DNA of 64,000 nucleotides from Candidatus Nanoarchaeia archaeon. GTDB lineage: Archaea > Nanobdellota > Nanobdellia > Woesearchaeales > GW2011-AR4. Of this stretch, positions 1 through 64,000 are shown piece after piece. The translations under genes were made by a program, and so were the position numbers. The DNA is taken from positions 36,495 to 100,494 of the forward strand of contig DATDOM010000093.1 of assembly GCA_035293285.1 (NCBI GenBank), read 5' to 3'. Each line of letters opens with the position of its first letter. Position 1 is the stretch's first letter. The notes below the pieces were generated by a model. It was not told the origin of the DNA, made no database searches, and was given only the letters and a program-made list of their open reading frames with translations.

Positions 1-443
1 TTCTGATTGTCAATTCAAGGTGGTTGTAAAGGTTATGCCTTCCTCTTAATGAACCTGAAAGGTCAGCAGGCTCTACAAGCTCAACACCCTGAGTGTGAAG
101 CACGCTTAGCTCGTTGATTATTTCAGTGTTTTTCAAGTCAGAAAGTTTCTTCACTTCGTCTTTGGCACTCTGCTCGACGTTTTTCTTTACCCTTTCAACA
201 ACTTCTTTTGGAGGGACAGCTATATATTTTATCGGCTTTCCCAATTTCATTATAACAAAACCCTTCTTTTCAAGGGATTCGAGAACATCATAGCTTCTTG
301 ACCTTGGAACATTTGCGATGTCGCTTAATTCCCCTGCGGTAGAAACTCCCCTGCTCAATAGAGCAGTCCATATCTTTACTTCATACAAATTCAGGTTGAA
401 AAACCTTCTCAACTTGCTTAAAAATTCTTCTTTAACTATCATT
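1..443 (-). CDS. TrmB-family transcriptional regulator (partial, C-terminus beyond window start)
   Basis: Reverse-complement translation from ATG at 441-443 is open to position 1. It reads MIVKEEFLSKLRRFFNLNLYEVKIWTALLSRGVSTAGELSDIANVPRSRSYDVLESLEKKGFVI..., a typical TrmB N-terminal wHTH. It is absent from the ORF track only because it runs off the window edge. Confidence 0.6.
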
Positions 444-729
444 TAACTACACCCCCCTTTTATTATTGTACAGGGGATAAAAAACACTACTATTAAAATG
501 TTGTTATTTTTCATCACTCAGCAATAAATTCATTTTAAAATAGTAATGAATTATTATAACTGATGAGTTATTACAGAAAATAGCCAGCTACTATTTAAAT
601 CTTTCTGAGCTATAGGCATTTTTTTGTTATTTTTATAAAAACAAATTTTATGCATTTTTTTTATCAATAACATTTATAAAAGAGCATAGAAACATTTTTT
701 TATCCTAAAAATTTTATTTATTATCTAAA

Positions 730-1464
730 ATGCTAAGTGGAAAAATCGCGCTTGTCACAGGCGCATCAAGGGGAATAGGAAAAGCGATAGCAATAGAGCT
801 TGCAAAACACAACGCCCACGTCATTGTAAATTATAGCAGCAACCAAAAAGATGCCGAAGAGGTGGTTGGTGAAATAAAAAATCTGGGAAAAAATTCTATC
901 TCTATCAAAGCTGATGTCAGTAATCCTGAAGAAGTCAAAAAAATGTTTGGAGAAATACAATCCAGATTCGGAAGACTTGATGTTCTTGTCAACAATGCAG
1001 GAATCACAAAAGACAGGTCACTGTGGAAAATGACTCCGGAAGAATGGAACAGGGTAATAAATGTAAATCTTGACAGCATATACCTTGTAACAAAAAATGC
1101 ACTTTCACTTATGCAAAAAGATTCAAGAATAATAAGCATATCATCAATTGTGGGACTATATGGAAATTTCGGGCAGTGCAATTACGCAGCATCAAAAGCA
1201 GGCATCATAGGCTTTACAAAATCCCTTGCAAAGGAAGTTGCAAAACAGCAGATAACAGTCAACGCAATAGCTCCTGGATTTATCGAAAGTGAAATGACGG
1301 ATAAAATCCCATTTTTGAAGAAGAAAGTGACGCTATGGATGATACCTATGAAGCGCGCAGGACTGCCTGAGGAAATAGCAAATGTAGCTGTATTCCTGGC
1401 ATCAGAAAAATCATCATATATCACTGGACAGACAATAAATGTCAATGGGGGATTTGCTTTTTAG
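730..1464 (+). CDS. fabG: 3-oxoacyl-ACP reductase-like short-chain dehydrogenase (FabG family)
   Basis: Has the TGASRGIG Rossmann motif, NNAG, and the catalytic S...YxxxK (NYAASKAG). About 244 aa, classical SDR. Confidence 0.85.
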   Translation: MLSGKIALVTGASRGIGKAIAIELAKHNAHVIVNYSSNQKDAEEVVGEIKNLGKNSISIKADVSNPEEVKKMFGEIQSRFGRLDVLVNNAGITKDRSLWKMTPEEWNRVINVNLDSIYLVTKNALSLMQKDSRIISISSIVGLYGNFGQCNYAASKAGIIGFTKSLAKEVAKQQITVNAIAPGFIESEMTDKIPFLKKKVTLWMIPMKRAGLPEEIANVAVFLASEKSSYITGQTINVNGGFAF

Positions 1465-1465
1465 A

Positions 1466-3199
1466 ATGAGCCCTGAAACATTATTAAAAAAACCCTGGAA
1501 GCCGACAAGGCCGGTATCCAAAGGAGCATCAGCATATCACGAGGCGGTATGCAACGCTGAATACTACATTGAAATTCTCGACGAACTGGCTAGAATTGCA
1601 ATCCCTGTAATAAAAGACAATGATGTAGTTGTTGATTTTGGAGCGGGCACAGGAGTATCGGCAATGAAGCTAATGTCCAAGATGAAATCAAAAATAAAAC
1701 TTTGCTTGGTTGATAATTCACAGGCGTGGCTTGCAAAGGCATTCGAGATTTTTGAAAACAATCCGGATGTTAGGTGCTTTCTTTTGGAGAAAAAAGGAGA
1801 CACTTACATGACTTTGGCAGAGACTGTAGGTCGGGAAGTTGTTGACCACGTCATATCTGCAAACACACTTCACCTTGTGAGTGACATAGGCTCGGCTTTT
1901 GACGGAATCTACAAAGCACTAAAGCCAAACGGCACTTTCATATTCCAAAGCGGGAACATCACAAGAAGCACAAGGCCTGAAGGTGCATTGATGGTTGATA
2001 ACAGCGTCAAAAGGGTGCATGACATAGCGCTTGACATTGTAAGACGCGACCCTAACTTTGCAAAATACAGAAAAGACCTCGACGAAAAAATAAGGCAGAA
2101 CGAATCTCAGAGAAAATTTGTATTTCCAGAGCCAAGGCCAATAGAGTTCTATGTGGAGTCCCTTGCAAAAGCAGGATTTAAGCATGAGGAAACCCACTTT
2201 AAGCATTTTAAGGTAAAATACAGCGACTGGCTTAATTTCCTAAGAGTAAAAAGGCTTCAGGCAGGAATCCTTCCAGAAATCGGCGGATATGAGCCGTCAC
2301 CAAAGGAAGAAAAAGACAGAGACACGCTTATTACAATTGCAACGAATATGCTTTTTGATGATTTAAAGAAAAACAACAAGCTTTCAGATGATGAAGGTTT
2401 TACAATAGAAATTGCCTATGTCAGCTCAAGAAAATCTGAAAAGCCAGATTATTACAAAGAAAAGCTTGGCCTAAAGGGAAAAATCGCGCTTGTCACAGGC
2501 GCATCAAGGGGAATAGGAAAAGCAATAGCAATAGAGCTTGCAAAAAACGGCGCAAAAGTTATTGTAAATTACAATAAAAACGAAGCTGAGGCAAATGCAG
2601 TGCTTAATGAAGTGAAAAAACTCTCTGACGGCATTTTGATCCAGGCTGACGTTTCTGATTTTGAATCGGCAAAGTCAATGGCATTGAAAATCAAGGAATC
2701 ATTTTCAAAAATAGACATACTTGTCAATAACGCCGGCATAATAACGGACAAGACGATGCAGAACATGTCTTATGAAGAATGGAGAAAAGTAATCCACACA
2801 AACCTTGACAGTGTTTTTAACGTGACAAAGAATATTTTGCCGCTAATCAACGAAAACGGGCGAATAATCAATATAAGCTCCATAGTTGCGCTGGACGGGA
2901 ATTTCGGCCAGTGCAATTACGCAGCATCAAAAGCAGGCATCATAGGCTTTACAAAATCCCTTGCAAAAGAGGTAAGCCGTAAAAAAATAACAGTCAACGC
3001 CGTTGCCCCTGGACTTATAGAAACCGACATACTCGGGCCCATACCTGCAAATGTAAGGCGGGAGTTTAATGCAAGGATTCCAATCGGCAGAAGCGGCGAG
3101 CCACAAGATGTTGCAAATCTCGTAGCATTCCTTTCTTCAGAAATGGCGGGCTATATAACTGCGGAAGTAATTCCAATCAACGGCGGCCTGCATTTTTGA
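1466..3199 (+). CDS. Fusion protein: class I SAM-dependent methyltransferase (N-terminal) + FabG-like SDR (C-terminal)
   Basis: N-terminal half has the VVDFGAGTGVSAMKL SAM-binding motif. C-terminal 240 aa has TGASRGIGKAIAIELAK...NYAASKAGIIGFTKSLAKE, near-identical to the upstream fabG. Likely start is ATG 1466, 2 nt after the fabG stop; ORF-track start 1439 overlaps fabG. Confidence 0.7.
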   Translation: MSPETLLKKPWKPTRPVSKGASAYHEAVCNAEYYIEILDELARIAIPVIKDNDVVVDFGAGTGVSAMKLMSKMKSKIKLCLVDNSQAWLAKAFEIFENNPDVRCFLLEKKGDTYMTLAETVGREVVDHVISANTLHLVSDIGSAFDGIYKALKPNGTFIFQSGNITRSTRPEGALMVDNSVKRVHDIALDIVRRDPNFAKYRKDLDEKIRQNESQRKFVFPEPRPIEFYVESLAKAGFKHEETHFKHFKVKYSDWLNFLRVKRLQAGILPEIGGYEPSPKEEKDRDTLITIATNMLFDDLKKNNKLSDDEGFTIEIAYVSSRKSEKPDYYKEKLGLKGKIALVTGASRGIGKAIAIELAKNGAKVIVNYNKNEAEANAVLNEVKKLSDGILIQADVSDFESAKSMALKIKESFSKIDILVNNAGIITDKTMQNMSYEEWRKVIHTNLDSVFNVTKNILPLINENGRIINISSIVALDGNFGQCNYAASKAGIIGFTKSLAKEVSRKKITVNAVAPGLIETDILGPIPANVRREFNARIPIGRSGEPQDVANLVAFLSSEMAGYITAEVIPINGGLHF

Positions 3200-3228
3200 A
3201 ACAGGTAATTTTAAATACTAAATAAGCC

Positions 3229-3269
3229 TTCTAAGAACTATTGCGCAGTGCGCAAGATTGTTTTTAGAA
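3229..3269. promoter_or_regulatory. Composite palindrome centred on TTGCGCAgTGCGCAA, upstream of the TRAM-domain gene
   Basis: Perfect 7-bp arms TTGCGCA / TGCGCAA (3241-3255), flanked by a second imperfect inverted pair ttctaagaac / gtttttagaa. Sits 45-85 nt upstream of the 3313 start. Confidence 0.35.
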
Positions 3270-3312
3270 TGACGAGTTCTAAAAAGCTTAAATAACATAG
3301 AGGTAAATAAAT

Positions 3313-3699
3313 ATGAGACAAGATAGAGGAGGAAGGCGTGATTTTGGCGCCAGCAGAAGTTTTGCCCCTGTAAAGGTCGGCGACGAGATTGATGTGAAAA
3401 TTGAGGCCGTAGGCGAAAAAGGAGACGGAATCGGAAAAGTAAGCGGTTTTGTCATATTCGTGCCAGGTACTGAAGTAGGGAAAACCTACAAAATAAGGAT
3501 CACAAGAGTGTTACAAAAAGTAGCTTTTGCCGAAGTAATCGGAGAAGGAAGTTCTGATTCAAGCGCAGAGCAGCCGCAGTCAGATGACTCGTCTGAATCG
3601 CAGGAACCTTCAGAAGGTTCACAAGAATCAGACCAGCAAGAACCGTCAGACTCTGACTCAGACAACTTTGGAGAAGAAGGCGAAGAAGAAACACAGTAA
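3313..3699 (+). CDS. TRAM-domain protein with acidic Ser/Glu/Asp-rich C-terminal tail
   Basis: VKVGDEIDVKIEAVGEKGDGIGKVSGFVIFVPGTEVGKTYKIRITRV matches stand-alone archaeal TRAM-domain proteins. It is followed by a low-complexity SDSSAEQPQSDDSSESQE... tail. Confidence 0.7.
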   Translation: MRQDRGGRRDFGASRSFAPVKVGDEIDVKIEAVGEKGDGIGKVSGFVIFVPGTEVGKTYKIRITRVLQKVAFAEVIGEGSSDSSAEQPQSDDSSESQEPSEGSQESDQQEPSDSDSDNFGEEGEEETQ

Positions 3700-3732
3700 T
3701 TATTTTTTTATTTTATAATTTTATTTTTTCTC

Positions 3733-4263
3733 ATGAGGCTTTTCATCGCAATTGACTTTGACAGCATTAATGGCTACTTAAAAGAGATTCAATCGCAGCT
3801 TTTGGAAATCTCAAATCTTTCCCTTGTAACTTCTTTTCACCTAACGCTGAAATTTCTTGGAGAAGTGGAAGAGGAAAATTACAGCTTAATAAAATCAAAG
3901 CTAAAGGAAATAAAATTTGAGAAGTTTAATATTTTTCTTGACAAAGTCGGTGTTTTTGAGACAAGAGGCGAGCCGGGAGTCGTATTTGTCAGCATAAAGC
4001 AGCAAATCAATCTTTTAGAGCTCCAAAAATCCATAGAATCCGCACTAAGCGGTTTTAGCAGTGATTTTGACTTTACGGCCCATGTCACCTTGGCAAGAGC
4101 CAGGAAATTGGACGACAAAAAACAGTTCATCGGAAAAATAATAAAAATACAATTCAAAAATCTATCAGTAACGGTTGACAAATTTGAATTAATGAAAAGC
4201 GAGCTTACAAGAAAAGGACCAGCCTACACAGTAATTGAACCTTTCAAGTGCAGCAATTTATAG
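3733..4263 (+). CDS. thpR: RNA 2',3'-cyclic phosphodiesterase (ThpR/LigT, 2H phosphoesterase)
   Basis: Two H-x-T-x motifs (HLTLKF and HVTLAR) in a ~176-aa protein, typical of the 2H/LigT family. Confidence 0.7.
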   Translation: MRLFIAIDFDSINGYLKEIQSQLLEISNLSLVTSFHLTLKFLGEVEEENYSLIKSKLKEIKFEKFNIFLDKVGVFETRGEPGVVFVSIKQQINLLELQKSIESALSGFSSDFDFTAHVTLARARKLDDKKQFIGKIIKIQFKNLSVTVDKFELMKSELTRKGPAYTVIEPFKCSNL

Positions 4264-4304
4264 GTCACCCAAACATTTTTATTAAATAGTCCTTAAATTA
4301 AGTT

Positions 4305-4952
4305 ATGGTCTACCCTATATGGAACACACTAGTCTGGTCCTGGTATCAGCTTTGGGTCAAGAAAATAGAGGGCATCGAAAACATTCCGCAAAAAGGAGCT
4401 TTTATCGTAGTGCTGAACCATTCAAGCTTTTATGACATAGCACTATCACACGGAATCATAGCAAAAAGGCTTAACAGAAAAATACACCCTTTTGTGAATT
4501 CAAAGTTCTGGAAAAACATAATTGCAAAAAATATTCTTGACTGCGGAGAATGCATTCCTGTTTTTGTCTCAGGAGATAAAAACTCAAGGGACAAAAACGA
4601 AAAATCAATGAAATTGGCGCTAAAATACCTTAAAAAAGGTGACATAATCTCAATATTTCCGGAAGGAAAAAGAAGTCCTGACGGAGTTTTGGGCAAGGCT
4701 TATAACGGCGCTGCCAAACTTTCTATTGCTTCAGGTGCACCTATCTTGCCTGTAGGAATTATAGAATCATATAAAGTGCTCCCAAAAGGCGCACTTTTTC
4801 CAAGATTTTTAAGATGCCGGGTGAAAATAGGAAAACCAGTATACCCTTCAGACTTTAAACTCAAAAGAAAGAAAGAAAAATTAGCTGATGAACTGACGAG
4901 GGTTTTTATGGGAGAAATCGCAAAAATGATAGGACAAAAATACATTTATTGA
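4305..4952 (+). CDS. plsC: Lysophospholipid/1-acyl-sn-glycerol-3-phosphate acyltransferase family protein (PlsC/LPLAT)
   Basis: HxxxxD motif (NHSSFYD) and FPEGKRS motif of the LPLAT superfamily. Confidence 0.7.
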   Translation: MVYPIWNTLVWSWYQLWVKKIEGIENIPQKGAFIVVLNHSSFYDIALSHGIIAKRLNRKIHPFVNSKFWKNIIAKNILDCGECIPVFVSGDKNSRDKNEKSMKLALKYLKKGDIISIFPEGKRSPDGVLGKAYNGAAKLSIASGAPILPVGIIESYKVLPKGALFPRFLRCRVKIGKPVYPSDFKLKRKKEKLADELTRVFMGEIAKMIGQKYIY

Positions 4953-4956
4953 AAAA

Positions 4957-5589
4957 ATGGTATACTTTTTTGCCAAAAAATTCCTGGTTCCGGTATTCCG
5001 GCTATGGATTAAGGACATAACTGGAGTTGAGAATATTTTGGAAAACTCTCAATTGATAATTGCCGCAAACCATTCAAGCTATGTTGACCACCTTTTTCTT
5101 TGCTCAATAGTGATTCCGAAAACCAACAAAAAACTGCATTTTCTTGCAAAAAAAGAGCACTTTGACAGCCTGGCACAGCGGCTTTGGCACAATTACGCCG
5201 GCGCGATACCCCTAGACAGGCAGGCGGGCGGAAAAGAGGCTCTTAAGCAGGCGATAAAGGAGCTAAAACAAAAAAAAATAATTGGTATTTATCCCGAGGG
5301 CACAAGAACACTTGATGGCAAAATGCAGAGAGCAAAGACTGGAGTTGCAAGGCTTGCGCTGCTTTCCAAAGCGCCAGTAGTTCCTGTCGGCCTTATAGGG
5401 ACTTTTGAAATAATGCCGAAAGGAAAATATCTCCCAAGGCTAAAAAGTGCAAAAGTCAATATCGGAAAGCCTATCACATTTGAAAAATATTACGGGAAAC
5501 GAATCACAAAAAAACTTTTACGAGAGGTTACAAACATAATAATGAAAGAGATTGCAAGGCTTTCAAAACAGAAATACAATTTTGACTGA
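4957..5589 (+). CDS. plsC: Second PlsC/LPLAT-family acyltransferase (tandem paralog)
   Basis: NHSSYVDH and YPEGTRT motifs. Same architecture as the upstream gene. Confidence 0.7.
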   Translation: MVYFFAKKFLVPVFRLWIKDITGVENILENSQLIIAANHSSYVDHLFLCSIVIPKTNKKLHFLAKKEHFDSLAQRLWHNYAGAIPLDRQAGGKEALKQAIKELKQKKIIGIYPEGTRTLDGKMQRAKTGVARLALLSKAPVVPVGLIGTFEIMPKGKYLPRLKSAKVNIGKPITFEKYYGKRITKKLLREVTNIIMKEIARLSKQKYNFD

Positions 5590-5635
5590 TATTTTCAAGT
5601 AAAACTTTATATACATTAAATTTTTAATCCAAAAA

Positions 5636-6610
5636 ATGAAAATAGCAATTCTTGGGGCAGGGAGCTGGGGAACTGCGCTTGCGGCAACAGTCTCGCAAAA
5701 CAACGAAGTCAGCCTTTGGGCAAGAAGAAAAGGGCTTTGTGATGAAATAAACAGGACGAGGAAGAACAAGACTTATCTTGACGGAATTACGCTTCCATCC
5801 AATTTTTTTGCAAAAAATTCCATAAAAGACACTGTTGAGGGCTCGCAGATTATAATAAGCGTGATTCCAAGTGAATACTTAAGAAATGTGATGCAGTCGC
5901 TAAAGCCGTTTGTTTCAAATCAAATTATAATCAGCGCAACAAAAGGCATTGAGCATTCCAGCGGCAAGAGGATGTCGCAAGTTATTGAGGATGAGCTTGG
6001 CAAAAGAGTGAAGGTTGCAGCACTTTCAGGCCCAAACCACGCCGAAGAAGTTGCAAGAAAAATGCCGACGGCAAGCGTGATTGCATGCAGGGACAAGAAA
6101 ACTGCACTGGCATGCTCAAAAGCCATCAGCACGGATTCCTTCAAGGTTTACCCTCTTGATGACATTGCAGGAGTTGAAACCTGCGGCGCTTTGAAAAACA
6201 TAACTGCAATAGCAACAGGCGTATGTGACGGCTTTGGATTTGGGGACAATGCGCGCTCGTCAATAATGACAATGGGCCTTGTTGAAATGAACACTTTTGG
6301 AAGGGCTTTTGGGGCAAAAAGAGGCACAGTTTACGGCCTTGCAGGCGTTGGAGACCTAATAGCAACCTGCGTAAGCAAGCATTCAAGAAACAGGTATGTC
6401 GGCGAGCAGCTTGCAAAAGGAAAATCAATTTCCCAAATCAAGACTGAAATGAAGGGGATGGTTGCAGAAGGAATTCCCACAACAAAGGCAGTTTATGAAT
6501 ATGCCAAAAAGCATAACCTTGAAATGCCGCTTGCAAAGCAGGCGTATGAAGTTATTTATAACGGAAAACCGATCAAGACGGCAATAAAGGACCTTCTTGA
6601 CCTGGTTTAA
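5636..6610 (+). CDS. gpsA: NAD(P)H-dependent sn-glycerol-3-phosphate dehydrogenase (bacterial-type GpsA)
   Basis: MKIAILGAGSWGTALA N-terminus, GPNHAEEV, GVGDLIATC; 324 aa. Classic GpsA signature. Confidence 0.85.
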   Translation: MKIAILGAGSWGTALAATVSQNNEVSLWARRKGLCDEINRTRKNKTYLDGITLPSNFFAKNSIKDTVEGSQIIISVIPSEYLRNVMQSLKPFVSNQIIISATKGIEHSSGKRMSQVIEDELGKRVKVAALSGPNHAEEVARKMPTASVIACRDKKTALACSKAISTDSFKVYPLDDIAGVETCGALKNITAIATGVCDGFGFGDNARSSIMTMGLVEMNTFGRAFGAKRGTVYGLAGVGDLIATCVSKHSRNRYVGEQLAKGKSISQIKTEMKGMVAEGIPTTKAVYEYAKKHNLEMPLAKQAYEVIYNGKPIKTAIKDLLDLV

Positions 6611-6622
6611 TCAAAAAGAAAA

Positions 6623-7219
6623 TCACTCTTCTGTGAAGTCTTCAAGCTTGTTTGGCAGTTCTTCGTTGTCCTTTAGAGTGCCTTTAATTTTCATATATTC
6701 CTTTGTAAGGATGAAAAACAACAATCCAAGCGATTTCTTTCCCTTGTTGTTGCAAGGCACTACCAAATCAATATAGTTTGACTGGTTGTTTGTGTCGCAT
6801 AATGCAATTACAGGAATTCCACTTTTTACAGCGTCCATTACTGCATTCCTGTCAGGCCAGGCGTCAACTACCATTACAATCTTTGCTTCTGTGTATTCCT
6901 CAAGCTGAGGGTTTGTAAGCATTCCGGGAGGATATCTTCCTGCAATTATCCTAATCCCCGTCAATTTTCCGAAAAGCTCAACAGGCTTCCAGCCGTTCTC
7001 CCTTCTGCATATTATCAGTATGTCTTTTGGGTCGTACTGCGATAAAAATGATGCCGCGATAGTAATCCTTTCATCAATTTTCTGAAGATTCAGAACACTT
7101 AGGCCGTCAGGCCTTGTCTTGTAGATGAACTGCTCCATGTATTTTGTCCTGAATTTTGTGCCGATGTGTATTCCTGACTTAAGATAAGTATCCCTTGCCA
7201 CCAAAAATTTTTCTTCCAT
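6623..7219 (-). CDS. rps2: 30S ribosomal protein uS2 (archaeal/eukaryal type)
   Basis: ~198 aa. HIGTKFRTKYMEQFIYKTRPDGLSVLNLQK and ALCDTNNQSNYIDLVVPCNNKGKKSLGLLFFIL resemble archaeal S2 / eukaryotic SA-p40, not bacterial uS2. Confidence 0.9.
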   Translation of the reverse strand: MEEKFLVARDTYLKSGIHIGTKFRTKYMEQFIYKTRPDGLSVLNLQKIDERITIAASFLSQYDPKDILIICRRENGWKPVELFGKLTGIRIIAGRYPPGMLTNPQLEEYTEAKIVMVVDAWPDRNAVMDAVKSGIPVIALCDTNNQSNYIDLVVPCNNKGKKSLGLLFFILTKEYMKIKGTLKDNEELPNKLEDFTEE

Positions 7220-7366
7220 TTTAATACCTCATAATGTTTTTGCTTAATCTAATGAGTCCAGAATTCTGAACCGCATTTTATAGCCCCGCAGTAGTTGAAG
7301 CAACGCTTCTAGGCAATACTCTTAGGATAGAATATCTATTTAAAAAGGTTACTACTCCCCGTTATT

Positions 7367-8026
7367 ATGAAAGTAATATGCGTGACAGGAACTCCAGGGA
7401 CAGGAAAAACAACAGTAGCCAAAAAACTGGCATTAAAGATTGGTTTTCTTTATCTTGATATAAACGGCTTTGTTTCCAAAAACAAATTATATTCCGGTTA
7501 CGATAAAAAAAGAAAGTCAAAAATAGTTGACATTAAGAAACTGAACAAGGAGTTAGTTAAAGAAATCAAGTATTTTACAAGAGCCCGGGATTTTTTTAAA
7601 AGCCATAATGTAAAAACGTCAAATGAGCTTGCCAAGCTGGCGGGGCATGACAGCATTAACACACTGCAATTATTAAAAACATTAAACTCCTACTCATTAA
7701 ACGGATATTTCAATTACGGAAAAACATTAAATAACGACTATATCAATAAACTTAAAAAAATAAAAGGAATGATAATAGATTCGCACCTTTCCCATTATCT
7801 TCCTAAAAAATATGTTGACTTATGCATTGTCACTAAATGCGGCATTTCTGAACTCAATAAAAGGCTGAAAAAAAGAAAATACTCAAAGGCAAAAATAAAG
7901 GAGAACCTGCAGGCAGAAATATTTGATGTATGCAGGCAAGAGGCGCTAAAGAATAAACATAAAGTCATAACTGTTGACACTGCAAAAACTATTAATATTA
8001 CTTCAATTGCCAAGAAGTTAAGATGA
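7367..8026 (+). CDS. Fap7/AK6-like adenylate kinase (COG1936-type P-loop kinase) with internal insertion
   Basis: MKVICVTGTPGTGKTTVAKKLA Walker A, IDSHLSHYLP, VDLCIVTKC, ENLQAEIFDV are Fap7 signatures. A ~60-aa extra segment sits between the N-terminal region and the DSHLSH block. Confidence 0.55.
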   Translation: MKVICVTGTPGTGKTTVAKKLALKIGFLYLDINGFVSKNKLYSGYDKKRKSKIVDIKKLNKELVKEIKYFTRARDFFKSHNVKTSNELAKLAGHDSINTLQLLKTLNSYSLNGYFNYGKTLNNDYINKLKKIKGMIIDSHLSHYLPKKYVDLCIVTKCGISELNKRLKKRKYSKAKIKENLQAEIFDVCRQEALKNKHKVITVDTAKTINITSIAKKLR

Positions 8027-9183
8027 CAAACAATTTAACGAAAAGGGTTCTAAACATCGCACCAAGCGCAACTTTGGCAATAGATTCCAAGGCAAAGCAG
8101 CTTAAAAAAGATGGCAAGGATATGGTCATATTTGGCGCAGGCGAGCCAGATTTTAATACGCCGGATAACATAAAGCGGGCTGCGATAAAAGCTGTTGAAA
8201 ACAACATAACAAGATACACTCCCGTTGCAGGAATTCCTGAATTGAAAAAAGCAGTTTCCGACAAGTTCAGGAAATTCAACAAAATAAATTATGACACTTC
8301 TGAAATACTCATAAGCTGCGGCGGCAAGCATTCGCTTTACAACATCTGTATGGCAGTGCTTGAAAAAGGAGACGAGGCGATTTTGCCAGTGCCTTACTGG
8401 GTAAGCTATGACGAGATGATTAAGCTTTGTGATGCAAAGACTGTGTTTTGCAACACTGACGAGAAATTCAAGCTTACTGCAAAAGACGTTGAGGAAAAAA
8501 TAACAAAGCACACAAAACTGCTTTTTCTAAACAGCCCCTCAAACCCAAGCGGCGCTGTTGTTGAGCCTTCAGAAATCAGGAAGATTGCAAAGCTTGCAGT
8601 TGACCATAATTTTTATGTCATCTCTGATGAGGTTTATGAATACCTGATTTACGGAAAAGAGCACCTAAGCATTGCCTCAATAAATGACGAGATTAAAAAC
8701 CTCACAATCACTGCAAATTCTGTCTCAAAGACTTATGCGATGACTGGCTGGAGAATTGGATACCTTGGAGCAAACAGGGAGCTTGTTAATGCAATGACAA
8801 ACTTACAAGGGCACTCGACAAGCAATGCGTCAAACATAGCACAGATGGCTGCTATTGAAGCATTAAACGGGCCGCAGGATTCTGTTGCAAAAATGGTGAA
8901 GGCATTTGACGAAAGAAGAAAATTCATGTGGAAAAGGCTCAATGAAATGGGGCTTGAGTGTGTCGAGCCCGAAGGGGCATTTTATGCATTTCCTTCAATC
9001 AAAAGCACAAAACTGGACTCAACGAAATTCTGCTCAAAGCTTTTGGATGAGGCTTTAGTTGCCGTAGTTCCTGGAAACGCATTCGGTTCTGATGATTTTG
9101 TAAGGCTAAGTTACGCAACTTCAATGCAGGAAATAGAAAAAGGGATGGACAGAATTGAGAAGTGGCTTAAGACAATCAACTAG
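8023..9183 (+). CDS. aspC: Aspartate/aromatic aminotransferase (class I PLP-dependent)
   Basis: SVSKTYAMTGWRIGY lysine motif and NPSGAV; 386 aa. Confidence 0.85.
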   Translation: MTNNLTKRVLNIAPSATLAIDSKAKQLKKDGKDMVIFGAGEPDFNTPDNIKRAAIKAVENNITRYTPVAGIPELKKAVSDKFRKFNKINYDTSEILISCGGKHSLYNICMAVLEKGDEAILPVPYWVSYDEMIKLCDAKTVFCNTDEKFKLTAKDVEEKITKHTKLLFLNSPSNPSGAVVEPSEIRKIAKLAVDHNFYVISDEVYEYLIYGKEHLSIASINDEIKNLTITANSVSKTYAMTGWRIGYLGANRELVNAMTNLQGHSTSNASNIAQMAAIEALNGPQDSVAKMVKAFDERRKFMWKRLNEMGLECVEPEGAFYAFPSIKSTKLDSTKFCSKLLDEALVAVVPGNAFGSDDFVRLSYATSMQEIEKGMDRIEKWLKTIN

Positions 9184-9190
9184 TGTTACA

Positions 9191-9502
9191 ATGGATTCAT
9201 CAGCACTCGAGAAAATAGCGCAGGATTTGCCAGTACTGGACAACACAACAATTCAAATGGGAAGGCTGTCGAAATTCTATTCAGTCCATAGGGCTGAAAT
9301 AACCATTTGTGAAGGAGATCCTGGAAAACCTAAAAGCAGGCTTTTGTATGTTTATGGGGTTGACGATTCGAGAAAATGGATTTTATGCTCAGCAAGTGGT
9401 GTTCCCATTGAGTCAAATATGTATCTGGACCCAGTAGACCATATGCCAATAAGTATGGAGACAATAGTTGAGTACATTATATTGCAACAACAATCTATTT
9501 AA
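9191..9502 (+). CDS. Hypothetical protein
   Basis: ~104-aa ORF downstream of aspC. ORF-track start 9155 overlaps aspC, so the internal ATG at 9191 is preferred. No recognisable motif. Confidence 0.3.
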   Translation: MDSSALEKIAQDLPVLDNTTIQMGRLSKFYSVHRAEITICEGDPGKPKSRLLYVYGVDDSRKWILCSASGVPIESNMYLDPVDHMPISMETIVEYIILQQQSI

Positions 9503-9524
9503 ACCAAAATAAAATCTTATTCTT

Positions 9525-11000
9525 ATGCCTAATCACAATGTCTCAAGGGCGATGTCAACACAGCATCCTGACAACGTCAGCAACCCGTTCTTCACACACA
9601 ATTCTGAAATTGCAGGAGATGACGAGATAAAAGAGGCTTTTTACACTTATTCGCACATGCACTGCAAAGAACAGCTTTGGGACTGTGAGGGAAAGGAAGT
9701 TGACAATTATGTTGTGAAGAAGCTTTTTGCAAATTACGAGCCATATTTTAGAAAACACAAGCTCGGAAAAGACCTATTCTTGACTTTGAGAGTTCCAAAC
9801 CCCGATGTTGAAAAGAATGAAGCCAAAATCTTGCTTGAAACTCTTGAAAGCATTCCGAGAAACTTTGATGCCGCAAAACTTTTCTATGGGGAAGACATCG
9901 CGCCGATTTTTGAAATTGCGCTTCCAATGGCGTCCGATTACAGGCAATTGACAAGGATATCCCAATACTATAAAGAACATGTTGTCGGCAAGCAGCACAG
10001 CAAGCTTGGAAATGACATAAAAATTTCTGAATGGATTGGAAAATTCCAGCCTGAGAGCCTGAGGATGATTCCATTAATTGAGGAAAAAGAATACATCCTA
10101 AATCCTGAAAAAATCGTGGAAAAATATGTTTTGGGAGAGAAAATAAAGGAATATCAGAGGGTGTGGCTTGCAAGAAGCGACCCTGCACTTAACTACGGAA
10201 ATCTTGCAACAGTGCTTATGCTCAAAGTTTCACTTCAGAAAATAAGAAAGCTGCAAAAAAAGCTCTCAATAGACATGCTTCCTATTTTAGGATGCGGCAG
10301 CGCGCCGTTTCGTGGAAACTTCAAGCCGACAAATATAAAAAACTGCATAGCAGGCTATCCAAGCGTGCACACATATACTTTACAGTCAGCTTTCAAGTAT
10401 GACTACAACATAAAGGATGTAAATAATGCAGTTGAAGTGCTCAACAATTCGAGGCCGTCAGAGCCTGTTTCAGTTAACGAAAAACTTTGCATTCCAATAA
10501 TCGAGAAGCTTACAAAAGAATACCAAAAACAAATCAAGATACTTGTACCAATGATCAATGAGATGGTTCCTTATATCCCTTCAAGAAGGAAAAGAAAGCT
10601 GCACATAGGCCTTTTTGGGTATTCGAGAAACATGGGAGGAGTTAAGCTGCCAAGGGCGATAACATTTTGCGCATCACTTTATTCATACGGGCTTCCGCCT
10701 GAACTTATATCACTTGATTGCCTTAACCAAAAAGAACTTGATTTTATCAGGACATTCTATACCAACTTTGATAATGACTTAAGGGATTCGCTTACATTCC
10801 TAAACGAAGATAACCTTGATTTGTTCCCTCTCGAAATTTCAAAAAAAATCAAAAAAATAAGCAAGATGACTGACTTTGAGCCAAACGAGGCGCACAAGAA
10901 AATTACATCAATAATTGCACAGGATTTAAGCAAAAGAGACCACAAGCTGATTTCAGAAAACGTGACAAGGGCAGGATTTGTAAGGGGATTTTTGGGATAA
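9525..11000 (+). CDS. ppcA: Archaeal-type phosphoenolpyruvate carboxylase
   Basis: N-terminal RAMSTQHPDN motif and ~490-aa size are characteristic of atPEPC. Confidence 0.85.
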   Translation: MPNHNVSRAMSTQHPDNVSNPFFTHNSEIAGDDEIKEAFYTYSHMHCKEQLWDCEGKEVDNYVVKKLFANYEPYFRKHKLGKDLFLTLRVPNPDVEKNEAKILLETLESIPRNFDAAKLFYGEDIAPIFEIALPMASDYRQLTRISQYYKEHVVGKQHSKLGNDIKISEWIGKFQPESLRMIPLIEEKEYILNPEKIVEKYVLGEKIKEYQRVWLARSDPALNYGNLATVLMLKVSLQKIRKLQKKLSIDMLPILGCGSAPFRGNFKPTNIKNCIAGYPSVHTYTLQSAFKYDYNIKDVNNAVEVLNNSRPSEPVSVNEKLCIPIIEKLTKEYQKQIKILVPMINEMVPYIPSRRKRKLHIGLFGYSRNMGGVKLPRAITFCASLYSYGLPPELISLDCLNQKELDFIRTFYTNFDNDLRDSLTFLNEDNLDLFPLEISKKIKKISKMTDFEPNEAHKKITSIIAQDLSKRDHKLISENVTRAGFVRGFLG

Positions 11001-11001
11001 A

Positions 11002-12105
11002 ATGAAGCAGCTTTCGTCGCTTGAGATTCATTATTTGTCAAAGGAAATTTCTGATTTAAAGGACTCAAGGATTGACAAGATTTACCAGCCTGAAAAGAAT
11101 TTAATTTACTTCAGCCTTTACAAGTCAGGGCAGGGCAAGAAAATCCTTTCAATAAATGTCGGCAAGTCGCTTTTCATTTCTGAAAGCAAGGATTATGGGG
11201 AAACACTTGGATTTGGGATGCTTTTGAGAAAATACCTTGACGGAAACTTCCTTACTTCAATTGAGCAAGTTAATTCTGAGAGAATTGTAAAGTTTACATT
11301 TAATCTTAAGGATGACAAAAAACACCTTTATGTTGAATTTTTTGGAAAAGGAAATGCAATCCTTTGCAGTTCTGATGACATTATTATCAATGCGCTTGAG
11401 CATCACGAGTTTAAAGACAGGACAATAAAGCCAAAAATAAAGTATGAAAACCCGTCCAAAAAATTTGACATGTTCAAGCTTACTCAAAAAGAACTAAATG
11501 AGATGCTTTCAAGCTCAAAAAAAGACTCAATTGTAACGTGCCTTGCAACTGAGCTTGGGCTTGGGGGGATTTATTCTGAAGAGGCTTGCTTAAATTCGAA
11601 AATTTCAAAGAATTCCGCTCCAAAAGATATTGATGAAAAATTTGCTGCTATCTTGCTTGCATCAGTCAAGAAATTAATTTCCAAAAAAATCAGCGCAAAA
11701 GCAGTTTTTGAAAATGGAAACGTGATTGATGCCGTGCCTTTTGATATGGAGATTTATGCTTTAAAGGAAAAAAAGGATTTTGAGAGCTTTAGCTCGTCCC
11801 TTGAATTTTATTATTCGCAGTTTAAGGAAGTGAAGGAGACAAAGCAGGAGAAGGAGCTAAAATCAATGCAAAAAATGATTGAGATGCAACAAGCCAAAAT
11901 TTCCGAGTTTGAAGCAGAAGAAAAGGAACTCAGGGAGAAAGGAGAGCTTATTTATCAAAAATATTCTCTTGTCAAGAATGTGATGGATGAGCTGAACAAA
12001 ATTTCTTTAAAGCATTCGTGGAAGGAGATTAAAGAGAAGCTCAAAGGGCACAAAGTAATCAAAGAGATTAATGAGAAAGAGAAGAAAATAATTATTGAGG
12101 TTTGA
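11002..12105 (+). CDS. NFACT-family protein (Rqc2/FbpA homolog), N-terminal domain plus coiled coil; apparently truncated
   Basis: NFACT-N-like N-terminus (IHYLSKEISDLKDSRIDKIYQ...FFGKGNAIL) followed by an E/K-rich coiled coil. Only 367 aa, versus ~600+ aa for complete archaeal NFACT proteins. A gene remnant follows immediately. Confidence 0.5.
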   Translation: MKQLSSLEIHYLSKEISDLKDSRIDKIYQPEKNLIYFSLYKSGQGKKILSINVGKSLFISESKDYGETLGFGMLLRKYLDGNFLTSIEQVNSERIVKFTFNLKDDKKHLYVEFFGKGNAILCSSDDIIINALEHHEFKDRTIKPKIKYENPSKKFDMFKLTQKELNEMLSSSKKDSIVTCLATELGLGGIYSEEACLNSKISKNSAPKDIDEKFAAILLASVKKLISKKISAKAVFENGNVIDAVPFDMEIYALKEKKDFESFSSSLEFYYSQFKEVKETKQEKELKSMQKMIEMQQAKISEFEAEEKELREKGELIYQKYSLVKNVMDELNKISLKHSWKEIKEKLKGHKVIKEINEKEKKIIIEV

Positions 12106-12155
12106 TTGAGTAGACATCATTAAATCTTTCTGCTTTATACGTTCCAGCAGGCAAA

Positions 12156-12422
12156 TTGCCCCTTACACATTCTAAAATCAAAATAGAAGTTAGCCTACCT
12201 ATATGGTTTTCCCCGTTAAGCGCTAAAGCTCTGGCTTTGGACGATAAAATCGGAAGTTTTGAGCCTGGAAAAGAAGCTGATTTCCTTGTTATCAGAGATC
12301 CAAACACGCTTGGCAGATTTAATCTGAACAAAAAGCCTGAAGAAATTCTTTTAAGAATTATTTATGGAGCTACAAAAGAGCATATAGAGCAGGTTTATGT
12401 TCAAGGCAATCGGTTAAAATAA
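12156..12422 (+). pseudogene. C-terminal remnant of a metal-dependent amidohydrolase (e.g. deaminase family)
   Basis: 88-aa ORF with ALALDDKIGSFEPGKEADFLVI..., the typical extreme C-terminus of amidohydrolase-superfamily enzymes. No N-terminal part is present upstream. Confidence 0.45.
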
Positions 12423-12440
12423 ATTTCCTTTAATTCAAAC

Positions 12441-13181
12441 CTATTTCAGATTCTTAAAAGACTTGCTTATTTTTTCATTCCAGAATTCAGGAAGGCTGAA
12501 TGACAGCAACCCTTCAAATTCATCATCCCAGACATAAGTGTATTTTTCCTTGTCATCTTTGTTCTTGAACATTTTTGATGCTTTTTCATACATTTCCTTT
12601 ATTGCCTTTCTTTCAAAAGTTGATTGTAATAGGCTTGGCTCTTTAAACATCAAAGTGTCTGCCAGCCTTAATACATTGACGTCAACCAATGCCGAGTTTT
12701 GGGTTATGATGATTAATGTGAGGTTTTTATGCCTCGCAATTGCCATGAACTTGCTTAATTCCTTGTTCGGGCTTTTCATTGAATCTCGTGACGAGAACAA
12801 AATTGCGCCTTCGTCAATCAATGCTATTGAATTGTTTGGCACGCTTTCAATATTTTCTGACTTTTTTATGCTCCACGGAAGCTTTGCCTCTTCAAAACCT
12901 AAGCAATAGCACTTTCTTTTTGATTTTTTCATGAATAACTCAATTAATTTCATCCCAAAGGCAGTCTTTCCTGAGCCTCTTTTGCCTACTATTAGAATTA
13001 TTAGGCTTGTGTTTAGCAGCTTTTTGTAGAATGTTTCATAGTCTCCTTTCTTTGTTTCTTCAACTTCAAAAGGCTGATAATTAGTGTTTTTCTCTGTTTT
13101 TCTGAAAATGTCCAATATTCCCATGAAAATGACTATATCTGATTGGTATAAAAAGGATTTGGTGAATTTGACTTGTGTCAC
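12441..13181 (-). CDS. AAA+-like P-loop ATPase (IstB/DnaC-like minimal ATPase), hypothetical
   Basis: Walker A VGKRGSGKT, Walker B IALIDEGA ~45 aa later, sensor-1-like LIIITQN. No adjacent transposase. Confidence 0.55.
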   Translation of the reverse strand: MTQVKFTKSFLYQSDIVIFMGILDIFRKTEKNTNYQPFEVEETKKGDYETFYKKLLNTSLIILIVGKRGSGKTAFGMKLIELFMKKSKRKCYCLGFEEAKLPWSIKKSENIESVPNNSIALIDEGAILFSSRDSMKSPNKELSKFMAIARHKNLTLIIITQNSALVDVNVLRLADTLMFKEPSLLQSTFERKAIKEMYEKASKMFKNKDDKEKYTYVWDDEFEGLLSFSLPEFWNEKISKSFKNLK

Positions 13182-13227
13182 AAAAATAAGGGAAAGTTTA
13201 TTAAGAAAATATTAAAGTTATGATATA

Positions 13228-13590
13228 GTGGATAACGATACAACTATAGAAGAATTGAAAAATAAAGTAAAAAAATTCTGTGAAGAAAGAGACTGGGATC
13301 AATATCACAATGCAAAAGATTTAGCTATAGGTATTATAACAGAATCTTCTGAATTACTCGAACATTTTAGATTTAAATCAGAAAAAGAGATTGAAGGGTA
13401 TTTTGAAATTCCAGAAAAGAAAAAAGAAATTTCTGAAGAATTATCTGATATATTATATTTTGTTTTGAGACTATCACAAAAATATAATATAGACTTAACA
13501 ACGGAATTGAGTAAAAAAATTCAAAAAAACAAAGAAAAATACCCTGTTGAAAAATCTAGAGGGTCTAATAAAAAATATGATGAGATTTAA
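13228..13590 (+). CDS. MazG-like nucleotide pyrophosphohydrolase (all-alpha NTP-PPase, DCTPP1/YpjD-like)
   Basis: ELKNKVKKFCEERDWDQYHNAKDLAIGIITESSELLEHFRF ... EELSDILYFVLRLSQKYNIDL matches the MazG-like NTP-PPase EExxE...ExxD pattern; 120 aa. Confidence 0.8.
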   Translation: MDNDTTIEELKNKVKKFCEERDWDQYHNAKDLAIGIITESSELLEHFRFKSEKEIEGYFEIPEKKKEISEELSDILYFVLRLSQKYNIDLTTELSKKIQKNKEKYPVEKSRGSNKKYDEI

Positions 13591-13592
13591 AA

Positions 13593-15587
13593 ATGCTGAA
13601 TAGACTAACAATTTATAACGCACCGAAAAAGCAATTTTTTAGTGATGTTTTAGTTAATAAATTTGCAGATATAATGCAAGAAAATTTTTCAAATTCTTAT
13701 GGTCAAAAAGTAGGAGATTCCGAGTTTAATTCTTGGATAGATACTGGAAAAGTAATTAAAAATTTAATTGAGCTTGGCGGTTTAGAAAATATTTATGTTT
13801 CATTTGAATATCAGATTCCTTATAGGCAACAAAGAATTGATTGTTTATTATTTGGAAAAAATAAAAATGGAAAGGGTACAGTCATACATATTGAGATGAA
13901 ACAATGGAAACAAGTAGAAGCATTAGAATGTGAAGGGAATTTTATTGAAACTTATACTGGAAGAGATAAACGAAAGGTCGCACACCCTTCACAACAAGTT
14001 CAAGGATACCATAATTATTTAATTGGATTTGTAGAAATATTTGAAGAAAATGAAACATGTTTATTTGGTTATGCTTATTGTCCAAATTACGATAAAAAAG
14101 AAGGAGAAGGGTTGTTTGACGCAAAATATAGTGAAGTTGTTAATAAGTTTCCTATTTACACAAAAAAGGATATAGAAAAATTGGCAGATAGATTGAAAGA
14201 ATTATTGTGCCAGGAAGACGGTTTCGACATATTTAATAAATTTATGAACTCTCCCATAAGACCTTCGAGAAAACTTTTGGATAGTGCATCAAAAGTTATT
14301 AAACAAGAATCTGATTTTAATTTAATCGATGATCAAATATATGCAAGAAATGTGATTATTGATAAAATAAAAAGAGGAGAAACAAAAAACGAAAAAAATG
14401 TAGTCATCGTAAAGGGTGGACCTGGTACTGGAAAAACAGTAATTGCCTTACATATTTTAGCAGAATTTTCAGGACATAAAGATAAAAAATACAAAATCTT
14501 TTTTTCATCAAGGTCAAAACCATTAATTGAAGCAATAAAATATAAAATGGAAAGGGGGCAAAAAGCTGGAGAAGTTAATGCAAAAATACTTTTTACAAGT
14601 TTGCATCCATATTCCCCAACAAGGATATCTGAATGTGATTTAGACATTTTAATTGTTGATGAAGCACACAGAATTGGGGAAAAATCAGACCATAGATTTA
14701 CTAAAAAAGAGTATAGAACTAATATGCCTCAAGTTGAACAATTAATCAGATGTGCAAAAACATCTATTTTTTTTATTGATGATAAGCAAGTTATTAGGGG
14801 GGCAGAAGTAGGAAATACCCAATTAATCAAAAGAACCGCTGAGAGTCTGGGAAGAAACATTGAAGAATGGGAATTGACTTCGCAGTTTAGATGTAATGGG
14901 TCGGATAATTATTTGGATTGGTTAGAATCTATATTAGGGTACACAACTGAAAAACGAATTCTTAAAAAAGAGGATAATTTTGATTTTCAAATTATAGATT
15001 CTCCAGATAGACTTTACGAAATAATAAAAGGAAAAAATTCCTTGAAGAAAATGAGTGCAAGAATTGTTGCAGGCTATTGTTGGCCTTGGTCTACAAAATT
15101 AAATGCTAACGGGGAGTTAGCAAACGATGTTAAAATTGGAAACTTTGAAATGCCTTGGGAGACTCACGGAGACATTAAGCCTCCAGAAGGTTATGTTAAG
15201 TGGTATGAATGGGCATATAAACCTGAAGGAATTAAACAAGTTGGATGTATTTATACTGCGCAGGGTTTTGAGTTTGATTATATAGGGGTAATTATAGGTT
15301 CTGACCTAAAATATGATAAACTAAGAGATTGTTTAGTTGGAAATATTTTGGGTACAAAAGACCCAATTCTTAAGAGAAGCAAAGATAGATTTGATGAATA
15401 TGTAAGAAATATTTATCGAGTTTTAATGTCTAGGGGAATGAAAGGATGCTTCGTCTATTTTGTTGATAGGGAAGTTGAGAATTATTTTAAGTCAAGAATC
15501 CATTATGTAGACTCTTTTAATGATTATATCTCTCAATCATCTGATAAATTGGTCATAGCAGAAAAACAAAAAGAATACAAAAAATAA
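13593..15587 (+). CDS. PD-(D/E)xK nuclease domain + DUF2075/Schlafen-like SF1 helicase fusion protein
   Basis: N-terminus has IDCLLF...VIHIEMKQW (D...ExK). Then Walker A GGPGTGKT, DEAH-type Walker B LIVDEAHRI, FFIDDKQ, QFRCNGSDNYLDWL and C-terminal YTAQGFEFDYIGVIIG, all DUF2075 hallmarks. Starts 3 nt after the MazG-like gene. Confidence 0.8.
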   Translation: MLNRLTIYNAPKKQFFSDVLVNKFADIMQENFSNSYGQKVGDSEFNSWIDTGKVIKNLIELGGLENIYVSFEYQIPYRQQRIDCLLFGKNKNGKGTVIHIEMKQWKQVEALECEGNFIETYTGRDKRKVAHPSQQVQGYHNYLIGFVEIFEENETCLFGYAYCPNYDKKEGEGLFDAKYSEVVNKFPIYTKKDIEKLADRLKELLCQEDGFDIFNKFMNSPIRPSRKLLDSASKVIKQESDFNLIDDQIYARNVIIDKIKRGETKNEKNVVIVKGGPGTGKTVIALHILAEFSGHKDKKYKIFFSSRSKPLIEAIKYKMERGQKAGEVNAKILFTSLHPYSPTRISECDLDILIVDEAHRIGEKSDHRFTKKEYRTNMPQVEQLIRCAKTSIFFIDDKQVIRGAEVGNTQLIKRTAESLGRNIEEWELTSQFRCNGSDNYLDWLESILGYTTEKRILKKEDNFDFQIIDSPDRLYEIIKGKNSLKKMSARIVAGYCWPWSTKLNANGELANDVKIGNFEMPWETHGDIKPPEGYVKWYEWAYKPEGIKQVGCIYTAQGFEFDYIGVIIGSDLKYDKLRDCLVGNILGTKDPILKRSKDRFDEYVRNIYRVLMSRGMKGCFVYFVDREVENYFKSRIHYVDSFNDYISQSSDKLVIAEKQKEYKK

Positions 15588-15590
15588 ACT

Positions 15591-16040
15591 TCAATTCTTA
15601 TGCTTAATTTCAATTAAAAACATTCTTCCGTCTGTTGAAAGCAGTTTGATATCAACCAAGTCTTCTTTATGCAGATTGTTAGTCAGTTCTTTTGGAAACC
15701 TAAAAAAGAACGTTTTACCATCATAATTCATGTTTCTTTCTACTGTTATTGTATTTTCATTTAGTAATTGTTTAACTATGAGGAATTTTTCAAATTTCTT
15801 GGCCTGTTCAAAATCAACATATTCTTTTTTGCACGTCTTGCACTGCCAAACATCATAAGCAAACTCAATATGACCATAAGATACTTTTTTGCCTGTCAAA
15901 ACAGTCTTTTTCCCATGGCATTGAAAAGGCCCTTTAAACGAGCTTTCTTCTAACTTGATATTGGCTTCTTGCCCCATATCTCTTGTTTTAAGATTATAAA
16001 ACGGCTCTTTTTCAAGTTCTTGCTGATATTTGGATTTCAT
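15591..16040 (-). CDS. YgiT-type zinc-finger protein (antitoxin-like)
   Basis: CHGKK...(n)...CKTCKK C2C2 arrangement. Overlaps the upstream DUF4258-like gene by 4 nt. Confidence 0.45.
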   Translation of the reverse strand: MKSKYQQELEKEPFYNLKTRDMGQEANIKLEESSFKGPFQCHGKKTVLTGKKVSYGHIEFAYDVWQCKTCKKEYVDFEQAKKFEKFLIVKQLLNENTITVERNMNYDGKTFFFRFPKELTNNLHKEDLVDIKLLSTDGRMFLIEIKHKN

Positions 16041-16297
16041 TTTTTATTATACCTGTTTATTTGCGGTTCTGATGATGGATAAGCCGTTATGACATTTGCA
16101 ATTGGCTCATCATATTTGAATATCATAGTTATGTAACGAACATAGTGTGTTATTGATATGTAAATTTTATCTTCTTGCCTGATAATTTTAGGCTTTCCGT
16201 GTTTAATTGCCTCCCAGAGTTCATCTATTCCTATGCCATGTTTGTATAATATTTTCTCCTGAACGTCCGGACTTATATGCAATTTTAAGTTTTTCAT
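16037..16297 (-). CDS. DUF4258-like small protein (toxin-like partner of the YgiT-ZnF protein)
   Basis: 86 aa, HISPDVQEKILYKHGIGIDELWEAIKHGKPKIIRQEDKIYI resembles the DUF4258 consensus. 4-nt overlap with the downstream ZnF gene, as in TA operons. Confidence 0.4.
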   Translation of the reverse strand: MKNLKLHISPDVQEKILYKHGIGIDELWEAIKHGKPKIIRQEDKIYISITHYVRYITMIFKYDEPIANVITAYPSSEPQINRYNKK

Positions 16298-16320
16298 GGC
16301 AATAAATTTTGTACTTCATA

Positions 16321-16351
16321 TAGTACGCTGAATAGTACGTTTATATAAACC
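16321..16351 (-). promoter_or_regulatory. Promoter/operator region of the YgiT-ZnF/DUF4258 operon with TATA-like box and ACGTAC repeats
   Basis: Minus-strand reading tttatataaacgtactattcagcgtacta: a TATA-like box followed by two (A/G)CGTACT units directly upstream of the 16297 start. Confidence 0.35.
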
Positions 16352-17010
16352 TATCTGACAATTAATGAATTATAACTATGGTTTCCAACAATCAAATGAT
16401 CAAGAACTTTTATTCCAATTAAATCTCCAGTTTCAACAAGCACCCTATTAACTCTGTAGTCTTCATCTGAAGGTTCAACATTTCCTGATGGATGATTATG
16501 AACCAATATAATAGAATTAGCAGAGTTCTTTATTGCTTCCTTAAACACCTCCCTAGGATGAACCAATGAAGAATTCAATGTCCCGATTGAAATAACTTCA
16601 TCTTTGATTATTTTGTTTTTGGAATCAAGAAACACTGCAATAAAATGCTCTTTTTTCAAATCCTTGAGCTTTTCAATATAGTATGAAGCGATATCTGAAG
16701 GGTTTTTAATCACTTTCTCGCAGATTTTGCCTGAATTGACTCTTTTGCTTAGCTCAAATGCAGCAATGATTTTAGCCCCTTTGGCTAAGCCTATGCCTTT
16801 TATTTTCATTAGTTCCTGTAAAGACAGGGAATTAAGGTTTTCAAGCCCAAAACTGGAAATTAGCCTGTTTGATAAATCCAGGACATTTTCTCCTTTGGTG
16901 CCTTTTTCAAGAATCAAAGCAAGCAATTCAGGATCACTAAGGAAGCTAGAATTACTGGATTTTAATCTCTCCCTCGGCCTTTGTTCTAAGGCAATATCTT
17001 TCATCAGCAT
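16351..17010 (-). CDS. radC: RadC-like JAB/MPN-domain protein
   Basis: HhH region (LMKIKGIGLAKGAKI) plus the JAMM motif HNHPSG...D. Confidence 0.85.
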   Translation of the reverse strand: MLMKDIALEQRPRERLKSSNSSFLSDPELLALILEKGTKGENVLDLSNRLISSFGLENLNSLSLQELMKIKGIGLAKGAKIIAAFELSKRVNSGKICEKVIKNPSDIASYYIEKLKDLKKEHFIAVFLDSKNKIIKDEVISIGTLNSSLVHPREVFKEAIKNSANSIILVHNHPSGNVEPSDEDYRVNRVLVETGDLIGIKVLDHLIVGNHSYNSLIVR

Positions 17011-17077
17011 TCTAGTAAGAACATCATAAAACTATTAATAATTGACACTTATAAATTGTATAAAAATACAAAATATC

Positions 17078-17500
17078 CTAATAAAATTCCTCCAAAAACT
17101 CCTTTGGGCTTAGAATCCTTACACCTTTATAATTTTTCAAAGAAAGCAAGTGATTATCTCCGGATATTATAATTGATTTAATTGATAAAGCACAATTTAT
17201 GAATTTATTATCTTCTTCATCATTCAAAACTGCATTTTCATCAAAAGAAGATTTGGTCAAAACTGATTTATCAATAAGATTATCCATAATGAATTTTTTG
17301 TAATCAGCACCAATATATTTTTTGAACAACGGCCTTTCTATAACTTTTTTAATTTCATCTAAAATCTCATATGTTACATAGTTGACAATCTCATCTTTTA
17401 ACAATAACTCGAAGATTTTTGCGGGATTGCCATCACTTGAAATGGCAGCAGATATTATGATATTTGTATCTAAAACTACTTTAACCTTTTCTTGACTCAT
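17078..17500 (-). CDS. PIN-domain protein (VapC-like toxin)
   Basis: VVLDTNIIISA N-terminal acidic motif; 140 aa. Overlaps the upstream antitoxin gene. Confidence 0.65.
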   Translation of the reverse strand: MSQEKVKVVLDTNIIISAAISSDGNPAKIFELLLKDEIVNYVTYEILDEIKKVIERPLFKKYIGADYKKFIMDNLIDKSVLTKSSFDENAVLNDEEDNKFINCALSIKSIIISGDNHLLSLKNYKGVRILSPKEFLEEFY

Positions 17501-17726
17501 TTATCTCTTCCCCAATCTTTTCAGGAGACAATTTTTTTGTATTGTCCCTGAATTTTTTGAATTCCTTAACCAACGAAGTTGTATCCACTTTTTTCATAAC
17601 TATTGTGTTTTTATCAAAGGCACTAACTGCGAATATTGTATTTTCAAGAGCTCCTACTTCTTCCCTTATTTCCTTAGGTATTATGATTTGCCCTCTTTGC
17701 GACATTTTAGCTGTTTCTATGTTCAT
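17481..17726 (-). CDS. AbrB/SpoVT/MazE-family antitoxin
   Basis: MSQRGQIIIPKEIREEVG swapped-hairpin motif; 81 aa. Overlaps the PIN gene by ~20 nt. Confidence 0.6.
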   Translation of the reverse strand: MNIETAKMSQRGQIIIPKEIREEVGALENTIFAVSAFDKNTIVMKKVDTTSLVKEFKKFRDNTKKLSPEKIGEEINESRKG

Positions 17727-17742
17727 TTTGAATCACCAGTTA

Positions 17743-17782
17743 AAAGTACGTTTTACGTATTTATAAACTTTACGTAATATTG
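17743..17782 (-). promoter_or_regulatory. Promoter/operator region of the AbrB-PIN operon with TATA-like box flanked by ACGTAAA repeats
   Basis: Minus-strand reading caatattacgtaaagtttataaatacgtaaaacgtacttt: tttataaa flanked by ACGTAAA units, 17-55 nt upstream of the antitoxin start at 17726. Shares the ACGTA(A/C) unit with the other TA promoter. Confidence 0.35.
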
Positions 17783-17849
17783 TAAACTTATCACTATTGG
17801 TAAGCTATTTGATTTAATATTAATACTAAATTCTTATAATTTCTATAAA

Positions 17850-18215
17850 TTAAACATTCTTTGCAGAAACGGCAATACTAGTATTGGCACCAAAATCCTG
17901 TTTATTTTTTATTCCCAAATTTCTTTCAACCTGTTCATCCACCACAGCCCAGTAAAACTCTATAAACTTCTGAACTTTTTTATTTTTTATGTTAAGCCTG
18001 TACATTTGCGCCCTGCCTACTTTTCTTACAAGAGTTATCCACTTATCTTTCAAAAGCTCCTTTTTTAGCTGCTTGACTGAAGGATAGCTTACATTTGAGA
18101 ACTTGGCAATATCTTTAAGTGAATAATCAAAATCCTGAGAAACTATCAGAAAATCAAGTACCTTGTTTTTCGGACTGCTCCCTTCTATTTCCAAAAATGC
18201 GGATTTTTCTGTCAT
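17850..18215 (-). CDS. Winged-helix transcriptional regulator (MarR/ArsR-like)
   Basis: LKDIAKFSNVSYPSVKQ...LVRKVGRAQMYRLN helix-turn-helix plus wing. Confidence 0.45.
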   Translation of the reverse strand: MTEKSAFLEIEGSSPKNKVLDFLIVSQDFDYSLKDIAKFSNVSYPSVKQLKKELLKDKWITLVRKVGRAQMYRLNIKNKKVQKFIEFYWAVVDEQVERNLGIKNKQDFGANTSIAVSAKNV

Positions 18216-18287
18216 AATTTGTGATAAAACTCCTAAATATAAAAAGCTTTCTTTTTATCCTATAAGGGATAAATTTTTATCTCTTAC

Positions 18288-18584
18288 TTATAGCATCAAT
18301 ACCATTGGAATTATGGAGCAGCTTCCTGTTTCTTTAGTAATCTCCTTTATTTTATCAAATCTGTCCATGTTAAGATAATACTTCCATCCATGCTCTTTTT
18401 TCTTTTTTTGGCAGATGTTTTGCTTGACTAATGATTCAAGCACAACTTTTCCTATTTCTTTGCTTGGAAGGCCGGAAAGCACATTTTCCCCATACATTGA
18501 GCCTTTGCCATAGCAAGTTGATTTGTGAAGCTTTCTGACTATGAACCTGCTGTATTTGACATAATCACTTTTGTGAACTTTCAT
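18288..18584 (-). CDS. Hypothetical small protein
   Basis: 98-aa ORF of plausible size with no recognised motif. Confidence 0.3.
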   Translation of the reverse strand: MKVHKSDYVKYSRFIVRKLHKSTCYGKGSMYGENVLSGLPSKEIGKVVLESLVKQNICQKKKKEHGWKYYLNMDRFDKIKEITKETGSCSIIPMVLML

Positions 18585-18696
18585 ATAAAATTACACTAAA
18601 AGAATTATCAATTTATTAAAACTCACTCTATAAAATATAAATTTTTACAGGATTTTTGCTTTAGAAACCTTTTTAAACCCTCCATTCATTCTTGGT

Positions 18697-18813
18697 ATTG
18701 GACGGTCATAGGGGCCTGGTTCACCCGATCCCATTCCGAACTCGGCAGTTAAGAAAGCCTCCGTTTCCAATTGTACTGCACTTACGTGCGGGAACCTGGG
18801 AAAGCTGTCCACC
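18697..18813 (+). rRNA. rrf: 5S ribosomal RNA
   Basis: GGTCATAG...CCGATCCCATTCCGAACTCGGCAGTTAAG...GTACTGC...GGGAA matches the universal 5S loop/helix motifs. Helix I forms between 5' TGGACGG (18699-18705) and 3' CTGTCCA (18805-18811). An oligo-T run follows. Ends are approximate to +/-5 nt. Confidence 0.85.
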
Positions 18814-18820
18814 TTTTTTT
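18814..18820 (+). terminator. Oligo-T tract immediately after the 5S rRNA (archaeal-type terminator)
   Basis: TTTTTTT directly 3' of the 5S helix I. Confidence 0.45.
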
Positions 18821-18870
18821 CAAATTTTTGAAACTCGTTTGAATTGTTCTCTAGCTATCTTATATTCAAT

Positions 18871-18941
18871 TCTCACCCTAATGGGGTGAGTTATGCGGGT
18901 TTTGTGAACAATGTATGCCGAGCTAATGGCGAGGCGTAACC
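18871..18941 (+). repeat. 71-nt conserved intergenic element, family 1, copy 1
   Basis: tctcaccctaatggggtgag...acaatgtatgccgagctaatggcgaggcgtaac. Shares ...ACAATGTATGCCGAGC.A.TGGCGAGGC... with the copies at 20661 and 26991. Confidence 0.6.
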
Positions 18942-18975
18942 AAATAAGGATTTAATATAGAATAACTCCAAACAA

Positions 18976-19737
18976 TCAAATTTTCTTCCCAACAAAAATA
19001 AACCCGCCCGAAAGAACTCTCTTAAGAATTCCCCTGTAATAATCATCCTCTTCCTTGTTCAAAAAAATCTTTTTCACTATTTTTAGCCCTGCATTTTCAA
19101 AAAGCGAGCGAAATTCATCAAAGCTGAACCAGTGCATATATGTTTTATTCAGGATTTTGCTGTGATAAAAATAATAATCTCCAATTTCTAGGTCTTTTTC
19201 CCTAAAAAAATAAGTCTTGAGAAGCCAGGAGTACATGTCAGGCTCTTTTATCCCTGCTAATCTGTTATGAGCATGGACAATAACAAATCCATTTTTTTTT
19301 GCAACCCTGAAAAGCTCGTTCATTGACTTTTGTCTTTTGGCTTTAGTCGGAATGCATCCAAAGCTTGAATACATCGAAATAACATAATCAAATGAATCAC
19401 TTTTTATTTTCGACAAGTCTGAAATGTCATAATTGTAAAGAACTGCCTTTATCCTGTTTTTCTTCAGGGTTTTTGCAGATACTTTAATCATGAATTTATT
19501 ATAGTCATTGCCATAAACCTTAAACCCTTTTTTGGCAAAGTGCACCAAATGCCTGCCTGTTCCCATTGTTGCATCAAAAAGCGATCCCTTTTTTCTTAGC
19601 AAAGAATCAAGAAACCTTGTGTCAAAGTCAAAATGCCCTTTCACATCTTCTTCATAATCAAGGTAGTTTTCTGCGTATTCCTTGCTGTTTTTTTCCCGCC
19701 TGACTGCATTTTCAATCCTCTTACTCAGCTTTGCCAT
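18976..19737 (-). CDS. Class I SAM-dependent methyltransferase
   Basis: LFDATMGTGRHLVHFAKKGFKVYGNDYN motif I/II region. Confidence 0.65.
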   Translation of the reverse strand: MAKLSKRIENAVRREKNSKEYAENYLDYEEDVKGHFDFDTRFLDSLLRKKGSLFDATMGTGRHLVHFAKKGFKVYGNDYNKFMIKVSAKTLKKNRIKAVLYNYDISDLSKIKSDSFDYVISMYSSFGCIPTKAKRQKSMNELFRVAKKNGFVIVHAHNRLAGIKEPDMYSWLLKTYFFREKDLEIGDYYFYHSKILNKTYMHWFSFDEFRSLFENAGLKIVKKIFLNKEEDDYYRGILKRVLSGGFIFVGKKI

Positions 19738-19739
19738 TC

Positions 19740-20537
19740 TTAGAAATTAAGCAAATCCTTTTTTGAATGTATGTGCATTTCCTTTTCAGAGCTTAAGTGC
19801 CCGTTTAGAAACCCTTTCTCTGCAAGTAGTGGAAAAACGTCAAACTCGAGGCTTGCGCCGCTGTAATCAAAGATATGGGGCTCAGTCACAAAAATAGGGG
19901 AAAAGACAAGATAGATGTCTGATTTTTTTGGCTTTTGGGTAAATGCAAGGACTTTTGAGCCTTCAACTTTCACAGTGCCTTTCTCGCTTGGCCTGGACGA
20001 TGTTGTAAGCATTATTGTTGTTATTGCACCCTGCCTGACGTGGTCATTCCAAAGCTGCTCTACATTGATTTTACTGAATATGATGTCTCCATACACTACC
20101 AGAAAATTTGAATTTATTTTTCCTTTCAAAAGCCGTAATGAGTCTGCAGTTCCTTTTGACGACTTTTCCTCAATGTAGTTAATCTTTACGCCGTATTCAT
20201 TGCCTTCTTTTAGCATCTCAAAAATTCTTGTAAGCAGGTTATGCCTGGCAACTATGTAGATTGTCTTAAAGTTAGTCTCGCGCAGTTTTTTTAGGGCAAG
20301 CTCAATCACCGAGGAATTTTTTATTTTTGCTGTGGGCCTGTATTCATCGCCTGAAATCCTCAAGTGGCCTTCGTCGCCTCCAAGCAAAATAACTGCAGTC
20401 TTGTTCTCGCCTAGCGAGTTATTGACAAGATGCTCGATTGCCTGCGAGCGGTTTCTGATGTATATGTTGTCGACAATTGCGTCTATATCCCTTAAAGTGT
20501 TCTCGTTTATTGTTATTGATATTTTTGACTTGACCAT
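19740..20537 (-). CDS. Nucleotidyltransferase (NTP_transferase family) with N-terminal ribbon-helix-helix domain
   Basis: N-terminal RNRSQAIEHLV (CopG/RHH-like), then VILLGGDEG...GTADSLR...VVYGDIIF sugar-phosphate nucleotidyltransferase-like core. Confidence 0.55.
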   Translation of the reverse strand: MVKSKISITINENTLRDIDAIVDNIYIRNRSQAIEHLVNNSLGENKTAVILLGGDEGHLRISGDEYRPTAKIKNSSVIELALKKLRETNFKTIYIVARHNLLTRIFEMLKEGNEYGVKINYIEEKSSKGTADSLRLLKGKINSNFLVVYGDIIFSKINVEQLWNDHVRQGAITTIMLTTSSRPSEKGTVKVEGSKVLAFTQKPKKSDIYLVFSPIFVTEPHIFDYSGASLEFDVFPLLAEKGFLNGHLSSEKEMHIHSKKDLLNF

Positions 20538-20601
20538 TTTATTAATCTTAAATCTTTTGACTTTTTCTTAAACCCTTCGCTTCGCTCTATTATCTTCACT
20601 C

Positions 20602-20631
20602 GGCAAATTTTGACTAGCACTAAAATTTGCC
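20602..20631. promoter_or_regulatory. 30-bp palindromic site (10-bp arms GGCAAATTTT / AAAATTTGCC, 10-bp spacer), candidate operator
   Basis: Perfect inverted repeat 65-95 nt upstream of the RHH-nucleotidyltransferase gene start (minus strand), in the divergent promoter region shared with ugd. Confidence 0.4.
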
Positions 20632-20660
20632 TCGATTTATTACACCAATTTCAATTAACT

Positions 20661-20725
20661 TTCGCTCCAATGAAGGCGAATGTGCGAATTGCTAACAATG
20701 TATGCCGAGCAATTGGCGAGGCCTA
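20661..20725 (+). repeat. Conserved intergenic element, family 1, copy 2 (more diverged)
   Basis: ttcgctccaatgaaggcgaa...acaatgtatgccgagcaattggcgaggc. Hairpin arms differ from the other copies but remain complementary (ttcgc/gcgaa). Confidence 0.5.
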
Positions 20726-20895
20726 TCTAAAAGTCGTCACAAAGACGGCTTATTTAACTCATAATTTGTCCTAACTTAAAAACCCAAATACGACGGATTT
20801 AAACTAATTCTAAACCTACAAATTAAATTTCAAAATTGGTGGCATAAAGTAGGATAATGGTAAGATATTTAAATACATTGTGCATTTTCAGGTGC

Positions 20896-22197
20896 ATGAA
20901 AATAGCAGTGGCGGGGGCAGGGTATGTCGGGCTGGTTACAGCTGCGTGCTTTTCAGAGCTTGGAAACAATGTAATCTGCGTTGACATTGACAAGTCAAAG
21001 ATAGACAAGCTTAACCATAACAAGATTCCTTTCTATGAGCCTGGGCTTGACAAGCTTGTTGCAAAAAACAAGAAGGCAAAGAAACTAAGCTTTTCAACAA
21101 ACTTAAAAGACGCAATAAAAAAATCAGAGGTAATATTCATCTGCGTCGGAACTCCTCCAAAGGACAACGGCGAAGCTGACCTAAGCTATGTCGAGGATGT
21201 TGCAAGGACAGTTGCCGAAGTAATGGATTCATACAAGATAATTGTTGAAAAAAGCACGGTCCCTGTAAAGACAGGCGAAAAAGTTGCAAAATCAATCAAG
21301 GCCTATAATGTTCACAAGGTTGATTTTGACGTCGTGAGCAATCCTGAATTCTTGCGAGAAGGCAGTGCAATCGGGGATTTCATGAACCCTGACAGGGTAG
21401 TCCTGGGATGTGAAAGCGAAAAAGCAAAAAAAATACTTCAAAAGCTTTACAAGCCGCTTAATGCAAAGATTATTTTTACCGATATCAAGAGCGCGGAAAT
21501 CATAAAGCACGCTTCAAACTCGTTTCTTGCAACAAAAATCTCGTTCATCAATGCAATTGCAAACATATGCGAGCTTGCAGGCGCTGACATTGAAAAAGTT
21601 GCAGAGGGAATAGGCTGCGACAAAAGAATAGGAAAGTCATTTTTGAACGCAGGGATAGGATACGGCGGCTTTTGTTTTCCAAAAGATGTCGAGGCGTTTA
21701 TCAGAATTTCTGAAAAGATGGGATACGACTTTAATCTTTTAAAGGCAACACAGGAAATAAACAAGAACCAGGTAAAAAATTTCATCAAAAAGATTGAAAA
21801 GGCACTCTGGATTGTAAAGGGCAAAAAGCTTGCAGTCTTGGGGCTTGCATTCAAGCCGAACACTGATGACATGAGATTTGCACCGTCAATCGATATAATA
21901 AATGAGCTTTCAAAAGAGGGAGCAATAATAACTGCATATGACCCAAAGGCAATGGAGCTTGCAAAAAAAATATTTAAGGGAATAAACTACTCAAAAAACC
22001 CTTATGACGCTTTAAAAGATGCCGACGCAGTTCTTATACTAACGGAATGGGAAGAATTCAAAAAAATGGATCTTTCAAAAGTGAAAAAACTCATGAAGCA
22101 CAACCTGATTGTTGACGGCAGGAATATTTACAATCCGGAAGAAATGAAAAAACTCGGATTTTCTTACATAAGCATAGGAAGAAAGGAAGTGGCCTGA
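20896..22197 (+). CDS. ugd: UDP-glucose 6-dehydrogenase
   Basis: MKIAVAGAGYVGL Rossmann start, GFCFPKD catalytic Cys motif, ~430 aa. ORF-track start 20857 adds 13 unlikely residues. Confidence 0.85.
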   Translation: MKIAVAGAGYVGLVTAACFSELGNNVICVDIDKSKIDKLNHNKIPFYEPGLDKLVAKNKKAKKLSFSTNLKDAIKKSEVIFICVGTPPKDNGEADLSYVEDVARTVAEVMDSYKIIVEKSTVPVKTGEKVAKSIKAYNVHKVDFDVVSNPEFLREGSAIGDFMNPDRVVLGCESEKAKKILQKLYKPLNAKIIFTDIKSAEIIKHASNSFLATKISFINAIANICELAGADIEKVAEGIGCDKRIGKSFLNAGIGYGGFCFPKDVEAFIRISEKMGYDFNLLKATQEINKNQVKNFIKKIEKALWIVKGKKLAVLGLAFKPNTDDMRFAPSIDIINELSKEGAIITAYDPKAMELAKKIFKGINYSKNPYDALKDADAVLILTEWEEFKKMDLSKVKKLMKHNLIVDGRNIYNPEEMKKLGFSYISIGRKEVA

Positions 22198-22928
22198 TGG
22201 AAGCGATAATACTCGCTGCAGGATATGCAACAAGGCTTTATCCACTCACAAGAGACACTCCAAAGCCGCTTTTGAAAGTTGCAGGAAAGCCAATAATTGA
22301 GCACATCATAGGCAAGATTGAACAAATAAAAAACCTGGGCAGAGTCCACATAGTCACAAACGACAAGTTTGAAGGTAATTTCAAAAGCTGGCTTTCATCA
22401 TTTGAAACAAATATCCCAATTTCTATTTATAACGACGGCACAAAGACGAATGAAGACAGGCTTGGGGCAATCGGAGACATACAGTTTGCACTTGACAGCA
22501 ATCAAATTGATGATGACATTCTTGTAATTGCCGGAGACAACCTTTTTGAGCTTTCGCTTGCTGATGCCGCAAATTATTTTAAGAAAAAAAAATCAAACGT
22601 TATAGTGCTTTATGATGTCAAAAGCAGTGAGCTTGCAAAGATGTATGGTGTTGTTGAGACAGAAAACGGAATTGTTGCCAATTTTGAGGAAAAGCCATTG
22701 GCGCCAAAATCAACGCTTGTCTCGACAGGAATCTACTTCTTTACAAAAAAGACAGTGCCTTTAATAAAAAAATACCTTTTGCAGGGAAACAGCGCTGACA
22801 AAAGCGGCAGCTTTGTCGAATGGCTTCACAAAAGGGACAAAATTTATACATTTTCAACCGACAAAAAATGGTTTGACATAGGTGATTTGGAGCAGCTAAA
22901 ACTTGCGGACAGGACTTACAGGCAATGA
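22197..22928 (+). CDS. Sugar-1-phosphate nucleotidyltransferase (RmlA/GalU-like)
   Basis: [14 protein letters not shown]...KPLL N-terminal signature of NDP-sugar pyrophosphorylases. Confidence 0.65.
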
Positions 22929-23860
22929 AAATGAAAAATGTTGTTGTAACCGGCGGCGCAGGATTCATAGGAAGCCACCTTTGCGAATTTCTTCTGGATA
23001 AAGGGCACAAAGTTACTGCTGTTGACAATCTCATAACCGGCTCATTGAAAAACATTGAGCATTTAAGGTCAAACAGGAATTTTAATTACATTCACCATGA
23101 TGTGAGCAAGCACATAGTTATTGACGGGAAAGTTGATTTAATCATGCATTTTGCAAGCCCTGCAAGCCCTATTGACTACCAGAAAATTCCAATCCAGACA
23201 TTAAAAGTAGGGAGCCTTGGAACGCACAATTCGCTTGGACTTGCCCTTGCAAAAAAGGCAAAATTTCTGCTTGCATCAACTTCAGAAGTTTACGGCGACC
23301 CTCTTATCAATCCGCAGGTTGAATCATACTGGGGAAATGTCAACCCTGTCGGATTAAGGGGCTGCTATGATGAGGCAAAAAGATTTTCTGAAGCATTGAC
23401 AATGGCTTATCACAGGATACATAAACTGGACACAAAGATTGTGAGGATTTTCAACACTTACGGCCCAAGGATGAGAAAAGAAGACGGCAGGGTCGTTCCA
23501 AACTTCATAATGCAGGCATTGCAAAACAAGCCTCTTACTGTTTATGGCAAAGGAAAGCAGACAAGAAGCTTTTGCTATGTGAGCGACTTAATTGACGGAA
23601 TTTACAGGCTTGCAAACTCAAGGCTAAACAATCCTGTAAACATTGGAAACCCTGAAGAGCACACAATACTTGAATTTGCGCAAATAATTAAAAAAATGAC
23701 GAAAAGCAAATGCAAAATTAAATTTGAAAAGCTTCCCCAGGACGACCCTCACGTAAGATGCCCTGACATAACCCTTGCAAAAAAAGAGCTCAAGTGGGAG
23801 CCAAAAATAACATTAAACGACGGCATATCAAAAACCATAGAATGGTTCAAAAACAACTAA
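22925..23860 (+). CDS. uxs: UDP-glucuronate decarboxylase (UDP-xylose synthase)
   Basis: [38 protein letters not shown] are UXS hallmarks; 311 aa. Confidence 0.85.
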
Positions 23861-24147
23861 AAGCGGAAAAATCGAAAGCCAGGGCAGTCTCGTCATTTGT
23901 GCTCGGGCTTGGGTTCTGGATACCTCTTCTTAATTTCATACTCGGCGCGCTTGCGGTTTACCACGGAATGAAGGCACTGCGTAACATAAAAAATGAGCCC
24001 AAAAAATATTCAGGAAAGGCTTTTGCAGTAACTGGAATAATTCTTGGCTGCTTGGTTTACTTCCTTTACCTTGTAGGAATTGGAATGTGCCTTTACGGGT
24101 TTAGGGATGTGTGCAGCAACATAGGGCTTGAATTTTTGAATAAATGA
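23842..24147 (+). CDS. Small membrane protein (DUF4190-like); start uncertain
   Basis: [25 protein letters not shown] plus a second TM segment. ORF-track start 23794 overlaps uxs by 66 nt; the alternatives are ATG 23842 or GTG 23899. Confidence 0.35.
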
Positions 24148-24162
24148 GACAAAAGAATTATC

Positions 24163-24813
24163 TTATTTCTTCTTAGGCACTTTTTCCCAGTCTTCGAGGA
24201 ATTTCTTTATTCCTGAATCAGTCAGGGAATGGCTAAAAAGCTGCTCAAACACTGAATAAGGCAAAGTTACAATGTCTGCGCCTATTTTTGCGGATTCAAG
24301 AACGTGGACAGGATTTCTGATTGATGCTACAAGTATCTGTGTAGTGAACTTGTAATTATTGTAAATGAGCCTTATATCCTTTATCAAATCCATCCCGTCA
24401 AATCCCTGGTCATCCAATCTTCCAACAAAAGGGCTTATGATAAAAGCGCCTGACTTTGCTGCAAGGAGAGCCTGGTTTGCAGAAAAGCACAAAGTTACAT
24501 TAACTCTTATGTTTGCCTTTGTGAGCTTTTGGCATGCTTTAAGGCCTTCAACAGTCAACGGGACTTTCACAATTATGTTTTTTGCAATCTTTGCAAATTC
24601 CTTTCCTTCTTTCACCATGCCGTCGCAATCAAGTGCTACAGCTTCTGCGCTCACAGGCCCTTTTACAATTGAGCATATCTCTTTGAGAGCTTCGTTGTAA
24701 TCACGCCCTGCCTTCATAATCAGTGACGGGTTTGTTGTGACGCCGTCCAAAACTCCCCAATCTGCCACTTTTCGAATTTCATCTGTTTTCGCTGAATCAA
24801 TAAAGAGCTGCAT
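24163..24813 (-). CDS. tal: Transaldolase / fructose-6-phosphate aldolase (short TalC/Fsa type)
   Basis: [31 protein letters not shown]; 216 aa. Confidence 0.8.
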
Positions 24814-24828
24814 TTTAACTCACCTTTG

Positions 24829-25851
24829 CTAATTTTCTTTTAAAATACCATTAATACCGTTTTCATTCTTCCTTTCCTTGTAATCATGGTATTTAAGTAA
24901 TCTTTCTCGTCTTTGCTTATTTATCCTATCTTTATTTCTATGATAATAATCCTTGTTTATAATATTTACTTTTTCTTTATTTAAAACCCTTCTTTTCCTC
25001 ATACTTTCTCTGCCACTTTGACGAGATTTTTGAGGATTGTTCCAATAGTAATCAACCCTCTTTTTGTTTATAATAACTCTATGAGACTCCCTATATTTCT
25101 TGGCCCTATTCAATGCTTTATTGTGATTAGTGTAATACCACTCCTTCCTGATGGTTTTGTATCTTTTATCTTCGCTTTCCATTAATTCTTTGTTTTTCTG
25201 TGAGTAATGTCCTAATTTATAAACCATGGATTTCGGAACAAAATTTTTCATTAAATTAAGAAATTTTTCAGTTTCATTTTTATTAAAAGTTAATTTATAA
25301 TAAGTCCTATATTCATTTCGGTATTTCTTGATTTCTTTAATGACTTTTGCACTTATGTTCCATTTCTTCAAAAAATACTCTTTAATTAGTAAATTCTCTT
25401 TTTGAGTAAATCCTAAAGTTGCTATTGAGCAGGATTTATCCCTTACACAATAGGTTCCATCATCACAGTACCAAACAGCGAGACCTAATTTATCCAAGTT
25501 TTCCAAAAAATCAAGATTTATAATTTTTAGCCATTTTCTTCTTGGCAGTTTGGATTTAATATAAATTAGGTTATGCAATTCTGTTAAGATTTCAGAATAA
25601 TTAGTTCGAAGTCTATATATAAAATATTTTTCCCCATTTTTTCTGTAACTGTAATTAACTTTGAAATATTGTTTTAAAATATCGACTTTCCAGAAAAAAT
25701 ATTCTTTTTGTTTTAAATTGTGGCAGCATGAAAAACCTGCATTTTTGGAGCCTTTTTCCAAGCAACCGTCGCCAAGCAAGCTGCCTAATAAAACTTGTTT
25801 TACATCCTCACTAATGCTAAACCATCCTAATTCAATTTTTTGATTGCGCAT
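24829..25851 (-). mobile_element. Free-standing double-motif LAGLIDADG homing endonuclease with basic repetitive C-terminal tail
   Basis: Motif 1 LLGSLLGDGCLEK and motif 2 LAVWYCDDGTY. The C-terminal ~120 aa is K/R-rich with three imperfect (D/E)(W/Y)YY..N..K....R repeats. Confidence 0.7.
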
Positions 25852-25906
25852 TTAAGTCCGAAGCCTAAGAATTAGTTTAAATATTATAGGTGAAGATGTC
25901 CAGTGG

Positions 25907-26266
25907 TTATTTTTTGAGTTTTCTTTTATAATAAATATTTTTACCGAACCAACTTATTTTTTTAATCTCAAATTCTAGTAATTTATCACCCTTTATTGCC
26001 AAAAAGAGTCCTTCGTATAAATCATCGACATATTTTGAATATTGATTATTTGTATAGATTATATAAATTAAAAAAAGGTAAGCTATGATAACTATCCAAG
26101 AGTTTAATGCTTCTGGTTTGATTAAACCTACAGAAAACACGAATACAATTATGCCCCCTATAATTCCCAACCTTTGATAAAAACCGCTTGTAGACCAATT
26201 ATCAAGTGATTCTATGTATTTATGCCTTAATTCCATAATGAGCTTCTCTTTATCTTCTTTTTTCAT
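25907..26266 (-). CDS. Hypothetical small membrane protein
   Basis: Two predicted TM helices (IIGGIIVFVFSVGL; IVIIAYLFLIYIIY). No motif recognised. Confidence 0.3.
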   Translation of the reverse strand: MKKEDKEKLIMELRHKYIESLDNWSTSGFYQRLGIIGGIIVFVFSVGLIKPEALNSWIVIIAYLFLIYIIYTNNQYSKYVDDLYEGLFLAIKGDKLLEFEIKKISWFGKNIYYKRKLKK

Positions 26267-26287
26267 TATTTCACTTAATTCTTTCCA

Positions 26288-26716
26288 TTAAACGCTTACC
26301 AGTACCGCGCCACCGACAATGAGAAGCGCGCCCGAAATCACCCTTATCATCTGGGAAGCGTCAGGAATCTCTTTTAAAAAAATTATGCCAAGAACGACTG
26401 CAACCAGTGTGTTTGTGTTGTAAATCGGTGCAAGCCGCGAGACATCTGCTTTTTGAGATATTGCAATAGCCACAGCCAAAAATCCTATTGCCCAAAGCAT
26501 TCCTGCACCCAAAGCAAGTGAGCTTGATTTCCATTCAAACTCAAAATTCCGGTTAAAGAGCATGAAAACGCCAAATACAATTACAATTCCAAGGCCCATG
26601 AGAAAGCTCCCATAATACGGCGACATATTGCCTTTTTGCTGGGCGAATTTGTAAATTACAGTGTTTATGCCAAAGACAAGTGCGGCAAATAATCCATAAT
26701 AAACCCAGTTTTCCAT
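26288..26716 (-). CDS. EamA/DMT-superfamily small membrane transporter-like protein
   Basis: Four hydrophobic helices, EamA-like half-transporter appearance; 142 aa. Confidence 0.5.
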   Translation of the reverse strand: MENWVYYGLFAALVFGINTVIYKFAQQKGNMSPYYGSFLMGLGIVIVFGVFMLFNRNFEFEWKSSSLALGAGMLWAIGFLAVAIAISQKADVSRLAPIYNTNTLVAVVLGIIFLKEIPDASQMIRVISGALLIVGGAVLVSV

Positions 26717-26990
26717 AACTCTCTAAGATTACTGGTTGGATTTAAAGGTTTTGATAAGTATTTACCTTACTTAGAATTTAATAATCTTAAATACGCTCCG
26801 CGAAAGATAGGCGGCCTGCATTGGGCCGCATATACGGATGAATCAAAGTTACATTGAAATTGTTTGATTCATCCTGACGTTTAGACACATAAAACCTAAC
26901 TGAAGAATAGTGTGTCTAAACGCATTAAGTTGATTCGTTGCATTGCGAAGGTTGCTTCTTGGAATTAGTTAAAATCTGAAAGCAATTTAA

Positions 26991-27061
26991 TCTCGCCCAA
27001 ATGGGGCGAGTTGTGCGGGTTATGCGCACAATGTATGCCGAGCTAAATGGCGAGGCGTAAC
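26991..27061 (+). repeat. 71-nt conserved intergenic element, family 1, copy 3
   Basis: tctcgcccaaatggggcgag...acaatgtatgccgagctaaatggcgaggcgtaac. Hairpin ctcgccc/gggcgag carries compensatory changes relative to copy 1 (ctcaccc/gggtgag). Confidence 0.6.
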
Positions 27062-27152
27062 TATAATCAAAATTATTTTAGTTATTTAATGTAGGTCTTA
27101 AATAAACTCTAGATTATTTAAAGTTGTAATTTCAATATTTTAAAAATAAAAT

Positions 27153-28100
27153 TCAAGCTTTTCTCTTAACCAATTTTTCAGTCTCTTCTGCGATTGAATC
27201 TGCGCTTAAGCCGTATTTTTTGTAAAGTTCAGTTGGATTTCCTGATTCTGCGTATTTGTCCATAACACCAATTCTTTTCATTATGCACGGATAGTTTTCA
27301 CCCAGTACCTCGGCAACCGCGCTTCCAAGCCCTCCTATTATGTTGTGGTCTTCAGCAGTTATCACGCAGTTTGTTTTTTTTGCAAGCTCGATTATAAGTT
27401 CTGAATCAATCGGCTTTATCGTTGAGACGTTTACAATGTAAACATCAAGACTTCTTCCTTTTAAAATATCATAAGCTTTCAATGCCTCGTGAACCATTGT
27501 GCCTGATGCAAAAATGACTGCATCTTTTCCTTTTTTGAGAACTTCAGCTTTTCCTATTTCAAATTTGTAATCATCACCGTGTATTACAGGAACTGCTGTC
27601 CTGTGCACTCTCATGTAAGAAGGGCCGTTGTAATCAGCCAATCCCAAAACCATTTTTTCAGCTTCTACAGCATCAGCAGGCTGAAGCACAATCATATAGG
27701 GAAGGGAGCGGTAAATTGCAACATCTTCAATTGCCTGTGCGCTCTTGCCGTCTTCGCCAGTTGCAATTCCTGAATGGCTTCCGGTTAATTTAACGTTAAT
27801 CTTGTTTCTAGCGACAATGTTTCTGACAAACTCAAAAGCCCTCTCAGAGAACACTGCAAATGTGCTTGCATAAGCTATTTTTCCTGACTGTGCAAGTCCT
27901 GCGGCAACGCCTATCATATTCTGCTCGGCAATTCCCATGTGAAAATACCTGTCAGGAAATTCCTTTCCAAACAATTCTGCCTTTGTTGAGTCTCCCAAAT
28001 CAGCATCTACAACAACGACATTCTTGTTTTTCTTTCCAAGCTCAAGCAGGCCCTTACCGTGCCCGTCCCTTGTTGCAATTTTTTTTATTTCTTCCGGCAT
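27153..28100 (-). CDS. tktB: Transketolase, C-terminal subunit (pyrimidine-binding + C-terminal domains)
   Basis: HMGIAEQNMIGVAAGLA and TGEDGKSAQAIEDVAIYRSLP motifs; 315 aa. Confidence 0.85.
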   Translation of the reverse strand: MPEEIKKIATRDGHGKGLLELGKKNKNVVVVDADLGDSTKAELFGKEFPDRYFHMGIAEQNMIGVAAGLAQSGKIAYASTFAVFSERAFEFVRNIVARNKINVKLTGSHSGIATGEDGKSAQAIEDVAIYRSLPYMIVLQPADAVEAEKMVLGLADYNGPSYMRVHRTAVPVIHGDDYKFEIGKAEVLKKGKDAVIFASGTMVHEALKAYDILKGRSLDVYIVNVSTIKPIDSELIIELAKKTNCVITAEDHNIIGGLGSAVAEVLGENYPCIMKRIGVMDKYAESGNPTELYKKYGLSADSIAEETEKLVKRKA

Positions 28101-28113
28101 TTAAGTTTCCCTA

Positions 28114-28419
28114 TCAGAAAATTTGTTTTACGTGACCTACACTAAATGCAGACACTATTGGTGATGTAGTTTTAAATTTCTCCCTTTCAACCATGTATTT
28201 TAGATTAGAGCCCTGCATGTTTTTAATGAGGTCATCAATTTTTATTATGTGCACCATCTGATTTTCCTTTATAACTATTTGCAAATCAAATTCTTGCTTA
28301 TCCAACTCATTCTCCACCGGGCAAATTTTCTTCACTTTAAATCCCCCGGCTATATGGTTCCGGATATGATATACTGAATTTGATTTGGTTATTGCAAAAA
28401 TGTCATTCATTATTTTCAA
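28114..28419 (-). CDS. Hypothetical protein between the two transketolase subunit genes
   Basis: 101-aa ORF filling the gap between tktA and tktB on the same strand. No recognisable motif. Confidence 0.3.
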   Translation of the reverse strand: MKIMNDIFAITKSNSVYHIRNHIAGGFKVKKICPVENELDKQEFDLQIVIKENQMVHIIKIDDLIKNMQGSNLKYMVEREKFKTTSPIVSAFSVGHVKQIF

Positions 28420-28422
28420 CCC

Positions 28423-29268
28423 CTAATTAAAAGATTTTATGTCGATACTCTCAATTTCTTCAATTGCTTTTTTGTATTCTTCGTCATTCGGGGCTTTGCC
28501 GTGGAATTTGTGGTTTAGCTCCATGAATGAAACTCCTTTTCCTTTTATTGTGTTTGAGATTATCATTGTGGGCTTCCCATTTTTAGTTTCGCTGGCAGTA
28601 TCAAGCGCTTTTACAACTTCATCCATGTCGTGGCCGTTTATGCTTATCACATTCCAGCCAAATGACTTCCATTTTGACTCTGCATCGCCTAAGTCCATAA
28701 CGTCAACTGTTTTTCCCGTTTCCTGAACCTGGTTTTTGTCAAGGATTGCTATTAAATTATCAAGCTTGTAAAACGGAGCTGCCATTGATGCCTCCCACAC
28801 AGAGCCTTCCTGTGCCTCTCCATCTCCAATCATCACATAAACTTTCGAACTTTTTTTATCAAGCCTGTTTGCAAGAGCAACACCGACTGAAAAGCAGATT
28901 CCCTGCCCTAGCGAGCCTCCGGCAAACTCAATTCCCGGAGTGTTTAGTTCAGGATGTCCCTGGAGCATTCGGTTGATTTTTCTGAAACCGTCAAGCTCCG
29001 ATTTTGGAAAATATCCCTTGTTTGCCAATACAACATATAATCCCGGGCTTGCGTGGCCCTTGCTCAAAATGAACCTGTCCCTGTTTTCTGACTTCGGATT
29101 TTTCGGGTCTACATTTAATTTATAGAAGTAAAGCGCAGTAAGCATGTCAATTTCGCTTAACGAGCCTCCTGGATGGCCGGACTGGGCCTTGTAAATCACG
29201 TCAATAATCTCTTTTCTAAATGATTTTGCTTTTTCTTTTAATTTGAGTATTAGTTCCCTGTCTGCCAT
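28423..29268 (-). CDS. tktA: Transketolase, N-terminal subunit (ThDP-binding)
   Basis: SGHPGGSLS, GSLGQG, MIGDGEAQEG ThDP-binding motifs; 281 aa. Confidence 0.85.
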   Translation of the reverse strand: MADRELILKLKEKAKSFRKEIIDVIYKAQSGHPGGSLSEIDMLTALYFYKLNVDPKNPKSENRDRFILSKGHASPGLYVVLANKGYFPKSELDGFRKINRMLQGHPELNTPGIEFAGGSLGQGICFSVGVALANRLDKKSSKVYVMIGDGEAQEGSVWEASMAAPFYKLDNLIAILDKNQVQETGKTVDVMDLGDAESKWKSFGWNVISINGHDMDEVVKALDTASETKNGKPTMIISNTIKGKGVSFMELNHKFHGKAPNDEEYKKAIEEIESIDIKSFN

Positions 29269-29310
29269 TGGTTTTGGATGTTTTACTGCTTATTTATACT
29301 TTTTGTTTAG

Positions 29311-29470
29311 TGCGTTGGCAGCGTTCAAAATCTCGCTCTGCTCGGGTTATTGCCAAGCTCGGCTCCTTCATCTCAAATTACGGGCTGACATTGCCCGGAT
29401 GGCGCATCCCCTTTGTCAGCATTCCATCCGTTCAAATTACGGCCTCGCAAAAAGGTAATAACCTACATTT
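29311..29470 (+). repeat. ~120-nt conserved structured element, family G, copy A (with extra outer stem)
   Basis: Inner terminal stem gggttattgcc (29336-29346) / ggtaataacc (29446-29455). Core CTCGGCT...TCAAAT...GGCTGACATTGCCCGGATGGCGCATCCCCTTTGTCAGC...TCCGT.CAAAT...GGCCTCGCAAAA. Outer 13-bp stem cagcgttcaaaat / attttgaacgctg. Ends 48 nt before the wzx start. Confidence 0.65.
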
Positions 29471-29517
29471 TGAACGCTGCCATTTAGTGCGTCATAACCT
29501 TTTTATAGGCAGGGATT

Positions 29518-30975
29518 TTGATTTATGGAATGGGTGCTACCAGGACAATATACAGGAACACTGCGTTTCTCGGAGCCGCTGAAATCATATCCAAAGGCCT
29601 GCAGTTTCTGATAATGCTTTATGCCGCGAGGCTCCTTAGCAAGGAGAGTTTTGGAAAATTCAATTTTGCCCTTGCAATAACGTTCATTGCAGTAATCCTT
29701 GCAGATTTTGGAATATACACATATCTTGTAAGGGAAATATCAAGAAACAGGAAAAAAGAGGCTGCAAGCAGGTTATTCTGGAATTCATTTTTTGTAAAAG
29801 TTTTCCTTTCACTAATATCCTTTCTGGTAATTTTTGCTTCACTTAACATTTTGGGATACCCAGAAGACACAAAAACAGTTGTATACATTATGTGGGCTTT
29901 CACAATCATACTCACATTTACTGAGCTTTTCTATTCTGTATTCAGGGGATTTGAGATGATGAAATATGACTCCTCAAACAAAATAGTGAAAATGATAGTG
30001 CTTGCGGCAATTTCTGTTTATTTCCTGTCTAACGGCTTTGGCGTTTTTTTCCTTGCAATTTCATTTGTTTTATCCGAACTTGCAGGCCTTGCGGCTGCAG
30101 CTCTCATTGCCTTTAGAAAGCTGATTTCCTTTAAACCTGAAATCAGCACAAAGATTATGGCTAATATCCTTAAGGAGGCAATACCAATAGGATTTTCCAA
30201 TATATTCGGAATGGTTTATTTTTTTATCGGCACGGTGATGCTTTCAAAGATGAAGGGAGACTCTGAAGTTGCAGCATTTAGCGCAGCATACAACATAGTT
30301 CTTGCCCTTATTTTTATACCCACAGTCTATACAAATGCAATTTATCCAGTATTTTCAAGATATAAAAAAACATCAGAGCAATTCAGGACTTTATACGAAA
30401 AGTCGTTCAAATACCTCTACATGGCAGGCCTGCCCATCTCTGCAGGAATTTTTCTGCTTTCTGACAGGATAATCTATCTTCTTTACAAAAGCAGCTATGA
30501 ATCGTCAATACCAATACTAAAAATCATCTCCTTTTTCATTGTACTTAAATTTTTGAATTTTCTGCTTGGGACAATACTAGTGTCCCTTGACAACCAGTAC
30601 AAGAGGATGCTTGGGCAGGGGCTGACTGCGGTGCTTAACATAATACTTAACCTGATTTTCATCCCAAAATACGGATTCATAGGGGTTGCATATGCCACAA
30701 TAATCACAGAGGTTTTCCTTTTCGTGGTATACTACTATTATGTATGCAAAAACCTCTACTTTTACAATTTTTTCAAAATATTGATAAAGCCGGCACTTGC
30801 CTGCATCGTAATGGCGCTTGCAATGAAATTCATGCCTTTTGGGCTTGTTCTTACAATAATACTCTCAGCCATGGTATATCTTGCATCAATAACACTGCTA
30901 AAAACTTTTGACAAAAGGGATTTTCAGCTAATATCAGACATATTCAAAAATGACAAGCTACAGAATAATAAGTGA
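29518..30975 (+). CDS. Wzx-like oligosaccharide flippase (MOP superfamily polysaccharide biosynthesis protein)
   Basis: 485 aa, ~12-14 hydrophobic helices. N-terminal ...LLSKESFGKFNFALAITFIAVILADFG... is typical of Wzx/RfbX. Confidence 0.65.
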   Translation: MIYGMGATRTIYRNTAFLGAAEIISKGLQFLIMLYAARLLSKESFGKFNFALAITFIAVILADFGIYTYLVREISRNRKKEAASRLFWNSFFVKVFLSLISFLVIFASLNILGYPEDTKTVVYIMWAFTIILTFTELFYSVFRGFEMMKYDSSNKIVKMIVLAAISVYFLSNGFGVFFLAISFVLSELAGLAAAALIAFRKLISFKPEISTKIMANILKEAIPIGFSNIFGMVYFFIGTVMLSKMKGDSEVAAFSAAYNIVLALIFIPTVYTNAIYPVFSRYKKTSEQFRTLYEKSFKYLYMAGLPISAGIFLLSDRIIYLLYKSSYESSIPILKIISFFIVLKFLNFLLGTILVSLDNQYKRMLGQGLTAVLNIILNLIFIPKYGFIGVAYATIITEVFLFVVYYYYVCKNLYFYNFFKILIKPALACIVMALAMKFMPFGLVLTIILSAMVYLASITLLKTFDKRDFQLISDIFKNDKLQNNK

Positions 30976-32257
30976 TTTTTATCTTGATGATGACGACTTA
31001 AATCACGTCAAGGACCTGCTTCCTGAGAGTTACATTGCCTCAAAAGATGCACTGATTGATGACCATTTTCTTGTCAGGAGCCTGCAAAACCTGCTTAACG
31101 AGACGCTTAATTCCTACCTTAACGGAGGATTTTCAAATGCCGGCTATGTTTTTTATCCCCTAATCAAGGGCACTTCAAAAAGCAACAGGGAGAACTTAAA
31201 AAGCCTCAAAACGATAACTGAGCTTCTTTCAAAAGAAGGACATGACTTTTCCAAATCAATTTCAATGTTAAAAAAAGGCAATAGCGAAGGGCTTATTGCG
31301 GAAATACTCTCTTCTTCATACACGGAATTCAAAGAAGCGCTTAAAAAAATACAGGTTAAGACAAAACCTTCTATGAAAGAAAAATGCAGGGAGCTTGACT
31401 TGTCAGCTTACAATGAAAAAGATTTTTCCTACATAAGGCCGCTTTCAGAAATCAAGGATTATTCTGATGAAAAGCTAAGGCCATACCTTCTGGGATTTTA
31501 CCTTCACGGCAGCCTTGCAACAAGGGACTACATAAAGGGATGGTCTGATGCTGATACCCTTGCAATAGTCTCAAAAGAATCAACTGAAGACCCGCATTCA
31601 CTCAAAGAACTCAGGAAAAACATCTATCTGTTGAGAAAATACTTTTACAAAATTGATCCCTTGCAGCATCACGGCAGCATAATAATAAGCGAGCACGACA
31701 TGGAAAGCTACTGCCAGGCTTACTTTCCGGTTCCTGCCCTCAACTATGCAGTCTCATTTTTTGATTCTGACAAAAAAATGCAGTTTAATGCACGCGAATA
31801 CAGAAGCGAGGCGCTAAAAGACCTGTTCTGGTTTGTGAGCTATTTCAGAAAATTAAAATCAATGGAGCTGTACAAATTAAGCAGCTACGATACAAAAGTT
31901 CTTTTGCACAGCATAACTCTTTTTCCTTCGCTTTATCTTCAGTCAAAAGGAATACTCATGTACAAAAAATTCTCATTTGAAATGGCAAGAAAGGACTTTG
32001 GAAGTGAAGAATGGAAGATAATTGAGAATATCAGCGGACTGAGGAGCAAGTGGAAAGCCAAATCATTTACAAACTTTGCATTCCCTGTTTCACTTTTCAA
32101 CCCACTTCTTTCACACCAAATCAGCTCAAGGGCAAACGACATTTTCGGAACAATTGCCTCAGCAAACAGGATAGACATCAAAAAAACAGTTGAGGAAATG
32201 CACTCACTTTCTGAAAAAGCCTGGCAGAATGCAAAGGACAATGACAAAAACAAGTGA
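30950..32257 (+). CDS. Hypothetical protein with nucleotidyltransferase-fold motif
   Basis: YLHGSLATRDYIKGWSDADTLAIV matches the minimal NTase hG[GS]x(9-13)DxD pattern; 435 aa. Confidence 0.4.
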   Translation: MTSYRIISDFYLDDDDLNHVKDLLPESYIASKDALIDDHFLVRSLQNLLNETLNSYLNGGFSNAGYVFYPLIKGTSKSNRENLKSLKTITELLSKEGHDFSKSISMLKKGNSEGLIAEILSSSYTEFKEALKKIQVKTKPSMKEKCRELDLSAYNEKDFSYIRPLSEIKDYSDEKLRPYLLGFYLHGSLATRDYIKGWSDADTLAIVSKESTEDPHSLKELRKNIYLLRKYFYKIDPLQHHGSIIISEHDMESYCQAYFPVPALNYAVSFFDSDKKMQFNAREYRSEALKDLFWFVSYFRKLKSMELYKLSSYDTKVLLHSITLFPSLYLQSKGILMYKKFSFEMARKDFGSEEWKIIENISGLRSKWKAKSFTNFAFPVSLFNPLLSHQISSRANDIFGTIASANRIDIKKTVEEMHSLSEKAWQNAKDNDKNK

Positions 32258-33359
32258 ATACAGGTTTTTCAACTTGCCGAGGAAATATACTGATGAGGAC
32301 TATGAAACTGCGTTAAATAAAATTACCACTAGTTATTCCAAAATAAATAACGTCCTGGCAATTTACAGCTTTGCAGGAAAGTTTGTTCCTGGAATTTCTG
32401 ACATGGATTTGATATTTGTTCACAAAAAAAATCCGAAAAAGCTTCCACTATTAAAGCGCGGATTTTATTTTCTTGACAAAAAGACAAGATACCTTGCAAG
32501 GCACCCGTTTTTCCACATTTACGAGGATGACTTTGAAAAGCTAAACTACATCTATCCAAAATCACAGTATGAAAAGCTTTTTGGAAAAGAGCTTAAAATC
32601 CGGAACATAAGCGCTAGTGAAGAGAACCTTGTGAGAATCTCGCTTTTCAATGACATTATAATAAGGCACTATCCAAGGGACTTTTTGCAGCAGCACATAA
32701 AAAAAAAGATTAATGTGCGAGACACGCTTTTAAGGCTTAATTCGCTGAAGTACAGTGCAAAATTCATTACAGAAATAACAAAGACAAGAATATCAGGAAT
32801 TGAAAGCCTGCTTAAGAGGGTTGGCGGGCTCAGGGAAAACTGGTTTGAACTTGAGGACTATGAGGAACTTGCCGACTTGCACGAAAGCGCGCTTAATATT
32901 ACCATGGAATTCATAAGGGTCTTTGATGAATTTTTACTTTCAGAAGAGCTTGTTAATATCGAGAGTGAAGAAAGCATTAACTATCTTGGCCAAAAAAACC
33001 AGTCGGAATTCTGCAAAGACTGGGAATCAAACAAATCCCTGAAGGAAATGGGGGCTCTTGCAAGGAATGGAAAACTTACTTCGATTCTTCCATTGTCGCT
33101 TGCACCGCAGATTATCGGCTACTCCAGAAACAAAGGATTAATCAGCAGCTATATTAAAAAAAATCTTGAGGGTGAAATCAATTACAAAAGCAAATTAACA
33201 GAAATTGCCGCAAAAAGGATATCTATTCTAAATGGGCAGGCAGAACTTGCACAAAGAACTTTACACTCCGATTTTGCGGCTTTCTTTGACTTTGGATACA
33301 GCAGCAATTTCGGGGTAAACAACAGGACGATAAACCTGATAAAGGGCATAACCCGCTGA
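32241..33359 (+). CDS. Paralogous hypothetical protein with nucleotidyltransferase-fold motif
   Basis: [17 protein letters not shown] NTase-like motif. ORF-track start 32190 overlaps the upstream gene, so the internal ATG at 32241 is preferred. Confidence 0.4.
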
Positions 33360-33397
33360 CGCATTATCCATATATTTTTAAACATAAATATATTTTT

Positions 33398-34102
33398 TTG
33401 CCCATGCAAAAACTTTCAATAATAATACCAGTTTACAACGAGAAAAAAAGCATTCTGCAAGTAATAGAAAAAGTGTCAAGGGAAAAAATACCAAATACTT
33501 TTAAGGAAATAATAGTTGTTGATGATTTCTCCACTGACGGCACAAGAGAACTACTTCAAAAACTAAAAAGAGATTCCGTGAAAGTTTGCTTTCACAAAAA
33601 AAACATGGGGAAGGGAGCTGCTATAAGGACCGGCATTTCAGAATCATCCGGCGACATACTTATCATACAGGATGCAGACCTGGAATACGACCCAAAGGAA
33701 TACCCTAAGCTCCTAAAGCCGATTTTTGAGGAAAAAGCGCTTGTTGTCTACGGCTCACGGCTTAAATCCATCAAAAGCAATATTGAGCGCATGTACAAGC
33801 TGCATTACTTTGGAAATTATTTTCTTACATTCCTGACAAATATCCTTTATGGCTCAAAAATCACTGATATGGAAACTGGATACAAGGTTTTCAAAAAAGA
33901 AATCCTGAAAAACATCAGCCTGAAAGCAAACAGATTTGAGTTTGAGCCGGAAATTACCGCAAAAATCCTCAAAAGCGGCCATAAAATACACGAAGTTGCT
34001 ATAGGCTTTAACGCAAGAAAGTTTGAAGAAGGGAAAAAAATAACCTGGCTTGACGGAATTGCAGCAGCATATTACCTTCTGAAATATAGGATATTTGACT
34101 GA
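33398..34102 (+). CDS. GT2 glycosyltransferase (dolichyl-phosphate mannose synthase/AglD-like)
   Basis: [10 protein letters not shown]...[10 protein letters not shown]...[10 protein letters not shown]. Confidence 0.8.
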
Positions 34103-36646
34103 TTAATCATATTCTTTGCTTTTTTCAAATTCTTTTGCAAAATAGAAAAGAGCAGCTATGAAAAAAAAGTGTGCAAAAAGAGACGCATAGCCGAATACTT
34201 TTTCCTTTGCAAGCACAACATACTTTAGAGTTATCTCACTTCCCTTTATTGTCTTAATCAGCACTTTTTCGTGAAGCGTTGATAATACAGGCACTTCCTT
34301 TCCGTCCATATATGCCTTCCATCTTGGGAAATAATGCTCCTTAAATACGACATAATCATTTTCATCAAAATCTCCAAGAATCCTCACTTCAGAAAAAGAA
34401 ACCCTTTCAAAATTAAGGCCCTGCGGGAATTTTGGGTTCTGAACATAGTCAATTTTTTCATTAAAATCATAATGTGGGCTGACAGAAATGAACCTATAAG
34501 CATCTTTTTCCTTGTAAATTTCTTCACTGAGATTTTTCACAAGGTCGACTTTTTCGGCATAGTTTGTATTATTGACAACCAAAAACAAAAAGCAGCCGTT
34601 CTGATAAATTGGATAAGTGTAGTTTGGATAAAGAACGGAAACCACATAATTCCCAATTGGATGGCAGCCGTTGATGAACAAATACTTGTAACCTCCCATT
34701 ATGAGGTAATTTGACAATTCCGTTCCTGACTTTGTCATGACTATATCAGGCTCGCCAAATGAATTCTGGCCGTGCACGCGCTCAAAAATTCTCCTTTCAA
34801 TATTCATCAGGTCACGCTCATCACGCGAGAAATATTTTCCCGTGAGATAATTTCCTCCAAAGTCTATTGCGTTGTTAAAAACCCCGTAATCCATAATCCT
34901 CGCATCAGCCGGCAGCGCCCTTATCAAATCAAGCTCCTGCTTATAGATATCTCCTCCGGCAAAAGCCTCTTCGTGTATTGCCCTTATGGTCTTTTGGGAA
35001 TAAGGCAAATAATACAAAAACAATGCGAATGCGAGCGCAATAAAAGCGTATTTTGCCTTTTTATTATTCCATCTTGAAACAAAAACCGCTATAGACGCCC
35101 CTGCGAGTATCAGGAGCATCTGGATATTTGTCCTGAAAAACCCGCCGACAGATGCAGTGATTTTTGAATAAAAAAGCCCGGAAACTGCAAGCGCAATAAC
35201 AAATCCAAGCAAAAGCGCCCGGAATTTCTTCACATCTTCTGACTTGTAAGAAACAACAAGCATTAAAACTGACAGCGCTCCTAAAATAGTGAAGAAAAAT
35301 CCCACCCTGTGGTCATCTATCCTCTGTATTTCAGGAATCTTCAGGGAAAATATTGCTGCCATGTCGCTTTTTATTGCGGAAAATGTCGAAATAAAATCAG
35401 TCTTCATGCTTTGCGGAGTTATCTTTATTGTAGTTGCCTTCAAAAAATCCTTGTAAATCAATCCTGCAGACAGGTAATAAAGAGGCATGATGAAAACGAC
35501 CAAAAACACTGCCAATATTACAATCTTTTTTTTCAGCGGGATATTCAAAACAGATTTTAGCTCAGACCTGTCCTTAATCCAATAAAATTTTGTGAGCAAG
35601 AGGGCACAAAAACCTATTACAATTATGCCGCTTCCGTAAGGAAGGTGCGTTGTCGTAAAAATCATGGCTATATATCCAAGAACCATAAAATCAAGAAGTT
35701 TTCTTGGATTGTCAAGAATTATAAGCAGGAAAAGATATGCTATTGGATAGATGTAATATGCCTTATAGCTTTCAAGCCCCTTTAAAAAATAAAAATTGAG
35801 CCCTGTCATCAGAGCTATTGCTATTACAAGAAAGAAATTTTCATTAAGCTCATAGTTTTTGACGATAGACCCAAAAAGCAGCCCGAGGCCAAGAACAGAC
35901 AAAAAGAGCGTAAACACCATCTGGGCGTTAAAAAATAGTATGTTGGTTTTTGTATTGTTAAGGTATGCAACAAGCGCGGCGCCTACTTTAAATGAAGGAG
36001 TGTTCCAAAGATAAGTGGATTCGCCGTCAGCAATGCCTGGATTGTAAATCGGCACCATGCCTTCATTTCTGAGGCCTTCAAGGGCAACGTTTACCCTTGA
36101 GAATATCCTTATGCCGTTAACCATAAAGAGGCTCTTGTTGTCAATAATGCTTACTGCAACCAGGGACGTGAACATCAGGATAATTACAAAGAAAATAGCC
36201 TCCCTGTTTTTTACCTCAAAAAATGAAACTGCTTTTTTCTTCAGAAAAACTGCGGCAACAACCGGCATGAAGTAGCATATCGCCAAAATCAGCGGATAAT
36301 TGAGAGATACCTGAGTATAAGTTGTAATCAGGTACACAAGATTTACAGGAATGAAGAAAAGCGCAAATGCAAGGATGTAATTTTTTGCAAAGCTCCTTTT
36401 TGAAATCAGGAAACCAAAAACACAGAATGGAAGAAACACGAGAAAAATACCGAGCATCTGGGGTATATAAGAAAATGCGCTGATAATATATACTAAGTTT
36501 TTAGTTCCTTCGTTCATCCTCGAAAAATAATCCACTAATACGGCAATTCCCAGTGCAAGGACGGCAATATAATTGAAATGTTTTGTTACAATTCCGAGAG
36601 AAACAAAAAAAACAGCTATTAGCAGCGGCAATGCCCTGATTTTCAT
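34103..36646 (-). CDS. Large polytopic membrane protein with C-terminal soluble domain (putative glycan polymerase/transferase), hypothetical
   Basis: 847 aa with more than 15 hydrophobic helices and a ~300-aa C-terminal hydrophilic region. No WWDYG-type AglB motif. Confidence 0.45.
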   Translation of the reverse strand: MKIRALPLLIAVFFVSLGIVTKHFNYIAVLALGIAVLVDYFSRMNEGTKNLVYIISAFSYIPQMLGIFLVFLPFCVFGFLISKRSFAKNYILAFALFFIPVNLVYLITTYTQVSLNYPLILAICYFMPVVAAVFLKKKAVSFFEVKNREAIFFVIILMFTSLVAVSIIDNKSLFMVNGIRIFSRVNVALEGLRNEGMVPIYNPGIADGESTYLWNTPSFKVGAALVAYLNNTKTNILFFNAQMVFTLFLSVLGLGLLFGSIVKNYELNENFFLVIAIALMTGLNFYFLKGLESYKAYYIYPIAYLFLLIILDNPRKLLDFMVLGYIAMIFTTTHLPYGSGIIVIGFCALLLTKFYWIKDRSELKSVLNIPLKKKIVILAVFLVVFIMPLYYLSAGLIYKDFLKATTIKITPQSMKTDFISTFSAIKSDMAAIFSLKIPEIQRIDDHRVGFFFTILGALSVLMLVVSYKSEDVKKFRALLLGFVIALAVSGLFYSKITASVGGFFRTNIQMLLILAGASIAVFVSRWNNKKAKYAFIALAFALFLYYLPYSQKTIRAIHEEAFAGGDIYKQELDLIRALPADARIMDYGVFNNAIDFGGNYLTGKYFSRDERDLMNIERRIFERVHGQNSFGEPDIVMTKSGTELSNYLIMGGYKYLFINGCHPIGNYVVSVLYPNYTYPIYQNGCFLFLVVNNTNYAEKVDLVKNLSEEIYKEKDAYRFISVSPHYDFNEKIDYVQNPKFPQGLNFERVSFSEVRILGDFDENDYVVFKEHYFPRWKAYMDGKEVPVLSTLHEKVLIKTIKGSEITLKYVVLAKEKVFGYASLFAHFFFIAALFYFAKEFEKSKEYD

Positions 36647-37332
36647 CTTGACCTGCCTTTTTTTGAGAACCTTTCTGCAAATATTTTCCTTGTTATCAAA
36701 AACCCGTCGGAAATCTTGACTTTTGACTTGCCGCGCCCGTCGTCTTTTGACCTGTCATTGTACGGGAGCATTATCTCTTTTATCCTGTAATTATTTTTGA
36801 GCGCAATGATTATGGTCTCAACTGTTGAATCCGCGCCCGAGCCTTTTATCTTTTTTTCATAGCTCTCTATCTTAAACAGCTTCATTCCTGAATTGACATC
36901 CCTAATCCACGTGAAATAGAGGATATTGACAAGCATTGTATGAAACAAATTTGGAAAGCGGTTTACGAAATTTATGTCGCCAAGCCTTCTGCCGCCGTTG
37001 ACAAGGTCATAGCCTTTTTTTGCACTGTTGAAAAGCGTCCTGATGCCGTTTATCGAGTAAGTCCTGTCACAGTCAATGACTAGCATGTGGGTGTGGCCCC
37101 TTTTTCTTGCATTTATCAGCGATTCCTTCAGGCCTTCCCCATAGCCGTGCTTTTTCCTTAAGAAAACGTCAACTCCAAGCGATTTTGCAATTTCCCTTGT
37201 CTTGTCTGGAGAATGGTCGTCGCTTACTATAATGTCGAAGTCATATTTCTGCCGTATTTCTTTAATCATGTACCTGATATTCTGCTCCTCATTTCTTGTC
37301 GGCAGCAAAACACAGAGGCTTATGCCCTTCAT
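36643..37332 (-). CDS. GT2 glycosyltransferase (Dpm1-like)
   Basis: LCVLLPTRNEEQNI...IVSDDHSPDKT. Confidence 0.75.
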   Translation of the reverse strand: MKGISLCVLLPTRNEEQNIRYMIKEIRQKYDFDIIVSDDHSPDKTREIAKSLGVDVFLRKKHGYGEGLKESLINARKRGHTHMLVIDCDRTYSINGIRTLFNSAKKGYDLVNGGRRLGDINFVNRFPNLFHTMLVNILYFTWIRDVNSGMKLFKIESYEKKIKGSGADSTVETIIIALKNNYRIKEIMLPYNDRSKDDGRGKSKVKISDGFLITRKIFAERFSKKGRSR

Positions 37333-37859
37333 TTATTCAGTTCCTCGTATTTTTTTAGTGTCTCTTTCATGAAATCCCCGAGGTGCTTGTAGTGCGGTGA
37401 TGTTATGATGTTTTTGTCAACAACTGCAGGGCCGTCCACATAAGTTGCGCCGGCATTGTTAATGTCGTCCTTGATGCTGTAATACCCTGAAATTTTTCTT
37501 CCCTTGACAACTTTGGCTGAAATCAGGAGCTGCGAGCCGTGGCAGACTGACGCTATCACTTTTCCGGCCTTGTTAAAATCAGCGATGAAATCAAGCACTT
37601 CCTTGTCCTGCCTGATATATTCAAGTGCCTTTGCGCCGCCAGGAATCATCAATAAGTCATAGTCTTTTTCCTTTATGCCTGCAATGTCGCGCGTCGGGAC
37701 TATTTTTGTCCCTAAATCTCCCTGTACAGTCTCCATTCCCCTTATTGCAACGTCAACCTTAAACCCAGCTTCCTGAAGCCTGTAAAACGGGTAAATAAAT
37801 TCGTGGTCCTGCACCCTTTTTCCTGTAATTATCAATGCCTTTTTCATTTTATCCTCCAA
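37329..37859 (-). CDS. pfpI: DJ-1/PfpI-family intracellular protease/amidase
   Basis: ASVCHGSQLL nucleophile elbow; 176 aa. Confidence 0.8.
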   Translation of the reverse strand: MEDKMKKALIITGKRVQDHEFIYPFYRLQEAGFKVDVAIRGMETVQGDLGTKIVPTRDIAGIKEKDYDLLMIPGGAKALEYIRQDKEVLDFIADFNKAGKVIASVCHGSQLLISAKVVKGRKISGYYSIKDDINNAGATYVDGPAVVDKNIITSPHYKHLGDFMKETLKKYEELNK

Positions 37860-37907
37860 ATTATTTTTAGATTTTTTATTTCAACTTTAATTTAATAGTT
37901 TTAATTT

Positions 37908-39722
37908 TCAAAGCTCTTCATCCAAAATCGGAATCATCATGTTTTCCTTTAATTCTTTCCTGTCCAAAAACGGCCACATGTCTTCAAGAGGGCTTTGGGA
38001 CATCGAGCCGTCTTTTTTCATTATTGTCTTTAGCCTCGGGCTCAAAATCTCATTATTACCCAATACAACCTCGCAAAAAACAGGCCCGTCTGATTCTATT
38101 ACTTCCAGAATTTTGTGGAGCTCCGAATGGTTATTTATCCTTTCGGTTTTTATTTTAAATGATTTTGCAACTGAAACCATGTCAGGAAAAGTCAGGCCGC
38201 TTTCCCTGTCAGAGCCGACGTGAAACCCTCCGAAGTTTGCATCCTGCATTGCCTTTATCGAAAGGTATGAATTGTTGTTGAACAAGAATATTTTTATCGG
38301 CAGGCTGTGATGCACAACAGTCTGAAGCTCCTGGATATTGAACATGAAGCTTCCTTCTCCTGCAATGCATATGGTTCTTTTTTTATCGTTTGCAAAGCAC
38401 GCGCCTATTGCACCGGGCAACCCAAAACCCATTGAAGCAAGACCGCTTGAAGTAAAAAATTTCTGCCCTTTTTTTACCTTAAAAGTCTGGAATGTTGTCG
38501 TAAAACTTGTTCCCATGTCTGTGACAATCACATCATCTTTTGAAAGGCTGTCTGATAACTTATCAATAAAAACATAGGAGCTTACAACTTTTTTTTCCTT
38601 AAGGTAAGCTGGCAGCACAACAGGATATTTCAAAACCCATTTTTTGCAGGTTTGCACCCACTCTTTGTAATTATTTTCATTTTTATCTTTTAGTGAAGAC
38701 AGCTGTAAATTCATCTCTGACAGGAATTCTTTTGCATCAGAATTTATTGCGGTGTCTGCCTTGAATGGCTTGTCATTAAGCTCTGACTTGTCAATATCAA
38801 CAAAAACTTTTTTTGAGCCCCTTCCAAAAGCGCTGAAGTTAAACCCTGTCTGGGGAATTGAAAGCCTGTTTCCGACAGCTATTATCAGGTCTGAATTCTG
38901 GACAGAAAAATTAGCGCCCCTCTGGCCGAACAGGCCAGGCCTTCCTATGTAAAACTCATTTTCATTGTCAACCAAGTCTGCGCCGTTCCATGTTGTTAAT
39001 ACAGGAATCTTCAATCTTGAAATCAATGAATCCATTTCTTTTTCTGCTTTTGCAAGCTTTATTCCATTGCCGACCCACAAGACAGGCCGCTTTGATTTTT
39101 TGAGAAGGCTTATGCACTTTGAAACATTTTCTTTTAGTTTTTCTTTTGAATCAAAAATAGGGGCTTCTTCCTTGGAAGGCCTGAATTCCTTTAACTTGTC
39201 CGGCTCAATGGAACCTGACTGGACGTTTAATGGAATATCGAGCCACACAGGGCCGCTTCTTCCGCTTTTTGCAATGTGCACTGCTTTTTGAAGCTCGTAT
39301 TTTATCTCGCCAGGGTCTTTTACCATCACTGCGTATTTTGTAATTGGCTTTACTATGCTTATTATGTCTATTTCCTGAACTCCCCTCTGCCTTAGATTTG
39401 TCCCAAGTATTGTGTCTTTTAGTGATATCTGGCCTGAAAGATAAATGCAGGGTGTTGAATCAATCCACGCACCGGCAACTCCAGTTACTGCATTAGTTCC
39501 GCCAGGGCCTGTTGTAACCATTCCAACTCCAAATCCATTGACCCTTGCATATGACTCAACTGCCATTGAAAGGGCCTGCTCGTGGTGCGTTGAAACAGGC
39601 CTTACAGACTTGCTTTTACCAAGGGCATCGTTCATATACATTGAGCCCCCTCCGGGAATCGAGAATATGTGCTTTACCCCAAGGGACGAGACAAAATCAA
39701 TGATGTAATCTGCCACTCTCAT
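37908..39722 (-). CDS. AHAS-like thiamine-diphosphate-dependent enzyme (YerE-like candidate)
   Basis: Three-domain ThDP enzyme: SIPGGGSMYMNDAL...TGPGGTNAVTG (Pyr domain), central domain, ...CIAGEGSFMFNIQEL (PP domain GDGx motif variant); 604 aa. Confidence 0.75.
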   Translation of the reverse strand: MRVADYIIDFVSSLGVKHIFSIPGGGSMYMNDALGKSKSVRPVSTHHEQALSMAVESYARVNGFGVGMVTTGPGGTNAVTGVAGAWIDSTPCIYLSGQISLKDTILGTNLRQRGVQEIDIISIVKPITKYAVMVKDPGEIKYELQKAVHIAKSGRSGPVWLDIPLNVQSGSIEPDKLKEFRPSKEEAPIFDSKEKLKENVSKCISLLKKSKRPVLWVGNGIKLAKAEKEMDSLISRLKIPVLTTWNGADLVDNENEFYIGRPGLFGQRGANFSVQNSDLIIAVGNRLSIPQTGFNFSAFGRGSKKVFVDIDKSELNDKPFKADTAINSDAKEFLSEMNLQLSSLKDKNENNYKEWVQTCKKWVLKYPVVLPAYLKEKKVVSSYVFIDKLSDSLSKDDVIVTDMGTSFTTTFQTFKVKKGQKFFTSSGLASMGFGLPGAIGACFANDKKRTICIAGEGSFMFNIQELQTVVHHSLPIKIFLFNNNSYLSIKAMQDANFGGFHVGSDRESGLTFPDMVSVAKSFKIKTERINNHSELHKILEVIESDGPVFCEVVLGNNEILSPRLKTIMKKDGSMSQSPLEDMWPFLDRKELKENMMIPILDEEL

Positions 39723-39751
39723 ATTATCACAGGACCAATATTTGAAAAAAA

Positions 39752-42304
39752 TTAATTTTCATCCGAGCTCTTGTTAATCATATTTTCTTTAAATTCCTTT
39801 CTATTGAGGAAAGGGTACATGTCCTCAAGCGGCTTTGCTATCCAGTTCCCGTCCTGCTTTACTTCAAGGATTATCCTCGGAATTATTTCCTGCTCCGGGT
39901 CAATATTCAGCTCGCAGACTGCCGGCCCTTTTATTTTCAGAAAATCAGCGAGAGATTTTTCAAGGTTTTTGCTTTCAGAAACACTGCAATATTCAATCCC
40001 GTAAGCTTTGCAAATGCCGCTTATGTAGCCTGAGCTTAGCTTATTTGTCCTAAACGAAGCAGTGTAACGCTGGCCAAAGTATTCTTTTTGGATTTTCCTG
40101 AGATATGAGTGGCCGCCGCTGTTCAAGACAAATATCTTGATTGGCATTTTTGCATAAGAAATTGTTTCAAGCTCCTGGGCCTGCCTCAAAAACCCGTGGT
40201 CCTCGCAAATACACACGATTCCTGAATTTGGCGAAGACGCAACTGCACCTATTGCCGCCGGGAGGGAAAAGCTTGGATTGTCAAGGCCTGTTGAGGCAAT
40301 TACTCTCTGGCCGCTTTTGAACTTGAACATCTGGATAAAATAAATCAATGGAGAGCCGCCGTCTACTGCAATCACGGAATTTTCTTTTAGCTCAGAAGAC
40401 AGCGATTTTATGAAAAAATAAGGATTCACAAAGCCTTTCTTTTTGTCAATTGGAGATTCAGAGTATTTTGACTTGTAGTAATCACATTTTTTAATCCAGC
40501 CCGAAAATTGCGTGTTTACTTTTTTTGTTGACTTTACGAGTTCGCATATGAATTCCTTTGCGTCAGCATTTATTGCAATTGCGGGCTTTATTGTCTTTTT
40601 TCTGAGCTCATTACTGTCAATGTCTACAACAATTTTTTTTGCGTGCATTGCAAAGGCTCCAAAATTCCTCCCAAGATGAAGAATTGAAAGCCTGGCGCCA
40701 ATGCTTATGACAAGGTCTGCATTTTGAATAATGAAATTTGCGCTTCTCTGCCCGTAAGCGCCGGCCCTCCCATAATTAAAAGGATTTTTTTCAGTGAGGA
40801 GGTCAGAGCCTTTTCTTGTGGTGAGAACGGGAATTTTGAGGGCCTTAATCAATTCAACAAAATCATCTTTTGCTCCCGAAATCCTTGTGCCGCTTCCTGC
40901 AAAAATCACCGGCCTTTTTGAGGAATTGAGGAGAGAAATAACTTCTTTTATCTGCGACTGCATTATCCTGAGATTTTTGGATTCACTTTCATTAAACGAG
41001 TCCATTTTTTTCTCATCAATGTTGCTTCCAAGAACATCAATCGGAATATCAAGCCACACAGGGCCTTTTCTTTTGTTGTTTGCAATGTAAAGGGCTTTTT
41101 CAAGATGATATTTTATTTTATGAGGGTCATTTATTCTTACGCAATATTTTGTAATCGGCTTTACTATGCTTATTATGTCTATTTCCTGAACTCCAAGCTG
41201 CCTTAAGCCATCATTAGCAATCTGGTCTGACTGGCACTGGCCCGATATTGCCAAAACAGGAGTGGAGTCCACCCATGAATCTGCTATTCCGATAAGGGAA
41301 TTTGCACACGCTGCGCCTGATGAAACAATTGCAACCCCGACATTTCCTGTAAGCTTTGCAAATGATTCTGCTGCCATAATTGCCGCCTGCTCTGTCTGGG
41401 TTGATATGTACTTCATTTCAGTATTCTTCCCTATGGAATCTATGAGGTGCATGTTTGTGTTGCCGGGAACCAAAAAAATATTTTTTAGCGAGTTTTTCTC
41501 AAGAAAAGAAGCTATGAAATCAGACACCTTCACCATTGAATCATTTTTCTTTACAAGTATTGCCTCAACTTGTCCCTCAATGAAATGCGGCCTGAGACTT
41601 ATTATTTTTTTTGCATCAAGGGTGTCTCCAAAATCAATTATGCCTTTTCTTGATTTGTCCATTACTTTTCCTTTAAGCAGGATTATGACATCCTCAGGAT
41701 TTTTTTCAAGGGAACTGACAAAATCATCACAGCCCGAAAATTTCTGCAAAGATATGCTGCACTTTTCGAACTTTTTTTTGACATTGTAGTAAATGCTTGA
41801 GTTAATCATGCTTATATAATTGTAGTTCTTTAAGTCAAATGAAATGCTTTCTATTGTCTCATAGCCAAGGCCTGCCCTGCCGTAATTGTCCTCTATCCTG
41901 ACAAGGTCCCTTTTGTTCGTGGAATTTTCAACTTCCATGATGAAAATGCCACCATCAGAATCTGACTTTGTTGAATGGAAAACTGCCTTTGGAATCAAAA
42001 GGCCGTCGCCCGGAGACATTTTTGTTTTTTCAGAAAGAGTTGAGCAGACTGCATTTCCATAAAGCACAATGAGTGAAGTCTTTTTGCTTGGGTGGCAGTG
42101 CATTGAGGTTGTGTGGCCTTTTTTTATGTAAAGAATCCAGACAGCAACCCTGTCGTTTTGGTAAATGAGATATTCATAGCCCCAGGGCTTTTTCACAATT
42201 GCCTTTGAATAATCAAAAAAATCATCCCTGATTTTTGAGGAATCTATATTAATCCTGCCAAGCCTGTCCTTGTCAACACCTTTAAATGCAAGAGACTTAA
42301 TCAT
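39752..42304 (-). CDS. Fusion of N-terminal cupin domain with AHAS-like ThDP-dependent enzyme (paralog of the upstream gene)
   Basis: First ~150 aa KPWGYEYLIYQND...MHCHP...GDGLLIP is a cupin_2 pattern. The rest is a full three-domain ThDP enzyme sharing the exact segment GVQEIDIISIVKPITKY with the 604-aa neighbour. Confidence 0.7.
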   Translation of the reverse strand: MIKSLAFKGVDKDRLGRINIDSSKIRDDFFDYSKAIVKKPWGYEYLIYQNDRVAVWILYIKKGHTTSMHCHPSKKTSLIVLYGNAVCSTLSEKTKMSPGDGLLIPKAVFHSTKSDSDGGIFIMEVENSTNKRDLVRIEDNYGRAGLGYETIESISFDLKNYNYISMINSSIYYNVKKKFEKCSISLQKFSGCDDFVSSLEKNPEDVIILLKGKVMDKSRKGIIDFGDTLDAKKIISLRPHFIEGQVEAILVKKNDSMVKVSDFIASFLEKNSLKNIFLVPGNTNMHLIDSIGKNTEMKYISTQTEQAAIMAAESFAKLTGNVGVAIVSSGAACANSLIGIADSWVDSTPVLAISGQCQSDQIANDGLRQLGVQEIDIISIVKPITKYCVRINDPHKIKYHLEKALYIANNKRKGPVWLDIPIDVLGSNIDEKKMDSFNESESKNLRIMQSQIKEVISLLNSSKRPVIFAGSGTRISGAKDDFVELIKALKIPVLTTRKGSDLLTEKNPFNYGRAGAYGQRSANFIIQNADLVISIGARLSILHLGRNFGAFAMHAKKIVVDIDSNELRKKTIKPAIAINADAKEFICELVKSTKKVNTQFSGWIKKCDYYKSKYSESPIDKKKGFVNPYFFIKSLSSELKENSVIAVDGGSPLIYFIQMFKFKSGQRVIASTGLDNPSFSLPAAIGAVASSPNSGIVCICEDHGFLRQAQELETISYAKMPIKIFVLNSGGHSYLRKIQKEYFGQRYTASFRTNKLSSGYISGICKAYGIEYCSVSESKNLEKSLADFLKIKGPAVCELNIDPEQEIIPRIILEVKQDGNWIAKPLEDMYPFLNRKEFKENMINKSSDEN

Positions 42305-42356
42305 TTTGTATTTTCAAACAAAAAACTTTAAATATTTATGGGTGAAATTTTTAAAG

Positions 42357-43313
42357 ATGGGAAAAACTAGAATTCTTATAAGCGGCGCAACAGGATTTGT
42401 CGGCTCAAACCTTGCAAGAAGGCTGTGTAAAACAAGCGAAGTCCACATAATATCAAGAAAAGGCTCAAACCATTGGAGGCTTAAGGACATCGCATCAGAT
42501 TTAACAATACACGAGGCAAGCCTAACTGACGAAAATGCGCTAAATGAAATTGCAAAAAGCGCAAAGCCTGACATAGTCTACCACCTTGCAACAACAGGCT
42601 TATACGGCGGAAAGCACCCTGATGACAGAGAGGTCATAAACACAAGCTTTCTTGGCTCAGTCAAACTGATAAATGCGTGCTCAAAAGCAGGATTCAAATG
42701 CTTTGTAAACACAGGCAGCTCATCTGAATACGGCATCAAGGAAAGCCCAATGAAGGAGACAGACTCCTGCAGCCCAATCAACACTTACGGAGTTGCAAAG
42801 CTTGCGTCAACACTTTATGCATCAAACTTTGTAAAAAAAAATGACCTGCCGATAGTTAACGTGCGGCTTTTCTCGCCTTTCGGGCCTTACGACCACCCTT
42901 TAAGGCTGATATCATATGCATCGCTTAATGCTGCAAAGGGAAAAGACCTGGAGCTTTCCGACCCAAACTCAGTTCGGGACTATATTCACGTTGACGACGT
43001 TGTTGACTTTTATACAAGGCTTGCAAGGCTTGGTGAGGAGCTTAAAGGAGAAACATTAAATCTTGGTTCCGGGCAGGAGATGAAAATTTCCTATGTAGTC
43101 AAAAAAATAATTGAGTTTTCGGATTCAAAAAGCAAAGTGCTTTGGCAAAAGGCACTAAAGCGCGATTTTGACACGGAGCACTGGCAGTCTGACATGACAA
43201 AATCAAAAAAACTTGTCAAAGGATTCAAGATAACTCCTTTTGATGATTCTCTTAAGAAAGCAGTTGAATGGTTTAAGGAAAATCACGGGCTTTATGATAA
43301 TTTGAATATTTAA
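42357..43313 (+). CDS. NAD-dependent epimerase/dehydratase (extended SDR; CDP-sugar reductase/epimerase candidate)
   Basis: ISGATGFVGSNLARRL Rossmann start and YxxxK. ORF-track start 42270 overlaps the upstream gene, so ATG 42357 (MGKTRILISGATG) is preferred. Confidence 0.7.
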   Translation: MGKTRILISGATGFVGSNLARRLCKTSEVHIISRKGSNHWRLKDIASDLTIHEASLTDENALNEIAKSAKPDIVYHLATTGLYGGKHPDDREVINTSFLGSVKLINACSKAGFKCFVNTGSSSEYGIKESPMKETDSCSPINTYGVAKLASTLYASNFVKKNDLPIVNVRLFSPFGPYDHPLRLISYASLNAAKGKDLELSDPNSVRDYIHVDDVVDFYTRLARLGEELKGETLNLGSGQEMKISYVVKKIIEFSDSKSKVLWQKALKRDFDTEHWQSDMTKSKKLVKGFKITPFDDSLKKAVEWFKENHGLYDNLNI

Positions 43314-43386
43314 TTCGTTAATAATTATTCTAACTAAATTAAATTAATCATTTTAAACTTTATTTGGCTTCGGTAAAAATCTATTT

Positions 43387-43507
43387 AGGGCTGCCATCGA
43401 ACTCGGCTACGCATATCAAATCGTGGGATGACATTCCCCGTAAGGGACGTCCCCCTTGTCATCTTTTCGTCCGTATAATCAGAGCCTCGTAAATTGATGG
43501 CAGCCCT
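43387..43507 (+). repeat. ~120-nt conserved structured element, family G, copy C
   Basis: Terminal stem agggctgccatc / gatggcagccct, core ...CTCGGCT..ATCAAATCGTGGGATGACATTCCCCGTAAGGGACGTCCCCCTTGTCATC...TCCGT..AAT...GCCTCGTAAA. Ends 77 nt before ddhA. Confidence 0.65.
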
Positions 43508-43583
43508 ATAGTATACTGATGGTTTTTTGTTGCCTGTGTGGCAATCTCTTTGAAAAGATTTAAAAACGAAGTGGACAAACTGA

Positions 43584-44366
43584 TTGTCAATGCAGGCAGT
43601 AATATTGTGCGGGGGCAGGGGAACCAGGCTTAGGGAGGAAACTGAGTTCAGGCCAAAGCCATTGGTCGAGATAGGGGGAATGCCAATACTATGGCATATA
43701 ATGAAAATATACTCTCATTATGGGGTCAAGGACTTTATTCTCTGCCTTGGCTACAAGGGCCACATGATAAAAGAATTCTTCATGGACCTCGAAATTTATG
43801 GAAAAGACATAACCTACAATCCAAAGACAAAAAAAATAATACATCACAACGGCAGCGACGGCGAGGACTGGAACATCACTTTTGCAGAAACGGGCCTTGA
43901 CACTTATACCGGGGCAAGAATCAAAAGAATTGAAAAATACATCACAGGGGATGACTTCTTCCTTACTTATGGCGACGGGGTTGCAGACATAAACATAAAA
44001 GAGCTTTATGAATTCCACAAAAAGCACGGAAAGATTGCAACTGTAACTGCAGTCCAGCCCTTTGCAAGGTTTGGAGTTTTAAACATTGACAATGAGCTCA
44101 TATCAGATTTTACAAAAAAACATGTCGTGCACACAAACAGGATTGACGGCGGATTTTTTGTCTTTACCAAAAAAGTCTTTGATTACCTAAGCAATGACAG
44201 AAAATGCGCGCTTGAAGACCAGCCACTCAAAAACCTTGTCAAGGACAACCAGTTCGTGGCATTCAGGCACGACGGGTTTTGGCAGTGCATGGACATACAG
44301 CAGCATGCAGAAGGCTTAAATGAACTCTGGAATTCAGGCGAGGCTCCCTGGAAAATCTGGCAATGA
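43584..44366 (+). CDS. ddhA: Glucose-1-phosphate cytidylyltransferase
   Basis: MQAVILCGGRGTRLREETEFRPKPLVEIGGMPILWHIM... is the canonical RfbF/DdhA N-terminus; 260 aa. Confidence 0.85.
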   Translation: MSMQAVILCGGRGTRLREETEFRPKPLVEIGGMPILWHIMKIYSHYGVKDFILCLGYKGHMIKEFFMDLEIYGKDITYNPKTKKIIHHNGSDGEDWNITFAETGLDTYTGARIKRIEKYITGDDFFLTYGDGVADINIKELYEFHKKHGKIATVTAVQPFARFGVLNIDNELISDFTKKHVVHTNRIDGGFFVFTKKVFDYLSNDRKCALEDQPLKNLVKDNQFVAFRHDGFWQCMDIQQHAEGLNELWNSGEAPWKIWQ

Positions 44367-45355
44367 ATCAAAAAACAAATTCTGATTACTGGAGGGGAAA
44401 AAATGCCCTTGTTACAGGCGCTACAGGAATACTTGGAAGCTGGCTTGTAAAAACGCTTGTTGAAAAAAAGTCAAATGTTGTAATAATCAAAAGAGACCAT
44501 TTTCCGAATTCAGAGCTTGAGCTTTCAGGCGCATTAAAAAAAGTAAGCATAGTTCACGGGAGCCTTGAAGATTATTGGACTATTGAGCGGGCGCTTAATG
44601 AATATGAAATTGACACTTGCTTTCATTTAGGCGCACAGGCGCTTGTGCAGACGGCGAACAGGAGCCCGCTTTCCACTTTTGAGGCAAACCTGAAAGGCAC
44701 GTGGAATGTTCTTGAAGCGTGCAGGCACCTTAAGCTTGTAAAGCGAATTGTTGTTGCATCAAGCGACAAGGCTTATGGCGAGCACGAAAAGCTGCCTTAT
44801 GATGAAGACTCAAAATTAAACGGATTGAACCCTTATGACGCGTCAAAAAGCTGCTGCGACATAATTGCGCAGTCTTACGCACACTCATTTAAAATGCCGA
44901 TTGGAATTGCAAGATGCGGAAATATTTATGGCGGAGGAGACCTGAATTTTAGCAGGATAATTCCAGGAACAATAAAATCCCTTCTTGAAAAACAGGCGCC
45001 TGTAATAAGAAGCGACGGCACATTAGTAAGGGATTATTTTTATGTCGAGGACGCAGTTGATGCATTTTTGATGCTTGCAAAAAGCCAAGATGATGAAGAA
45101 ATGCATGGACACGTATTTAACTTCAGCCCGGAGAGCCCAATTTCAGTAATTGATCTGGTCCGAAAAATATCCAAAATTGCAAATTCAAATCTTAAGCCAA
45201 AAATCCTTTCAGAGGCTTTTAACGAAATCCAGAAACAATACCTTGACTGCTCAAAAGCAAGAAAACTGCTCAACTGGCAGGCAAACACCAAACTTGACGA
45301 CGGCCTTAAAAAAACATTTGAGTGGTACCAAAAATTCTTTGACAGCGCTGGCTGA
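44363..45355 (+). CDS. ddhB: CDP-glucose 4,6-dehydratase
   Basis: ALVTGATGILGSWL, YDASK, extended SDR of RfbG type. ATGA overlap with ddhA. Confidence 0.8.
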   Translation: MNQKTNSDYWRGKNALVTGATGILGSWLVKTLVEKKSNVVIIKRDHFPNSELELSGALKKVSIVHGSLEDYWTIERALNEYEIDTCFHLGAQALVQTANRSPLSTFEANLKGTWNVLEACRHLKLVKRIVVASSDKAYGEHEKLPYDEDSKLNGLNPYDASKSCCDIIAQSYAHSFKMPIGIARCGNIYGGGDLNFSRIIPGTIKSLLEKQAPVIRSDGTLVRDYFYVEDAVDAFLMLAKSQDDEEMHGHVFNFSPESPISVIDLVRKISKIANSNLKPKILSEAFNEIQKQYLDCSKARKLLNWQANTKLDDGLKKTFEWYQKFFDSAG

Positions 45356-45428
45356 TTATCCTGACTGATTGAAGCCTTAACTTTGCAATGTTCACTTTTA
45401 TTGGCATCAAAAAGCTCTCATTTCATTC

Positions 45429-45579
45429 GGGCTGCCATCAGCTCGCACTCTTTTATTGTTCTTTTAAGGGAAAAATTCCGGGACTTGCAAGAGCTCGCCT
45501 CTTGCTCGCTCACGTCCCTGCAATTTCCTTTTTCCATAAACCATTTCATTAAAAGTGCTCGCAAAGTTAGATGGCAGCC
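45429..45579 (+). repeat. Family G-related structured element, copy E (same terminal stem as copy C, divergent core with four GCTCGC units)
   Basis: Terminal stem gggctgccatc / gatggcagcc. 5' AGCTCGCAC and 3' GTGCTCGCAAAG flanks match the family. The interior carries gagctcgcc/tgctcgctc repeats instead of the TGACATT...TGTCA core. Confidence 0.5.
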
Positions 45580-45643
45580 TTCAGCTTTTCAATGCCCCCT
45601 TTTATCACAAGATTTATAATAATTATTTGATAATCCGATAAAA

Positions 45644-46960
45644 ATGGAAGGGGACGAGGAATTGATAAGGCAGCAGATAAAAATTCTTGTTGAAAAATTG
45701 TACGAGTTGAAATTCAGGGACAGGAGTTTTAATGCGGGCACTGACAAGCTTAACTATGCCGGGCGCGTTTTTGATGAAAAAGAAATGACAAGCGCAGTCG
45801 ATTCGCTTCTTGATTTTACGCTTACCCACGGAAACAACTGCGTCAAGTTTGAGCGGGAATTCGCTAAATCACTCAATTCAAAGTTTTCTGTCCTTACAAA
45901 TTCAGGCTCTTCTGCAAACCTCATTGCAGTCACATCGATGAAGTCAAAGAAGCTAAAACACAGGCTCAAATCCGGCGACAGGGTAGTCACGCCAGCAGTA
46001 ACATTCCCCACAACTCTTGCGCCAATAATTCAAAACGGCCTAAAGCCGGTCTTTGTGGACGCAGAAATAGGGACTTACAATGCAGATGAAGAATCACTAA
46101 AGGGAGCTGTGAACAGCGGCATCAGCGCAATTATAATTCCGCACACTCTTGGAAATCCGAACAACATGGACCTTTTGATGGATTTAAAGAAAGATTACAA
46201 CCTTTTGCTTTTGGAAGACACGTGCGACGCAATCGGCGGCACTTTTGGCTCAAAAAATCTTGGAACTTTCGGCGAGCTTGGAACTGTGAGCTTTTATCCT
46301 GCGCATCACATGACAATGGGCGAAGGCGGCGCGATAATGACTCAGGATGCAGTAACGCTAAAAATCCTTAAATCAATAAGGGAGTGGGGAAGGGACTGCT
46401 GGTGCCTGCCAGGAATGTCAAACACCTGCGGTAAAAGATTCGGATGGGAGCTTGGAGACCTGCCAGAGGGATATGACCACAAATATATCTATTCTGAGAT
46501 AGGATACAACTTAAAAGTCCTTGACTTACAGGGAGCAATCGGGCTTGAGCAGCTAAAAAAACTTCCTATGTTTATTGAAAAAAGACGGGAAAATTTTACA
46601 GCACTTTTTAATCACTTAAAAAAATATGAAGATAAAATAACACTTCCAAAATGGCACAAAAAAGCAAATCCTTCGTGGTTTGCATTTCCAATAACATTAA
46701 AGGATGGATGCGGATTTTCAAGAAAAGAAATAACTTCATTTCTTGAAGAGAAAAAAATAGAGACCCGGATGGTTTTTGCAGGTAACATATTAAAACAGCC
46801 TGCATACATTGACATAGAAAGGGAAATCCACGGAACACTCAAAAACACAGACAAGATAATGAACGACACTTTTTTTGTCGGAGTCTATCCAGGCATAGAT
46901 TCACAAAGAATGGAATTTTTGCTTAAGTCATTTGATGATTTTTTCTCGGGATTAAGCTGA
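45644..46960 (+). CDS. ddhC: CDP-4-keto-6-deoxy-D-glucose 3-dehydrase (E1; PMP-dependent, [2Fe-2S])
   Basis: DegT/DnrJ/EryC1-family fold of RfbH size (438 aa). PAHHMTMGEGG has His at the usual Schiff-base Lys position, and the CWC-x7-C iron-sulfur motif (DCWCLPGMSNTC) is diagnostic of E1. Confidence 0.8.
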   Translation: MEGDEELIRQQIKILVEKLYELKFRDRSFNAGTDKLNYAGRVFDEKEMTSAVDSLLDFTLTHGNNCVKFEREFAKSLNSKFSVLTNSGSSANLIAVTSMKSKKLKHRLKSGDRVVTPAVTFPTTLAPIIQNGLKPVFVDAEIGTYNADEESLKGAVNSGISAIIIPHTLGNPNNMDLLMDLKKDYNLLLLEDTCDAIGGTFGSKNLGTFGELGTVSFYPAHHMTMGEGGAIMTQDAVTLKILKSIREWGRDCWCLPGMSNTCGKRFGWELGDLPEGYDHKYIYSEIGYNLKVLDLQGAIGLEQLKKLPMFIEKRRENFTALFNHLKKYEDKITLPKWHKKANPSWFAFPITLKDGCGFSRKEITSFLEEKKIETRMVFAGNILKQPAYIDIEREIHGTLKNTDKIMNDTFFVGVYPGIDSQRMEFLLKSFDDFFSGLS

Positions 46961-46974
46961 GCTTTATAATTACA

Positions 46975-49269
46975 TTAAGAACCTGATTTTAAATCACTTT
47001 TTCTGAATCTGCCAAAAAATGCAAGAGAAAGAAGCACTAAAATCGTTGCAACTGTTATAATTGCGCCATACATAAATGATTTTGGCTTATAGTCAAATTC
47101 CACAATGCTGTCATTTCCGCTGACATAAACTGCGCTGAAAATTCCGTTTGCCCTGTAAATTCTCTTTTCTTTTCCGCTTATGTATGATTTCCAGCCGGGA
47201 TAAATTGAATACTGCTCGCTCATTATTATAAACCCACTTTCCTTTGATTTTACAAAAAGCCTGTCATTTGATTCATATCTGATGTCAAGCGGCCCGGCAT
47301 CTGTTTTTTCTTGCTTAAGGGAGGAAACTGCCTTGGCAAATTTTTCCTCTGATATTTGGCCTTCATTTGCAAATATGTCTGGCAGAATTTTTTTGCCTTT
47401 GTCTTTCATTATTTTAAGCACAGAAATATCAGCCTCGCTTGGTTGTTTTGCAATAACAAAAATATCCATTGCGTTTAGGGCATCCTGCTCCAAATTGGCA
47501 ATGTTATTTTCCATTATTACTATTGTGTTTTTTTCGTCAAAATTTTCATTTAACATCAAAAAATAAGCAATATTCAGTGCATTTTCGTCTCCTAAAACTA
47601 AAATTGCATTTTGGGCCATTCTTGCCCTTGGCAAAAACTTCTCGTTTTTGTAAAGATACGGCCCGTCTGATTTTCTTGGCTGGCAGACTGGATAATCCTT
47701 GTCATAATCTCCGCACTTCTCAAATTTTTTGACAAGTGAAAACCCTGAAATATTAACTGGAGCCTGGGAGGTAAGGTATTTTAAATTGAGAATTCCAAGC
47801 ATCTTGTCGGGCTCGCTTTGAGCAGCGCTCAGGTAAACCGGCATATAGTTGAAATTCCAGACATTGTCATAGCCGTATACCTCTTCAAGACCCAATGGAA
47901 CGGAATACATGTCAGTCCCCCAGTCAATCCCGTTTGTCTCAACCTGGTTAAACCTGAAAATTTCCTTGTCGTTAGCCATATAATTCATTACCTGGTTTTT
48001 TGAAAGAGGATTTCTTACGTCATCAAACATCATTTTTTCAGGGCCGAAAAACATTGCATTTGCCAAAGCAGCCAATGCAAGCAATAAAACCGCAAAATTG
48101 AGGAAATGCTCGCGCCTGAACTTGAATCTTGATTCCACTGCTTTTGACAAGTTTGAAACTCCAATGCCAATGAGGACTGAGAATGGGAAAATGAAAAGCA
48201 CGAGCACCTTGTATGCCCCCCTTATTTTATTTATGAACGGGAAGTATTGCCACAAAATCTGCATGAGGAAGGACTTTGACAAAAGCAAAATCCCAAACAA
48301 CAGGAGCGAAAAAACCAGCAGTATTTTTTTCTTTTTTGCGCTCTGAAATGCAAATAGGAGAAAAACAAATGAAATGCCGAATGTCGCGAAAAGAAGCGGC
48401 ACAGCGTTCATAAGATTGATTGTGCCGTCACCGACAAGGGCTTCGTAGGAAAGCCCTTCTGCCCTGACATTCAGGGTTTTCACCAAATCTATTGAAGGAA
48501 GCAGCTTTATTGCCGACAGCCCAAAAAAAACAAGCGCAAATACAAGCCCGACAAGCACAACCTTGAAAATTCTTTTGAAAATATTTTTCCCGAAAATATT
48601 CGCAGCCATCAGGAGAAAAATGAAAATTCCGGTAAAAATCAGCTCCTGAGCGCTGCCTCCAAGAAGCAAAAGAGAAAATCCAATCCCTGCAAAAACGGAA
48701 TTTGAAGCCCATTTTTTTGAGCTTAATGCAAGAAGCAAAAACAGCAAAATAAAAGGCAAGAATGCGTACACATTTATCACATTCATGTGACCGCTCCACA
48801 CTTCGCTTACAAGATTTCTGTTGAGCATGTACACTAAAGCAGTAATGAACGAGACCTTTGCGTCCTCTTTCATGTAAAAATACATGAAAAGGTACATTCC
48901 AATTCCTGCGAGGATAAAATGGAACATGTAAGCGAGCTTTAATCCCTGCCACGCTGTAGGCGAAAGCATCAGAATTAGCCAGGAGAAATTAAATGCAGGA
49001 AGCTGGGGCTTTGCAAAAAAAGGCATCCCGCCTAATGTATAAGGGCTCCAAAGAGGAATGTGAAACTTTGAAAGCGACTCTTTGAGAACATAAAAGTTTG
49101 AGGCGTGGTACGCAAAATCAGTGCCTGTTTTTGGAATTCCAACATCCCCCCTCATCTGCACCCAATAATTGCCTGAAAAGTAATCACTGAACACAATAAA
49201 CACAGAAATGAATAAAAGAGCAATGAAGAAAATATGAATCTTGTTTTCCCTGATTTTTTGAAGAATCAT
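46975..49269 (-). CDS. Large polytopic membrane protein (YfhO-like / glycan-processing candidate), hypothetical
   Basis: 764 aa, more than 12 hydrophobic helices plus a C-terminal soluble region. Confidence 0.4.
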   Translation of the reverse strand: MILQKIRENKIHIFFIALLFISVFIVFSDYFSGNYWVQMRGDVGIPKTGTDFAYHASNFYVLKESLSKFHIPLWSPYTLGGMPFFAKPQLPAFNFSWLILMLSPTAWQGLKLAYMFHFILAGIGMYLFMYFYMKEDAKVSFITALVYMLNRNLVSEVWSGHMNVINVYAFLPFILLFLLLALSSKKWASNSVFAGIGFSLLLLGGSAQELIFTGIFIFLLMAANIFGKNIFKRIFKVVLVGLVFALVFFGLSAIKLLPSIDLVKTLNVRAEGLSYEALVGDGTINLMNAVPLLFATFGISFVFLLFAFQSAKKKKILLVFSLLLFGILLLSKSFLMQILWQYFPFINKIRGAYKVLVLFIFPFSVLIGIGVSNLSKAVESRFKFRREHFLNFAVLLLALAALANAMFFGPEKMMFDDVRNPLSKNQVMNYMANDKEIFRFNQVETNGIDWGTDMYSVPLGLEEVYGYDNVWNFNYMPVYLSAAQSEPDKMLGILNLKYLTSQAPVNISGFSLVKKFEKCGDYDKDYPVCQPRKSDGPYLYKNEKFLPRARMAQNAILVLGDENALNIAYFLMLNENFDEKNTIVIMENNIANLEQDALNAMDIFVIAKQPSEADISVLKIMKDKGKKILPDIFANEGQISEEKFAKAVSSLKQEKTDAGPLDIRYESNDRLFVKSKESGFIIMSEQYSIYPGWKSYISGKEKRIYRANGIFSAVYVSGNDSIVEFDYKPKSFMYGAIITVATILVLLSLAFFGRFRKSDLKSGS

Positions 49270-49282
49270 TTGAAATTATCGG

Positions 49283-49840
49283 TTATATTTTCTCAAGGTG
49301 GTAAATCGTGTTTATGTGCCAGTAATCTATCACTTTTTTTATTTTGAAAAGGCCTGTCTTTTTGATAATCTTAAGCCATTTCTCTTTCCTGTATTCTGTA
49401 AGGTGGGTGCAGTGCCATTCTCTTCCAAATGTTTTTTCCCAGAAAAACCAGAATAACTTGAAAAATGTAATGTTATTTGGAGTGCTCATCACAAAAGTTC
49501 CGCCTGGCTTAAGCACCCTGTGCACTTCTTTTAGAGCTTTTACGGGATTGCTTACGTGCTCAATGACTTCTATTGCAGTCACAACTTGGAATTTCTTGCC
49601 GGGAAATGGCATTTTCATCATGTCACCTATAGTGAACTTGAACTTAACCTTTCTTGGCTCGATGTCCATTCCCTGCCCGTATCCCAAAAATGTGAGAAAA
49701 CTTCCTTCCTTCATGCAATTGGCAGGCGAGCCGCAGCCGATGTCCAAAAGATTTTTTCCTTTTTCTTTCACAATGACTTTTACTATTGTGTACCTTCCGT
49801 AGTGGTGCTTTTTTCTCAGCCAATTAACAGGGTTATCCAT
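49283..49840 (-). CDS. Class I SAM-dependent methyltransferase
   Basis: LLDIGCGSPANCMKEG motif I, ...VVTAIEVIEHV motif, Methyltransf_11-like. Confidence 0.65.
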   Translation of the reverse strand: MDNPVNWLRKKHHYGRYTIVKVIVKEKGKNLLDIGCGSPANCMKEGSFLTFLGYGQGMDIEPRKVKFKFTIGDMMKMPFPGKKFQVVTAIEVIEHVSNPVKALKEVHRVLKPGGTFVMSTPNNITFFKLFWFFWEKTFGREWHCTHLTEYRKEKWLKIIKKTGLFKIKKVIDYWHINTIYHLEKI

Positions 49841-49910
49841 TTACAGCAGCATCTTATGATTTATTTAAATAATTTACCATTGGGCTTCACCCAAAAATTC
49901 GCTCCGCTCA

Positions 49911-50031
49911 GGTTAGCGGCTTCAAAGTTCACACAACTATTCTTCAAGGGCTGACATTCCCCGGATGGGGCAACCCCCTTGTCATCTTTTTTGTTGTTCG
50001 TTTTTGGAACTTTGACCTGATGCCGCTAACC
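49911..50031 (+). repeat. ~120-nt conserved structured element, family G, copy D
   Basis: Terminal stem ggttagcggc / gccgctaacc, core GGGCTGACATTCCCCGGATGGGGCAACCCCCTTGTCATC. The 3' stem half contains the ATG at 50020 that the ORF track used as a start. Confidence 0.6.
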
Positions 50032-50094
50032 CTTTTTTTGGATGAATCCTCATCATTGCAAAAATATATAAACAATTTAATTCGTAGACCACTA

Positions 50095-52059
50095 ATGCCA
50101 AAATTAAGAAAAATACTGCTTATTGCGCTTACACTAGGAGTTCTTTTTTTCCAGATTGGGCAGATTGACTGGAATTCAGCCTACAGGTCTGACTGGGATG
50201 TGTGCCTTGACTACGTAAAACAGGGAACTCTTTTTTCAGGCCAGCCCCACTGCGCAAGCGGGATAGTCTTGTTTTACACTGCATTCATCTTCAAGTCAAT
50301 ATTCGGCAGCTTTTACCAGACGGCGCTCAGAGTTTTTGTCCTGGCAGTGCTTGCAATAGTGATATATCTTATTTACAGGATAGCCAAGATAGAATCCGGA
50401 AAAGACGATTTTTGGTTCATACTTCTTGTTTCTTTACTGCTTTTGTTTCCGCAGTCAAACACAACCAACCTTGAAAAAATATGGTCGATGCAGTATTTGC
50501 TCATAGGATTTTACTTCCTTTATTACTCAAGACTGAAATTCAGCTGGGCTTTTAGCGGGATTTTTTTTGCCGCAGCAATATTCTCGTCCATGCAGTCTGT
50601 CATAATCCTTGCAATACTTGCTTTTTATTATCCTTTCCACTCGGAGGCCATAAAAATAGTCCTCGGGGAAAAAGCGAAAATGTCCATAAGCCCAAAAAAA
50701 TTTTACCCTCTTCTTAAGGCAATAGCCCTCATACTTCTGGTTTTTGTCATTATATGGATAAGATATCCAAAAATTCTTGACTACAGCCTTCTTGCGCACA
50801 GCACAGACCCGCTTTACGGGTTTTTCGAGGCTGCAGTTCACCTGCTCCCCTCAAAATACCTTGACTCAAGGCTTTTTGTATTATACATAGCAATTTTGTT
50901 TTCAGCCTATGAATTCTTCAAAGGCAAAAAAGTGTTTGCGCTTGCAGGCGGGCTTGGGCTTCTTACAATATTTTATGTAATACACAAGGGGCCCGGAGGC
51001 ATGGGCTTTGGCAAATACACTTTTCCGGCAATTCCTTTTTTCATCATAACACTCGCTTTGGCAAAAAGCAGGCTGAAAAAACACGGCTACAAAAATGCCT
51101 TTTTTTACGCAATCCTGTTTTTTGTGCTTGTTTTTCCGTCAATAGAAGAGCATAAAGTTTCGACTCTTTTGTATGATGACCTTGCAATCACGCTAAAAGA
51201 TTTTCAAAAAGAAGTGGGATACGGAATCCACTTTATCCCAAAGCAGGATAAAAACATACTTTTAGACAGCGCAAACCTGCTTTTGGACTATGATTATCAG
51301 GCAGACCCTTCAAAGATAACTGTTGCAGGAGACACTATTGAGCAGCCTACAATTGATGAATGGTCAGGCCCAAGGCTGCAAAAACTCGGGATAACTGATC
51401 TTTCAAAATGGAAACCTTCAGCCGAGGTTGCTGCGGCTACTGCCCAAAAGCAGGAGGAGGAAATAAACAAAATCAGGTCTGAAATTGAAGAGGGCAAGTA
51501 CAGCCTGATACTTTACGGGCCAAGAGGCAGCTCAACTATGATAGCGCAGGCAATGATGAGGCTTAATTCGAGCGTAACTGCCAAGTACTGCACAATTGTA
51601 TTTCCAAACCTTGAGCATACTCCCCAGACAGGAATGCACATTGCTTATGCCCTGATGTCGAAATCTCAGGATTGCCAGCAGACTGCGCAGAAAATGTTTG
51701 GCTACTACAATAATGCATTTGAGCACATATGCAAAAAAAGCAGGTTTGCCGCAAATAACGTCGTTGCATTCGTTTTTGGCAATTTTTACGGGGTCAATAT
51801 GGGAAAAACGTGCCAGAAAGGCGGAAATTTCATTGAAAATTTCAATCACCATCCATTGTTTCCCCATCACTGGATGCTGGTATTGGGGGTTGTCATACTC
51901 TCGCTTATCGCCTCTTTATACTATGCCCATAAGGACGAAACTGCAACAAATAATTTTAAGAAATGGTGCTGCATTATTATTGCAGTTCTTGTCATAATTT
52001 TTATCTACCTGTTCATAACCGCAAAATCAGACCTTGGATATTTCATGAATTTTGCCTGA
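50095..52059 (+). CDS. Polytopic membrane protein, hypothetical (glycan-cluster associated)
   Basis: More than 12 hydrophobic helices plus a soluble ~200-aa region. Start moved to ATG 50095 (MPKLRKILLIALTLG) because 50020 lies inside the structured element. Confidence 0.4.
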   Translation: MPKLRKILLIALTLGVLFFQIGQIDWNSAYRSDWDVCLDYVKQGTLFSGQPHCASGIVLFYTAFIFKSIFGSFYQTALRVFVLAVLAIVIYLIYRIAKIESGKDDFWFILLVSLLLLFPQSNTTNLEKIWSMQYLLIGFYFLYYSRLKFSWAFSGIFFAAAIFSSMQSVIILAILAFYYPFHSEAIKIVLGEKAKMSISPKKFYPLLKAIALILLVFVIIWIRYPKILDYSLLAHSTDPLYGFFEAAVHLLPSKYLDSRLFVLYIAILFSAYEFFKGKKVFALAGGLGLLTIFYVIHKGPGGMGFGKYTFPAIPFFIITLALAKSRLKKHGYKNAFFYAILFFVLVFPSIEEHKVSTLLYDDLAITLKDFQKEVGYGIHFIPKQDKNILLDSANLLLDYDYQADPSKITVAGDTIEQPTIDEWSGPRLQKLGITDLSKWKPSAEVAAATAQKQEEEINKIRSEIEEGKYSLILYGPRGSSTMIAQAMMRLNSSVTAKYCTIVFPNLEHTPQTGMHIAYALMSKSQDCQQTAQKMFGYYNNAFEHICKKSRFAANNVVAFVFGNFYGVNMGKTCQKGGNFIENFNHHPLFPHHWMLVLGVVILSLIASLYYAHKDETATNNFKKWCCIIIAVLVIIFIYLFITAKSDLGYFMNFA

Positions 52060-52945
52060 TTTTTGCTACTGCCTCACTAAGCCCTTCGTCAATGCTGATT
52101 TTCGGCGCCCACCTGAAATCCTTTTTCATTTTTCCCATATCGGCGCAGCTTCTCTTTATTTCTGCGCCCGTGTTTTTATCTGTTTCATGGACAGTTATTT
52201 TTTTCTTTAGGATAGCCCCGAGCTTTTCGGCAATGTCTTTTATGCTTGTTTCAACTCCCGATCCAAGATTGTAAGTGCCGCTTTTGCTTTCTGAAAAATT
52301 CAAAAACGCGTCAGTGACGTCTTTTGCGTGGATATAGTCCCTTGTTACCGAACAATTTCTTACTTTAATCTCATTTGAATTCAGCGCAGATTTTACAAGA
52401 TGCGGTATTATCCTGTTAGTCTGCGAAGGCCCATAGAGGTTGAATATCCTGAAAACCAGAAAATCAATGCCGTAAAGCTTCGAATATGATTCAATGAATT
52501 TTTCGGCTGCTATTTTTGAGGCTGAAAAAGGCTCAAGAGGCGACAGGGCAGATTCTTCATCTGTCGGCACAACTTTTGCGTTGCCGTAAACTGAGCAGGA
52601 ACTTGCAAAAACAAATTTTTTTATTTCTGATTCCTTGCAAAGCTCGAGAAGATTGACAGTTCCAGTGACATTTGAATCCAGGCACTTCTGGATGTCTGCA
52701 ATGCAGTCATAAATATTTGCAACGGCAGCAAGATGAAACATGCAGGAGGCGCCTTTGACATCATCCTTGAATTCAAGAAGGCTTTTTGAAATATCGGCCT
52801 GCATAATACTGACTGAGCTGTTTTTTATTTCCGGCTGGCGCTTGGCAAAAGCCTTCACTTCCATCCCTTTCTCCAAGAGCCCGCTTACAAGAAACTTTCC
52901 AAGAAATCCCCCAGCTCCGCTAACAACACAGCTCCCTTTGCCCAA
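52043..52945 (-). CDS. NAD-dependent epimerase/dehydratase (extended SDR)
   Basis: VSGAGGFLGKFLVSGLLEKG Rossmann motif, YxxxK; 300 aa. Confidence 0.7.
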   Translation of the reverse strand: MGKGSCVVSGAGGFLGKFLVSGLLEKGMEVKAFAKRQPEIKNSSVSIMQADISKSLLEFKDDVKGASCMFHLAAVANIYDCIADIQKCLDSNVTGTVNLLELCKESEIKKFVFASSCSVYGNAKVVPTDEESALSPLEPFSASKIAAEKFIESYSKLYGIDFLVFRIFNLYGPSQTNRIIPHLVKSALNSNEIKVRNCSVTRDYIHAKDVTDAFLNFSESKSGTYNLGSGVETSIKDIAEKLGAILKKKITVHETDKNTGAEIKRSCADMGKMKKDFRWAPKISIDEGLSEAVAKIRQNS

Positions 52946-53009
52946 ATTTAATCATTTCCAAAAAAATCAAAAACCTTTAAATATGTTTCTACTTTGCAGA
53001 AAACAATCA

Positions 53010-54455
53010 ATGGAAAGTGTAGTTGTACTTGGTGCAGGCCCTGCCGGGATGATGGCAGGATATGAGTTAAGCAAGCATAAAAAAAAATGCGTGGTTTTTG
53101 ACAAGCAGCCTTTTGTCGGAGGGCTTGCAAGAACTTTAAAATTTGACGATTTTCTGACTGACATTGGCCCTCACAGGTTTTACAGCAAAAAGCCGTACCT
53201 TTACCAGATAATCGAAGAGCTTTTGGGTGACGACTGGATTAAAGTAAACCGCCTTTCAAGATTTTATGTAAACGGAAAATTCTACAAATACCCTGTTGAG
53301 CTCATACCAACCTTAATCGGAGTCGGGCCATACAAGGCATTCAGGATGGTTTTTGACTATTATTTTTCGAGGACAAAGTCCATGATAATCAAGAAAAAAC
53401 TAAAGTCCTTTGAGGATTACGCGATAAACAACTTCGGCTGGACTCTTGCAAAATTCAACATGCTGGATTACACTGAAAAAATATGGGGAATACCCTGCAA
53501 TAAAATGTCGCCTGACTGGGCGCTTCAGAGAATCGGCGGCCTGTCTGTTTATGTTGCAATAAAAAATGCGGTAATGAAAGGAATGCAAGGCAGCAAAAAA
53601 GGCCCGGCAACTCTTGTCGACACTTTCTATTACCCGAAATACGGAGCAGGATTCCTTTACCAGAAAATGAAGGAAAAAATAGAATCGGACGGAAACAAAA
53701 TAATGCTTGATTCTGAGATAGTGAGGGTAAACCACAGGAAAGGAAAGGTAACATCAATCGAGGCAAAGACAAAAGACGGGATAAAAACATTTGAATGCTC
53801 CCACTGCATTTCATCAATTCCAATCACACTGCTTGCAAGAATAATGAATCCTGCGCCCCCAAAGCATGTAATCGAGGCTGCAAAAAAGCTAAAGCACAGG
53901 TCCCAGATATACATCTTCATTGAGCTAAACAAAAAAAGCGTGACAAAGGACAACTGGGTATATTTTCCTGACAAGAACATACCTTTTGGAAGATTCTATG
54001 AGCCAAGAAACTTCAGCAAGGCAATGTCTCCAAAAGGAAAAACTTCTTTGATGGTGGAATACTTCTGCTTTGAAGATGATGAGCTTTGGAAAATGGAAGA
54101 CGAAAAGCTCTTTGACTTTACAATCAAGGAACTTGAAAAACTTGGTTTCATCAAGAGGAAGGAAGTGATAAAGTGCTATTCGCACAAGGAGAGATTCGTC
54201 TATCCGCTCTATACACTTGACTATAAAAAATACGACATAACAATAAAAAAATACCTCAAGTCATTCAAGAATCTTTATTACATAGGGCGGGCTGGCAGGT
54301 TCAAGTACCACGCCCAGGACATAGCGCTTGACACAGGAATATTTGCGGCAAAAAGCATAATTGAAAAAAGAAAATACAACATAGACAATATCGGAGAGGA
54401 GAACGAATACGCGGAAAAAGGCATGATAAAAAACAAAAGGCAGAACCTTGACTGA
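53010..54455 (+). CDS. FAD/NAD(P)-binding oxidoreductase (amine-oxidase/protoporphyrinogen-oxidase-like fold)
   Basis: MESVVVLGAGPAGMMAGYEL...VFDKQPFVGGLART dinucleotide-binding motif. ORF-track start 52740 overlaps the convergent gene. Confidence 0.55.
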   Translation: MESVVVLGAGPAGMMAGYELSKHKKKCVVFDKQPFVGGLARTLKFDDFLTDIGPHRFYSKKPYLYQIIEELLGDDWIKVNRLSRFYVNGKFYKYPVELIPTLIGVGPYKAFRMVFDYYFSRTKSMIIKKKLKSFEDYAINNFGWTLAKFNMLDYTEKIWGIPCNKMSPDWALQRIGGLSVYVAIKNAVMKGMQGSKKGPATLVDTFYYPKYGAGFLYQKMKEKIESDGNKIMLDSEIVRVNHRKGKVTSIEAKTKDGIKTFECSHCISSIPITLLARIMNPAPPKHVIEAAKKLKHRSQIYIFIELNKKSVTKDNWVYFPDKNIPFGRFYEPRNFSKAMSPKGKTSLMVEYFCFEDDELWKMEDEKLFDFTIKELEKLGFIKRKEVIKCYSHKERFVYPLYTLDYKKYDITIKKYLKSFKNLYYIGRAGRFKYHAQDIALDTGIFAAKSIIEKRKYNIDNIGEENEYAEKGMIKNKRQNLD

Positions 54456-54469
54456 GACTTTTAGGCAAA

Positions 54470-56104
54470 ATGAAACTTGACACGGAAAAATTCATCCTTG
54501 TATTTTTCTTCGGGCTGCTCCTTTTTATCGGGCCAGGCACATTATTTGACCACAGAATCCTGCACCCGTTTCCCTATGGCTATTTTTCATCTGATGCCTT
54601 TCAGCACCAGACAAGGGCAGACTGGATAAAGGATGCGGGGAATTTCAGGCACGAGGCAGATTACATATCAAGGGGGCTTCCAAATGCAGCGGCAAGATAT
54701 CCTCCGGTAATTTACCATCTGGCTGTAATGCTTTCTTACAGTTCAGGCATGGAAACTTACGATTCCATTTATTTTGTTGTGATGTTCTTCATGGCGCTTT
54801 CGCCGATTGCAGCATATTTCCTGATAAGAATTCTCAATAAGCAGGTTGCACTGCTCTCACTTCCTTTATCGATATTGATTTTCACCCAGCCCGCGCTTGT
54901 AGGGGTCCTGAACGGACACTGGCCTTCCTTGCTTGCGCAGTCATTTCTTATAGTGTTTGCCTGGTCTGCTGCGAGAATTGAGCTTAGAAACTCCTGGTTA
55001 TTTATGTCCATAATATTCAGCGCAATTTTTCTGACTCACGCATCAGAAGCTGTATTTGGGGGAGTCTTTACAGTATTTTTCTTCACACCTTTGCTTTTAG
55101 CAAGACATGACAAAAATATTTTGAAGAGCCTGTTGGTTTTTGCCGCGCTTACCTTTGCAGTCTGTGCATATTATATTGAGATATTCCTCAATACCTGGAG
55201 AATAACACAGCCCTATGTTTTTGGAATAGAGCCGCTTTGGGACGGCGGATTAGGGATTTACCTGGGCAGTTTTGGATTGCTGCTTGTAATCATTGGAATA
55301 GGATTTTTTCTTTCACTGACAAAATTAAAAGAAATTCATCCGTCTTTTATTTTTGGATATTCAATGCTTTTGGCCGGCTTTATGAATTATGCCGGTTTCG
55401 GCTTCAGGTCGTTTCAGCTAAGGCTGTTCTGGCCGATTTATTTTGCAGTATTTTTTGGTTTTGGAGCATACTTAGCCATCAGATTTTTTTACAAAAATTC
55501 CAGCTTTTACCATTTTTTCGGGCTTTTTGCAGTTTTAACAATAATAATTGCAGGCGTAATCCCGATACCAGGCATTTTGCACTACACTCCATTTCACGAC
55601 AACGGCATAATGAACCCTTACCACTGGAATGCATTAAAATGGATCAGCGAAAAAACAGAGAAAAACGCAAGCATATACTTTTTTTACGGGGTAATCTATT
55701 CACAGGACGCGCTTTTAAGGAACTCAAAAAGAATACACACCCAGGTTGATACGGAAGGCATGCAGAAATCGCTAGACAAAAAAACTATAGAAAGATATTA
55801 CGTTTCTGAAATTCCCGGAGACAACGGAGGCGGAATCAGGCAGAGGCTTGGATTTTTTAATTACATTGACCTTGAAAAAATCCAGCCAAGCGGACATTTT
55901 TTTGGGCCAATGGACATCTGCTCATTTGATTACTTAGTCATAGACAAGCTTCCCCAGCAAGTTCCCCTCATAAATTATAATTTGCTAATCGCATCAGAAC
56001 TTTTAAAAAATGACTTCGTGTCAAAAGTTTTTGAGAATGAAGTAGTGATGGTGTTAAAAAATGGGAAACCTAAAAGCAGCTGCATCAGGGAAACAACTTT
56101 TTGA
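54470..56104 (+). CDS. Polytopic membrane protein, hypothetical
   Basis: 544 aa, ~12 hydrophobic helices. Confidence 0.4.
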   Translation: MKLDTEKFILVFFFGLLLFIGPGTLFDHRILHPFPYGYFSSDAFQHQTRADWIKDAGNFRHEADYISRGLPNAAARYPPVIYHLAVMLSYSSGMETYDSIYFVVMFFMALSPIAAYFLIRILNKQVALLSLPLSILIFTQPALVGVLNGHWPSLLAQSFLIVFAWSAARIELRNSWLFMSIIFSAIFLTHASEAVFGGVFTVFFFTPLLLARHDKNILKSLLVFAALTFAVCAYYIEIFLNTWRITQPYVFGIEPLWDGGLGIYLGSFGLLLVIIGIGFFLSLTKLKEIHPSFIFGYSMLLAGFMNYAGFGFRSFQLRLFWPIYFAVFFGFGAYLAIRFFYKNSSFYHFFGLFAVLTIIIAGVIPIPGILHYTPFHDNGIMNPYHWNALKWISEKTEKNASIYFFYGVIYSQDALLRNSKRIHTQVDTEGMQKSLDKKTIERYYVSEIPGDNGGGIRQRLGFFNYIDLEKIQPSGHFFGPMDICSFDYLVIDKLPQQVPLINYNLLIASELLKNDFVSKVFENEVVMVLKNGKPKSSCIRETTF

Positions 56105-56453
56105 ACTATTAAAAAGAGAATTGCTTTATCTGGCAGCCTGCGCACTAATAATTATTGCCCTGTTCAAAATCGCCTTTTTTAACGAGAGCTTAATCTCAAC
56201 AATAAAAACTGCAATTTCAGTTTTTTGGCTTTTTATGATTCCTGGTTACTTTATCATGCTTTATTGGAACCAAAAACTTGGCTTTACAGAGAGACTTGTC
56301 ATAGGCACAATAATGGGGGCAGCCCTTATTGGAGTGATGAGTTACTATTTTGGGCTGCTCGGAGTTAACATCAAGTTTCATTCACTATTTCTCCCAATAG
56401 CCGTGATTTTGATTTCCCTGGCTTTGAATCTATTGGGCATAAGAAAAGTTTAA
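56061..56453 (+). CDS. Small membrane protein, hypothetical
   Basis: 130 aa with four hydrophobic helices. Overlaps the upstream gene by 44 nt, so the true start may be later. Confidence 0.3.
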   Translation: MGNLKAAASGKQLFELLKRELLYLAACALIIIALFKIAFFNESLISTIKTAISVFWLFMIPGYFIMLYWNQKLGFTERLVIGTIMGAALIGVMSYYFGLLGVNIKFHSLFLPIAVILISLALNLLGIRKV

Positions 56454-56477
56454 ATTTAGGCAATGTGAACTTAACCT

Positions 56478-57494
56478 ATGGATATTCTCATAATCAAGCT
56501 GGGTGCAATCGGCGATGTAATAAGGACAACCTGCATATTGCAGGGCCTAAGGGAAAAATATCGGAATTGTAAAATCCACTGGGTGACTGGAAAGGCATCG
56601 CTTGACACAATACTGACAAACTCTCAGATTGATTTAGTTTCCTTAATAGACAAGCCTGCTGATAAAATAAAGAAATCAAGTTATGATTTAGTCATAAGCC
56701 TTGATGATGAGACTGATGCCTGCAGGCTTGCAACCAGAGTGAAATCAAAAAAAATAATCGGGGCTTATATTGAGGACGGAAAGCAGGCTTATACTGATGA
56801 CTCATCCCTTTGGTTTGACATGGGGCTGATTTCACGGCTTGGAAAAGAAAAAGCAGATTTTCTCAAAAGAAAAAACAAACTGACTTATCAGGAGATTATG
56901 TACAAAATACTCAGGCTTAATTACAAAAAACAGCTTCCTTCACTTCATCTTGTCAAAAAAAATCTCGATTTTGCAAAGAAATTTTCAGATTCAAAAAATA
57001 TTTCAAGAAAACACCCCGTGATAGGCATAAACACAGGCGCCGGCGGCAGATGGGAAGGCAAAAAACTTAGCGAGGAAAAGACTGCAAAGCTAATTGACAT
57101 ACTTAAGATAAAATTCCCTTCCTCATCCATAATACTTTTCGGGGGGCCTGAAGAGAAACAAAGAAACAAAAAAATCATTGGACTTACGAGAGCAAAAGTG
57201 ATAGATGCAGGATGCGGTAACCAGCTAATGGATTTTGCGGCACTTGTAAATTTATGCGATTTGATTGTGACAAGCGACAGCCTTGCGCTCCATATTGGCG
57301 TTGCTCTTGGGAAAAAAATTGTCGTATTTTTTGGTCCCACGAGTTCAAGTGAAATCGAATTATATTCTAGAGGATACAAAATAATACCAAAAGTCGGATG
57401 CCTATGCTGTTATAAGTCAAAATGTGACATTCCCCCTGATTATAATGTTGATGAAATAGTAAGTGCGGTAAAAAGATTAGTAAAAGGTGCATAG
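56478..57494 (+). CDS. GT9-family glycosyltransferase (heptosyltransferase-like)
   Basis: MDILIIKLGAIGDVIRTTCILQGLREKY N-terminus typical of RfaC/RfaF-type GT9; 338 aa. Confidence 0.65.
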   Translation: MDILIIKLGAIGDVIRTTCILQGLREKYRNCKIHWVTGKASLDTILTNSQIDLVSLIDKPADKIKKSSYDLVISLDDETDACRLATRVKSKKIIGAYIEDGKQAYTDDSSLWFDMGLISRLGKEKADFLKRKNKLTYQEIMYKILRLNYKKQLPSLHLVKKNLDFAKKFSDSKNISRKHPVIGINTGAGGRWEGKKLSEEKTAKLIDILKIKFPSSSIILFGGPEEKQRNKKIIGLTRAKVIDAGCGNQLMDFAALVNLCDLIVTSDSLALHIGVALGKKIVVFFGPTSSSEIELYSRGYKIIPKVGCLCCYKSKCDIPPDYNVDEIVSAVKRLVKGA

Positions 57495-57689
57495 ACCACT
57501 GGACATTTCCCGACATCAAGTATTTAAATTAAATCTTTCTAATTTAGGAAAAAAGAAACACGCAAAACTGCTAAATAGTGATTTTTGGTCTTTGACACAA
57601 AAATCAATTATGCAGTTTAGCATAACGTTCCATTTTTTCCTTTTATTCCAAAGTTTTGCAAGACTAGAAAACTTTGGAGGTTAATTAAA

Positions 57690-58877
57690 ATGATTAACGA
57701 AAAACATGTTGAGTTAAGAAATAAAATTGAAAGTATGTCAAATGACGGCTTATCGATGCAAGATATTTCTTTAAAATTAGGCATAAGAATTGGTCATCAA
57801 AGAGACAGGAATTCTATTAAATGGTTTTTGAAGTGTATAAACTCCAAAAAGCATATGGACATTATACATAAAAAATATTCTGAAATATTTACAAGAAAAA
57901 GACTGAATTTGGACGAAGAGTGGATAAAAGAATTGTATTTGGTGAAAGAGTTGCCTCCGTACAAAATTGCTAAGATTATGAAATGTGACACGGTTACAAT
58001 TTTTAACCGTTTAAAAAATATGAATGTCAAGATTAGGAGTTATAGTGAATCCCATAAGCTAAAAACTTATGCCAGTCTAAAACAAATAAAAGTTACTGGA
58101 CTTACACAAGAAAAAGCATACATTCTAGGTGTTTTATGTGGAGACGCTTGGATTTCGATAAGAAGCTACAGGATTGGTTTAATGGCTATAGACTTAGATT
58201 TTGTTCGTGAATTTCAGAAAAACATGAAAAAAGCTTATGGTCTTTCTAGTAAAATAAGAAATATAAAACCGAGAAAAGGGAATTGGAGTGTTCAGTATTT
58301 ATTTGGAATTAGCTCAAAATTATTATGTGAAGATATTCTGTCTTATGGAAATTTTAACACTCATAATTGGAGGATTCCTAAGGAAATTTTTGAGTCTACC
58401 AATATAAAAATTACTGGTAGTTTTCTCAGGGGTTTTTATGACAGCGAAGGTCATGTAAATCCGGAAAGATACACACTTAAAGCTACTTCTTCAAACAAAG
58501 AAGGATTTTTAGATATACTCAATTTGTTGAGCAAATTAGGAATACATTATATAACAATTTTAAAAAAACACAAAAATCCCTATTATAAATTGGGCTATGA
58601 AGTTCTCATCACTGGTTCTGATTCATATAAGAAATTCAAAGAAATTGTTGGCTTTTCAATAAAAAGAAAGTGGGAAGCTTTGTTAAAATTACAAAATGTA
58701 AGAAAACAAAACAGATACACTAAAAACGATTTTGAAAAAGCAATTAAGTTAAGAGAAGAAGGATTCTATCAAGCAGAAATTTCTAGAAAAACTGGGGTTG
58801 AACGTGGCACAATAAATAGATGGTTTAGAAATAAAGAGTATTATGTCAATACTAATTGGATAGTCAAAAAAATTTAG
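57690..58877 (+). mobile_element. Free-standing LAGLIDADG-type homing endonuclease with N- and C-terminal HTH modules
   Basis: Two LAGLIDADG-like motifs (ILGVLCGDAWISI and LRGFYDSEGHV). C-terminal HTH ISRKTGVERGTINRWF. GGAGGT Shine-Dalgarno-like sequence 8 nt upstream. Confidence 0.65.
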
Positions 58878-59265
58878 GTGGTTTTGTCATTGTCCATCCA
58901 AATGAGTTATTATATTTTAGTTTTTTTTTCTTTGATTTATTTTTAGTTTGCCTCTTATCTTCAATCTTGAATGCCATCTTTTTTTGAATATAAGTTAAAT
59001 TCTTACTACCCTTCATACTATTGCAGTCTTTATGTGCCAAATTCATTTTTTTGCCACCTTGAGAATAAGGGATTTTATGATCTAACTCTAATTCTGACAT
59101 TTTTGTTATTCTCTGGCTACATATATGGCAAGTTCTACCATATAGCTTTGGATGCTCCCAGACATATAGTCTTTCTTTAGGAGTTAGTTTAATTTTCTTC
59201 TTTTTTTGCTGATAAGCGGAACCCAAAATATTTTTAATATTAAATTGAAAAAGGTCTTTTACCAT
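58864..59265 (-). mobile_element. HNH endonuclease
   Basis: CHICSQRI...LELDHKIPYSQGG...LAHKDCN HNH motif; 133 aa, basic. Confidence 0.7.
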
Positions 59266-59346
59266 AACGTTCTATTTTTAAGGTAACATATTTAAACTTT
59301 TCCAAGAAATCATATTTATAAACTATAGCTTATACTATCAATCAAA

Positions 59347-60066
59347 ATGAAAACATTTGTAATGATTCCGACATACAATGAAAACGAGAACATTAAAAAC
59401 CTTATAGCGGCATTACTAAAACTTAAAATCAAAGACCTCGAAATTGTTGTTGTGGATGATAATTCTCCTGACGGCACGTGGAAATCTGTTAAAAAAATCT
59501 CATCAAAAAACAGGAATGTTCATCTTCTTTTAAGAAAAAAAGACAAGGGACGCGGAGCAGCAGGAAAGGCAGGATTCATTTATTCCCTAGAGCACGGCGC
59601 AGACATTGTGATAGAGATGGATGCTGATTTTTCACACGACCCTAAAAATATTCCGACAATGATAAAAGAGCTGCAAAATGCGGACCTGGTGCTTGGCTCA
59701 AGAAGAGTGAAGGGAAGCCGAGAAGTCGGGAGGGGAATGGGCAGGAGGATTCTTACACACCTTGCAAATTTTTACATCAGGATTCTTCTTGGGCTAAATG
59801 TAAGGGACTGCAATTCAGGCTTTAGGTGCTTTAAGCGAAAAGTGCTTGAAAAAATCAATGTTTACTCTCTTCAGTCAAAAGGCCCCGCGATTGTGCAGGA
59901 AGTGCTTTTTTTGGCAAAAATCAAGGGCTTTAAGGTAAAGGAAGTTCCCATAGTTTTTGTAAACCGGGTCAAAGGCGAATCAAAGCTTGGGCTAAAGCAG
60001 ATAATATCAGGGTATTTTGCTGTACTGAAATTCAGGATTCTTTACATTTTGGGCGAGGTTAAATGA
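59347..60066 (+). CDS. GT2 glycosyltransferase (Dpm1/AglD-like)
   Basis: FVMIPTYNENENI...VVDDNSPDGT...EMDADFSHDP. Confidence 0.8.
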   Translation: MKTFVMIPTYNENENIKNLIAALLKLKIKDLEIVVVDDNSPDGTWKSVKKISSKNRNVHLLLRKKDKGRGAAGKAGFIYSLEHGADIVIEMDADFSHDPKNIPTMIKELQNADLVLGSRRVKGSREVGRGMGRRILTHLANFYIRILLGLNVRDCNSGFRCFKRKVLEKINVYSLQSKGPAIVQEVLFLAKIKGFKVKEVPIVFVNRVKGESKLGLKQIISGYFAVLKFRILYILGEVK

Positions 60067-61073
60067 AAGTTGCAATACTTGTCCCGACATTTTCGCATTT
60101 CAGCGGCCCTGACAGGGTTGCAGAGCAGCAGGCCATAGAATATTCAAAAAAAGGCCACAAGGTAACAGTCTTTTGCCTTGAAGGTGACATACTTCCAAAG
60201 AAATACTCTGTTGATATTCTCGGAATGCCAAAATCATTGTTTTTGCAAAGAATCTACAGGCTGCTATTCTTTCTTGACATCAATAAAATCAACAAGACAG
60301 CAAAAAAATTCAGGGATTATGACTTGACAATATCCCATCTTTACCCAATGAACCTTATTGCATCAAAAGCAAAGAAAAAATATGGTATCAAATATGTGTA
60401 TTACAATCACGGCGTTGGCTATCCAGAGCTTTTCACAAGCTTTCATGAAAAAATCTACATGAATCTTTTTGACTTTTTCAACAAAATTTCATTAAAAAGT
60501 GCCGATGAAGCAGTTTCAATAAGCAAGTTCATGCAAAAGGAGCTTGAGCGCGAGACCGGGCTTAAGAGCAAAGTAATTTACAACAAAATTGACACAAAAA
60601 AATTCAGGAAAAACCTTGACGGACTAAGCATAAGAAAAAAACTCAAGCTAGATTCCAAAGACAAAGTACTGCTTTTTGTAGGGAGATTATCACCTCACAA
60701 GAACGTTCACTCACTAATTGATATCTTTAATGATGCAGGCAAAAAAATACCCAACTTGAAACTGATAATTGTCGGAAAGCACACTTTTTCGGATTATTTT
60801 GAAAAACTGAAAATGAAGTCGAATAAAAACGTCATATTTGTCGAGTCTGCAGATGATGACGAACTGCCGTATTATTACGCTGCGTGTGATTTATATGTTA
60901 CTGCGTCCCTATGGGAGGGATTTAACCTGCCTATTGCGGAAGCGCAGGCATGCGGCAAAAAAGTCGTTGCTTTTGATGTATGCTCTCACCCAGAGATTGT
61001 AAAGCACGGCATGCTTGTCAGGGAAAATGACAATTCAGGGTTTGCTTCTGCTATCGTGAAAATGCTGAAATAA
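60063..61073 (+). CDS. GT4 glycosyltransferase
   Basis: C-terminal EGFNLPIAEAQACGKKVVAF motif of the GT4 (glycos_transf_1) family. Confidence 0.7.
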   Translation: MKVAILVPTFSHFSGPDRVAEQQAIEYSKKGHKVTVFCLEGDILPKKYSVDILGMPKSLFLQRIYRLLFFLDINKINKTAKKFRDYDLTISHLYPMNLIASKAKKKYGIKYVYYNHGVGYPELFTSFHEKIYMNLFDFFNKISLKSADEAVSISKFMQKELERETGLKSKVIYNKIDTKKFRKNLDGLSIRKKLKLDSKDKVLLFVGRLSPHKNVHSLIDIFNDAGKKIPNLKLIIVGKHTFSDYFEKLKMKSNKNVIFVESADDDELPYYYAACDLYVTASLWEGFNLPIAEAQACGKKVVAFDVCSHPEIVKHGMLVRENDNSGFASAIVKMLK

Positions 61074-61096
61074 TATGGCTAATTAACTTTAGTTTT

Positions 61097-61591
61097 TTAT
61101 TTAACTCCGTTCTTTTTCCTGAATAGTGTTCTTATCTCCTTTGCAGGAAAAACACGAAGCGGTGTATTTTCATAGAAGAGCGGGAACTTCCGCGCAAAAA
61201 TCTCCATGAATTTGTATTTTGGGGTAAAAACCAGTTTTATCTCCTTTATTTCAAAATCGTTGCTGAGATGGTTCATTGACTTATAGCTGTAATAAGTCCT
61301 GTGCTGGGGGTCAAAAGCCATAATGTTTGTGCAGTGCGGGACTATTATTTCAAGAACTCCGTCTTTTTTCAAAATTCTCTTTATTTCATCCATAAAGCGA
61401 AACGGATTTTCAAGATGCTCTACAATGTGCGATGCAAGTATGTGGTCAAACTCCTCTTTTTTGAACGGATAAGGATATTTGTCTATGTTAAAATACAGGT
61501 CTGCCTTCTTTTTCCTGTCGTTATCGACATTAATCCAGTCCTTCCTGTAATCATAACCGCATCCGAGGTTTAGCCTTTTTTTGTTTTCCAT
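61097..61591 (-). CDS. Class I SAM-dependent methyltransferase
   Basis: LNLGCGYDYR...VEHLENP Methyltransf_11-type motifs; 164 aa. Confidence 0.6.
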   Translation of the reverse strand: MENKKRLNLGCGYDYRKDWINVDNDRKKKADLYFNIDKYPYPFKKEEFDHILASHIVEHLENPFRFMDEIKRILKKDGVLEIIVPHCTNIMAFDPQHRTYYSYKSMNHLSNDFEIKEIKLVFTPKYKFMEIFARKFPLFYENTPLRVFPAKEIRTLFRKKNGVK

Positions 61592-61610
61592 TGAACTCAG
61601 TTGAGTAAAA

Positions 61611-62333
61611 TCACTCTATCTGGTATTTTTTCCATCTTTTTGTTGAAAGGCTCATGTCAACAGTAAGACTTGGCCCTTCATACTCTTTTAGCGTCATTTT
61701 TCTGACATTTTTTGAGCCTGCCAAAACTGCCAAATCATAAATGCTCATTCTTTTGCTGCCGACAATGTGGATAATTCCTTTTTCTTTTGCATGCACGAGT
61801 TCAATAATTGCCTTTGCAACATTGTCGCTAAAAAGATAAGTTCCGAACCTGTCAGTAAAAGCTTTTGGATATTTCCATTCCTGCTTTGGAGCAAAATTTG
61901 TCCTTATTACACACGAATTTTCATGCTGCCTTGACACAATCTCGCCGCAGACTTTTGTCAGTGAATAAAAGTTTTTTGGAGAAGGAATATCATCTTCAGT
62001 ATAGTACTTTTCGTTCTCCCCTTCAAATACGCATGCTGTTGAGATATAAACAAAATGGCAGTTATTTTTCAGCTCCTTTAGCGCGCTTACTATGTTTTGA
62101 GTTCCTTCCACATTTGTAATCCATGCCCTCTTCTTGTCTTTTTCACATGCCCTTATATCGACAAGCGCTGCTGTGTGGATAACGACATCAGGATTGTAAT
62201 CAAGTATAACCTTTCTTGTTTTTTTGGAATCTGTAATGTCCATCTCAGAATGGCTTGGAAAATATGCATCCTTTAGCAATTTTCTGAGTGATTTTCCAAG
62301 AGAGCCGGTTCCTCCAGTCACAAGTATTTTCAT
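61611..62333 (-). CDS. RmlD-like NAD(P)H sugar-nucleotide reductase/epimerase (SDR)
   Basis: MKILVTGGTGSLGKSL Rossmann start (ORF-track start 62393 adds 20 residues), YxxxK; ~240 aa. Confidence 0.55.
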   Translation of the reverse strand: MKILVTGGTGSLGKSLRKLLKDAYFPSHSEMDITDSKKTRKVILDYNPDVVIHTAALVDIRACEKDKKRAWITNVEGTQNIVSALKELKNNCHFVYISTACVFEGENEKYYTEDDIPSPKNFYSLTKVCGEIVSRQHENSCVIRTNFAPKQEWKYPKAFTDRFGTYLFSDNVAKAIIELVHAKEKGIIHIVGSKRMSIYDLAVLAGSKNVRKMTLKEYEGPSLTVDMSLSTKRWKKYQIE

Positions 62334-62398
62334 AAGCTCAAGATACTGGCTTTTATATTTAAAGCTTATTAGGCTCCATCCTAAATCTCGCATCGGCT

Positions 62399-62517
62399 CG
62401 GGTTATTGCCAAGCTCAGTCCTCTCTTCTCAAATCGTAGGCTGACATTTCCCGTATGGAGTATCCCCTTTGTTAGCTTTTCATCCGTACAAATCAGGGCC
62501 TCGCAAAAGGCAATAAC
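62399..62517 (+). repeat. ~120-nt conserved structured element, family G, copy B
   Basis: Terminal stem gggttattgcc / ggcaataacc (perfect). Core ...CTCAGTC..TCAAATCGTAGGCTGACATTTCCCGTATGGAGTATCCCCTTTGTTAGC...TCCGTACAAAT..GGGCCTCGCAAAA. Ends 65 nt before the wecC-like gene. Confidence 0.65.
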
Positions 62518-62581
62518 CTTCATTTTCTACAGCACCCGCTTATTAGAAAATTTTATAAACCAATTTGGACATCTTTCGTAG

Positions 62582-63865
62582 ATGAATACAGTAACAATAA
62601 TAGGCCTTGGATATGTCGGTCTTCCTCTTGCGTGCCTCTGCGCAGAAAAGGGCAAAAAGGTCTATGGGTTTGATGTCGATGAACACAAGACCAAAAGCGT
62701 TAATTCAGGCGTAAGCCCGATTGATGATCCTGCAATTTCTGCAAAGCTAAAAGCCCTAAAGGGAAAAATTACCGCAACTACAAATCCGGCCGACTGCATC
62801 CCTAATTCTGATGTCGTCATTGTATGTGTTCCAACACCAATAGACAAAAACAATAAACCCGACCTGACAGCACTCAAAAGCGCGAGCGGGACTGTGTCAA
62901 GCCACATAAAGAAAAACACGCTTTTTGTCATAGAATCAACAATATATCCCGGGACAATTGAAGAAATTGTTGTTCCCATTCTTCAGGAAAAAGGGCTTAA
63001 TCCATTTACCGATGAAGTATTTGTAGCGCATTGCCCTGAAAGAATAGACCCGGGAAACACCAAATGGACTATTGACAGGCTGCCGAGGGTTGTTGGCGGA
63101 ATAACAAAAAAAGCCTCAAAAAAAGCCTCAGACTTTTATAAAAGCATAGTCGATGCGGAGATAATGGAGCTTACAAGCGTCAAGGCTGCCGAAGCCACAA
63201 AAATAATGGAAAACACTTTCAGGGATGTCAACATCGCTTTTGTGAACGAAATGGCCCAGAGTTTTGACAAGGCTGGCATTGACATAACTGAAGTCATAAA
63301 AGGCGCGTCAACAAAGCCTTTTGCTTTCATGCCGCATTACCCTGGAGCCGGCGTAGGAGGCCACTGCATAAGCGTTGACCCTTATTACCTTATAGAAAAA
63401 GCAAAAAGGCTTGGATTCAACCATAGGTTCCTGATTCTTGCAAGGGAGATAAACAATCACATGCCGCATTACACTGTAGAACTTCTTGAAAACGAGCTTA
63501 AGAAACTGAACAAGCAATTAAGCGGCGCAAAAGTCGGAGTTTTAGGGCTTGCTTACAAGGCAAATGTTGACGACGTGAGGGAAAGCCCTGCATATGAAGT
63601 GATACATCTTTTAAAATCAATGGGCGCCGAAGTTTTTGTTTTTGACCCTTATGTTCCAAAAGAGAGCAATGTGAAAAACACCAATGAACTGCTTGAAAAA
63701 AGCGATTACATCATCCTTGTCACAAACCATGAAGAATTCAAAAACCTGGACCTAGAGAAGTTAAAAACAAATTCAATAAAAATTGTCATTGATGGAAGAA
63801 ACTGCCTTGACAAGGAAAAAATAAAATCAATGGGAATCCTGTATCACGGCATAGGGCGGGCGTAA
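62582..63865 (+). CDS. Nucleotide-sugar dehydrogenase (UDP-N-acetyl-D-mannosamine/glucosamine dehydrogenase, WecC/WbpA-like)
   Basis: MNTVTIIGLGYVGLPLA Rossmann start and GGHCISVDP catalytic Cys motif; 427 aa. Confidence 0.75.
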   Translation: MNTVTIIGLGYVGLPLACLCAEKGKKVYGFDVDEHKTKSVNSGVSPIDDPAISAKLKALKGKITATTNPADCIPNSDVVIVCVPTPIDKNNKPDLTALKSASGTVSSHIKKNTLFVIESTIYPGTIEEIVVPILQEKGLNPFTDEVFVAHCPERIDPGNTKWTIDRLPRVVGGITKKASKKASDFYKSIVDAEIMELTSVKAAEATKIMENTFRDVNIAFVNEMAQSFDKAGIDITEVIKGASTKPFAFMPHYPGAGVGGHCISVDPYYLIEKAKRLGFNHRFLILAREINNHMPHYTVELLENELKKLNKQLSGAKVGVLGLAYKANVDDVRESPAYEVIHLLKSMGAEVFVFDPYVPKESNVKNTNELLEKSDYIILVTNHEEFKNLDLEKLKTNSIKIVIDGRNCLDKEKIKSMGILYHGIGRA

Positions 63866-63923
63866 ATCATAAGCTCGGCTTTGGAACAGCAAGATTTAAA
63901 ATCGGGCATGGTATTTTGGCTGT

Positions 63924-64000
63924 ATGAAAATCGTGCACGTTACAGGCTACTTTGTTCCTGAACTTGGATACCAGGAATACTATCTTGCGAAAAAGCACGC
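63924..64000 (+). CDS. GT4-family glycosyltransferase, N-terminal fragment (runs off window)
   Basis: MKIVHVTGYFVPELGYQEYYLAKKH is the typical GT4 N-terminal-domain start. Confidence 0.35.
   Translation, partial: MKIVHVTGYFVPELGYQEYYLAKKH

Follow-up and report, generated by a model that had tools for sequence, protein, structure and literature searches.

Genes of the locus

The DNA analysed (the window) is a 64,000-nucleotide stretch of an archaeal contig. The five lipid-type genes named in the original prediction, two fabG-type, two plsC-type and gpsA, were all matched by family profiles on the plus strand where it had placed them. The first encodes a FabG-type 3-oxoacyl reductase of the classical SDR type (730..1464; PF13561/PF00106), which carries the motifs TGASRGIG, NNAG and S...YAASK and scores 312.8 bits against TIGR01830 (cutoff 297.75) and 265.7 against the acetoacetyl-CoA reductase model TIGR01829, under that model's cutoff. 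The AT-rich intergenic region 5' of it (443..729, plus strand; 22% GC) contains two TATA-box-like elements (TTTATAAA) at 632 and 673, and is a putative archaeal promoter. The next gene overlaps fabG by 26 nt and encodes a 586-aa fusion (1439..3199, plus strand). Its N-terminal ~325 residues are a class-I SAM methyltransferase of a family restricted to Woesearchaeota, and its C-terminal half is a FabG-like ketoreductase sharing 57% identity with the FabG encoded just before it. Among 354 homologues, stand-alone forms are 321-347 aa long and fused forms 567-599 aa. The structure model has a pLDDT of 89.9, and the fold matches were to generic small-molecule methyltransferases only.

Two genes separate the FabG pair from plsC. 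One encodes a TRAM-domain RNA chaperone whose C-terminal tail is acidic (3313..3699, plus strand; PF01938; NF053605, 75 bits), the other a LigT/ThpR RNA 2',3'-cyclic phosphodiesterase (3733..4263, plus strand; PF02834; TIGR02258, 121 bits, cutoff 65.7). The plsC genes encode PlsC-A, a divergent acyltransferase of the LPLAT/AGPAT fold (4305..4952, plus strand; PF01553, 72 bits), and PlsC-B, a canonical LPLAT (4957..5589, plus strand; PF01553, 91 bits). They are followed by gpsA (5636..6610, plus strand) for a bacterial-type NAD(P)H-dependent sn-glycerol-3-phosphate dehydrogenase (PF01210, PF07479 and PF20618; NF000942, 397 bits, cutoff 257), with a TATA-like TTTATATA ahead of it at 5606. The gaps are 4 nt between the plsC genes and 46 nt between plsC-B and gpsA. 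The compact colinear block that had been claimed is thus real for plsC-A, plsC-B and gpsA, which are tightly packed, but is interrupted after the FabG pair by the TRAM and LigT genes.

The predicted archaeal neighbours were also confirmed by profile matches. Besides TRAM, they are a TrmB-family transcription regulator cut by the window start (1..442, minus strand; 3989-4807 on the minus strand of L001, equivalent to window positions -376..442; PF01978), an archaeal marker that serves as context only; ribosomal protein uS2 of the archaeal/eukaryotic type (6623..7219, minus strand; TIGR01012, 242 bits, cutoff 211.5), whose gene is convergent with gpsA at a distance of 12 nt, a junction that establishes the archaeal setting; and atPEPC (9525-11000; TIGR02751, 573 bits). 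A gene for NFACT is a further archaeal neighbour of the block.

Archaeal context, conservation and origin

The source of the contig, which is not a chimera, is a tiny uncultivated member of the Woesearchaeota (DPANN; GTDB Nanoarchaeota/Nanoarchaeia). A check for chimerism or mis-binning, which the original prediction had advised, was negative: DNA across the gpsA/uS2 junction is 100% identical in two other assemblies, and the junction recurs in 30 loci. The setting is genuinely archaeal, since plsC-plsC-gpsA convergent on an archaeal uS2 gene, mostly with RadA ahead, was found in ~28 Woesearchaeal species; in 25-30 loci the block is preceded by RadA and an RPA-like gene and followed by archaeal uS2. 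The GC and GC3 of the block are like those of neighbouring genes. That the bacterial-like genes are an artefact of chimeric assembly or of a mis-binned bacterial contig is exceedingly improbable: we found no support for it, and the identical junctions, the order shared with archaeal flanks across species and the native composition all speak against it. A public CPR bin (L031) carries the operon together with archaeal RadA and uS2, which points to mis-binning in the opposite direction.

Spacing and order are conserved as well. The gap between the plsC genes is 1-2 nt in ~22 of 27 loci, and at least two plsC genes lie directly 5' of gpsA in 27 of the 28 loci with upstream sequence. A patatin-like phospholipase gene is inserted between plsC and gpsA in L007, L008 and L011, and a HAD-IB phosphatase gene lies ahead of plsC in five loci; both fit a lipid theme. 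Because housekeeping genes (RadA, uS2, TRAM and LigT) also belong to the conserved neighbourhood, part of the synteny can be put down to phylogenetic inertia.

GpsA retains the motifs GAGSWG, KGIE, GALKN, GDLIATC and SRNR, and can be aligned over its whole length with Thermotoga GpsA 1Z82 (E 4e-73). The GpsA of Archaeoglobus fulgidus (1TXG) belongs to the same enzyme family and also has an archaeal host, but is far more distant (E 4e-32 only); the Woesearchaeal gpsA is a bacterial-type acquisition, separate from the GpsA of Euryarchaeota. Woesearchaeal GpsA sequences form one clade in a neighbour-joining tree, and their pairwise identities follow those of uS2 (Spearman 0.84, Mantel p = 0.001); the corresponding correlation for PlsC-A is 0.67. 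Across the clade, identity falls as low as 64% for uS2 and 50% for GpsA. The co-divergence of GpsA with uS2 and the ordinary GC content suggest one old acquisition, inherited vertically, rather than a recent operon transfer; the module would have been taken from Bacteria once, early in this Woesearchaeota clade. Among the 32 bacterial loci bearing the nearest GpsA homologues, none has the order plsC-plsC-gpsA; the arrangement seen here in an archaeal host is thus not found beside the closest bacterial gpsA genes. These observations, together with an apparent plsC duplication inside the lineage and a FabG colinearity confined to this genome (both treated below), give no support to the view that the five genes arrived as one compact transferred operon.

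The FabG pair

Most relatives carry the FabG genes on the far side of uS2 and on the other strand. Colinearity of the pair with plsC-plsC-gpsA is peculiar to this genome, and is accounted for by an inversion of the plsC-plsC-gpsA-uS2 block. Neighbours of the pair in relatives are genes for an archaeal-type thiolase (NF004720, 364 bits), a family III CoA-transferase and a DUF362 protein, and in L066 a short-chain enoyl-CoA hydratase gene stands beside it; none of these partners occurs in this window. An ancestral position beside thiolase, CoA-transferase and enoyl-CoA hydratase genes implies that the pair is probably linked to CoA rather than to FAS II. FabG and the methyltransferase::ketoreductase fusion make up a separate unit, divergently placed in the ancestral arrangement, which most likely reduces 3-oxoacyl-CoA; a fermentative acetoacetyl-CoA route is equally possible. 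The original prediction had counted the FabG genes in a bacterial-type ester-phospholipid gene set, but they are poor evidence of fatty-acid synthesis of the bacterial kind: the neighbours in relatives are CoA-type enzymes, and in the 84 kb of contig covered none of the acyl-donor genes sought (ACP, AcpS, FabD/H/F/Z/I, Acc and FadD) is present.

Dibrova et al. are said to have proposed in 2014 an ACP-independent archaeal fatty-acid metabolism that employs an archaeal thiolase with homologues of FabG, MaoC and enoyl reductase. The thiolase and CoA-type neighbours of the FabG pair in relatives resemble that scheme, but it has no lineage-specific SAM methyltransferase fusion such as the one found here.

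The acyltransferases and the proposed pathway

PlsC-B has all four LPLAT motifs (I NHSSYVD, II AIPLDR, III YPEGTRT, IV APVVPVG), which are kept in every one of the ~28 species. PlsC-A has motifs I (NHSSFYD), III (FPEGKRS) and IV (APILPVG), but differs from bacterial PlsC in motif II, where Asp-Arg is replaced by IPVFV and a Lys-rich insert. It has no TM helix and a pI of 9.9. The best solved relative of both proteins is a bona fide LPA acyltransferase, Thermotoga maritima PlsC (5KYM), which PlsC-B matches at E 6e-16. For the PlsC-A structure model (pLDDT 90) it is the top fold match (TM 0.66), ahead of plastid GPATs; the G3P acyltransferases matched after 5KYM were 1IUQ, 1K30 and 8IA1, along with human GPAT1. 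Both window proteins share the AGPAT fold and the HX4D catalytic dyad with the Thermotoga enzyme, but lack its ~45-residue, two-helix N-terminal membrane anchor. Their scores against TIGR00530, 59 bits for PlsC-A and 84 bits for PlsC-B, are under the NCBI cutoff of 102.95, and NCBI lists them as 'lysophospholipid acyltransferase family protein [Candidatus Nanoarchaeia archaeon]'. The two are 34% identical to each other (E 3e-44) and share the N-terminus MVYPI and the C-terminus IAKL..QxYNY, so that the second LPLAT looks like the product of a duplication within the lineage. The original prediction had raised the possibility that catalytic motifs were lost; those of GpsA and PlsC-B are all kept, and only the motif II Asp-Arg of PlsC-A is missing. 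Since this pair binds the acceptor phosphate in characterised GPAT/LPAATs, PlsC-A may use another acceptor.

Our best explanation, to which as a whole we would give an even chance, is that plsC-A, plsC-B and gpsA are a functional, vertically inherited three-gene operon leading from DHAP through G3P to (lyso)phosphatidic acid, with acyl chains made elsewhere or scavenged. GpsA would convert DHAP and NAD(P)H to sn-glycerol-3-phosphate, and two short, peripheral LPLATs would acylate G3P and 1-acyl-G3P with acyl-thioesters as donors. This would yield lyso-phosphatidic acid and, from it, phosphatidic acid, which leads on to ester-linked glycerolipids and possibly to bulk membrane lipid. The bacterial phosphatidic-acid pathway consists of GpsA, PlsB or PlsX/PlsY, and then PlsC. 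GpsA in the window is a full-length, motif-complete homologue of the T. maritima enzyme, but two short PlsC paralogues stand in place of PlsB or PlsX/PlsY, and from the absence of those genes in the region covered we infer that the two acylation steps are shared out between the paralogues, one to each. PlsC-B, being canonical, would be the surer G3P/LPA enzyme, the acceptor-phosphate site of PlsC-A having been remodelled. The acyl chains would not come from a classical FAS II encoded nearby; either they are taken up from a host or the surroundings, or a CoA-linked route makes them. The 84 kb of contig contain no genes for PlsX/PlsY/PlsB, CdsA or head-group enzymes, and none for the archaeal ether-lipid pathway.

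As the original prediction said, genes of this kind have been reported before in uncultivated archaea, and the phenomenon is known in outline for Woesearchaeota. GpsA was described in Woesearchaeota (Yokobori 2016, PMC5059525), GpsA and PlsC in DPANN, MG-II/III and Asgard, where no genome had all homologues (Coleman 2019, PMC6431249), and FabG/FabI/FabZ in DPANN (Zhang 2024, PMC10936187). For a Woesearchaeota clade, Castelle 2021 (PMC8204110) reported a bacterial G3PDH together with fatty-acid genes close to the MEP pathway, and an ability to synthesise or alter bacterial-like lipids has been proposed (PMC11868695). These reports concern the same phenomenon and lineage, but list gene presence. 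The operon-level detail given here appears to be undescribed: the literature searched contained no conserved three-gene operon, co-divergence with uS2, split into A and B paralogues, or methyltransferase-ketoreductase fusion.

A role in salvage and remodelling only is unlikely, though several facts suit it. Whole (lyso)phospholipids would be obtained from a bacterial host, the LPLATs would re-acylate lysolipids in a Lands-cycle-like manner, with patatin in some relatives, and GpsA would supply G3P for head groups (phosphatidylglycerol-type lipids) and not for a de novo backbone. Genes for acyl-chain synthesis and PlsB/PlsXY are absent from the 84 kb, patatin lies inside the operon in three relatives, and the acceptor site of PlsC-A is altered; moreover, the general view is that hosts supply DPANN with lipids (PMC6349945), modification of bacterial lipids taken from the host has been suggested for Woesearchaeia (PMC11868695), and some Woesearchaeota may be bacterial episymbionts (PMC8204110). 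However, gpsA is tightly and almost universally coupled to acyltransferases, as would be expected with G3P as the acyl acceptor, patatin occurs in only 3 of ~28 loci, and PlsC-B has a complete G3P/LPA-type motif set. The genes might instead serve hybrid lipids, an idea earlier hypothesised for Marine Group II and Lokiarchaeota, in which a G3P backbone from GpsA would carry, for example, an isoprenoid from the bacterial MEP pathway at one position (attached by a UbiA/GGGPS-type prenyltransferase) and at the other an acyl ester supplied by an LPLAT. In the literature, the MEP pathway and UbiA prenyltransferase are widespread in a Woesearchaeota clade and sometimes co-located with bacterial G3PDH (PMC8204110), and similar schemes have been put forward for Loki/Thorarchaeota (PMC6737245). 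The divergent acceptor site of PlsC-A would suit an unusual lyso-lipid acceptor. Nevertheless, the conserved acyltransferases number two, not one, and no prenyltransferase or MEP gene was found in the window, within 10 kb on either side or in ~30 related loci, which makes hybrid lipids distinctly unlikely.

In archaea G3P has uses other than as a lipid backbone, as the head group of archaetidylglycerol and in glycerol metabolism, and archaeal G3PDH has non-lipid roles. Coleman et al., who also noted such uses of G3P, doubted a membrane function and considered homologues of this kind unlikely to work in membrane synthesis (PMC6431249). GpsA could act in central carbon or redox metabolism (DHAP/G3P), and the acceptors of the LPLAT-fold proteins could be molecules other than glycerolipids; the genes would then lie together, as RadA, uS2, TRAM and LigT do, through slow rearrangement in a young clade. 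The unrelated housekeeping genes in the conserved neighbourhood and LPLAT scores under the TIGR00530 cutoff are consistent with this possibility, which we regard as more doubtful still. The identity floors of uS2 and GpsA indicate that the clade is not young, and plsC-plsC-gpsA is still contiguous, with 1-nt spacing, though the FabG block has changed position with respect to it. The nearest sequence and fold relatives of the acyltransferases are G3P/LPA acyltransferases, and lipid-related insertions (patatin) are located exactly at the plsC-gpsA operon.

Gene content and archaeal setting

Genes in the window were named from an ORF listing combined with Pfam and NCBIfam scans. These confirm each gene that the original prediction assigned to a bacterial-type ester-phospholipid set (two fabG, two plsC and gpsA), all on the plus strand, and the underlying observation is therefore correct. 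A TrmB regulator truncated at the window start is followed on the plus strand by a FabG of the classical SDR type (730-1464; equivalog TIGR01830, 312.8 bits, cutoff 297.75) and a 586-aa fusion of a SAM-methyltransferase to a FabG-like reductase (1439-3199). The SDR half of the fusion is 57% identical to the first FabG. We refer to these genes, which overlap by 26 nt, as the "FabG pair". The same strand then encodes a TRAM RNA chaperone (3313-3699), which has an acidic C-terminal tail of about 50 residues rich in Ser, Asp and Glu, a LigT/ThpR 2',3'-cyclic phosphodiesterase (3733-4263), two LPLAT-family acyltransferases, PlsC-A (4305-4952) and PlsC-B (4957-5589), and GpsA (5636-6610; NF000942, 397 bits, cutoff 257). 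Only 4 nt separate plsC-A from plsC-B, and 46 nt separate plsC-B from gpsA; TATA-like elements lie upstream of fabG and of gpsA. Ribosomal protein uS2 of the archaeal/eukaryotic type (6623-7219; TIGR01012) is convergent with gpsA at a distance of 12 nt, and past it are a Fap7-like kinase, an aspartate aminotransferase, an archaeal-type PEP carboxylase (atPEPC; TIGR02751, 573 bits) and NFACT. The genes of the proposed "lipid block" are thus real, but two RNA-metabolism genes, TRAM and LigT, break it, and "ester-phospholipid gene set" is an apt description only of the three-gene core, plsC-A, plsC-B and gpsA.

The archaeal information-processing genes linked to the block include uS2, TrmB and atPEPC, as had been proposed, and in relatives also RadA and RPA. 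A chimeric assembly or a binning error could bring bacterial-type and archaeal genes together in this way, but that explanation is excluded by identical contigs from other assemblies and by the recurrence of the archaeal synteny; the contig is truly archaeal. The window's GpsA is matched exactly on a 167-kb ENA contig and on two shorter contigs of other assemblies, both of which are 100% identical to the window in DNA over plsC-gpsA-uS2. When GpsA was searched against a single genome from each GTDB species, the closest 29 loci, at 50-67% identity, were all in Woesearchaeota, Nanoarchaeia or Nanoarchaeota MAGs or in obviously mislabelled ones; bacterial matches follow, at 47% identity or less. 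The gene order that recurs in these relatives is RPA-like, small ORF, RadA, HAD-IB (in some loci), plsC, plsC, patatin (in some loci) and gpsA, with a convergent uS2, LigT, TRAM and FabG/methyltransferase-FabG downstream. At least two plsC genes lie directly 5' of gpsA in 27 of the 28 loci having upstream sequence, and archaeal uS2 comes after gpsA in 30 of 30. The patatin-like phospholipase sits between plsC and gpsA in the related loci L007 (6107-6724), L008 and L011, and the HAD-IB phosphatase between RadA and plsC in L004 (5819-6490) and four others; neither is in the window.

Some of the related loci carry misleading labels. The sole "bacterial" record with the operon is L031 (GenBank LBZW01000039.1), deposited as "Candidatus Nomurabacteria bacterium GW2011_GWA2_40_9" (CPR). 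Because it carries archaeal RadA and uS2 beside plsC-plsC-gpsA, the uS2 being 80% identical to that of the window, it is a Woesearchaeal contig that was assigned to a bacterial genome by mis-binning. Ten loci (L005, L006, L010, L011, L013, L015, L020, L023, L025 and L030) are from ENA TPA MAGs titled "uncultured Methanosarcinales archaeon". They show Woesearchaeal synteny and GpsA identities of 53-67%, and the title looks wrong.

GpsA, the two acyltransferases and their inheritance

GpsA, by family an NAD(P)H-dependent sn-glycerol-3-phosphate dehydrogenase, has both the N- and the C-terminal GPDH domain; it scores 181 bits for PF01210, 189 bits for PF07479 and 74.5 bits for PF20618, in addition to exceeding the curated NF000942 cutoff. 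Aligned to 1Z82 (Thermotoga maritima GpsA) and 3K96, it keeps the Rossmann GxGxxG as GAGSWG, and also the motifs KGIE, GALKN, GDL..TC and SRNR. We take the Lys of KGIE, the Lys-Asn of GALKN, the Asp and Thr of GDL..T and the Arg of SRNR to be its substrate and catalytic residues, from the GPD1 and LmGPDH structures. Loss of catalytic motifs, which the original prediction had raised as a possible objection, is seen neither in GpsA nor in PlsC-B.

Both acyltransferases score far above the PF01553 cutoff of 23 (PlsC-A 72.1 bits, PlsC-B 91.1 bits). For TIGR00530 (AGP_acyltrn) they reach 59.2 and 84.1 bits, under the cutoff of 102.95, and can therefore be named only as LPLAT family, the name that their NCBI records already bear. 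The HX4D dyad of motif I reads NHSSFYD in PlsC-A and NHSSYVD in PlsC-B. Its His and Asp do not vary in the LPLAT alignment, although a few PlsC-A orthologues in the loci have HX4E. PlsC-B also has motif II (AIPLDR) and motif III (PEGTR), and all four LPLAT motifs (NHxSYxD, IP[LIV]DR, PEGTR and PV[VI]P) are present in every species. The corresponding motif II of PlsC-A, IPVFVSGDKNSRDKN, has no aligned Asp-Arg, which is replaced by IPV[FY]V and a Lys-rich insert of about 10 residues; motif III is relaxed (EGKR) and motif IV is kept. This pattern is constant across about 22 orthologues. In LPLATs, motifs II and III bind the acceptor phosphate.

The AlphaFold model of PlsC-A (pLDDT 90) has the AGPAT fold, and its nearest neighbours are Thermotoga PlsC (TmPlsC, 5KYM; TM 0.66), followed by plastid and human G3P acyltransferases and PatA. 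Aligned to 5KYM, both paralogues start some 45 residues further in than TmPlsC, whose N-terminal two-helix membrane anchor thus has no counterpart in them. Query residues 18-20 align with 5KYM 61-65, leaving one short amphipathic helix before the core (residues 4-17 in the model). Neither protein has a hydrophobic segment (no 19-residue window with hydropathy above 1.5), and both are very basic, with a pI of about 10. These properties fit peripheral membrane binding.

The three-gene core is old and vertically inherited, and was not recently transferred as an operon. Pairwise identities of GpsA track those of uS2 across 27 loci (Spearman 0.84, Mantel p = 0.001), and the correlation with uS2 is 0.67 for PlsC-A and weak, 0.33, for PlsC-B. 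GC and GC3 of the core genes are those of neighbouring genes. In a neighbor-joining (NJ) tree built with the GpsA sequences of 62 loci, those of Woesearchaeota form one clade, the monophyly of which is recovered in only 66 of 100 bootstraps because an outlier, L030, falls outside the clade when the tree is midpoint-rooted. The tree resolves no supported bacterial sister, and in none of the 32 bacterial loci whose GpsA is closest do plsC genes adjoin gpsA. With this absence, the native GC and GC3 and the lack of a resolved bacterial sister, the proposal of a transferred operon is not supported. Nor did phylogeny name a donor lineage, as had been hoped: an NJ tree built from about 160 LPLATs has a star-like shape, and for PlsC-B an exhaustive representative search with cluster and context look-up found as nearest proteins Woesearchaeal or unnamed metagenomic ones.

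Taken one by one, the genes nevertheless probably originated in bacteria. GpsA matches the Thermotoga enzyme 1Z82 at E 4e-73, whereas the match to the euryarchaeal Archaeoglobus enzyme is at E 4e-32; bacterial ancestry thus follows from the bacterial type of GpsA and agrees with what was found for archaeal homologues generally (PMC6431249). PlsC-A and PlsC-B are 34% identical (E 3e-44) and share N- and C-terminal sequence features, suggesting a duplication inside the lineage. The operon itself was apparently assembled, and long kept, inside Woesearchaeota. The FabG pair is not an ancestral member of it. Inversion of the plsC-plsC-gpsA-uS2 block turns the usual arrangement into that of the window, and the colinearity of the pair with the core is a local rearrangement.

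The FabG pair and a possible lipid pathway

The fused ketoreductase scores 279.7 bits for TIGR01830, below the cutoff, and is almost as close to the acetoacetyl-CoA reductase model TIGR01829 (271.9 bits). No acpP or fabD/F/H/Z/I was found in the window, in the 10 kb on either side of it or in about 30 related loci. Downstream of the FabG genes, relatives encode DUF362, a CoA-transferase of family III and a thiolase of archaeal type (NF004720, 364 bits), and in one related locus, L066, a short-chain enoyl-CoA hydratase. The FabG pair is no evidence for FAS II, and is probably a CoA-linked unit for 3-oxoacyl reduction and methylation. Synteny alone was rejected as proof of a functional link between FabG and plsC/gpsA, because RadA, uS2, TRAM and LigT are equally syntenic.

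The methyltransferase domain (1439-2473, about 325 aa, class-I SAM) has 354 matches at E ≤ 1e-5 among 5.8 billion proteins, with identities of at least 55% among the matches listed, and the family appears to be restricted to Woesearchaeota. Its members are either fused to a FabG-like reductase or stand alone beside one, and for that reason form a Rosetta-stone link with FabG. PDB sequence search and Pfam gave only generic class-I small-molecule matches, and the best NCBIfam match, BioC, is far under cutoff at 31 bits. With AlphaFold and Foldseek, phosphoethanolamine N-methyltransferase, RebM, BioC, fatty-acid O-methyltransferase and UmaA score alike.

The membranes of Archaea consist of G1P isoprenoid ethers and those of Bacteria and Eukarya of G3P acyl esters, a divide that lies at the heart of models of how early cells evolved and of eukaryogenesis. 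Bacterial-type genes in DPANN have been described before. Yokobori et al. 2016 reported GpsA in Woesearchaeota (PMC5059525), and Coleman et al. 2019 found GpsA and PlsC in DPANN to be patchy, derived from Bacteria and unlikely to serve membrane synthesis (PMC6431249). Within a clade of 52 Woesearchaeota genomes, Castelle et al. 2021 found bacterial G3PDH and fatty-acid genes close to those of the MEP pathway (PMC8204110), and Zhang et al. 2024 recorded FabG/FabI/FabZ in DPANN (PMC10936187). The basic observation is thus already known from the literature and from GenBank annotation, and the feature, which is real, archaeal and intact, is one more case of a reported phenomenon. In the openly accessible literature we found no description of the conserved plsC-plsC-gpsA operon, the A/B paralogue split or the methyltransferase-ketoreductase fusion. 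This operon-level detail is apparently new, and it strengthens the case for function. In contrast to the patchy GpsA and PlsC of earlier archaeal surveys, the Woesearchaeota genes form a tight operon with motifs intact across about 28 species. Such an operon, with conserved catalytic motifs and co-divergence with a ribosomal protein, is the signature of a used pathway.

In the pathway that we propose, GpsA would reduce DHAP to sn-G3P, and the two LPLATs would convert this to lyso-PA and then to PA, with acyl donors supplied from elsewhere. PlsC-B would be the canonical enzyme of the pair, and PlsC-A would use a related acceptor, binding its phosphate or head group differently. The operon structure, the conserved motifs and the GPAT/LPAAT fold neighbours argue for this scheme, and so do the patatin (three loci) and HAD-IB phosphatase (five loci) genes inserted exactly at the operon; the altered motif II of PlsC-A counts against it. 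It is a further weakness of the scheme that PlsB, PlsX/PlsY, CdsA, enzymes for head groups and any supply of acyl donors were all absent from 84 kb (the window plus 10 kb on each side) of the 167-kb contig. The same operon structure and fold neighbours count against a competing explanation, that the genes have a non-lipid role. According to another, the genes would serve only to remodel host lipids; a 2025 study of the Black Sea raised the possibility that Woesearchaeia make, or modify, host-derived bacterial-like lipids (PMC11868695). The products might also be hybrid ether/ester lipids on G3P; archaeal ether-lipid genes, as well as MEP and FAS II genes, were absent from the same 84 kb.

A far broader reading, which we consider unlikely, is that Woesearchaeales, an order-level DPANN clade, crossed the lipid divide. 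The membrane would then consist wholly or largely of sn-G3P diacyl esters made by a minimal pathway of the clade's own assembly, in which GpsA and two anchor-less LPLAT paralogues take the place of PlsB/PlsXY and PlsC. Its acyl chains would come from bacterial hosts by scavenging, or from a CoA-dependent route of thiolase, ketoreductase (with methyltransferase) and hydratase, and the clade would lack the canonical G1P ether pathway. The pathway proposed here is directly testable, since the three proteins are small and soluble-expressible. If they are active, the archaea that carry them, which are abundant in groundwater and the sea, could be an overlooked source of "bacterial" ester lipids, and would offer a natural case of an archaeon with bacterial-type or mixed membranes.

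Other features of the contig

The segment 12441-18215, probably a defence or mobile island, is low in GC (about 31%, versus about 39% elsewhere) and encodes an nSTAND3/Zot-like NTPase, a MazG-like protein, a Schlafen-group-3-like helicase, RadC and a PIN-domain protein. It adjoins a 5S rRNA gene (18698-18813), the sole Rfam match; a tRNA scan gave no match. Two free-standing LAGLIDADG homing-endonuclease-like ORFs and one HNH ORF (24829-25851, minus strand; 57690-58877, plus; 58864-59265, minus) sit amid metabolic and glycan genes, with no obvious intron or intein host gene identified. Transketolase (27153-29268, minus strand) is split into a TPP-binding N-terminal ORF and a pyrimidine-binding/C-terminal ORF with about 320 nt between them, and a transaldolase (24163-24813) lies nearby.

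A very large surface-glycan cluster spans 19740-64000 and continues beyond the window on the same contig (L067) to +10 kb. It includes a GT9 heptosyltransferase of bacterial LPS type (56478-57494), a Wzx/MurJ-like flippase (29518-30975), two large TPP enzymes (37908-42304) and several ORFs of 400-850 aa with no Pfam match, and adds further bacterial-looking envelope genes to this archaeon. On the 5' side of the window, positions 321-8859 of L068, also on the same contig, hold a 2004-aa ORF followed by small ORFs of 158, 338, 162 and 161 aa, none with a Pfam match, which may encode a DPANN surface or attachment apparatus.

What the first reader, a model, noticed from the sequence alone, without database searches (positions are those of the whole stretch)
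13228..15587. MazG-like NTP pyrophosphatase + nuclease/helicase fusion: candidate uncharacterised two-gene defence module
Sequence: a 120-aa all-alpha MazG/DCTPP1-like NTP-PPase (EExxE...ExxD motifs) ends 3 nt before a 664-aa protein. That protein has an N-terminal PD-(D/E)xK nuclease motif (IDCLLF...IHIEMKQW) and a DUF2075/Schlafen-like SF1 helicase (GGPGTGKT, LIVDEAHRI, FFIDDKQ, QFRCNGSD, YTAQGFEFDY).
Context: the pair lies in an island with two TA loci, RadC and a P-loop ATPase. Established background: nuclease-helicase single proteins such as Nhi and nucleotide-pool-manipulating enzymes are each known in anti-phage immunity, and the DCTPP1-type enzyme hydrolyses modified dNTPs. I know of no described system pairing these two, so the coupling is an inference. 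A plausible logic is that the NTP-PPase removes non-canonical (virus-modified) dNTPs while the nuclease-helicase attacks invading or replicating DNA.
Basis: partly seen in the sequence, partly recalled or inferred. Interest (0 to 1): 0.8.

Follow-up and report, generated by a model that had tools for sequence, protein, structure and literature searches.

The report
Conserved MazG plus nuclease-helicase defence cassette
A small dCTP-pyrophosphatase-like enzyme and a nuclease-helicase of the Nhi/Schlafen-helicase type form a two-gene cassette that recurs in very diverse archaea and bacteria, usually among defence genes, making it a well-supported but untested candidate antiviral system that I could not find described anywhere.

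Summary
Both genes are real and the domain calls hold. Gene 1 (13228-13590) is a DCTPP1/RS21-C6-type MazG-like NTP pyrophosphatase with all four metal-binding acidic residues. Gene 2 (13593-15587) is a NERD-like PD-(D/E)xK nuclease fused to a DUF2075/SLFN SF1B helicase, the same architecture as Nhi.

The decisive test was positive. In 59 of 76 assessable genomic loci holding a relative of the helicase, a MazG-like gene sits immediately upstream on the same strand, mostly overlapping the helicase start. These loci span DPANN, Thermoplasmata, Methanosarcina, CPR, Bacteroidota, Bacillota and Proteobacteria. In the converse test, 49 of 68 close MazG relatives are followed by the helicase. No other gene is conserved around the pair. 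Neighbours are highly variable and rich in defence and mobilome genes (McrBC, HNH, Fic, HEPN, Mokosh, type I RM). In the window the pair lies in a low-GC island.

PADLOC models for Nhi, AbiO and PDC-S41 match only weakly, and no paper in the held library pairs these two genes. Defence function and the role of MazG remain inference. Verdict: a new variant of a known kind (Nhi-like nuclease-helicases) with a conserved nucleotide-pool partner. Interest is moderately high.

The parts
13197..13204 (+). TATA-like box (TTTATTAA) about 27 nt upstream of the MazG GTG. Putative archaeal promoter of a leaderless two-gene operon.
   Evidence: Sequence read. Inference only. The bacterial-type promoter scan was no better than shuffles.
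13228..13590 (+). Gene 1: DCTPP1/RS21-C6-type MazG-like all-alpha NTP pyrophosphatase, 120 aa, GTG start
   Evidence: PF12643 E=1.6e-12. PDB 2a3q/6sqw dCTP pyrophosphatase 1 E=3e-20. N-terminus matches homologues. Same gene call on the source contig.
13342..13449 (+). Metal-binding motifs of gene 1: E39-x-x-E42 and E70/E71-x-x-D74, plus aromatic residues W23, F49 and F78 at the positions of the base-contacting W47, W73 and Y102 of mouse RS21-C6
   Evidence: Invariant columns. Alignment to 2a3q. The role of the mouse residues is from my own knowledge of the RS21-C6 structure papers.
13593..15587 (+). Gene 2: nuclease-helicase, 664 aa. Starts 2 nt after the stop of gene 1.
13593..14300 (+). N-terminal NERD-like PD-(D/E)xK nuclease domain (residues 1-236). 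Catalytic candidates are E72, D83 (13839-13841), E101 and K103 (13893-13901), and Q135.
   Evidence: Invariant residues in 37 sequences down to 25% identity. NERD hits in 14 of 37 members. AF2 alpha-beta-beta-beta-alpha-beta core with pLDDT 80-93. No structural match to a nuclease was obtained.
14394..15467 (+). DUF2075 / Schlafen-group-3 SF1B helicase domain (residues 268-625). Walker A GGPGTGKT at 14415-14438, DEAH at 14658-14669.
15507..15587 (+). C-terminal tail of 26 residues that is absent from the 20 aligned homologues
   Evidence: Alignment. Present in all strain variants. No function assigned.
16351..17010 (-). RadC-like JAB protein. Possible facultative third neighbour of the cassette.
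   Evidence: PF04002 E=8e-45. RadC homologues directly flank the cassette in 14 other loci. That is 9 of 28 cassettes with a window-like MazG against 2 of 36 others.

Best explanation
This is a horizontally mobile two-gene cassette that most likely defends the cell against viruses or other invading DNA.

Gene 2 is the effector. It is a single polypeptide in which an ATP-driven SF1B helicase of the DUF2075/Schlafen type carries a NERD-type PD-(D/E)xK nuclease, and it unwinds and cuts foreign or replicating DNA in the way shown for Nhi.

Gene 1 is co-translated with it. The stop and start are 2 nt apart here and overlap in most relatives. It is a DCTPP1-like pyrophosphatase that converts pyrimidine dNTPs to dNMP plus PPi, most plausibly 5-modified dCTPs.

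I propose that gene 1 keeps modified cytosine nucleotides out of newly made DNA. This would starve viruses that build their genomes from modified dCTP. It would also stop modified nucleotides released by DNA breakdown from being re-incorporated into the host chromosome.

Shown: the domain identities, intact catalytic residues, the conserved adjacency, and the variable defence-rich surroundings. Inferred: the defence function, Nhi-like action, the MazG substrate, and its role.
For: Conserved adjacency:
- 59 of 76 assessable loci have MazG immediately upstream on the same strand, with gaps of -16 to +43 nt.
- The converse holds for 49 of 68 MazG loci.
- The pair is annotated on the Halalkalicoccus and Priestia plasmids.
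- MazG-like ORFs are otherwise rare in these loci, at about 6 non-adjacent copies among roughly 900 ORFs.

Cassette behaviour:
- Only these two genes are conserved, in 87 and 56 loci. The next most frequent family occurs in 9 loci or fewer.
- The 141 immediate neighbours fall into 140 Pfam families.

Defence context:
- Neighbours include McrB/McrC, HNH_2, YhcG, Fic/SoFic, HEPN, Mokosh MkoA/C, PDC candidates and type I RM.
- PF09848 is used as an Abi/defence marker.
- Nhi and Nhi-like have the same architecture and are validated defences.

Horizontal transfer:
- The archaeal window protein is 57-62% identical to Flavobacteriia proteins.
- The window cassette has GC 0.25-0.34 against about 0.39 in the flanks.
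- Relatives occur on 95 plasmids.

Link to modified cytosine:
- Where MazG is absent, the upstream slot holds SRA-HNH, HNH_2, DUF3578 (McrB-N-like) or DUF3883 genes.
- Unpaired MazG copies sit beside Dcm+Vsr.
- The closest solved homologue is dCTP pyrophosphatase 1.

Catalytic residues of both enzymes are invariant.
Against: - There is no experimental evidence for any member of this family.
- PADLOC has no model for it. Nhi, AbiO and PDC-S41 match only partially at 36-72 bits, so the Nhi analogy rests on architecture alone.
- No domain that reads modified DNA was found in either protein.
- The MazG substrate cannot be read from sequence. H38 of mouse RS21-C6 is not conserved.
- The MazG and helicase distance matrices barely correlate (Pearson 0.10, Spearman 0.01). 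This argues against a tightly co-evolving protein complex.
- About a fifth of family members lack MazG altogether, so the helicase can evidently work without it.
- The 80 loci analysed are the best of at least 595 hits. More distant members on Streptomyces, Nocardiopsis and Hymenobacter plasmids lack MazG.
- Some family members carry a LexA-like S24 domain, which also fits a DNA-damage role.
Confidence: 0.58

Rival explanations
1. This is a DNA-repair or replication-stress module, not an immune system. The nuclease-helicase processes damaged or stalled DNA, and the MazG enzyme is a house-cleaning pyrophosphatase that removes damaged or non-canonical dNTPs from the pool used for repair synthesis.
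For: DCTPP1/MazG-type enzymes are classic house-cleaning enzymes (homology; their role is established knowledge). About 15 of 80 family members end in a LexA-like Peptidase_S24 domain with an AAG-type cleavage motif, tying them to RecA/SOS signalling. RadC is a frequent neighbour. MutT lies nearby on the Priestia plasmid. No defence model recognises the family.
Against: The distribution is patchy, with 57-62% identity between archaeal and bacterial members. The window cassette lies in a low-GC island. The family occurs on plasmids. There is no conserved synteny with repair genes, since 140 Pfam families occur among 141 neighbours and these are dominated by restriction, toxin and mobilome genes. 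Sensing of DNA damage or ssDNA is also a known trigger of defence systems (PMC12904381), so the S24 fusion does not discriminate between the two readings.
Confidence: 0.2
2. This is a selfish or competitive module of mobile elements. It is carried by plasmids, integrated elements or viruses for their own benefit, for example exclusion of rival elements, addiction, or manipulation of the host nucleotide pool during their replication.
For: Relatives occur on 95 plasmid records, in 7 IMG/VR contigs of which several carry MazG upstream, and in 4 phage records. MazG genes are common in phages. Transposases and integrases lie next to several copies. RadC, Fic, ORF6N and toxin-antitoxin neighbours are typical mobilome genes.
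Against: Viral hits are very few compared with at least 595 hits among species-representative genomes. Most of the plasmids are large and non-mobilizable (82 of 95). No replication, integration or conjugation gene is consistently linked. This reading overlaps with defence, because defence systems are themselves often carried by mobile elements.
Confidence: 0.12
3. There is no functional coupling. The MazG gene is an independent gene that happens to share an operon slot with the helicase.
For: The distance matrices of the two proteins are almost uncorrelated. About 20% of helicases lack MazG and 28% of close MazG relatives lack the helicase.
Against: The same order, strand and near-zero or negative spacing recur in 59 of 76 loci across many phyla, despite complete turnover of all other neighbours. 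The adjacency also persists across shuffled partner lineages and in 26%-identical relatives with an inserted HNH gene. Chance or hitch-hiking does not produce this pattern.
Confidence: 0.03

Closest known systems
Nhi (SERP2475, Staphylococcus epidermidis; Bari et al., bioRxiv 10.1101/776245) and 'Nhi-like' (Millman et al., bioRxiv 10.1101/2022.05.11.491447)
   Same: A single polypeptide with an N-terminal PD-(D/E)xK nuclease and a C-terminal DUF2075 (PF09848) SF1 helicase. Found in defence islands and on plasmids. This is the likely model for how gene 2 acts (nicking and unwinding of phage DNA).
   Different: There is no meaningful sequence membership. The PADLOC Nhi model matches only part of the helicase (E=2.4e-13, residues 241-437). 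Nhi and Nhi-like are described as stand-alone single-gene systems, whereas this family has a conserved, translationally coupled MazG partner in about 78% of loci. The nuclease here is NERD-like. The Nhi trigger (phage SSB) is unknown for this family.
PADLOC candidate PDC-S41 (untested single-gene candidate) and AbiO
   Same: DUF2075 proteins of similar length. The N-terminal region of PDC-S41 aligns with the N-domain of some family members. PDC-S41 genes are sometimes the immediate neighbour of this cassette (4 of 141 neighbours, E down to 1e-288).
   Different: It is a paralogue, not the same family. This family scores 44-72 bits against PDC-S41, whereas true members score E=1e-288. PDC-S41 and AbiO are catalogued without a MazG partner.
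DCTPP1 / RS21-C6 (mouse and human dCTP pyrophosphatase 1; PDB 2a3q, 2oig, 6sqw, 7mu5)
   Same: Gene 1 aligns over its full length (E=3e-20) with all four metal-binding acidic residues and aromatic residues at the base-contacting positions. Both are small all-alpha MazG-like folds.
   Different: Gene 1 is a prokaryotic 120-aa protein encoded in an operon with a nuclease-helicase, and its substrate is untested. DCTPP1 is a stand-alone housekeeping enzyme that clears dCTP and 5-modified dCTPs (the latter is from my own knowledge).
Modification-dependent (type IV) restriction modules linked to DUF2075 NTPases (McaZI group; Lutz et al., NAR 2019, PMC6765204)
   Same: That paper noted DUF3427-DUF3883 endonucleases adjacent to DUF2075 NTPases. 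Here, family members that lack MazG have DUF3883, SRA-HNH, HNH_2 or DUF3578/McrB-N genes in the same upstream slot.
   Different: In the window and in most relatives the upstream partner is an enzyme that acts on free nucleotides, not a reader-nuclease of modified DNA. Neither window protein contains a modification-reading domain.
Nucleotide-depletion defences (dCTP deaminase, dGTPase; the PUA-Calcineurin-CE-HAD system, with rare MazG-like replacements, bioRxiv 10.64898/2026.01.15.699771; the MazG/MazG-C predicted system in DefensePredictor, PMC13092281)
   Same: A nucleotide-hydrolysing enzyme used in, or predicted for, immunity. MazG has been proposed but not validated as a defence domain.
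   Different: Those systems have different partners (PUA/HAD, kinase/NMAD/UDG) and a different MazG subfamily. None of them includes a DUF2075 nuclease-helicase.

Membership tests
Pfam PF09848 SLFN-g3_helicase (DUF2075) | Full-length match to the family HMM above the gathering score | tested here: met
   E=6.8e-86, 289 bits against a cut-off of 24, profile positions 1-354 of 354
Pfam PF09848 SLFN-g3_helicase (DUF2075) | Intact P-loop NTPase/SF1 helicase motifs (Walker A GxxGxGKT, Walker B DExx, arginine fingers) | tested here: met
Nhi (nuclease-helicase immunity) | N-terminal PD-(D/E)xK nuclease plus C-terminal DUF2075 helicase in one polypeptide | tested here: met
   Architecture as described for Nhi.
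Nhi (nuclease-helicase immunity) | Sequence membership (full-length match to the Nhi model) | tested here: not met
   PADLOC Nhi E=2.4e-13, 47.6 bits, covering only residues 241-437 and profile positions 180-333 of 470. The same holds for nine other family members.
Nhi (nuclease-helicase immunity) | Stand-alone single-gene system | tested here: not met
   A MazG-like gene is immediately upstream in 59 of 76 loci
Nhi (nuclease-helicase immunity) | Protects against phage. Nuclease and bipolar helicase activities demonstrated. | not testable with these tools
   Needs expression and biochemistry
PADLOC PDC-S41 | Full-length match to the model | tested here: not met
   E=5.6e-21, 72.5 bits in three fragments. 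True members among the neighbours score E=1e-288.
Pfam PF12643 MazG-like / DCTPP1 (RS21-C6) family | HMM match above the gathering score and homology to solved DCTPP1 | tested here: met
   48 bits against a cut-off of 27. PDB 2a3q/6sqw E=3e-20 over residues 4-119.
Pfam PF12643 MazG-like / DCTPP1 (RS21-C6) family | Four acidic metal ligands (ExxE ... ExxD) | tested here: met
   E39, E42, E71 and D74 are invariant and E70 is nearly so. They align with E63, E66, E95 and D98 of mouse RS21-C6.
Pfam PF12643 MazG-like / DCTPP1 (RS21-C6) family | Preference for dCTP and 5-modified dCTP | not testable with these tools
   Aromatic residues are kept at the W47/W73/Y102 positions, but H38 is not conserved. 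Needs enzyme assays.
Pfam PF08378 NERD (PD-(D/E)xK superfamily) | HMM match above the gathering score | tested here: inconclusive
   The window protein scores 16.7 bits against a cut-off of 22.1 (E=0.011). 14 of 37 family N-domains match, best E=1.7e-6.
Pfam PF08378 NERD (PD-(D/E)xK superfamily) | Catalytic D ... (D/E)xK on consecutive beta-strands of an alpha-beta-beta-beta-alpha-beta core | tested here: met
   D83, E101 and K103 (plus E72) are invariant down to 25% identity. They lie on predicted strands 78-89 and 95-102 at pLDDT 80-93. No structural hit to a nuclease was recovered.
Type IV (modification-dependent) restriction system | A domain that reads modified bases (SRA, EVE/PUA, McrB-N, DUF3578) | tested here: not met
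   None in either window protein. Such domains occur only in neighbouring or substituting genes in other loci.
Type II toxin-antitoxin pair | A small antitoxin with a DNA-binding fold next to a toxin, as a two-gene operon | tested here: not met
   Gene 1 is an enzyme with intact catalytic residues and has no DNA-binding fold. Whether gene 2 is toxic was not tested.

The most novel reading that the evidence does not exclude
The cassette is a previously unrecognised immune logic in which a nuclease-helicase effector is obligatorily paired with a DCTPP1-like sanitiser of modified dCTP. The same pairing of a Schlafen-type helicase and DCTPP1 exists as separate antiviral and housekeeping genes in animals.

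In this reading the pyrophosphatase is not a passive helper. It decides specificity. By destroying virus-made modified dCTP, it forces the virus to synthesise unmodified, cleavable DNA. It also prevents the host from writing foreign marks into its own chromosome.

A sub-branch of the family adds a LexA-like self-cleaving domain, so that RecA-ssDNA filaments would switch the effector on.
Probability: 0.3. Interest if true: 0.8.

Novelty: new variant of a known kind. Interest (0 to 1): 0.62.

Why it matters
If confirmed, this adds a widespread system to the defence catalogue. It has at least 595 hits among species-representative genomes and about 1,000 clusters at 50% identity, in both archaea and bacteria. 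It would be the first validated use of a MazG/DCTPP1-type enzyme in prokaryotic immunity, and one of few candidate systems well represented in DPANN archaea and CPR bacteria. Both components have human counterparts with roles in antiviral defence and nucleotide-pool control (SLFN helicase domain, DCTPP1), so the pairing could inform how these activities cooperate. The alternative occupants of the upstream slot (MazG, SRA-HNH, HNH, McrB-N-like, DUF3883) give a ready-made comparative series for asking how a common nuclease-helicase chassis is directed at modified DNA.

Tried and rejected
1. Structural proof of the nuclease fold did not succeed.
- The single-sequence N-domain model was useless at pLDDT 40.
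- A profile search of PDB sequences with the N-domain found nothing.
- The nuclease call therefore rests on NERD profile hits, invariant residues and predicted topology.

2. Filing gene 2 as Nhi, AbiO or PDC-S41 was rejected, because all PADLOC matches are partial and weak.

3. A co-evolution (mirror-tree) test gave almost no correlation. I read this as partner shuffling, not as support for a tight complex.

4. A search for a third conserved gene found none. RadC is the only recurrent neighbour and occurs in a minority of loci.

5. A phage origin was rejected, with only 7 IMG/VR and 4 phage records.

6. The bacterial promoter and terminator scan was no better than shuffles, as expected for an archaeon.

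7. There are no tRNA genes at the island borders.

8. Literature searches for any described MazG-DUF2075/Nhi pairing found none. The MazG system in DefensePredictor is a different one.
Full report
**Observation**

The same gene calls appear on the 167-kb source contig and in several other samples. That contig is a metagenome-assembled Nanoarchaeia/DPANN archaeon according to the name attached to the identical MazG protein. The MazG stop (TAA, 13588-13590) is followed by 2 nt and then the helicase ATG. A TATA-like TTTATTAA lies about 27 nt upstream of the GTG, which would fit a leaderless archaeal operon. That last point is inference.

**Gene 1**

- It matches Pfam MazG-like PF12643 (E=1.6e-12, above the cut-off).
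- It aligns over its whole length with solved dCTP pyrophosphatase 1 / RS21-C6 structures (E=3e-20).
- In 20 relatives the four acidic metal ligands (E39, E42, E71, D74) are invariant.
- Aromatic residues occupy the positions of the base-contacting W47, W73 and Y102 of the mouse enzyme.
- It is therefore predicted to be an active NTP pyrophosphatase of the DCTPP1 type. Its substrate cannot be read from sequence.

**Gene 2**

- Residues 268-625 match the whole PF09848 model (SLFN group 3 helicase, formerly DUF2075) at E=6.8e-86.
- Walker A, DEAH and the later helicase motifs are invariant.
- Residues 1-236 have no Pfam hit above threshold in the window protein. In a 37-sequence alignment reaching 25% identity, E72, R81, D83, E101, K103, Q104, W105, H131, P132 and Q135 are invariant.
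- NERD (PF08378, a PD-(D/E)xK family) matches 14 of the 37 N-domains, best E=1.7e-6.
- The AF2 model predicts an alpha-beta-beta-beta-alpha-beta core at pLDDT 80-93, with D83 and E101-x-K103 on adjacent strands.
- I could not obtain a structural match to a nuclease, so the nuclease assignment is well supported but not structurally proven.

**Is the pairing conserved?**

The best 80 were fetched. They come from DPANN archaea, Thermoplasmata, Methanosarcina, Thaumarchaeota, Bathyarchaeia, CPR bacteria, Omnitrophota, Elusimicrobia, Bacteroidota, Chloroflexi, Bacillota, Acidobacteriota, Lysobacter, Akkermansia, Fibrobacter and Prevotella.
- Of the 76 loci with upstream sequence, 59 have a MazG-like ORF immediately upstream on the same strand. 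Gaps range from -16 to +43 nt, and most overlap the helicase start, which is the usual sign of translational coupling.
- Two further loci have MazG one gene further upstream, one has it divergent, and 14 have none.
- In the converse test, 80 metagenomic loci were found with a MazG alignment. Of the 68 assessable, 49 (72%) are followed directly by the helicase.
- The pair is annotated as 'nucleotide pyrophosphohydrolase' plus 'DUF2075 domain-containing protein' on plasmids of Halalkalicoccus jeotgali and Priestia aryabhattai.
- On B. thuringiensis pBMB400, a relative only 26% identical to the window helicase sits in an NTP-pyrophosphohydrolase / HNH / helicase arrangement. Relatives at this identity level occur in 63 Bacillus plasmid records, but I inspected the gene arrangement only on pBMB400.

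**Cassette behaviour and context**

- Clustering all ORFs of 87 loci shows that only the helicase (87 loci) and MazG (56 loci) are conserved. The next families occur in 9 loci or fewer: TPR, HNH_2, RadC, Fic, YhcG, McrC-like, McrB, ORF6N and DUF4143.
- The 141 immediate neighbours fall into 140 different Pfam families. They include HEPN, SoFic, SocA/Panacea, HNH, McrB-N and Mokosh components, several PADLOC candidate families, and in four cases a paralogous DUF2075 gene that matches PDC-S41 at E=1e-288.
- The Priestia copy lies between a restriction endonuclease, MutT, a DUF3578 protein and a type I RM system.
- In the window, GC falls from about 0.39 to 0.25-0.34 across roughly 12.7-18.7 kb. 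That stretch also holds a P-loop ATPase, RadC and a PIN/AbrB pair, and it ends at a 5S rRNA gene.
- The archaeal protein is 57-62% identical to proteins of Flavobacteriia, which implies transfer between domains.
- The family is rare in viral collections but present on 95 plasmids.
- The N-domain alone finds 1,045 cluster representatives at E<=0.001 in a library of 1.84 billion.

**Relation to known systems**

- The architecture is that of Nhi and of 'Nhi-like', which are validated single-gene defences. PF09848 is routinely used as a defence marker.
- The PADLOC models for Nhi, AbiO and PDC-S41 match the window protein and nine diverse relatives only partially, at 36-72 bits. This is a separate DUF2075 family that PADLOC v2.0.0 does not model.
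- Nine full-text searches found no paper that links MazG or a nucleotide pyrophosphohydrolase with DUF2075 or Nhi.
- MazG has been predicted, but not validated, as a defence domain in different systems: MazG plus MazG-C kinase, and MazG replacing Calcineurin-CE in PUA-HAD systems.
- The library lacks most subscription journals, so a prior description cannot be excluded.

**What the partner might do**

Two observations point to modified cytosine.

- Where MazG is missing, the upstream slot is often filled by genes typical of modification-dependent restriction. These are SRA-HNH (L057), HNH_2 (L073, and between MazG and the helicase in Bacillus), DUF3578/McrB-N-like (Priestia, together with MazG), and DUF3883 proteins on Streptomyces and Hymenobacter plasmids.
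- Unpaired close relatives of the MazG gene lie beside C5-cytosine methyltransferases with Vsr, a Bsp6I-type restriction enzyme, HNH_2, a Cas4-like nuclease and a McrB-like ATPase.

The closest characterised homologue clears dCTP and 5-modified dCTPs (this is from my own knowledge of DCTPP1). I therefore commit to the view that gene 1 hydrolyses modified pyrimidine dNTPs. This would deny them to viruses and keep them out of host DNA, while gene 2 degrades the invader in an Nhi-like way. This step is inference.

The MazG and helicase distance matrices are almost uncorrelated (Pearson 0.10, Spearman 0.01). Partners have therefore been exchanged between cassette lineages while the adjacency was kept. 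That fits two cooperating enzymes better than an obligate co-evolving complex.

**Rivals**

- A repair or house-cleaning role is the main alternative. It is supported by the LexA-like S24 fusions and by the housekeeping reputation of MazG enzymes. The mobile, patchy and defence-embedded distribution weakens it.
- A selfish mobile-element function overlaps with defence and is not excluded.
- Chance adjacency is effectively ruled out.

**Verdict**

It is a new variant of a known kind. I rate interest at 0.62. The cassette is widespread, testable, and linked to eukaryotic immune and nucleotide-control proteins, but its effector class is already known and no function has been shown.

Noticed in passing
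L009, L021, L036, L039, L047, L048, L051, L056, L058, L059, L062, L066, L067, L070, L071 (C-terminal about 150-190 aa of the helicase ORF, e.g. L039:2634-3233, L047:7804-8403): About 15 of 80 family members carry a C-terminal LexA-like Peptidase_S24 domain (Pfam E down to 3.9e-25). All 15 have the GxSM serine motif, and most have an AAG/VAAG-type motif about 35 residues upstream, like the LexA self-cleavage site. This suggests that RecA-ssDNA-triggered self-cleavage regulates these nuclease-helicases. The window protein lacks this domain.
   Followed up: partly
window 16351-17010 (-); L002, L005, L006, L008, L019, L044, L094, L097, L101, L102, L103, L110, L161: RadC-like JAB genes lie directly beside the cassette in 14 other loci from several archaeal phyla and a CPR bacterium. 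In some they are about 100 nt upstream on the same strand, and in others immediately downstream. This applies to 9 of 28 cassettes with a window-like MazG against 2 of 36 others. RadC may be a facultative third component or a preferred travelling companion.
   Followed up: partly
L169 (B. thuringiensis pBMB400) 4323-7914; L072 4361-7905; L171 (Priestia plasmid) 4548-7866; L057 5088-7875; L179 and L181: The upstream slot of the helicase is modular. The variants seen are MazG-HNH-helicase, MazG-unknown 389-aa gene-helicase, DUF3578(McrB-N-like)-MazG-helicase, SRA-HNH-helicase and DUF3883-helicase. Most of the alternative partners are typical of modification-dependent restriction.
   Followed up: partly
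L118 2556-5238; L141 3962-6345; L136 3971-6767; L108 3926-5319; L117 2824-4357; L106 3974-6240: Close relatives of the MazG gene that lack the helicase sit next to C5-cytosine methyltransferase plus Vsr (once with a Bsp6I-type restriction enzyme), HNH_2, a Cas4-like PD-(D/E)xK nuclease or a McrB-like AAA_5 ATPase. This DCTPP1-like subfamily may be a general accessory of cytosine-methylation and restriction modules.
   Followed up: partly
54 paired loci among L001-L080: Pairwise identities of MazG and of the helicase are almost uncorrelated (Pearson 0.10, Spearman 0.01). Window-like MazG genes occur with helicases that are 65% and about 38-40% identical to the window's. Partners have been shuffled between cassette lineages.
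   Followed up: yes
L178 1404-5390; L169 1-803 and 6001-7914; four neighbours in alignment A4: A second, paralogous DUF2075 gene often lies next to or near the cassette. It matches PADLOC PDC-S41 at E down to 1e-288, so tandem DUF2075 nuclease-helicases occur.
   Followed up: no
window 12156-12422 (+): This 88-aa ORF is only the C-terminal end of an amidohydrolase (weak PF01979 hit on the source contig). It is a gene remnant at the left border of the low-GC island, consistent with an insertion having disrupted the gene.
   Followed up: no
window 18698-18813 (+): A 5S rRNA gene (Rfam 59.4 bits) lies at the right border of the low-GC island. No other RNA gene was found in 10000-22000, and no tRNA gene was found anywhere in the 64-kb window.
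   Followed up: no
window 12441-13181 (-): A divergently oriented P-loop ATPase has weak Zot, nSTAND3 and PADLOC mad8 matches. It does not recur next to the cassette in any other locus. Some gene calls start it 19 codons later, which widens the shared promoter region to about 100 nt.
   Followed up: partly
window 15591-16040 (-) and 16037-16297 (-): Two small genes overlap by 4 nt and lie between the helicase and RadC. One has a weak zinc-ribbon DUF7479 match and the other has no family.
   Followed up: partly
window 15507-15587 (+): The window helicase has a 26-residue C-terminal tail that is absent from the 20 aligned homologues but present in all strain variants of this contig.
   Followed up: no
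L168 (Halalkalicoccus jeotgali plasmid) 8921-10060: In the haloarchaeal plasmid copy, an endonuclease/exonuclease/phosphatase-family gene follows the helicase 22 nt downstream on the same strand. It may be an additional nuclease component in that lineage.
   Followed up: no

Follow-up and report, generated by a model that had tools for sequence, protein, structure and literature searches.

A lineage-specific structured repeat in the intergenic spacers of a nanoarchaeal genome, possibly a non-autonomous mobile element

Introduction

What kind of element would recur three times, always on the same strand, within 8.2 kb of archaeal DNA inside a glycosylation gene cluster? The host is a DPANN archaeon (a Nanoarchaeia/Woesearchaeota MAG), and the 64-kb stretch of its genome analysed here, which we call the window, contains three same-strand copies of a ~71-nt element, family 1, that are evident when the sequence is read directly. 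A sequence-only reading had described a three-copy repeat family with a covarying hairpin and a highly conserved block, and inspection of the sequence, MAFFT alignment and a covariance model bear this out. It had also proposed that the copies serve as a small RNA, a terminator or a regulator-binding cassette, proposals that fare very differently.

Results

Copies 1 (18870..18940, + strand; 77.2 bits in the covariance model) and 2 (20659..20727, +; 79.8 bits) are short forms comprising the core unit only, copy 2 belonging to a subfamily with a UUCGCY...GGCGAA helix 1, and copy 3 (core unit 26990..27061, +; 74 bits) is the 3' end of a long form. The 16-mer ACAATGTATGCCGAGC occurs exactly three times in the window (18908, 20695, 27028), and shuffled sequences average 0.35 matches to it at up to 3 mismatches. 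In the MAFFT alignment the copies share an invariant AACAATGTATGCCGAGC, a gap of 3-4 nt and then TGGCGAGGC. The covariance modelling that had been suggested as a check was run with 15 family members, filters off, over the whole 64 kb; the three copies score 74-80 bits (E about 1e-19 to 1e-20), and the best match elsewhere reaches 10 bits, with none in coding sequence. A further 20 kb of the same contig holds no additional copy. All three family-1 copies in the window lie on the + strand, as do all four copies of a second repeat family, family 2.

The basic unit, of about 71-85 nt, consists of a covarying 6-8-bp hairpin (helix 1), a variable stretch and an invariant block of ~30 nt that contains the P3 hairpin, as in copy 1 with its CUCACCC/GGGUGAG helix. 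Helix 1 in copies 1 and 3 has the arms first reported (CUCACCC/GGGUGAG, CUCGCCC/GGGCGAG), but in copy 2 the arms are UUCGCU/GGCGAA, a 6-bp stem with a U-G pair. The near-identity claimed for a 30-nt block likewise stands for the three window copies, but its first two bases (AC) vary outside the window. The block is pseudo-palindromic and folds as GCC-[GA]-GCU / GGC-[GA]-GGC, giving a CGAG/CGAG tandem G·A internal loop; P3 thus has a symmetric 2x2 GA/GA loop without a 3-nt bulge, and its terminal loop ranges from 3 to 5 nt among copies. Helix 1 is 100% paired, with compensatory changes at 3 pairs and a score reached by 0 of 500 shuffles, and wobble pairs are confined to the + strand (49 G·U cells versus 0 A·C). 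The family-1 hairpins are under selection and strand-specific. Conservation ends sharply after GGCGAGGCSTAA, beyond which the sequences are unrelated. The copies have a GC content of 45-56%, against 38% for the window, and one genome contains two subfamilies: copy 1 matches copy 3 at 88%, and copy 2 is 90% like L034.

Copy 3 had been taken for a stand-alone ~71-nt element; the core is there, but as the 3' part of a ~280-nt composite at 26785-27061. Such long forms, of about 215-280 nt, add a conserved head and two hairpins to the basic unit. In copy 3 the head (26785..26833, +) runs from a TATA-like TCTTAAATA through CGCUCCGC-GAA-AGAUAG to the S1 hairpin GCGGCC/UGCAUUG/GGCCGC (26811-26829, +). 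It is conserved in L007, L028, L048 and L067, with the closing pair of S1 changed from U-G to U-A in L048; L057 retains part of S1 only, its contig beginning inside that hairpin. A TTTAAAATA-like box, similar to the TATA boxes found in this genome before ugd, ugd2 and the NTP-transferase gene, stands at a fixed position before the head in 5 of 5 long forms with upstream sequence, and TAAAATA is conserved immediately 5' of the long form. The S2 hairpin (UUCG/UUGCAUUG/CGAA; 26934..26949, +) shows double compensation: three sequences have C-G at two adjacent pairs where another three have U-A (CCCG/CGGG versus UUCG/CGAA). Between S1 and S2, copy 3 alone carries a nested insert of ~90 nt (26835..26925, +) made of two perfect 12-bp hairpins, the inverted repeats I1 and I2; it is absent from the other five long forms and has no second copy in any DNA compared. 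Folding of the copy 3 long form gives z = -6.4, and the two strands are about equal (z -6.4 and -6.7).

Are the two ends of the long form related? In copy 3 and L048 the left end, compared with the right end in reverse complement, is significantly similar (0 and 1 of 500 shuffles do as well), and in L028 and L007 it is not (103 and 96 of 500); TAYGCUCCGC and the reverse complement of GGCGAGGCSUA agree at 7-8 of 10-11 positions. By these comparisons the left end may be a degenerate inverted copy of the right-end block, as in a REPIN doublet or a MITE. A proposed 5'/3' terminal stem of the long form shows no covariation.

The surroundings of the three copies have little in common. Copy 1 lies 57 nt past the 5S rRNA gene (18698-18813) and that gene's T7 run, rather than the 65 nt first given; on its other side, a convergent methyltransferase gene (18976-19737, -) has its stop 35 nt away. 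The NTP-transferase (-) and ugd (+) genes diverge from either side of copy 2. The TATA box of ugd (20866-20875) stands 21 nt ahead of that gene's ATG (20896) and downstream of copy 2, which therefore lies outside the ugd leader. Two other hairpin modules flank copy 2. Just upstream is the F3 hairpin repeat (CUCGGCAAAUUUU...AAAAUUUGCCUCG; 20599..20634, +). F3 recurs in L057, 94-98% identical and 80 nt beyond the family-1 copy on its downstream side, and a related version precedes the family-1 copy in L013. Downstream of copy 2 is an optional hairpin (GUCGUC ACAAA GACGGC; 20733..20749, +) that recurs after the core in L007 and L044 as GUCGCC UCUGA GGCGAC and shows one compensatory change, C-G to U-A. 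Copy 3 is bounded by the 3' end of the gene for the transketolase C-terminal subunit and by the EamA promoter. Elsewhere in the window are two free-standing LAGLIDADG homing-endonuclease genes and one HNH gene.

A metagenome scan added 13 distinct members, for 16 with the window copies; ten of the 13 are from metagenome Ga0209542, which also contains the same organism. The scan pattern demanded the block, so its invariance among these members is partly by construction; the unbiased evidence is the flanking T and GC together with the three window copies. The sequence-only reading had held that many copies inside genes, or a structure not conserved elsewhere, would speak against it, but all 16 copies lie clear of ORFs of at least 80 aa and the fold is kept in copies from other contigs, so neither objection applies. 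Members adjoin unrelated genes (grpE/dnaK, endonuclease III, nikR, a glutaredoxin-like gene, a vWA protein and others) in all four arrangements: 8 of 14 lie just past the stop of a convergent gene and 4-5 just past a co-directional gene or 5S rRNA, and about half of the copies lie between divergent promoters. Modular mosaics with other repeat families (F2, F3) are found in these spacers.

The relatives compared lack the element. Their NTP-transferase|ugd spacers (ugd 76-79% identical) measure 29-60 nt, versus 319-358 nt here; 12 related loci gave no covariance-model match, family 1 is absent from five loci of EamA relatives, and scans of GTDB representatives returned no true member. The copies had been thought to bracket a UDP-xylose/transaldolase segment, but the DNA inserted here with respect to relatives spans 12.1-19.7 kb and about 23.9-29.5 kb, not the stretch from copy 2 to copy 3. 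Within the species, copy 3 is kept, in a 436-nt spacer, in contigs from three other samples; it is fixed across the four samples that include the source assembly, and near-identical strains show no presence/absence polymorphism. In three further short contigs, from other samples, the sequence breaks off within copy 3, and on short contigs several members are found close to an end of the contig, at a distance of at most about 130 nt.

The RNA classes compared do not match the copies. Searched against Rfam 15, the window yields only 5S rRNA at the gathering threshold, and no hit with E up to 10 on 18600-27300 overlaps a copy. ARAGORN finds no tRNA or tmRNA in the window. Archaeal C/D box sRNAs are defined by K-turn-forming RUGAUGA (C) and CUGA (D) boxes, with C'/D', spaced about 12 nt apart; UGAUGA is found in three of the 15 copies and, shortened to UGAUG, in a fourth, two of the 15 have CUGA, and the window copies have neither motif. 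The varied orientations, the unrelated neighbours and the position of copy 2 upstream of the ugd TATA box rule against a riboswitch-like leader.

Discussion

How did these units come to occupy so many spacers? We favour, with a probability of about one half, the view that family 1 is a lineage-specific, non-autonomous, REPIN/MITE-like structured repeat of the intergenic spacers of a Rifle-type Woesearchaeota/Nanoarchaeia population, whose invariant tandem-G·A hairpin would be recognised by a protein encoded elsewhere in the genome. Such a protein would have spread the units, and perhaps still does, by binding the invariant block and its inverted partner in a single-stranded, strand-specific form, much as an HUH/Y1 transposase (IS200/IS605- or RAYT-like) acts on hairpin ends. 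The short copies would then be singlets, or right halves; units, after insertion, would be retained as spacer between gene ends and promoters; and RNA copied from them, if any, would be incidental or serve a secondary function, for instance as a stable 5' or 3' stem-loop. In favour of the mobile repeat are its dispersed, multi-copy and intergenic distribution, the subfamilies and mosaics, the absences at syntenic sites, the contig ends in copy 3, the inverted ends of copy 3 and L048, the selected and strand-specific hairpins, the shared + strand in the window and the lack of an Rfam match; against it we count the ends of L028 and L007, the fixation of copy 3 among near-identical strains, the missing GT[AG]G tag and the TATA-like box at a fixed position in the long form, which would also fit a transcribed gene. 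No transposase, TnpA/TnpB, Y1, reverse transcriptase or integrase has a Pfam match in the 64-kb window, and neither the window nor the related loci compared contain an autonomous parent or a related IS with the same ends. Flanks of 15 copies, compared by eye, show no target-site duplication: 'TA' flanks 4 of 5 long forms left and right, and L007 has a TAAAAT pair, but these positions are themselves conserved between copies and so do not qualify.

Could the units instead be RNA genes? The main rival is an independently transcribed family of structured small RNAs, the long form (about 190-280 nt) having its own TATA box and a tandem-G·A 3' domain that would bind a protein; it is conceivable but doubtful. 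Transcripts would start near S1, continue through middle helices that vary and finish with the invariant 3' domain, the short copies being 3'-domain-only paralogues or pseudogenes. The box before the head in 5/5 long forms, the 49:0 wobble asymmetry, the compensation in helix 1 and S2, the GC of 49-56% against the window's 38%, the z of -6.4 for long copy 3 and the variable-size insertions between conserved helices, as in many structured RNAs, all fit this account. However, most copies are short forms, and these lack a promoter-like box at any set distance, the two strands fold about equally, the terminal stem lacks covariation, related genomes lack the element at syntenic sites and in 12+5 related loci, and the conserved GCTCCGC-N3-AGATAG would fall between TATA box and start site, an unusual arrangement. 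For the long form a small RNA is possible; that it represents an undescribed archaeal class (about 200-280 nt, with TATA promoter, 5' hairpin, exchangeable middle helices and protein-docking 3' domain) serving as scaffold or guide of a DPANN-lineage RNP, with short copies titrating or sharing the protein, we consider unlikely. Another reading would make the units IS200/IS605-type right-end remnants, orphan TnpB ωRNA/reRNA scaffolds with the invariant 3' block as scaffold end and the variable DNA past it as guide. The sharp conservation edge after the block, the subterminal hairpins with strand-specific structure and the TAAAATA, which could be a target/TAM-like motif, agree with this, and archaeal IS1341/TnpB-associated ncRNAs have been described (PMC4615843, PMC12558985). 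Yet we find no tnpB or tnpA in the window by Pfam or, by inspection, among ORFs next to members on short contigs, and no member overlaps the 3' end of an ORF. Known ωRNA scaffolds are also much longer than a 71-nt unit, and we regard this origin as very improbable.

Cis-acting roles face the distribution itself. A punctuation module of RNA or DNA (terminator, insulator or 3'-end stabiliser), of the sort suggested for REP/BIME elements in bacteria, would suit stable GC-rich hairpins in AT-rich spacers, the many copies past convergent (8/14) or co-directional gene ends, and copy 3 between a transketolase gene end and the EamA promoter. It is nevertheless improbable: orientation to flanking genes is inconsistent, with about half of the copies between divergent promoters; relatives manage with 29-60-nt spacers lacking the element; and in most convergent cases the strand-specific fold lies on the wrong strand for read-through. 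The terminator suggested earlier finds no support, the hairpins lacking an oligo-T tract, the archaeal termination signal, at a fixed distance after them. The suggested regulator-binding cassette, a double-stranded site controlling adjoining nucleotide-sugar or pentose-phosphate genes, draws on the three copies within 8.2 kb of the glycosylation cluster and on the pseudo-palindromic block, but is contradicted by the family's distribution and already largely refuted, and we rate its chances as slight in the extreme. Elsewhere the family adjoins unrelated housekeeping genes, in every one of the four orientations, copy 2 is outside the ugd leader, relatives carry the same gene cluster without the element, P3 loops vary from 3 to 5 nt, and a single-stranded fold is indicated by the compensation in the helices and by wobble pairs confined to one strand. 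Regulation of the adjoining UDP-sugar or pentose-phosphate genes is not supported.

Among the closest known counterparts of family 1 are the bacterial REP/BIME/REPIN elements mobilised by RAYT (TnpA-REP, Y1). Both are short, GC-rich, imperfectly palindromic units confined to intergenic DNA, present in many copies and several subfamilies per genome, arranged as singlets, mosaic clusters with other motifs and, in family 1 perhaps, linker-separated inverted doublets, with hairpins maintained by compensatory change. The REP features summarised in PMC6006769 include a GT[AG]G tag 0-2 nt 5' of the hairpin foot, and the REP-associated class-2 subclasses shown in its table excerpt are bacterial. Family 1, by contrast, has an archaeal host and neither GTAG nor GTGG before helix 1 or P3 on either strand (the feet read AAC|UUUCGCC and, on the - strand, GUUAC|GCCUCGCC or UUAG|GCCUCGCC); it is a three-helix ~71-nt module with an invariant tandem-G·A hairpin rather than one 20-40-nt palindrome, and the 64-kb window has no REPtron-type arrangement of a cognate Y1 transposase gene with flanking repeats. 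MITEs, including archaeal ones, resemble it in size (about 70-280 nt), in being non-coding, multi-copy and intergenic, in the imperfect inverted ends of some long copies, and in nested insertions and assembly breaks. Unlike them, family 1 shows no target-site duplication and no parent IS in the DNA compared, most of its copies are 'half' elements, and its internal hairpins covary, which a MITE of a DDE transposase does not require. With the ends of IS200/IS605, their MITE derivatives (PATEs) and the TnpB ωRNAs or archaeal sotRNAs (PMC4615843), family 1 has strand-specific subterminal hairpins in common. A sharp 3' boundary followed by unrelated sequence is shared as well, and neither has clear TIRs or a TSD, but family 1 has no tnpA/tnpB association, its unit is much shorter, and its left and right hairpins are inverted whereas IS200/IS605 ends are direct. 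Yeast mitochondrial GC clusters and Rickettsia palindromic elements are likewise GC-rich hairpin mini-repeats in spacers; they have no sequence relationship to family 1, and the Rickettsia elements insert into coding sequence, which family 1 does not. The setting is shared as well, an AT-rich, compact genome carrying free-standing LAGLIDADG homing-endonuclease genes. Family 1 is new, but of a known general kind.

A structured repeat with three copies in the window

The sequence-only reading had described three copies of family 1, a hairpin repeat of about 71 nt, and direct reading of the sequence agrees with its positions: copy 1 lies at 18870-18940, copy 2 at 20659-20727 and copy 3 at 26990-27061, all on the + strand. 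The near-identical block that it described is borne out by alignment of the three copies, which yields an invariant AACAATGTATGCCGAGC-(3-4 nt)-TGGCGAGGC, preceded on the 5' side by the hairpin with differing yet complementary arms. The 16-mer ACAATGTATGCCGAGC occurs exactly three times in the window, and with up to 3 mismatches allowed, shuffled sequences average 0.35 matches. With filters off, a covariance model built from 15 family-1 members gives the three copies 74-80 bits and the rest of the 64 kb at most 10 bits; another 20 kb of the same contig holds no further copy. A search of the window against Rfam at the gathering threshold returns the 5S rRNA at 18698-18813 as its sole match, and there is nothing for family 1 even at E values up to 10.

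The core unit, about 71 nt long, contains three helices. Helix 1, the first hairpin, has 6-8 bp (UUCGCC.../...GGCGAA) with 100% of cells paired, and three of its pairs show two-sided changes, a covariation score reached by 0 of 500 shuffles on an alignment that had been fitted to the model, which favours that result. P2 is tentatively a 4-bp helix, (G/A)U(G/A)(C/U) with GUAU, in which pairing is compatible in every copy through one-sided transitions only. The block, the invariant 3' part of about 30 nt, folds as hairpin P3 (GCC-GA-GCU / GGC-GA-GGC), whose invariance makes covariation uninformative; P3 has CGAG on both strands, the setting in which tandem sheared G·A pairs classically occur. 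Taken together on the + strand, the three helices hold 49 G·U cells and 0 A·C cells, an asymmetry partly built in by the choice of the structure on that strand; because of it, we assign the fold to the + strand, as RNA or single-stranded DNA.

Six sequences have a long form with some 140-230 nt of extra DNA upstream: copy 3 (26785-27061), L007, L028, L048, L057 and L067. Its head comprises a TTTAAAATA-like box, YGCUCCGC-N3-AGAUAG and the hairpin S1 (GCGGCC/UGCAUUG/GGCCGC); a second hairpin, S2, follows 3' of S1, in which three of the six sequences have C-G at two adjacent pairs where the other three have U-A, and then a variable linker leads to the core. In copy 3 and L048, the left end is similar to the right-end block read as its reverse complement (equalled by 0 and 1 of 500 shuffles), and the same comparison finds no such likeness in L028 and L007. 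Copy 3 alone carries a nested insert of 90 nt (26835-26925) with two perfect 12-bp hairpins; no second copy of it occurs in any DNA examined, and it may be another mini-element or a structure derived from local duplication. Copy 2, L007 and L044 each have, in addition, a small covarying hairpin downstream.

Many known classes and alternative pairings were considered and rejected. ARAGORN reports no tRNA and there is no T-arm, which removes tRNAs, split tRNAs and tRNA-like elements. The C/D box motifs UGAUGA and CUGA, 13 nt apart, appear in a few metagenome copies and are missing from most, including all window copies; for H/ACA RNAs, the ACA is not conserved and the pseudouridylation pocket is absent. 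The P3 loop is a symmetric GA/GA without the 3-nt bulge of a K-turn or K-loop, and group II intron domain V fails on the AGC triad, the 2-nt bulge and the length. A dif/Xer site is excluded because the likeness to E. coli dif (TGCGCACAATGTAT) is confined to copy 3, the other copies having a different sequence, and because the site is not a palindrome. A small ORF starting in the block (MYAE...) is not coding, since the 3-5-nt loop length shifts both frame and stop. Pairing with, or origin from, the adjacent 5S rRNA comes down to 7 nt of complementarity (UGCCGAG/CUCGGCA), which is chance level, and repeated CAATG/CATTG, considered as a protein site, shows no excess over expectation in AT-rich DNA. 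A 5'/3' terminal stem of the long form together with a lower stem of P3 was discarded because the G/C position after GGCGAGGC covaries with neither partner; so was a kissing or long-range pairing of the S1 loop with the helix-1 loop, predicted by RNAalifold, as the loops are invariant and the complementary loop is lost in several copies.

Members in other sequences

A metagenome scan with the pattern AATGTATGCCGAGC-N2-6-GGCGAG returned 76 loci, of which 14 are true members: 13 new sequences and L046, which is identical to copy 1. About 60 of the 76 represent a single coding sequence of gut bacteria in which the 24-mer occurs by chance, and about nine more (including L019) are other chance matches. 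Ten of the 14 members come from metagenome Ga0209542, where the organism of the window also occurs, and the remainder from Ga0209640, C687J35174 and Ga0315293; Ga0209542 and C687J35174 derive from samples of the Rifle aquifer. GTDB representative genomes gave no match to the block pattern and only four bacterial matches, by chance, to the helix-1 pattern; scans of IMG/VR gave no true member, with chance matches in phage coding sequence only. Within what could be searched, family 1 is found only in this lineage. The scan pattern forces the block to be invariant among the metagenome members, and the only unbiased conservation is that of the three window copies, together with that of the T and the GC flanking GGCGAG on its 5' and 3' sides, present in 16 of 16 sequences.

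One divergent member, L029:762-852 (-) from Ga0315293, lies in a grpE-dnaK spacer and scores only 37 bits with the model. It keeps AGAUAG and the full 3' block and has a different hairpin, with a 7-bp stem (GUGAAUU/AAUUCAC) closing around all of these; it may be a compact ancestral or sister form.

Genomic setting and comparison with relatives

The window is a dense cluster for cell-surface glycosylation, with tiny spacers except at repeats, and Pfam identifies no transposase, reverse transcriptase, TnpB or integrase anywhere in it. The promoters of its genes are archaeal TATA boxes of the usual type, some 21-27 nt ahead of start codons, a spacing that suggests little or no leader; that of ugd, the UDP-glucose dehydrogenase gene adjoining copy 2, lies downstream of the copy (20866-20875). 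That dehydrogenase is 100% identical to a protein of a MAG named Candidatus Nanoarchaeia archaeon, and its other best matches are from Woesearchaeota; the element is therefore archaeal (DPANN), and bacterial logic for promoters and terminators does not apply.

The intergenic location claimed for the copies holds throughout: 0 of 16 overlap an ORF of at least 80 aa. Upstream neighbours are divergent in seven cases and co-directional in four to five, and downstream neighbours co-directional in six and convergent in eight. Judged by reading the sequences alone, these genes look like grpE/dnaK, endonuclease III, nikR, glutaredoxin-like, vWA, CDP-alcohol transferase and peptidase genes, and no neighbour of a metagenome member is orthologous to a window gene. 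Neither a TATA-like box nor an oligo-T tract lies at a fixed distance from the short forms.

Relatives whose ugd is 76-79% identical keep the synteny NFACT / NTP-transferase | ugd-NTP-transferase-epimerase / flippase, yet their divergent NTP-transferase|ugd spacer measures 29-60 nt versus 319-358 nt here, and the covariance model finds no match in 12 related loci. In relatives with an EamA 74-75% identical, EamA adjoins transaldolase and neighbours lie 6-33 nt upstream of EamA; neither these loci nor a short contig of an 85% relative match the model. Compared with relatives, the window has two inserted blocks, at 12.1-19.7 kb and about 23.9-29.5 kb. The proposal that the copies bracket the UDP-xylose/transaldolase segment finds no support here: the stretch from copy 2 to copy 3 is not a unit, and the bracketing thus looks like coincidence. 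Copy 3 is fixed in the species: contigs from three other samples have the same spacer of 436 nt, near-identical strains show no insertion polymorphism there, and three further contigs end inside the copy, as expected of a repeat.

Other features of the inserted DNA and its surroundings deserve record. The 5S rRNA (18698-18813) is an orphan, followed by a T7 run, with no 16S, 23S or tRNA in the window; it sits inside the block of about 7.6 kb (12106-19739) missing from syntenic relatives, alongside defence-like genes (nSTAND3/Zot-like NTPase, MazG-like, Schlafen-type helicase, RadC and a PIN domain protein). Free-standing homing-endonuclease-like genes lie at 24829-25851 (-), 25907-26266 (-), 57690-58877 (+) and 58864-59265 (-): EamA and transaldolase, neighbours in relatives, are here separated by an inserted LAGLIDADG_2 ORF and an ORF of 119 aa, and further on a LAGLIDADG_3 ORF overlaps an HNH ORF. 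In one relative (L079), a LAGLIDADG_3 ORF is likewise next to the NTP-transferase gene. Separate genes encode the N- and C-terminal subunits of transketolase, with an ORF of about 100 aa between them (27153-28100, 28114-28419 and 28423-29268, all -), and these genes, with transaldolase and EamA, form a block inserted, relative to relatives, between the epimerase and flippase genes. Two pairs of tandem paralogues share about 80% DNA identity (733-1238 with 2471-2973; 39232-39394 with 41043-41205), one joining a short-chain dehydrogenase and the dehydrogenase part of a protein fused to a methyltransferase, while the second consists of two thiamine-diphosphate enzymes.

Two or three GC-rich hairpin-repeat families fill most spacers longer than about 180 nt in this genome; at the corresponding sites, spacers of related genomes measure 30-60 nt. 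The second, F2, spans about 150-190 nt with a conserved hairpin GGGCUGACAUUCCCC...GGGG...CUUGUCAKC, and each of its window copies (29300-29480, 43343-43523, 49866-50010 and 62356-62536, all +) fills a spacer; partial copies occur at L111:17512-17586 and 17742-17786, and F2 is also present at L066:593-696. A glycosylation gene on the + strand follows F2 in three of the four window spacers, its TATA box being downstream of the repeat; for the remaining spacer no TATA box could be located. The 5' part of F2 (AAAAUnCGCUCCGCUCAGGUUAGCGG) is similar to the long-form head of family 1, a likeness which suggests that the two may form a superfamily of modular elements. The third repeat, F3, is a hairpin CUCGGCAAAUUUU-loop-AAAAUUUGCCUCG that adjoins family-1 copies in the same orientation (20599-20634 by copy 2; L057:234-281; L013 around 1130-1170), twice on their upstream side and once on their downstream side; the copy on another contig is 94-98% identical.

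Discussion

Family 1 is genuine and new: a structured repeat family restricted to one lineage, and of a general kind already known. What kind of element is it? Several features fit a small interspersed repeat that is non-autonomous and akin to REP/REPIN elements and MITEs, a reading to which we give a probability of about one half: it occurs in multiple copies, all of them between genes and without regard to context or orientation; subfamilies coexist in one genome; its build is modular, at times nested, and combined with other repeat families; it is missing from the syntenic spacers of relatives; metagenome assemblies break at it; and its ends are partly inverted. In the window, the related loci and the strains compared, no enzyme, target duplication or empty-site allele for such a mobile repeat came to light. 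Strand-specific hairpins are under selection, which would favour spread by way of a single-stranded intermediate, as happens with Y1/HUH enzymes, over a DDE cut-and-paste MITE, and the tandem-G·A hairpin of the block would be a natural candidate recognition site.

The main rival, that family 1 is instead a family of small RNA genes bearing their own promoters, seems to us unlikely: the long form does have a TATA-like box at a fixed position, and the covariation is RNA-like, but short forms lack a promoter and the element is not conserved in relatives. Less likely still are a terminator or insulator, an orphan ωRNA and a double-stranded DNA site for a regulator. Family 1 displays none of the defining features of C/D sRNAs, tRNAs, Rfam families, riboswitch-like leaders or IS605 ωRNAs.

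DPANN genomes are tiny and densely packed, and their non-coding DNA is almost uncharted. As a structured repeat family in these archaea, family 1 is of moderate interest, which would rise if transcription or a cognate protein were shown. Should the REPIN-like reading be right, family 1 would be an archaeal example of such a hairpin-repeat system, of which we know no described case, and would suggest that a symbiont with a reduced genome has a single-strand transposase, either domesticated or active; an RNA gene family would imply a new archaeal RNP. In practical terms, metagenome assemblies of this lineage break at the repeats, which also offer a ready marker for strain typing. Full-text searches of the literature yielded no description of a comparable element in DPANN archaea. 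The GT[AG]G tag of REPs is absent from family 1, which shares only part of the features that define REPs and MITEs; while not a member of any REP/REPIN system, it is such a system that family 1 most resembles in how it works.
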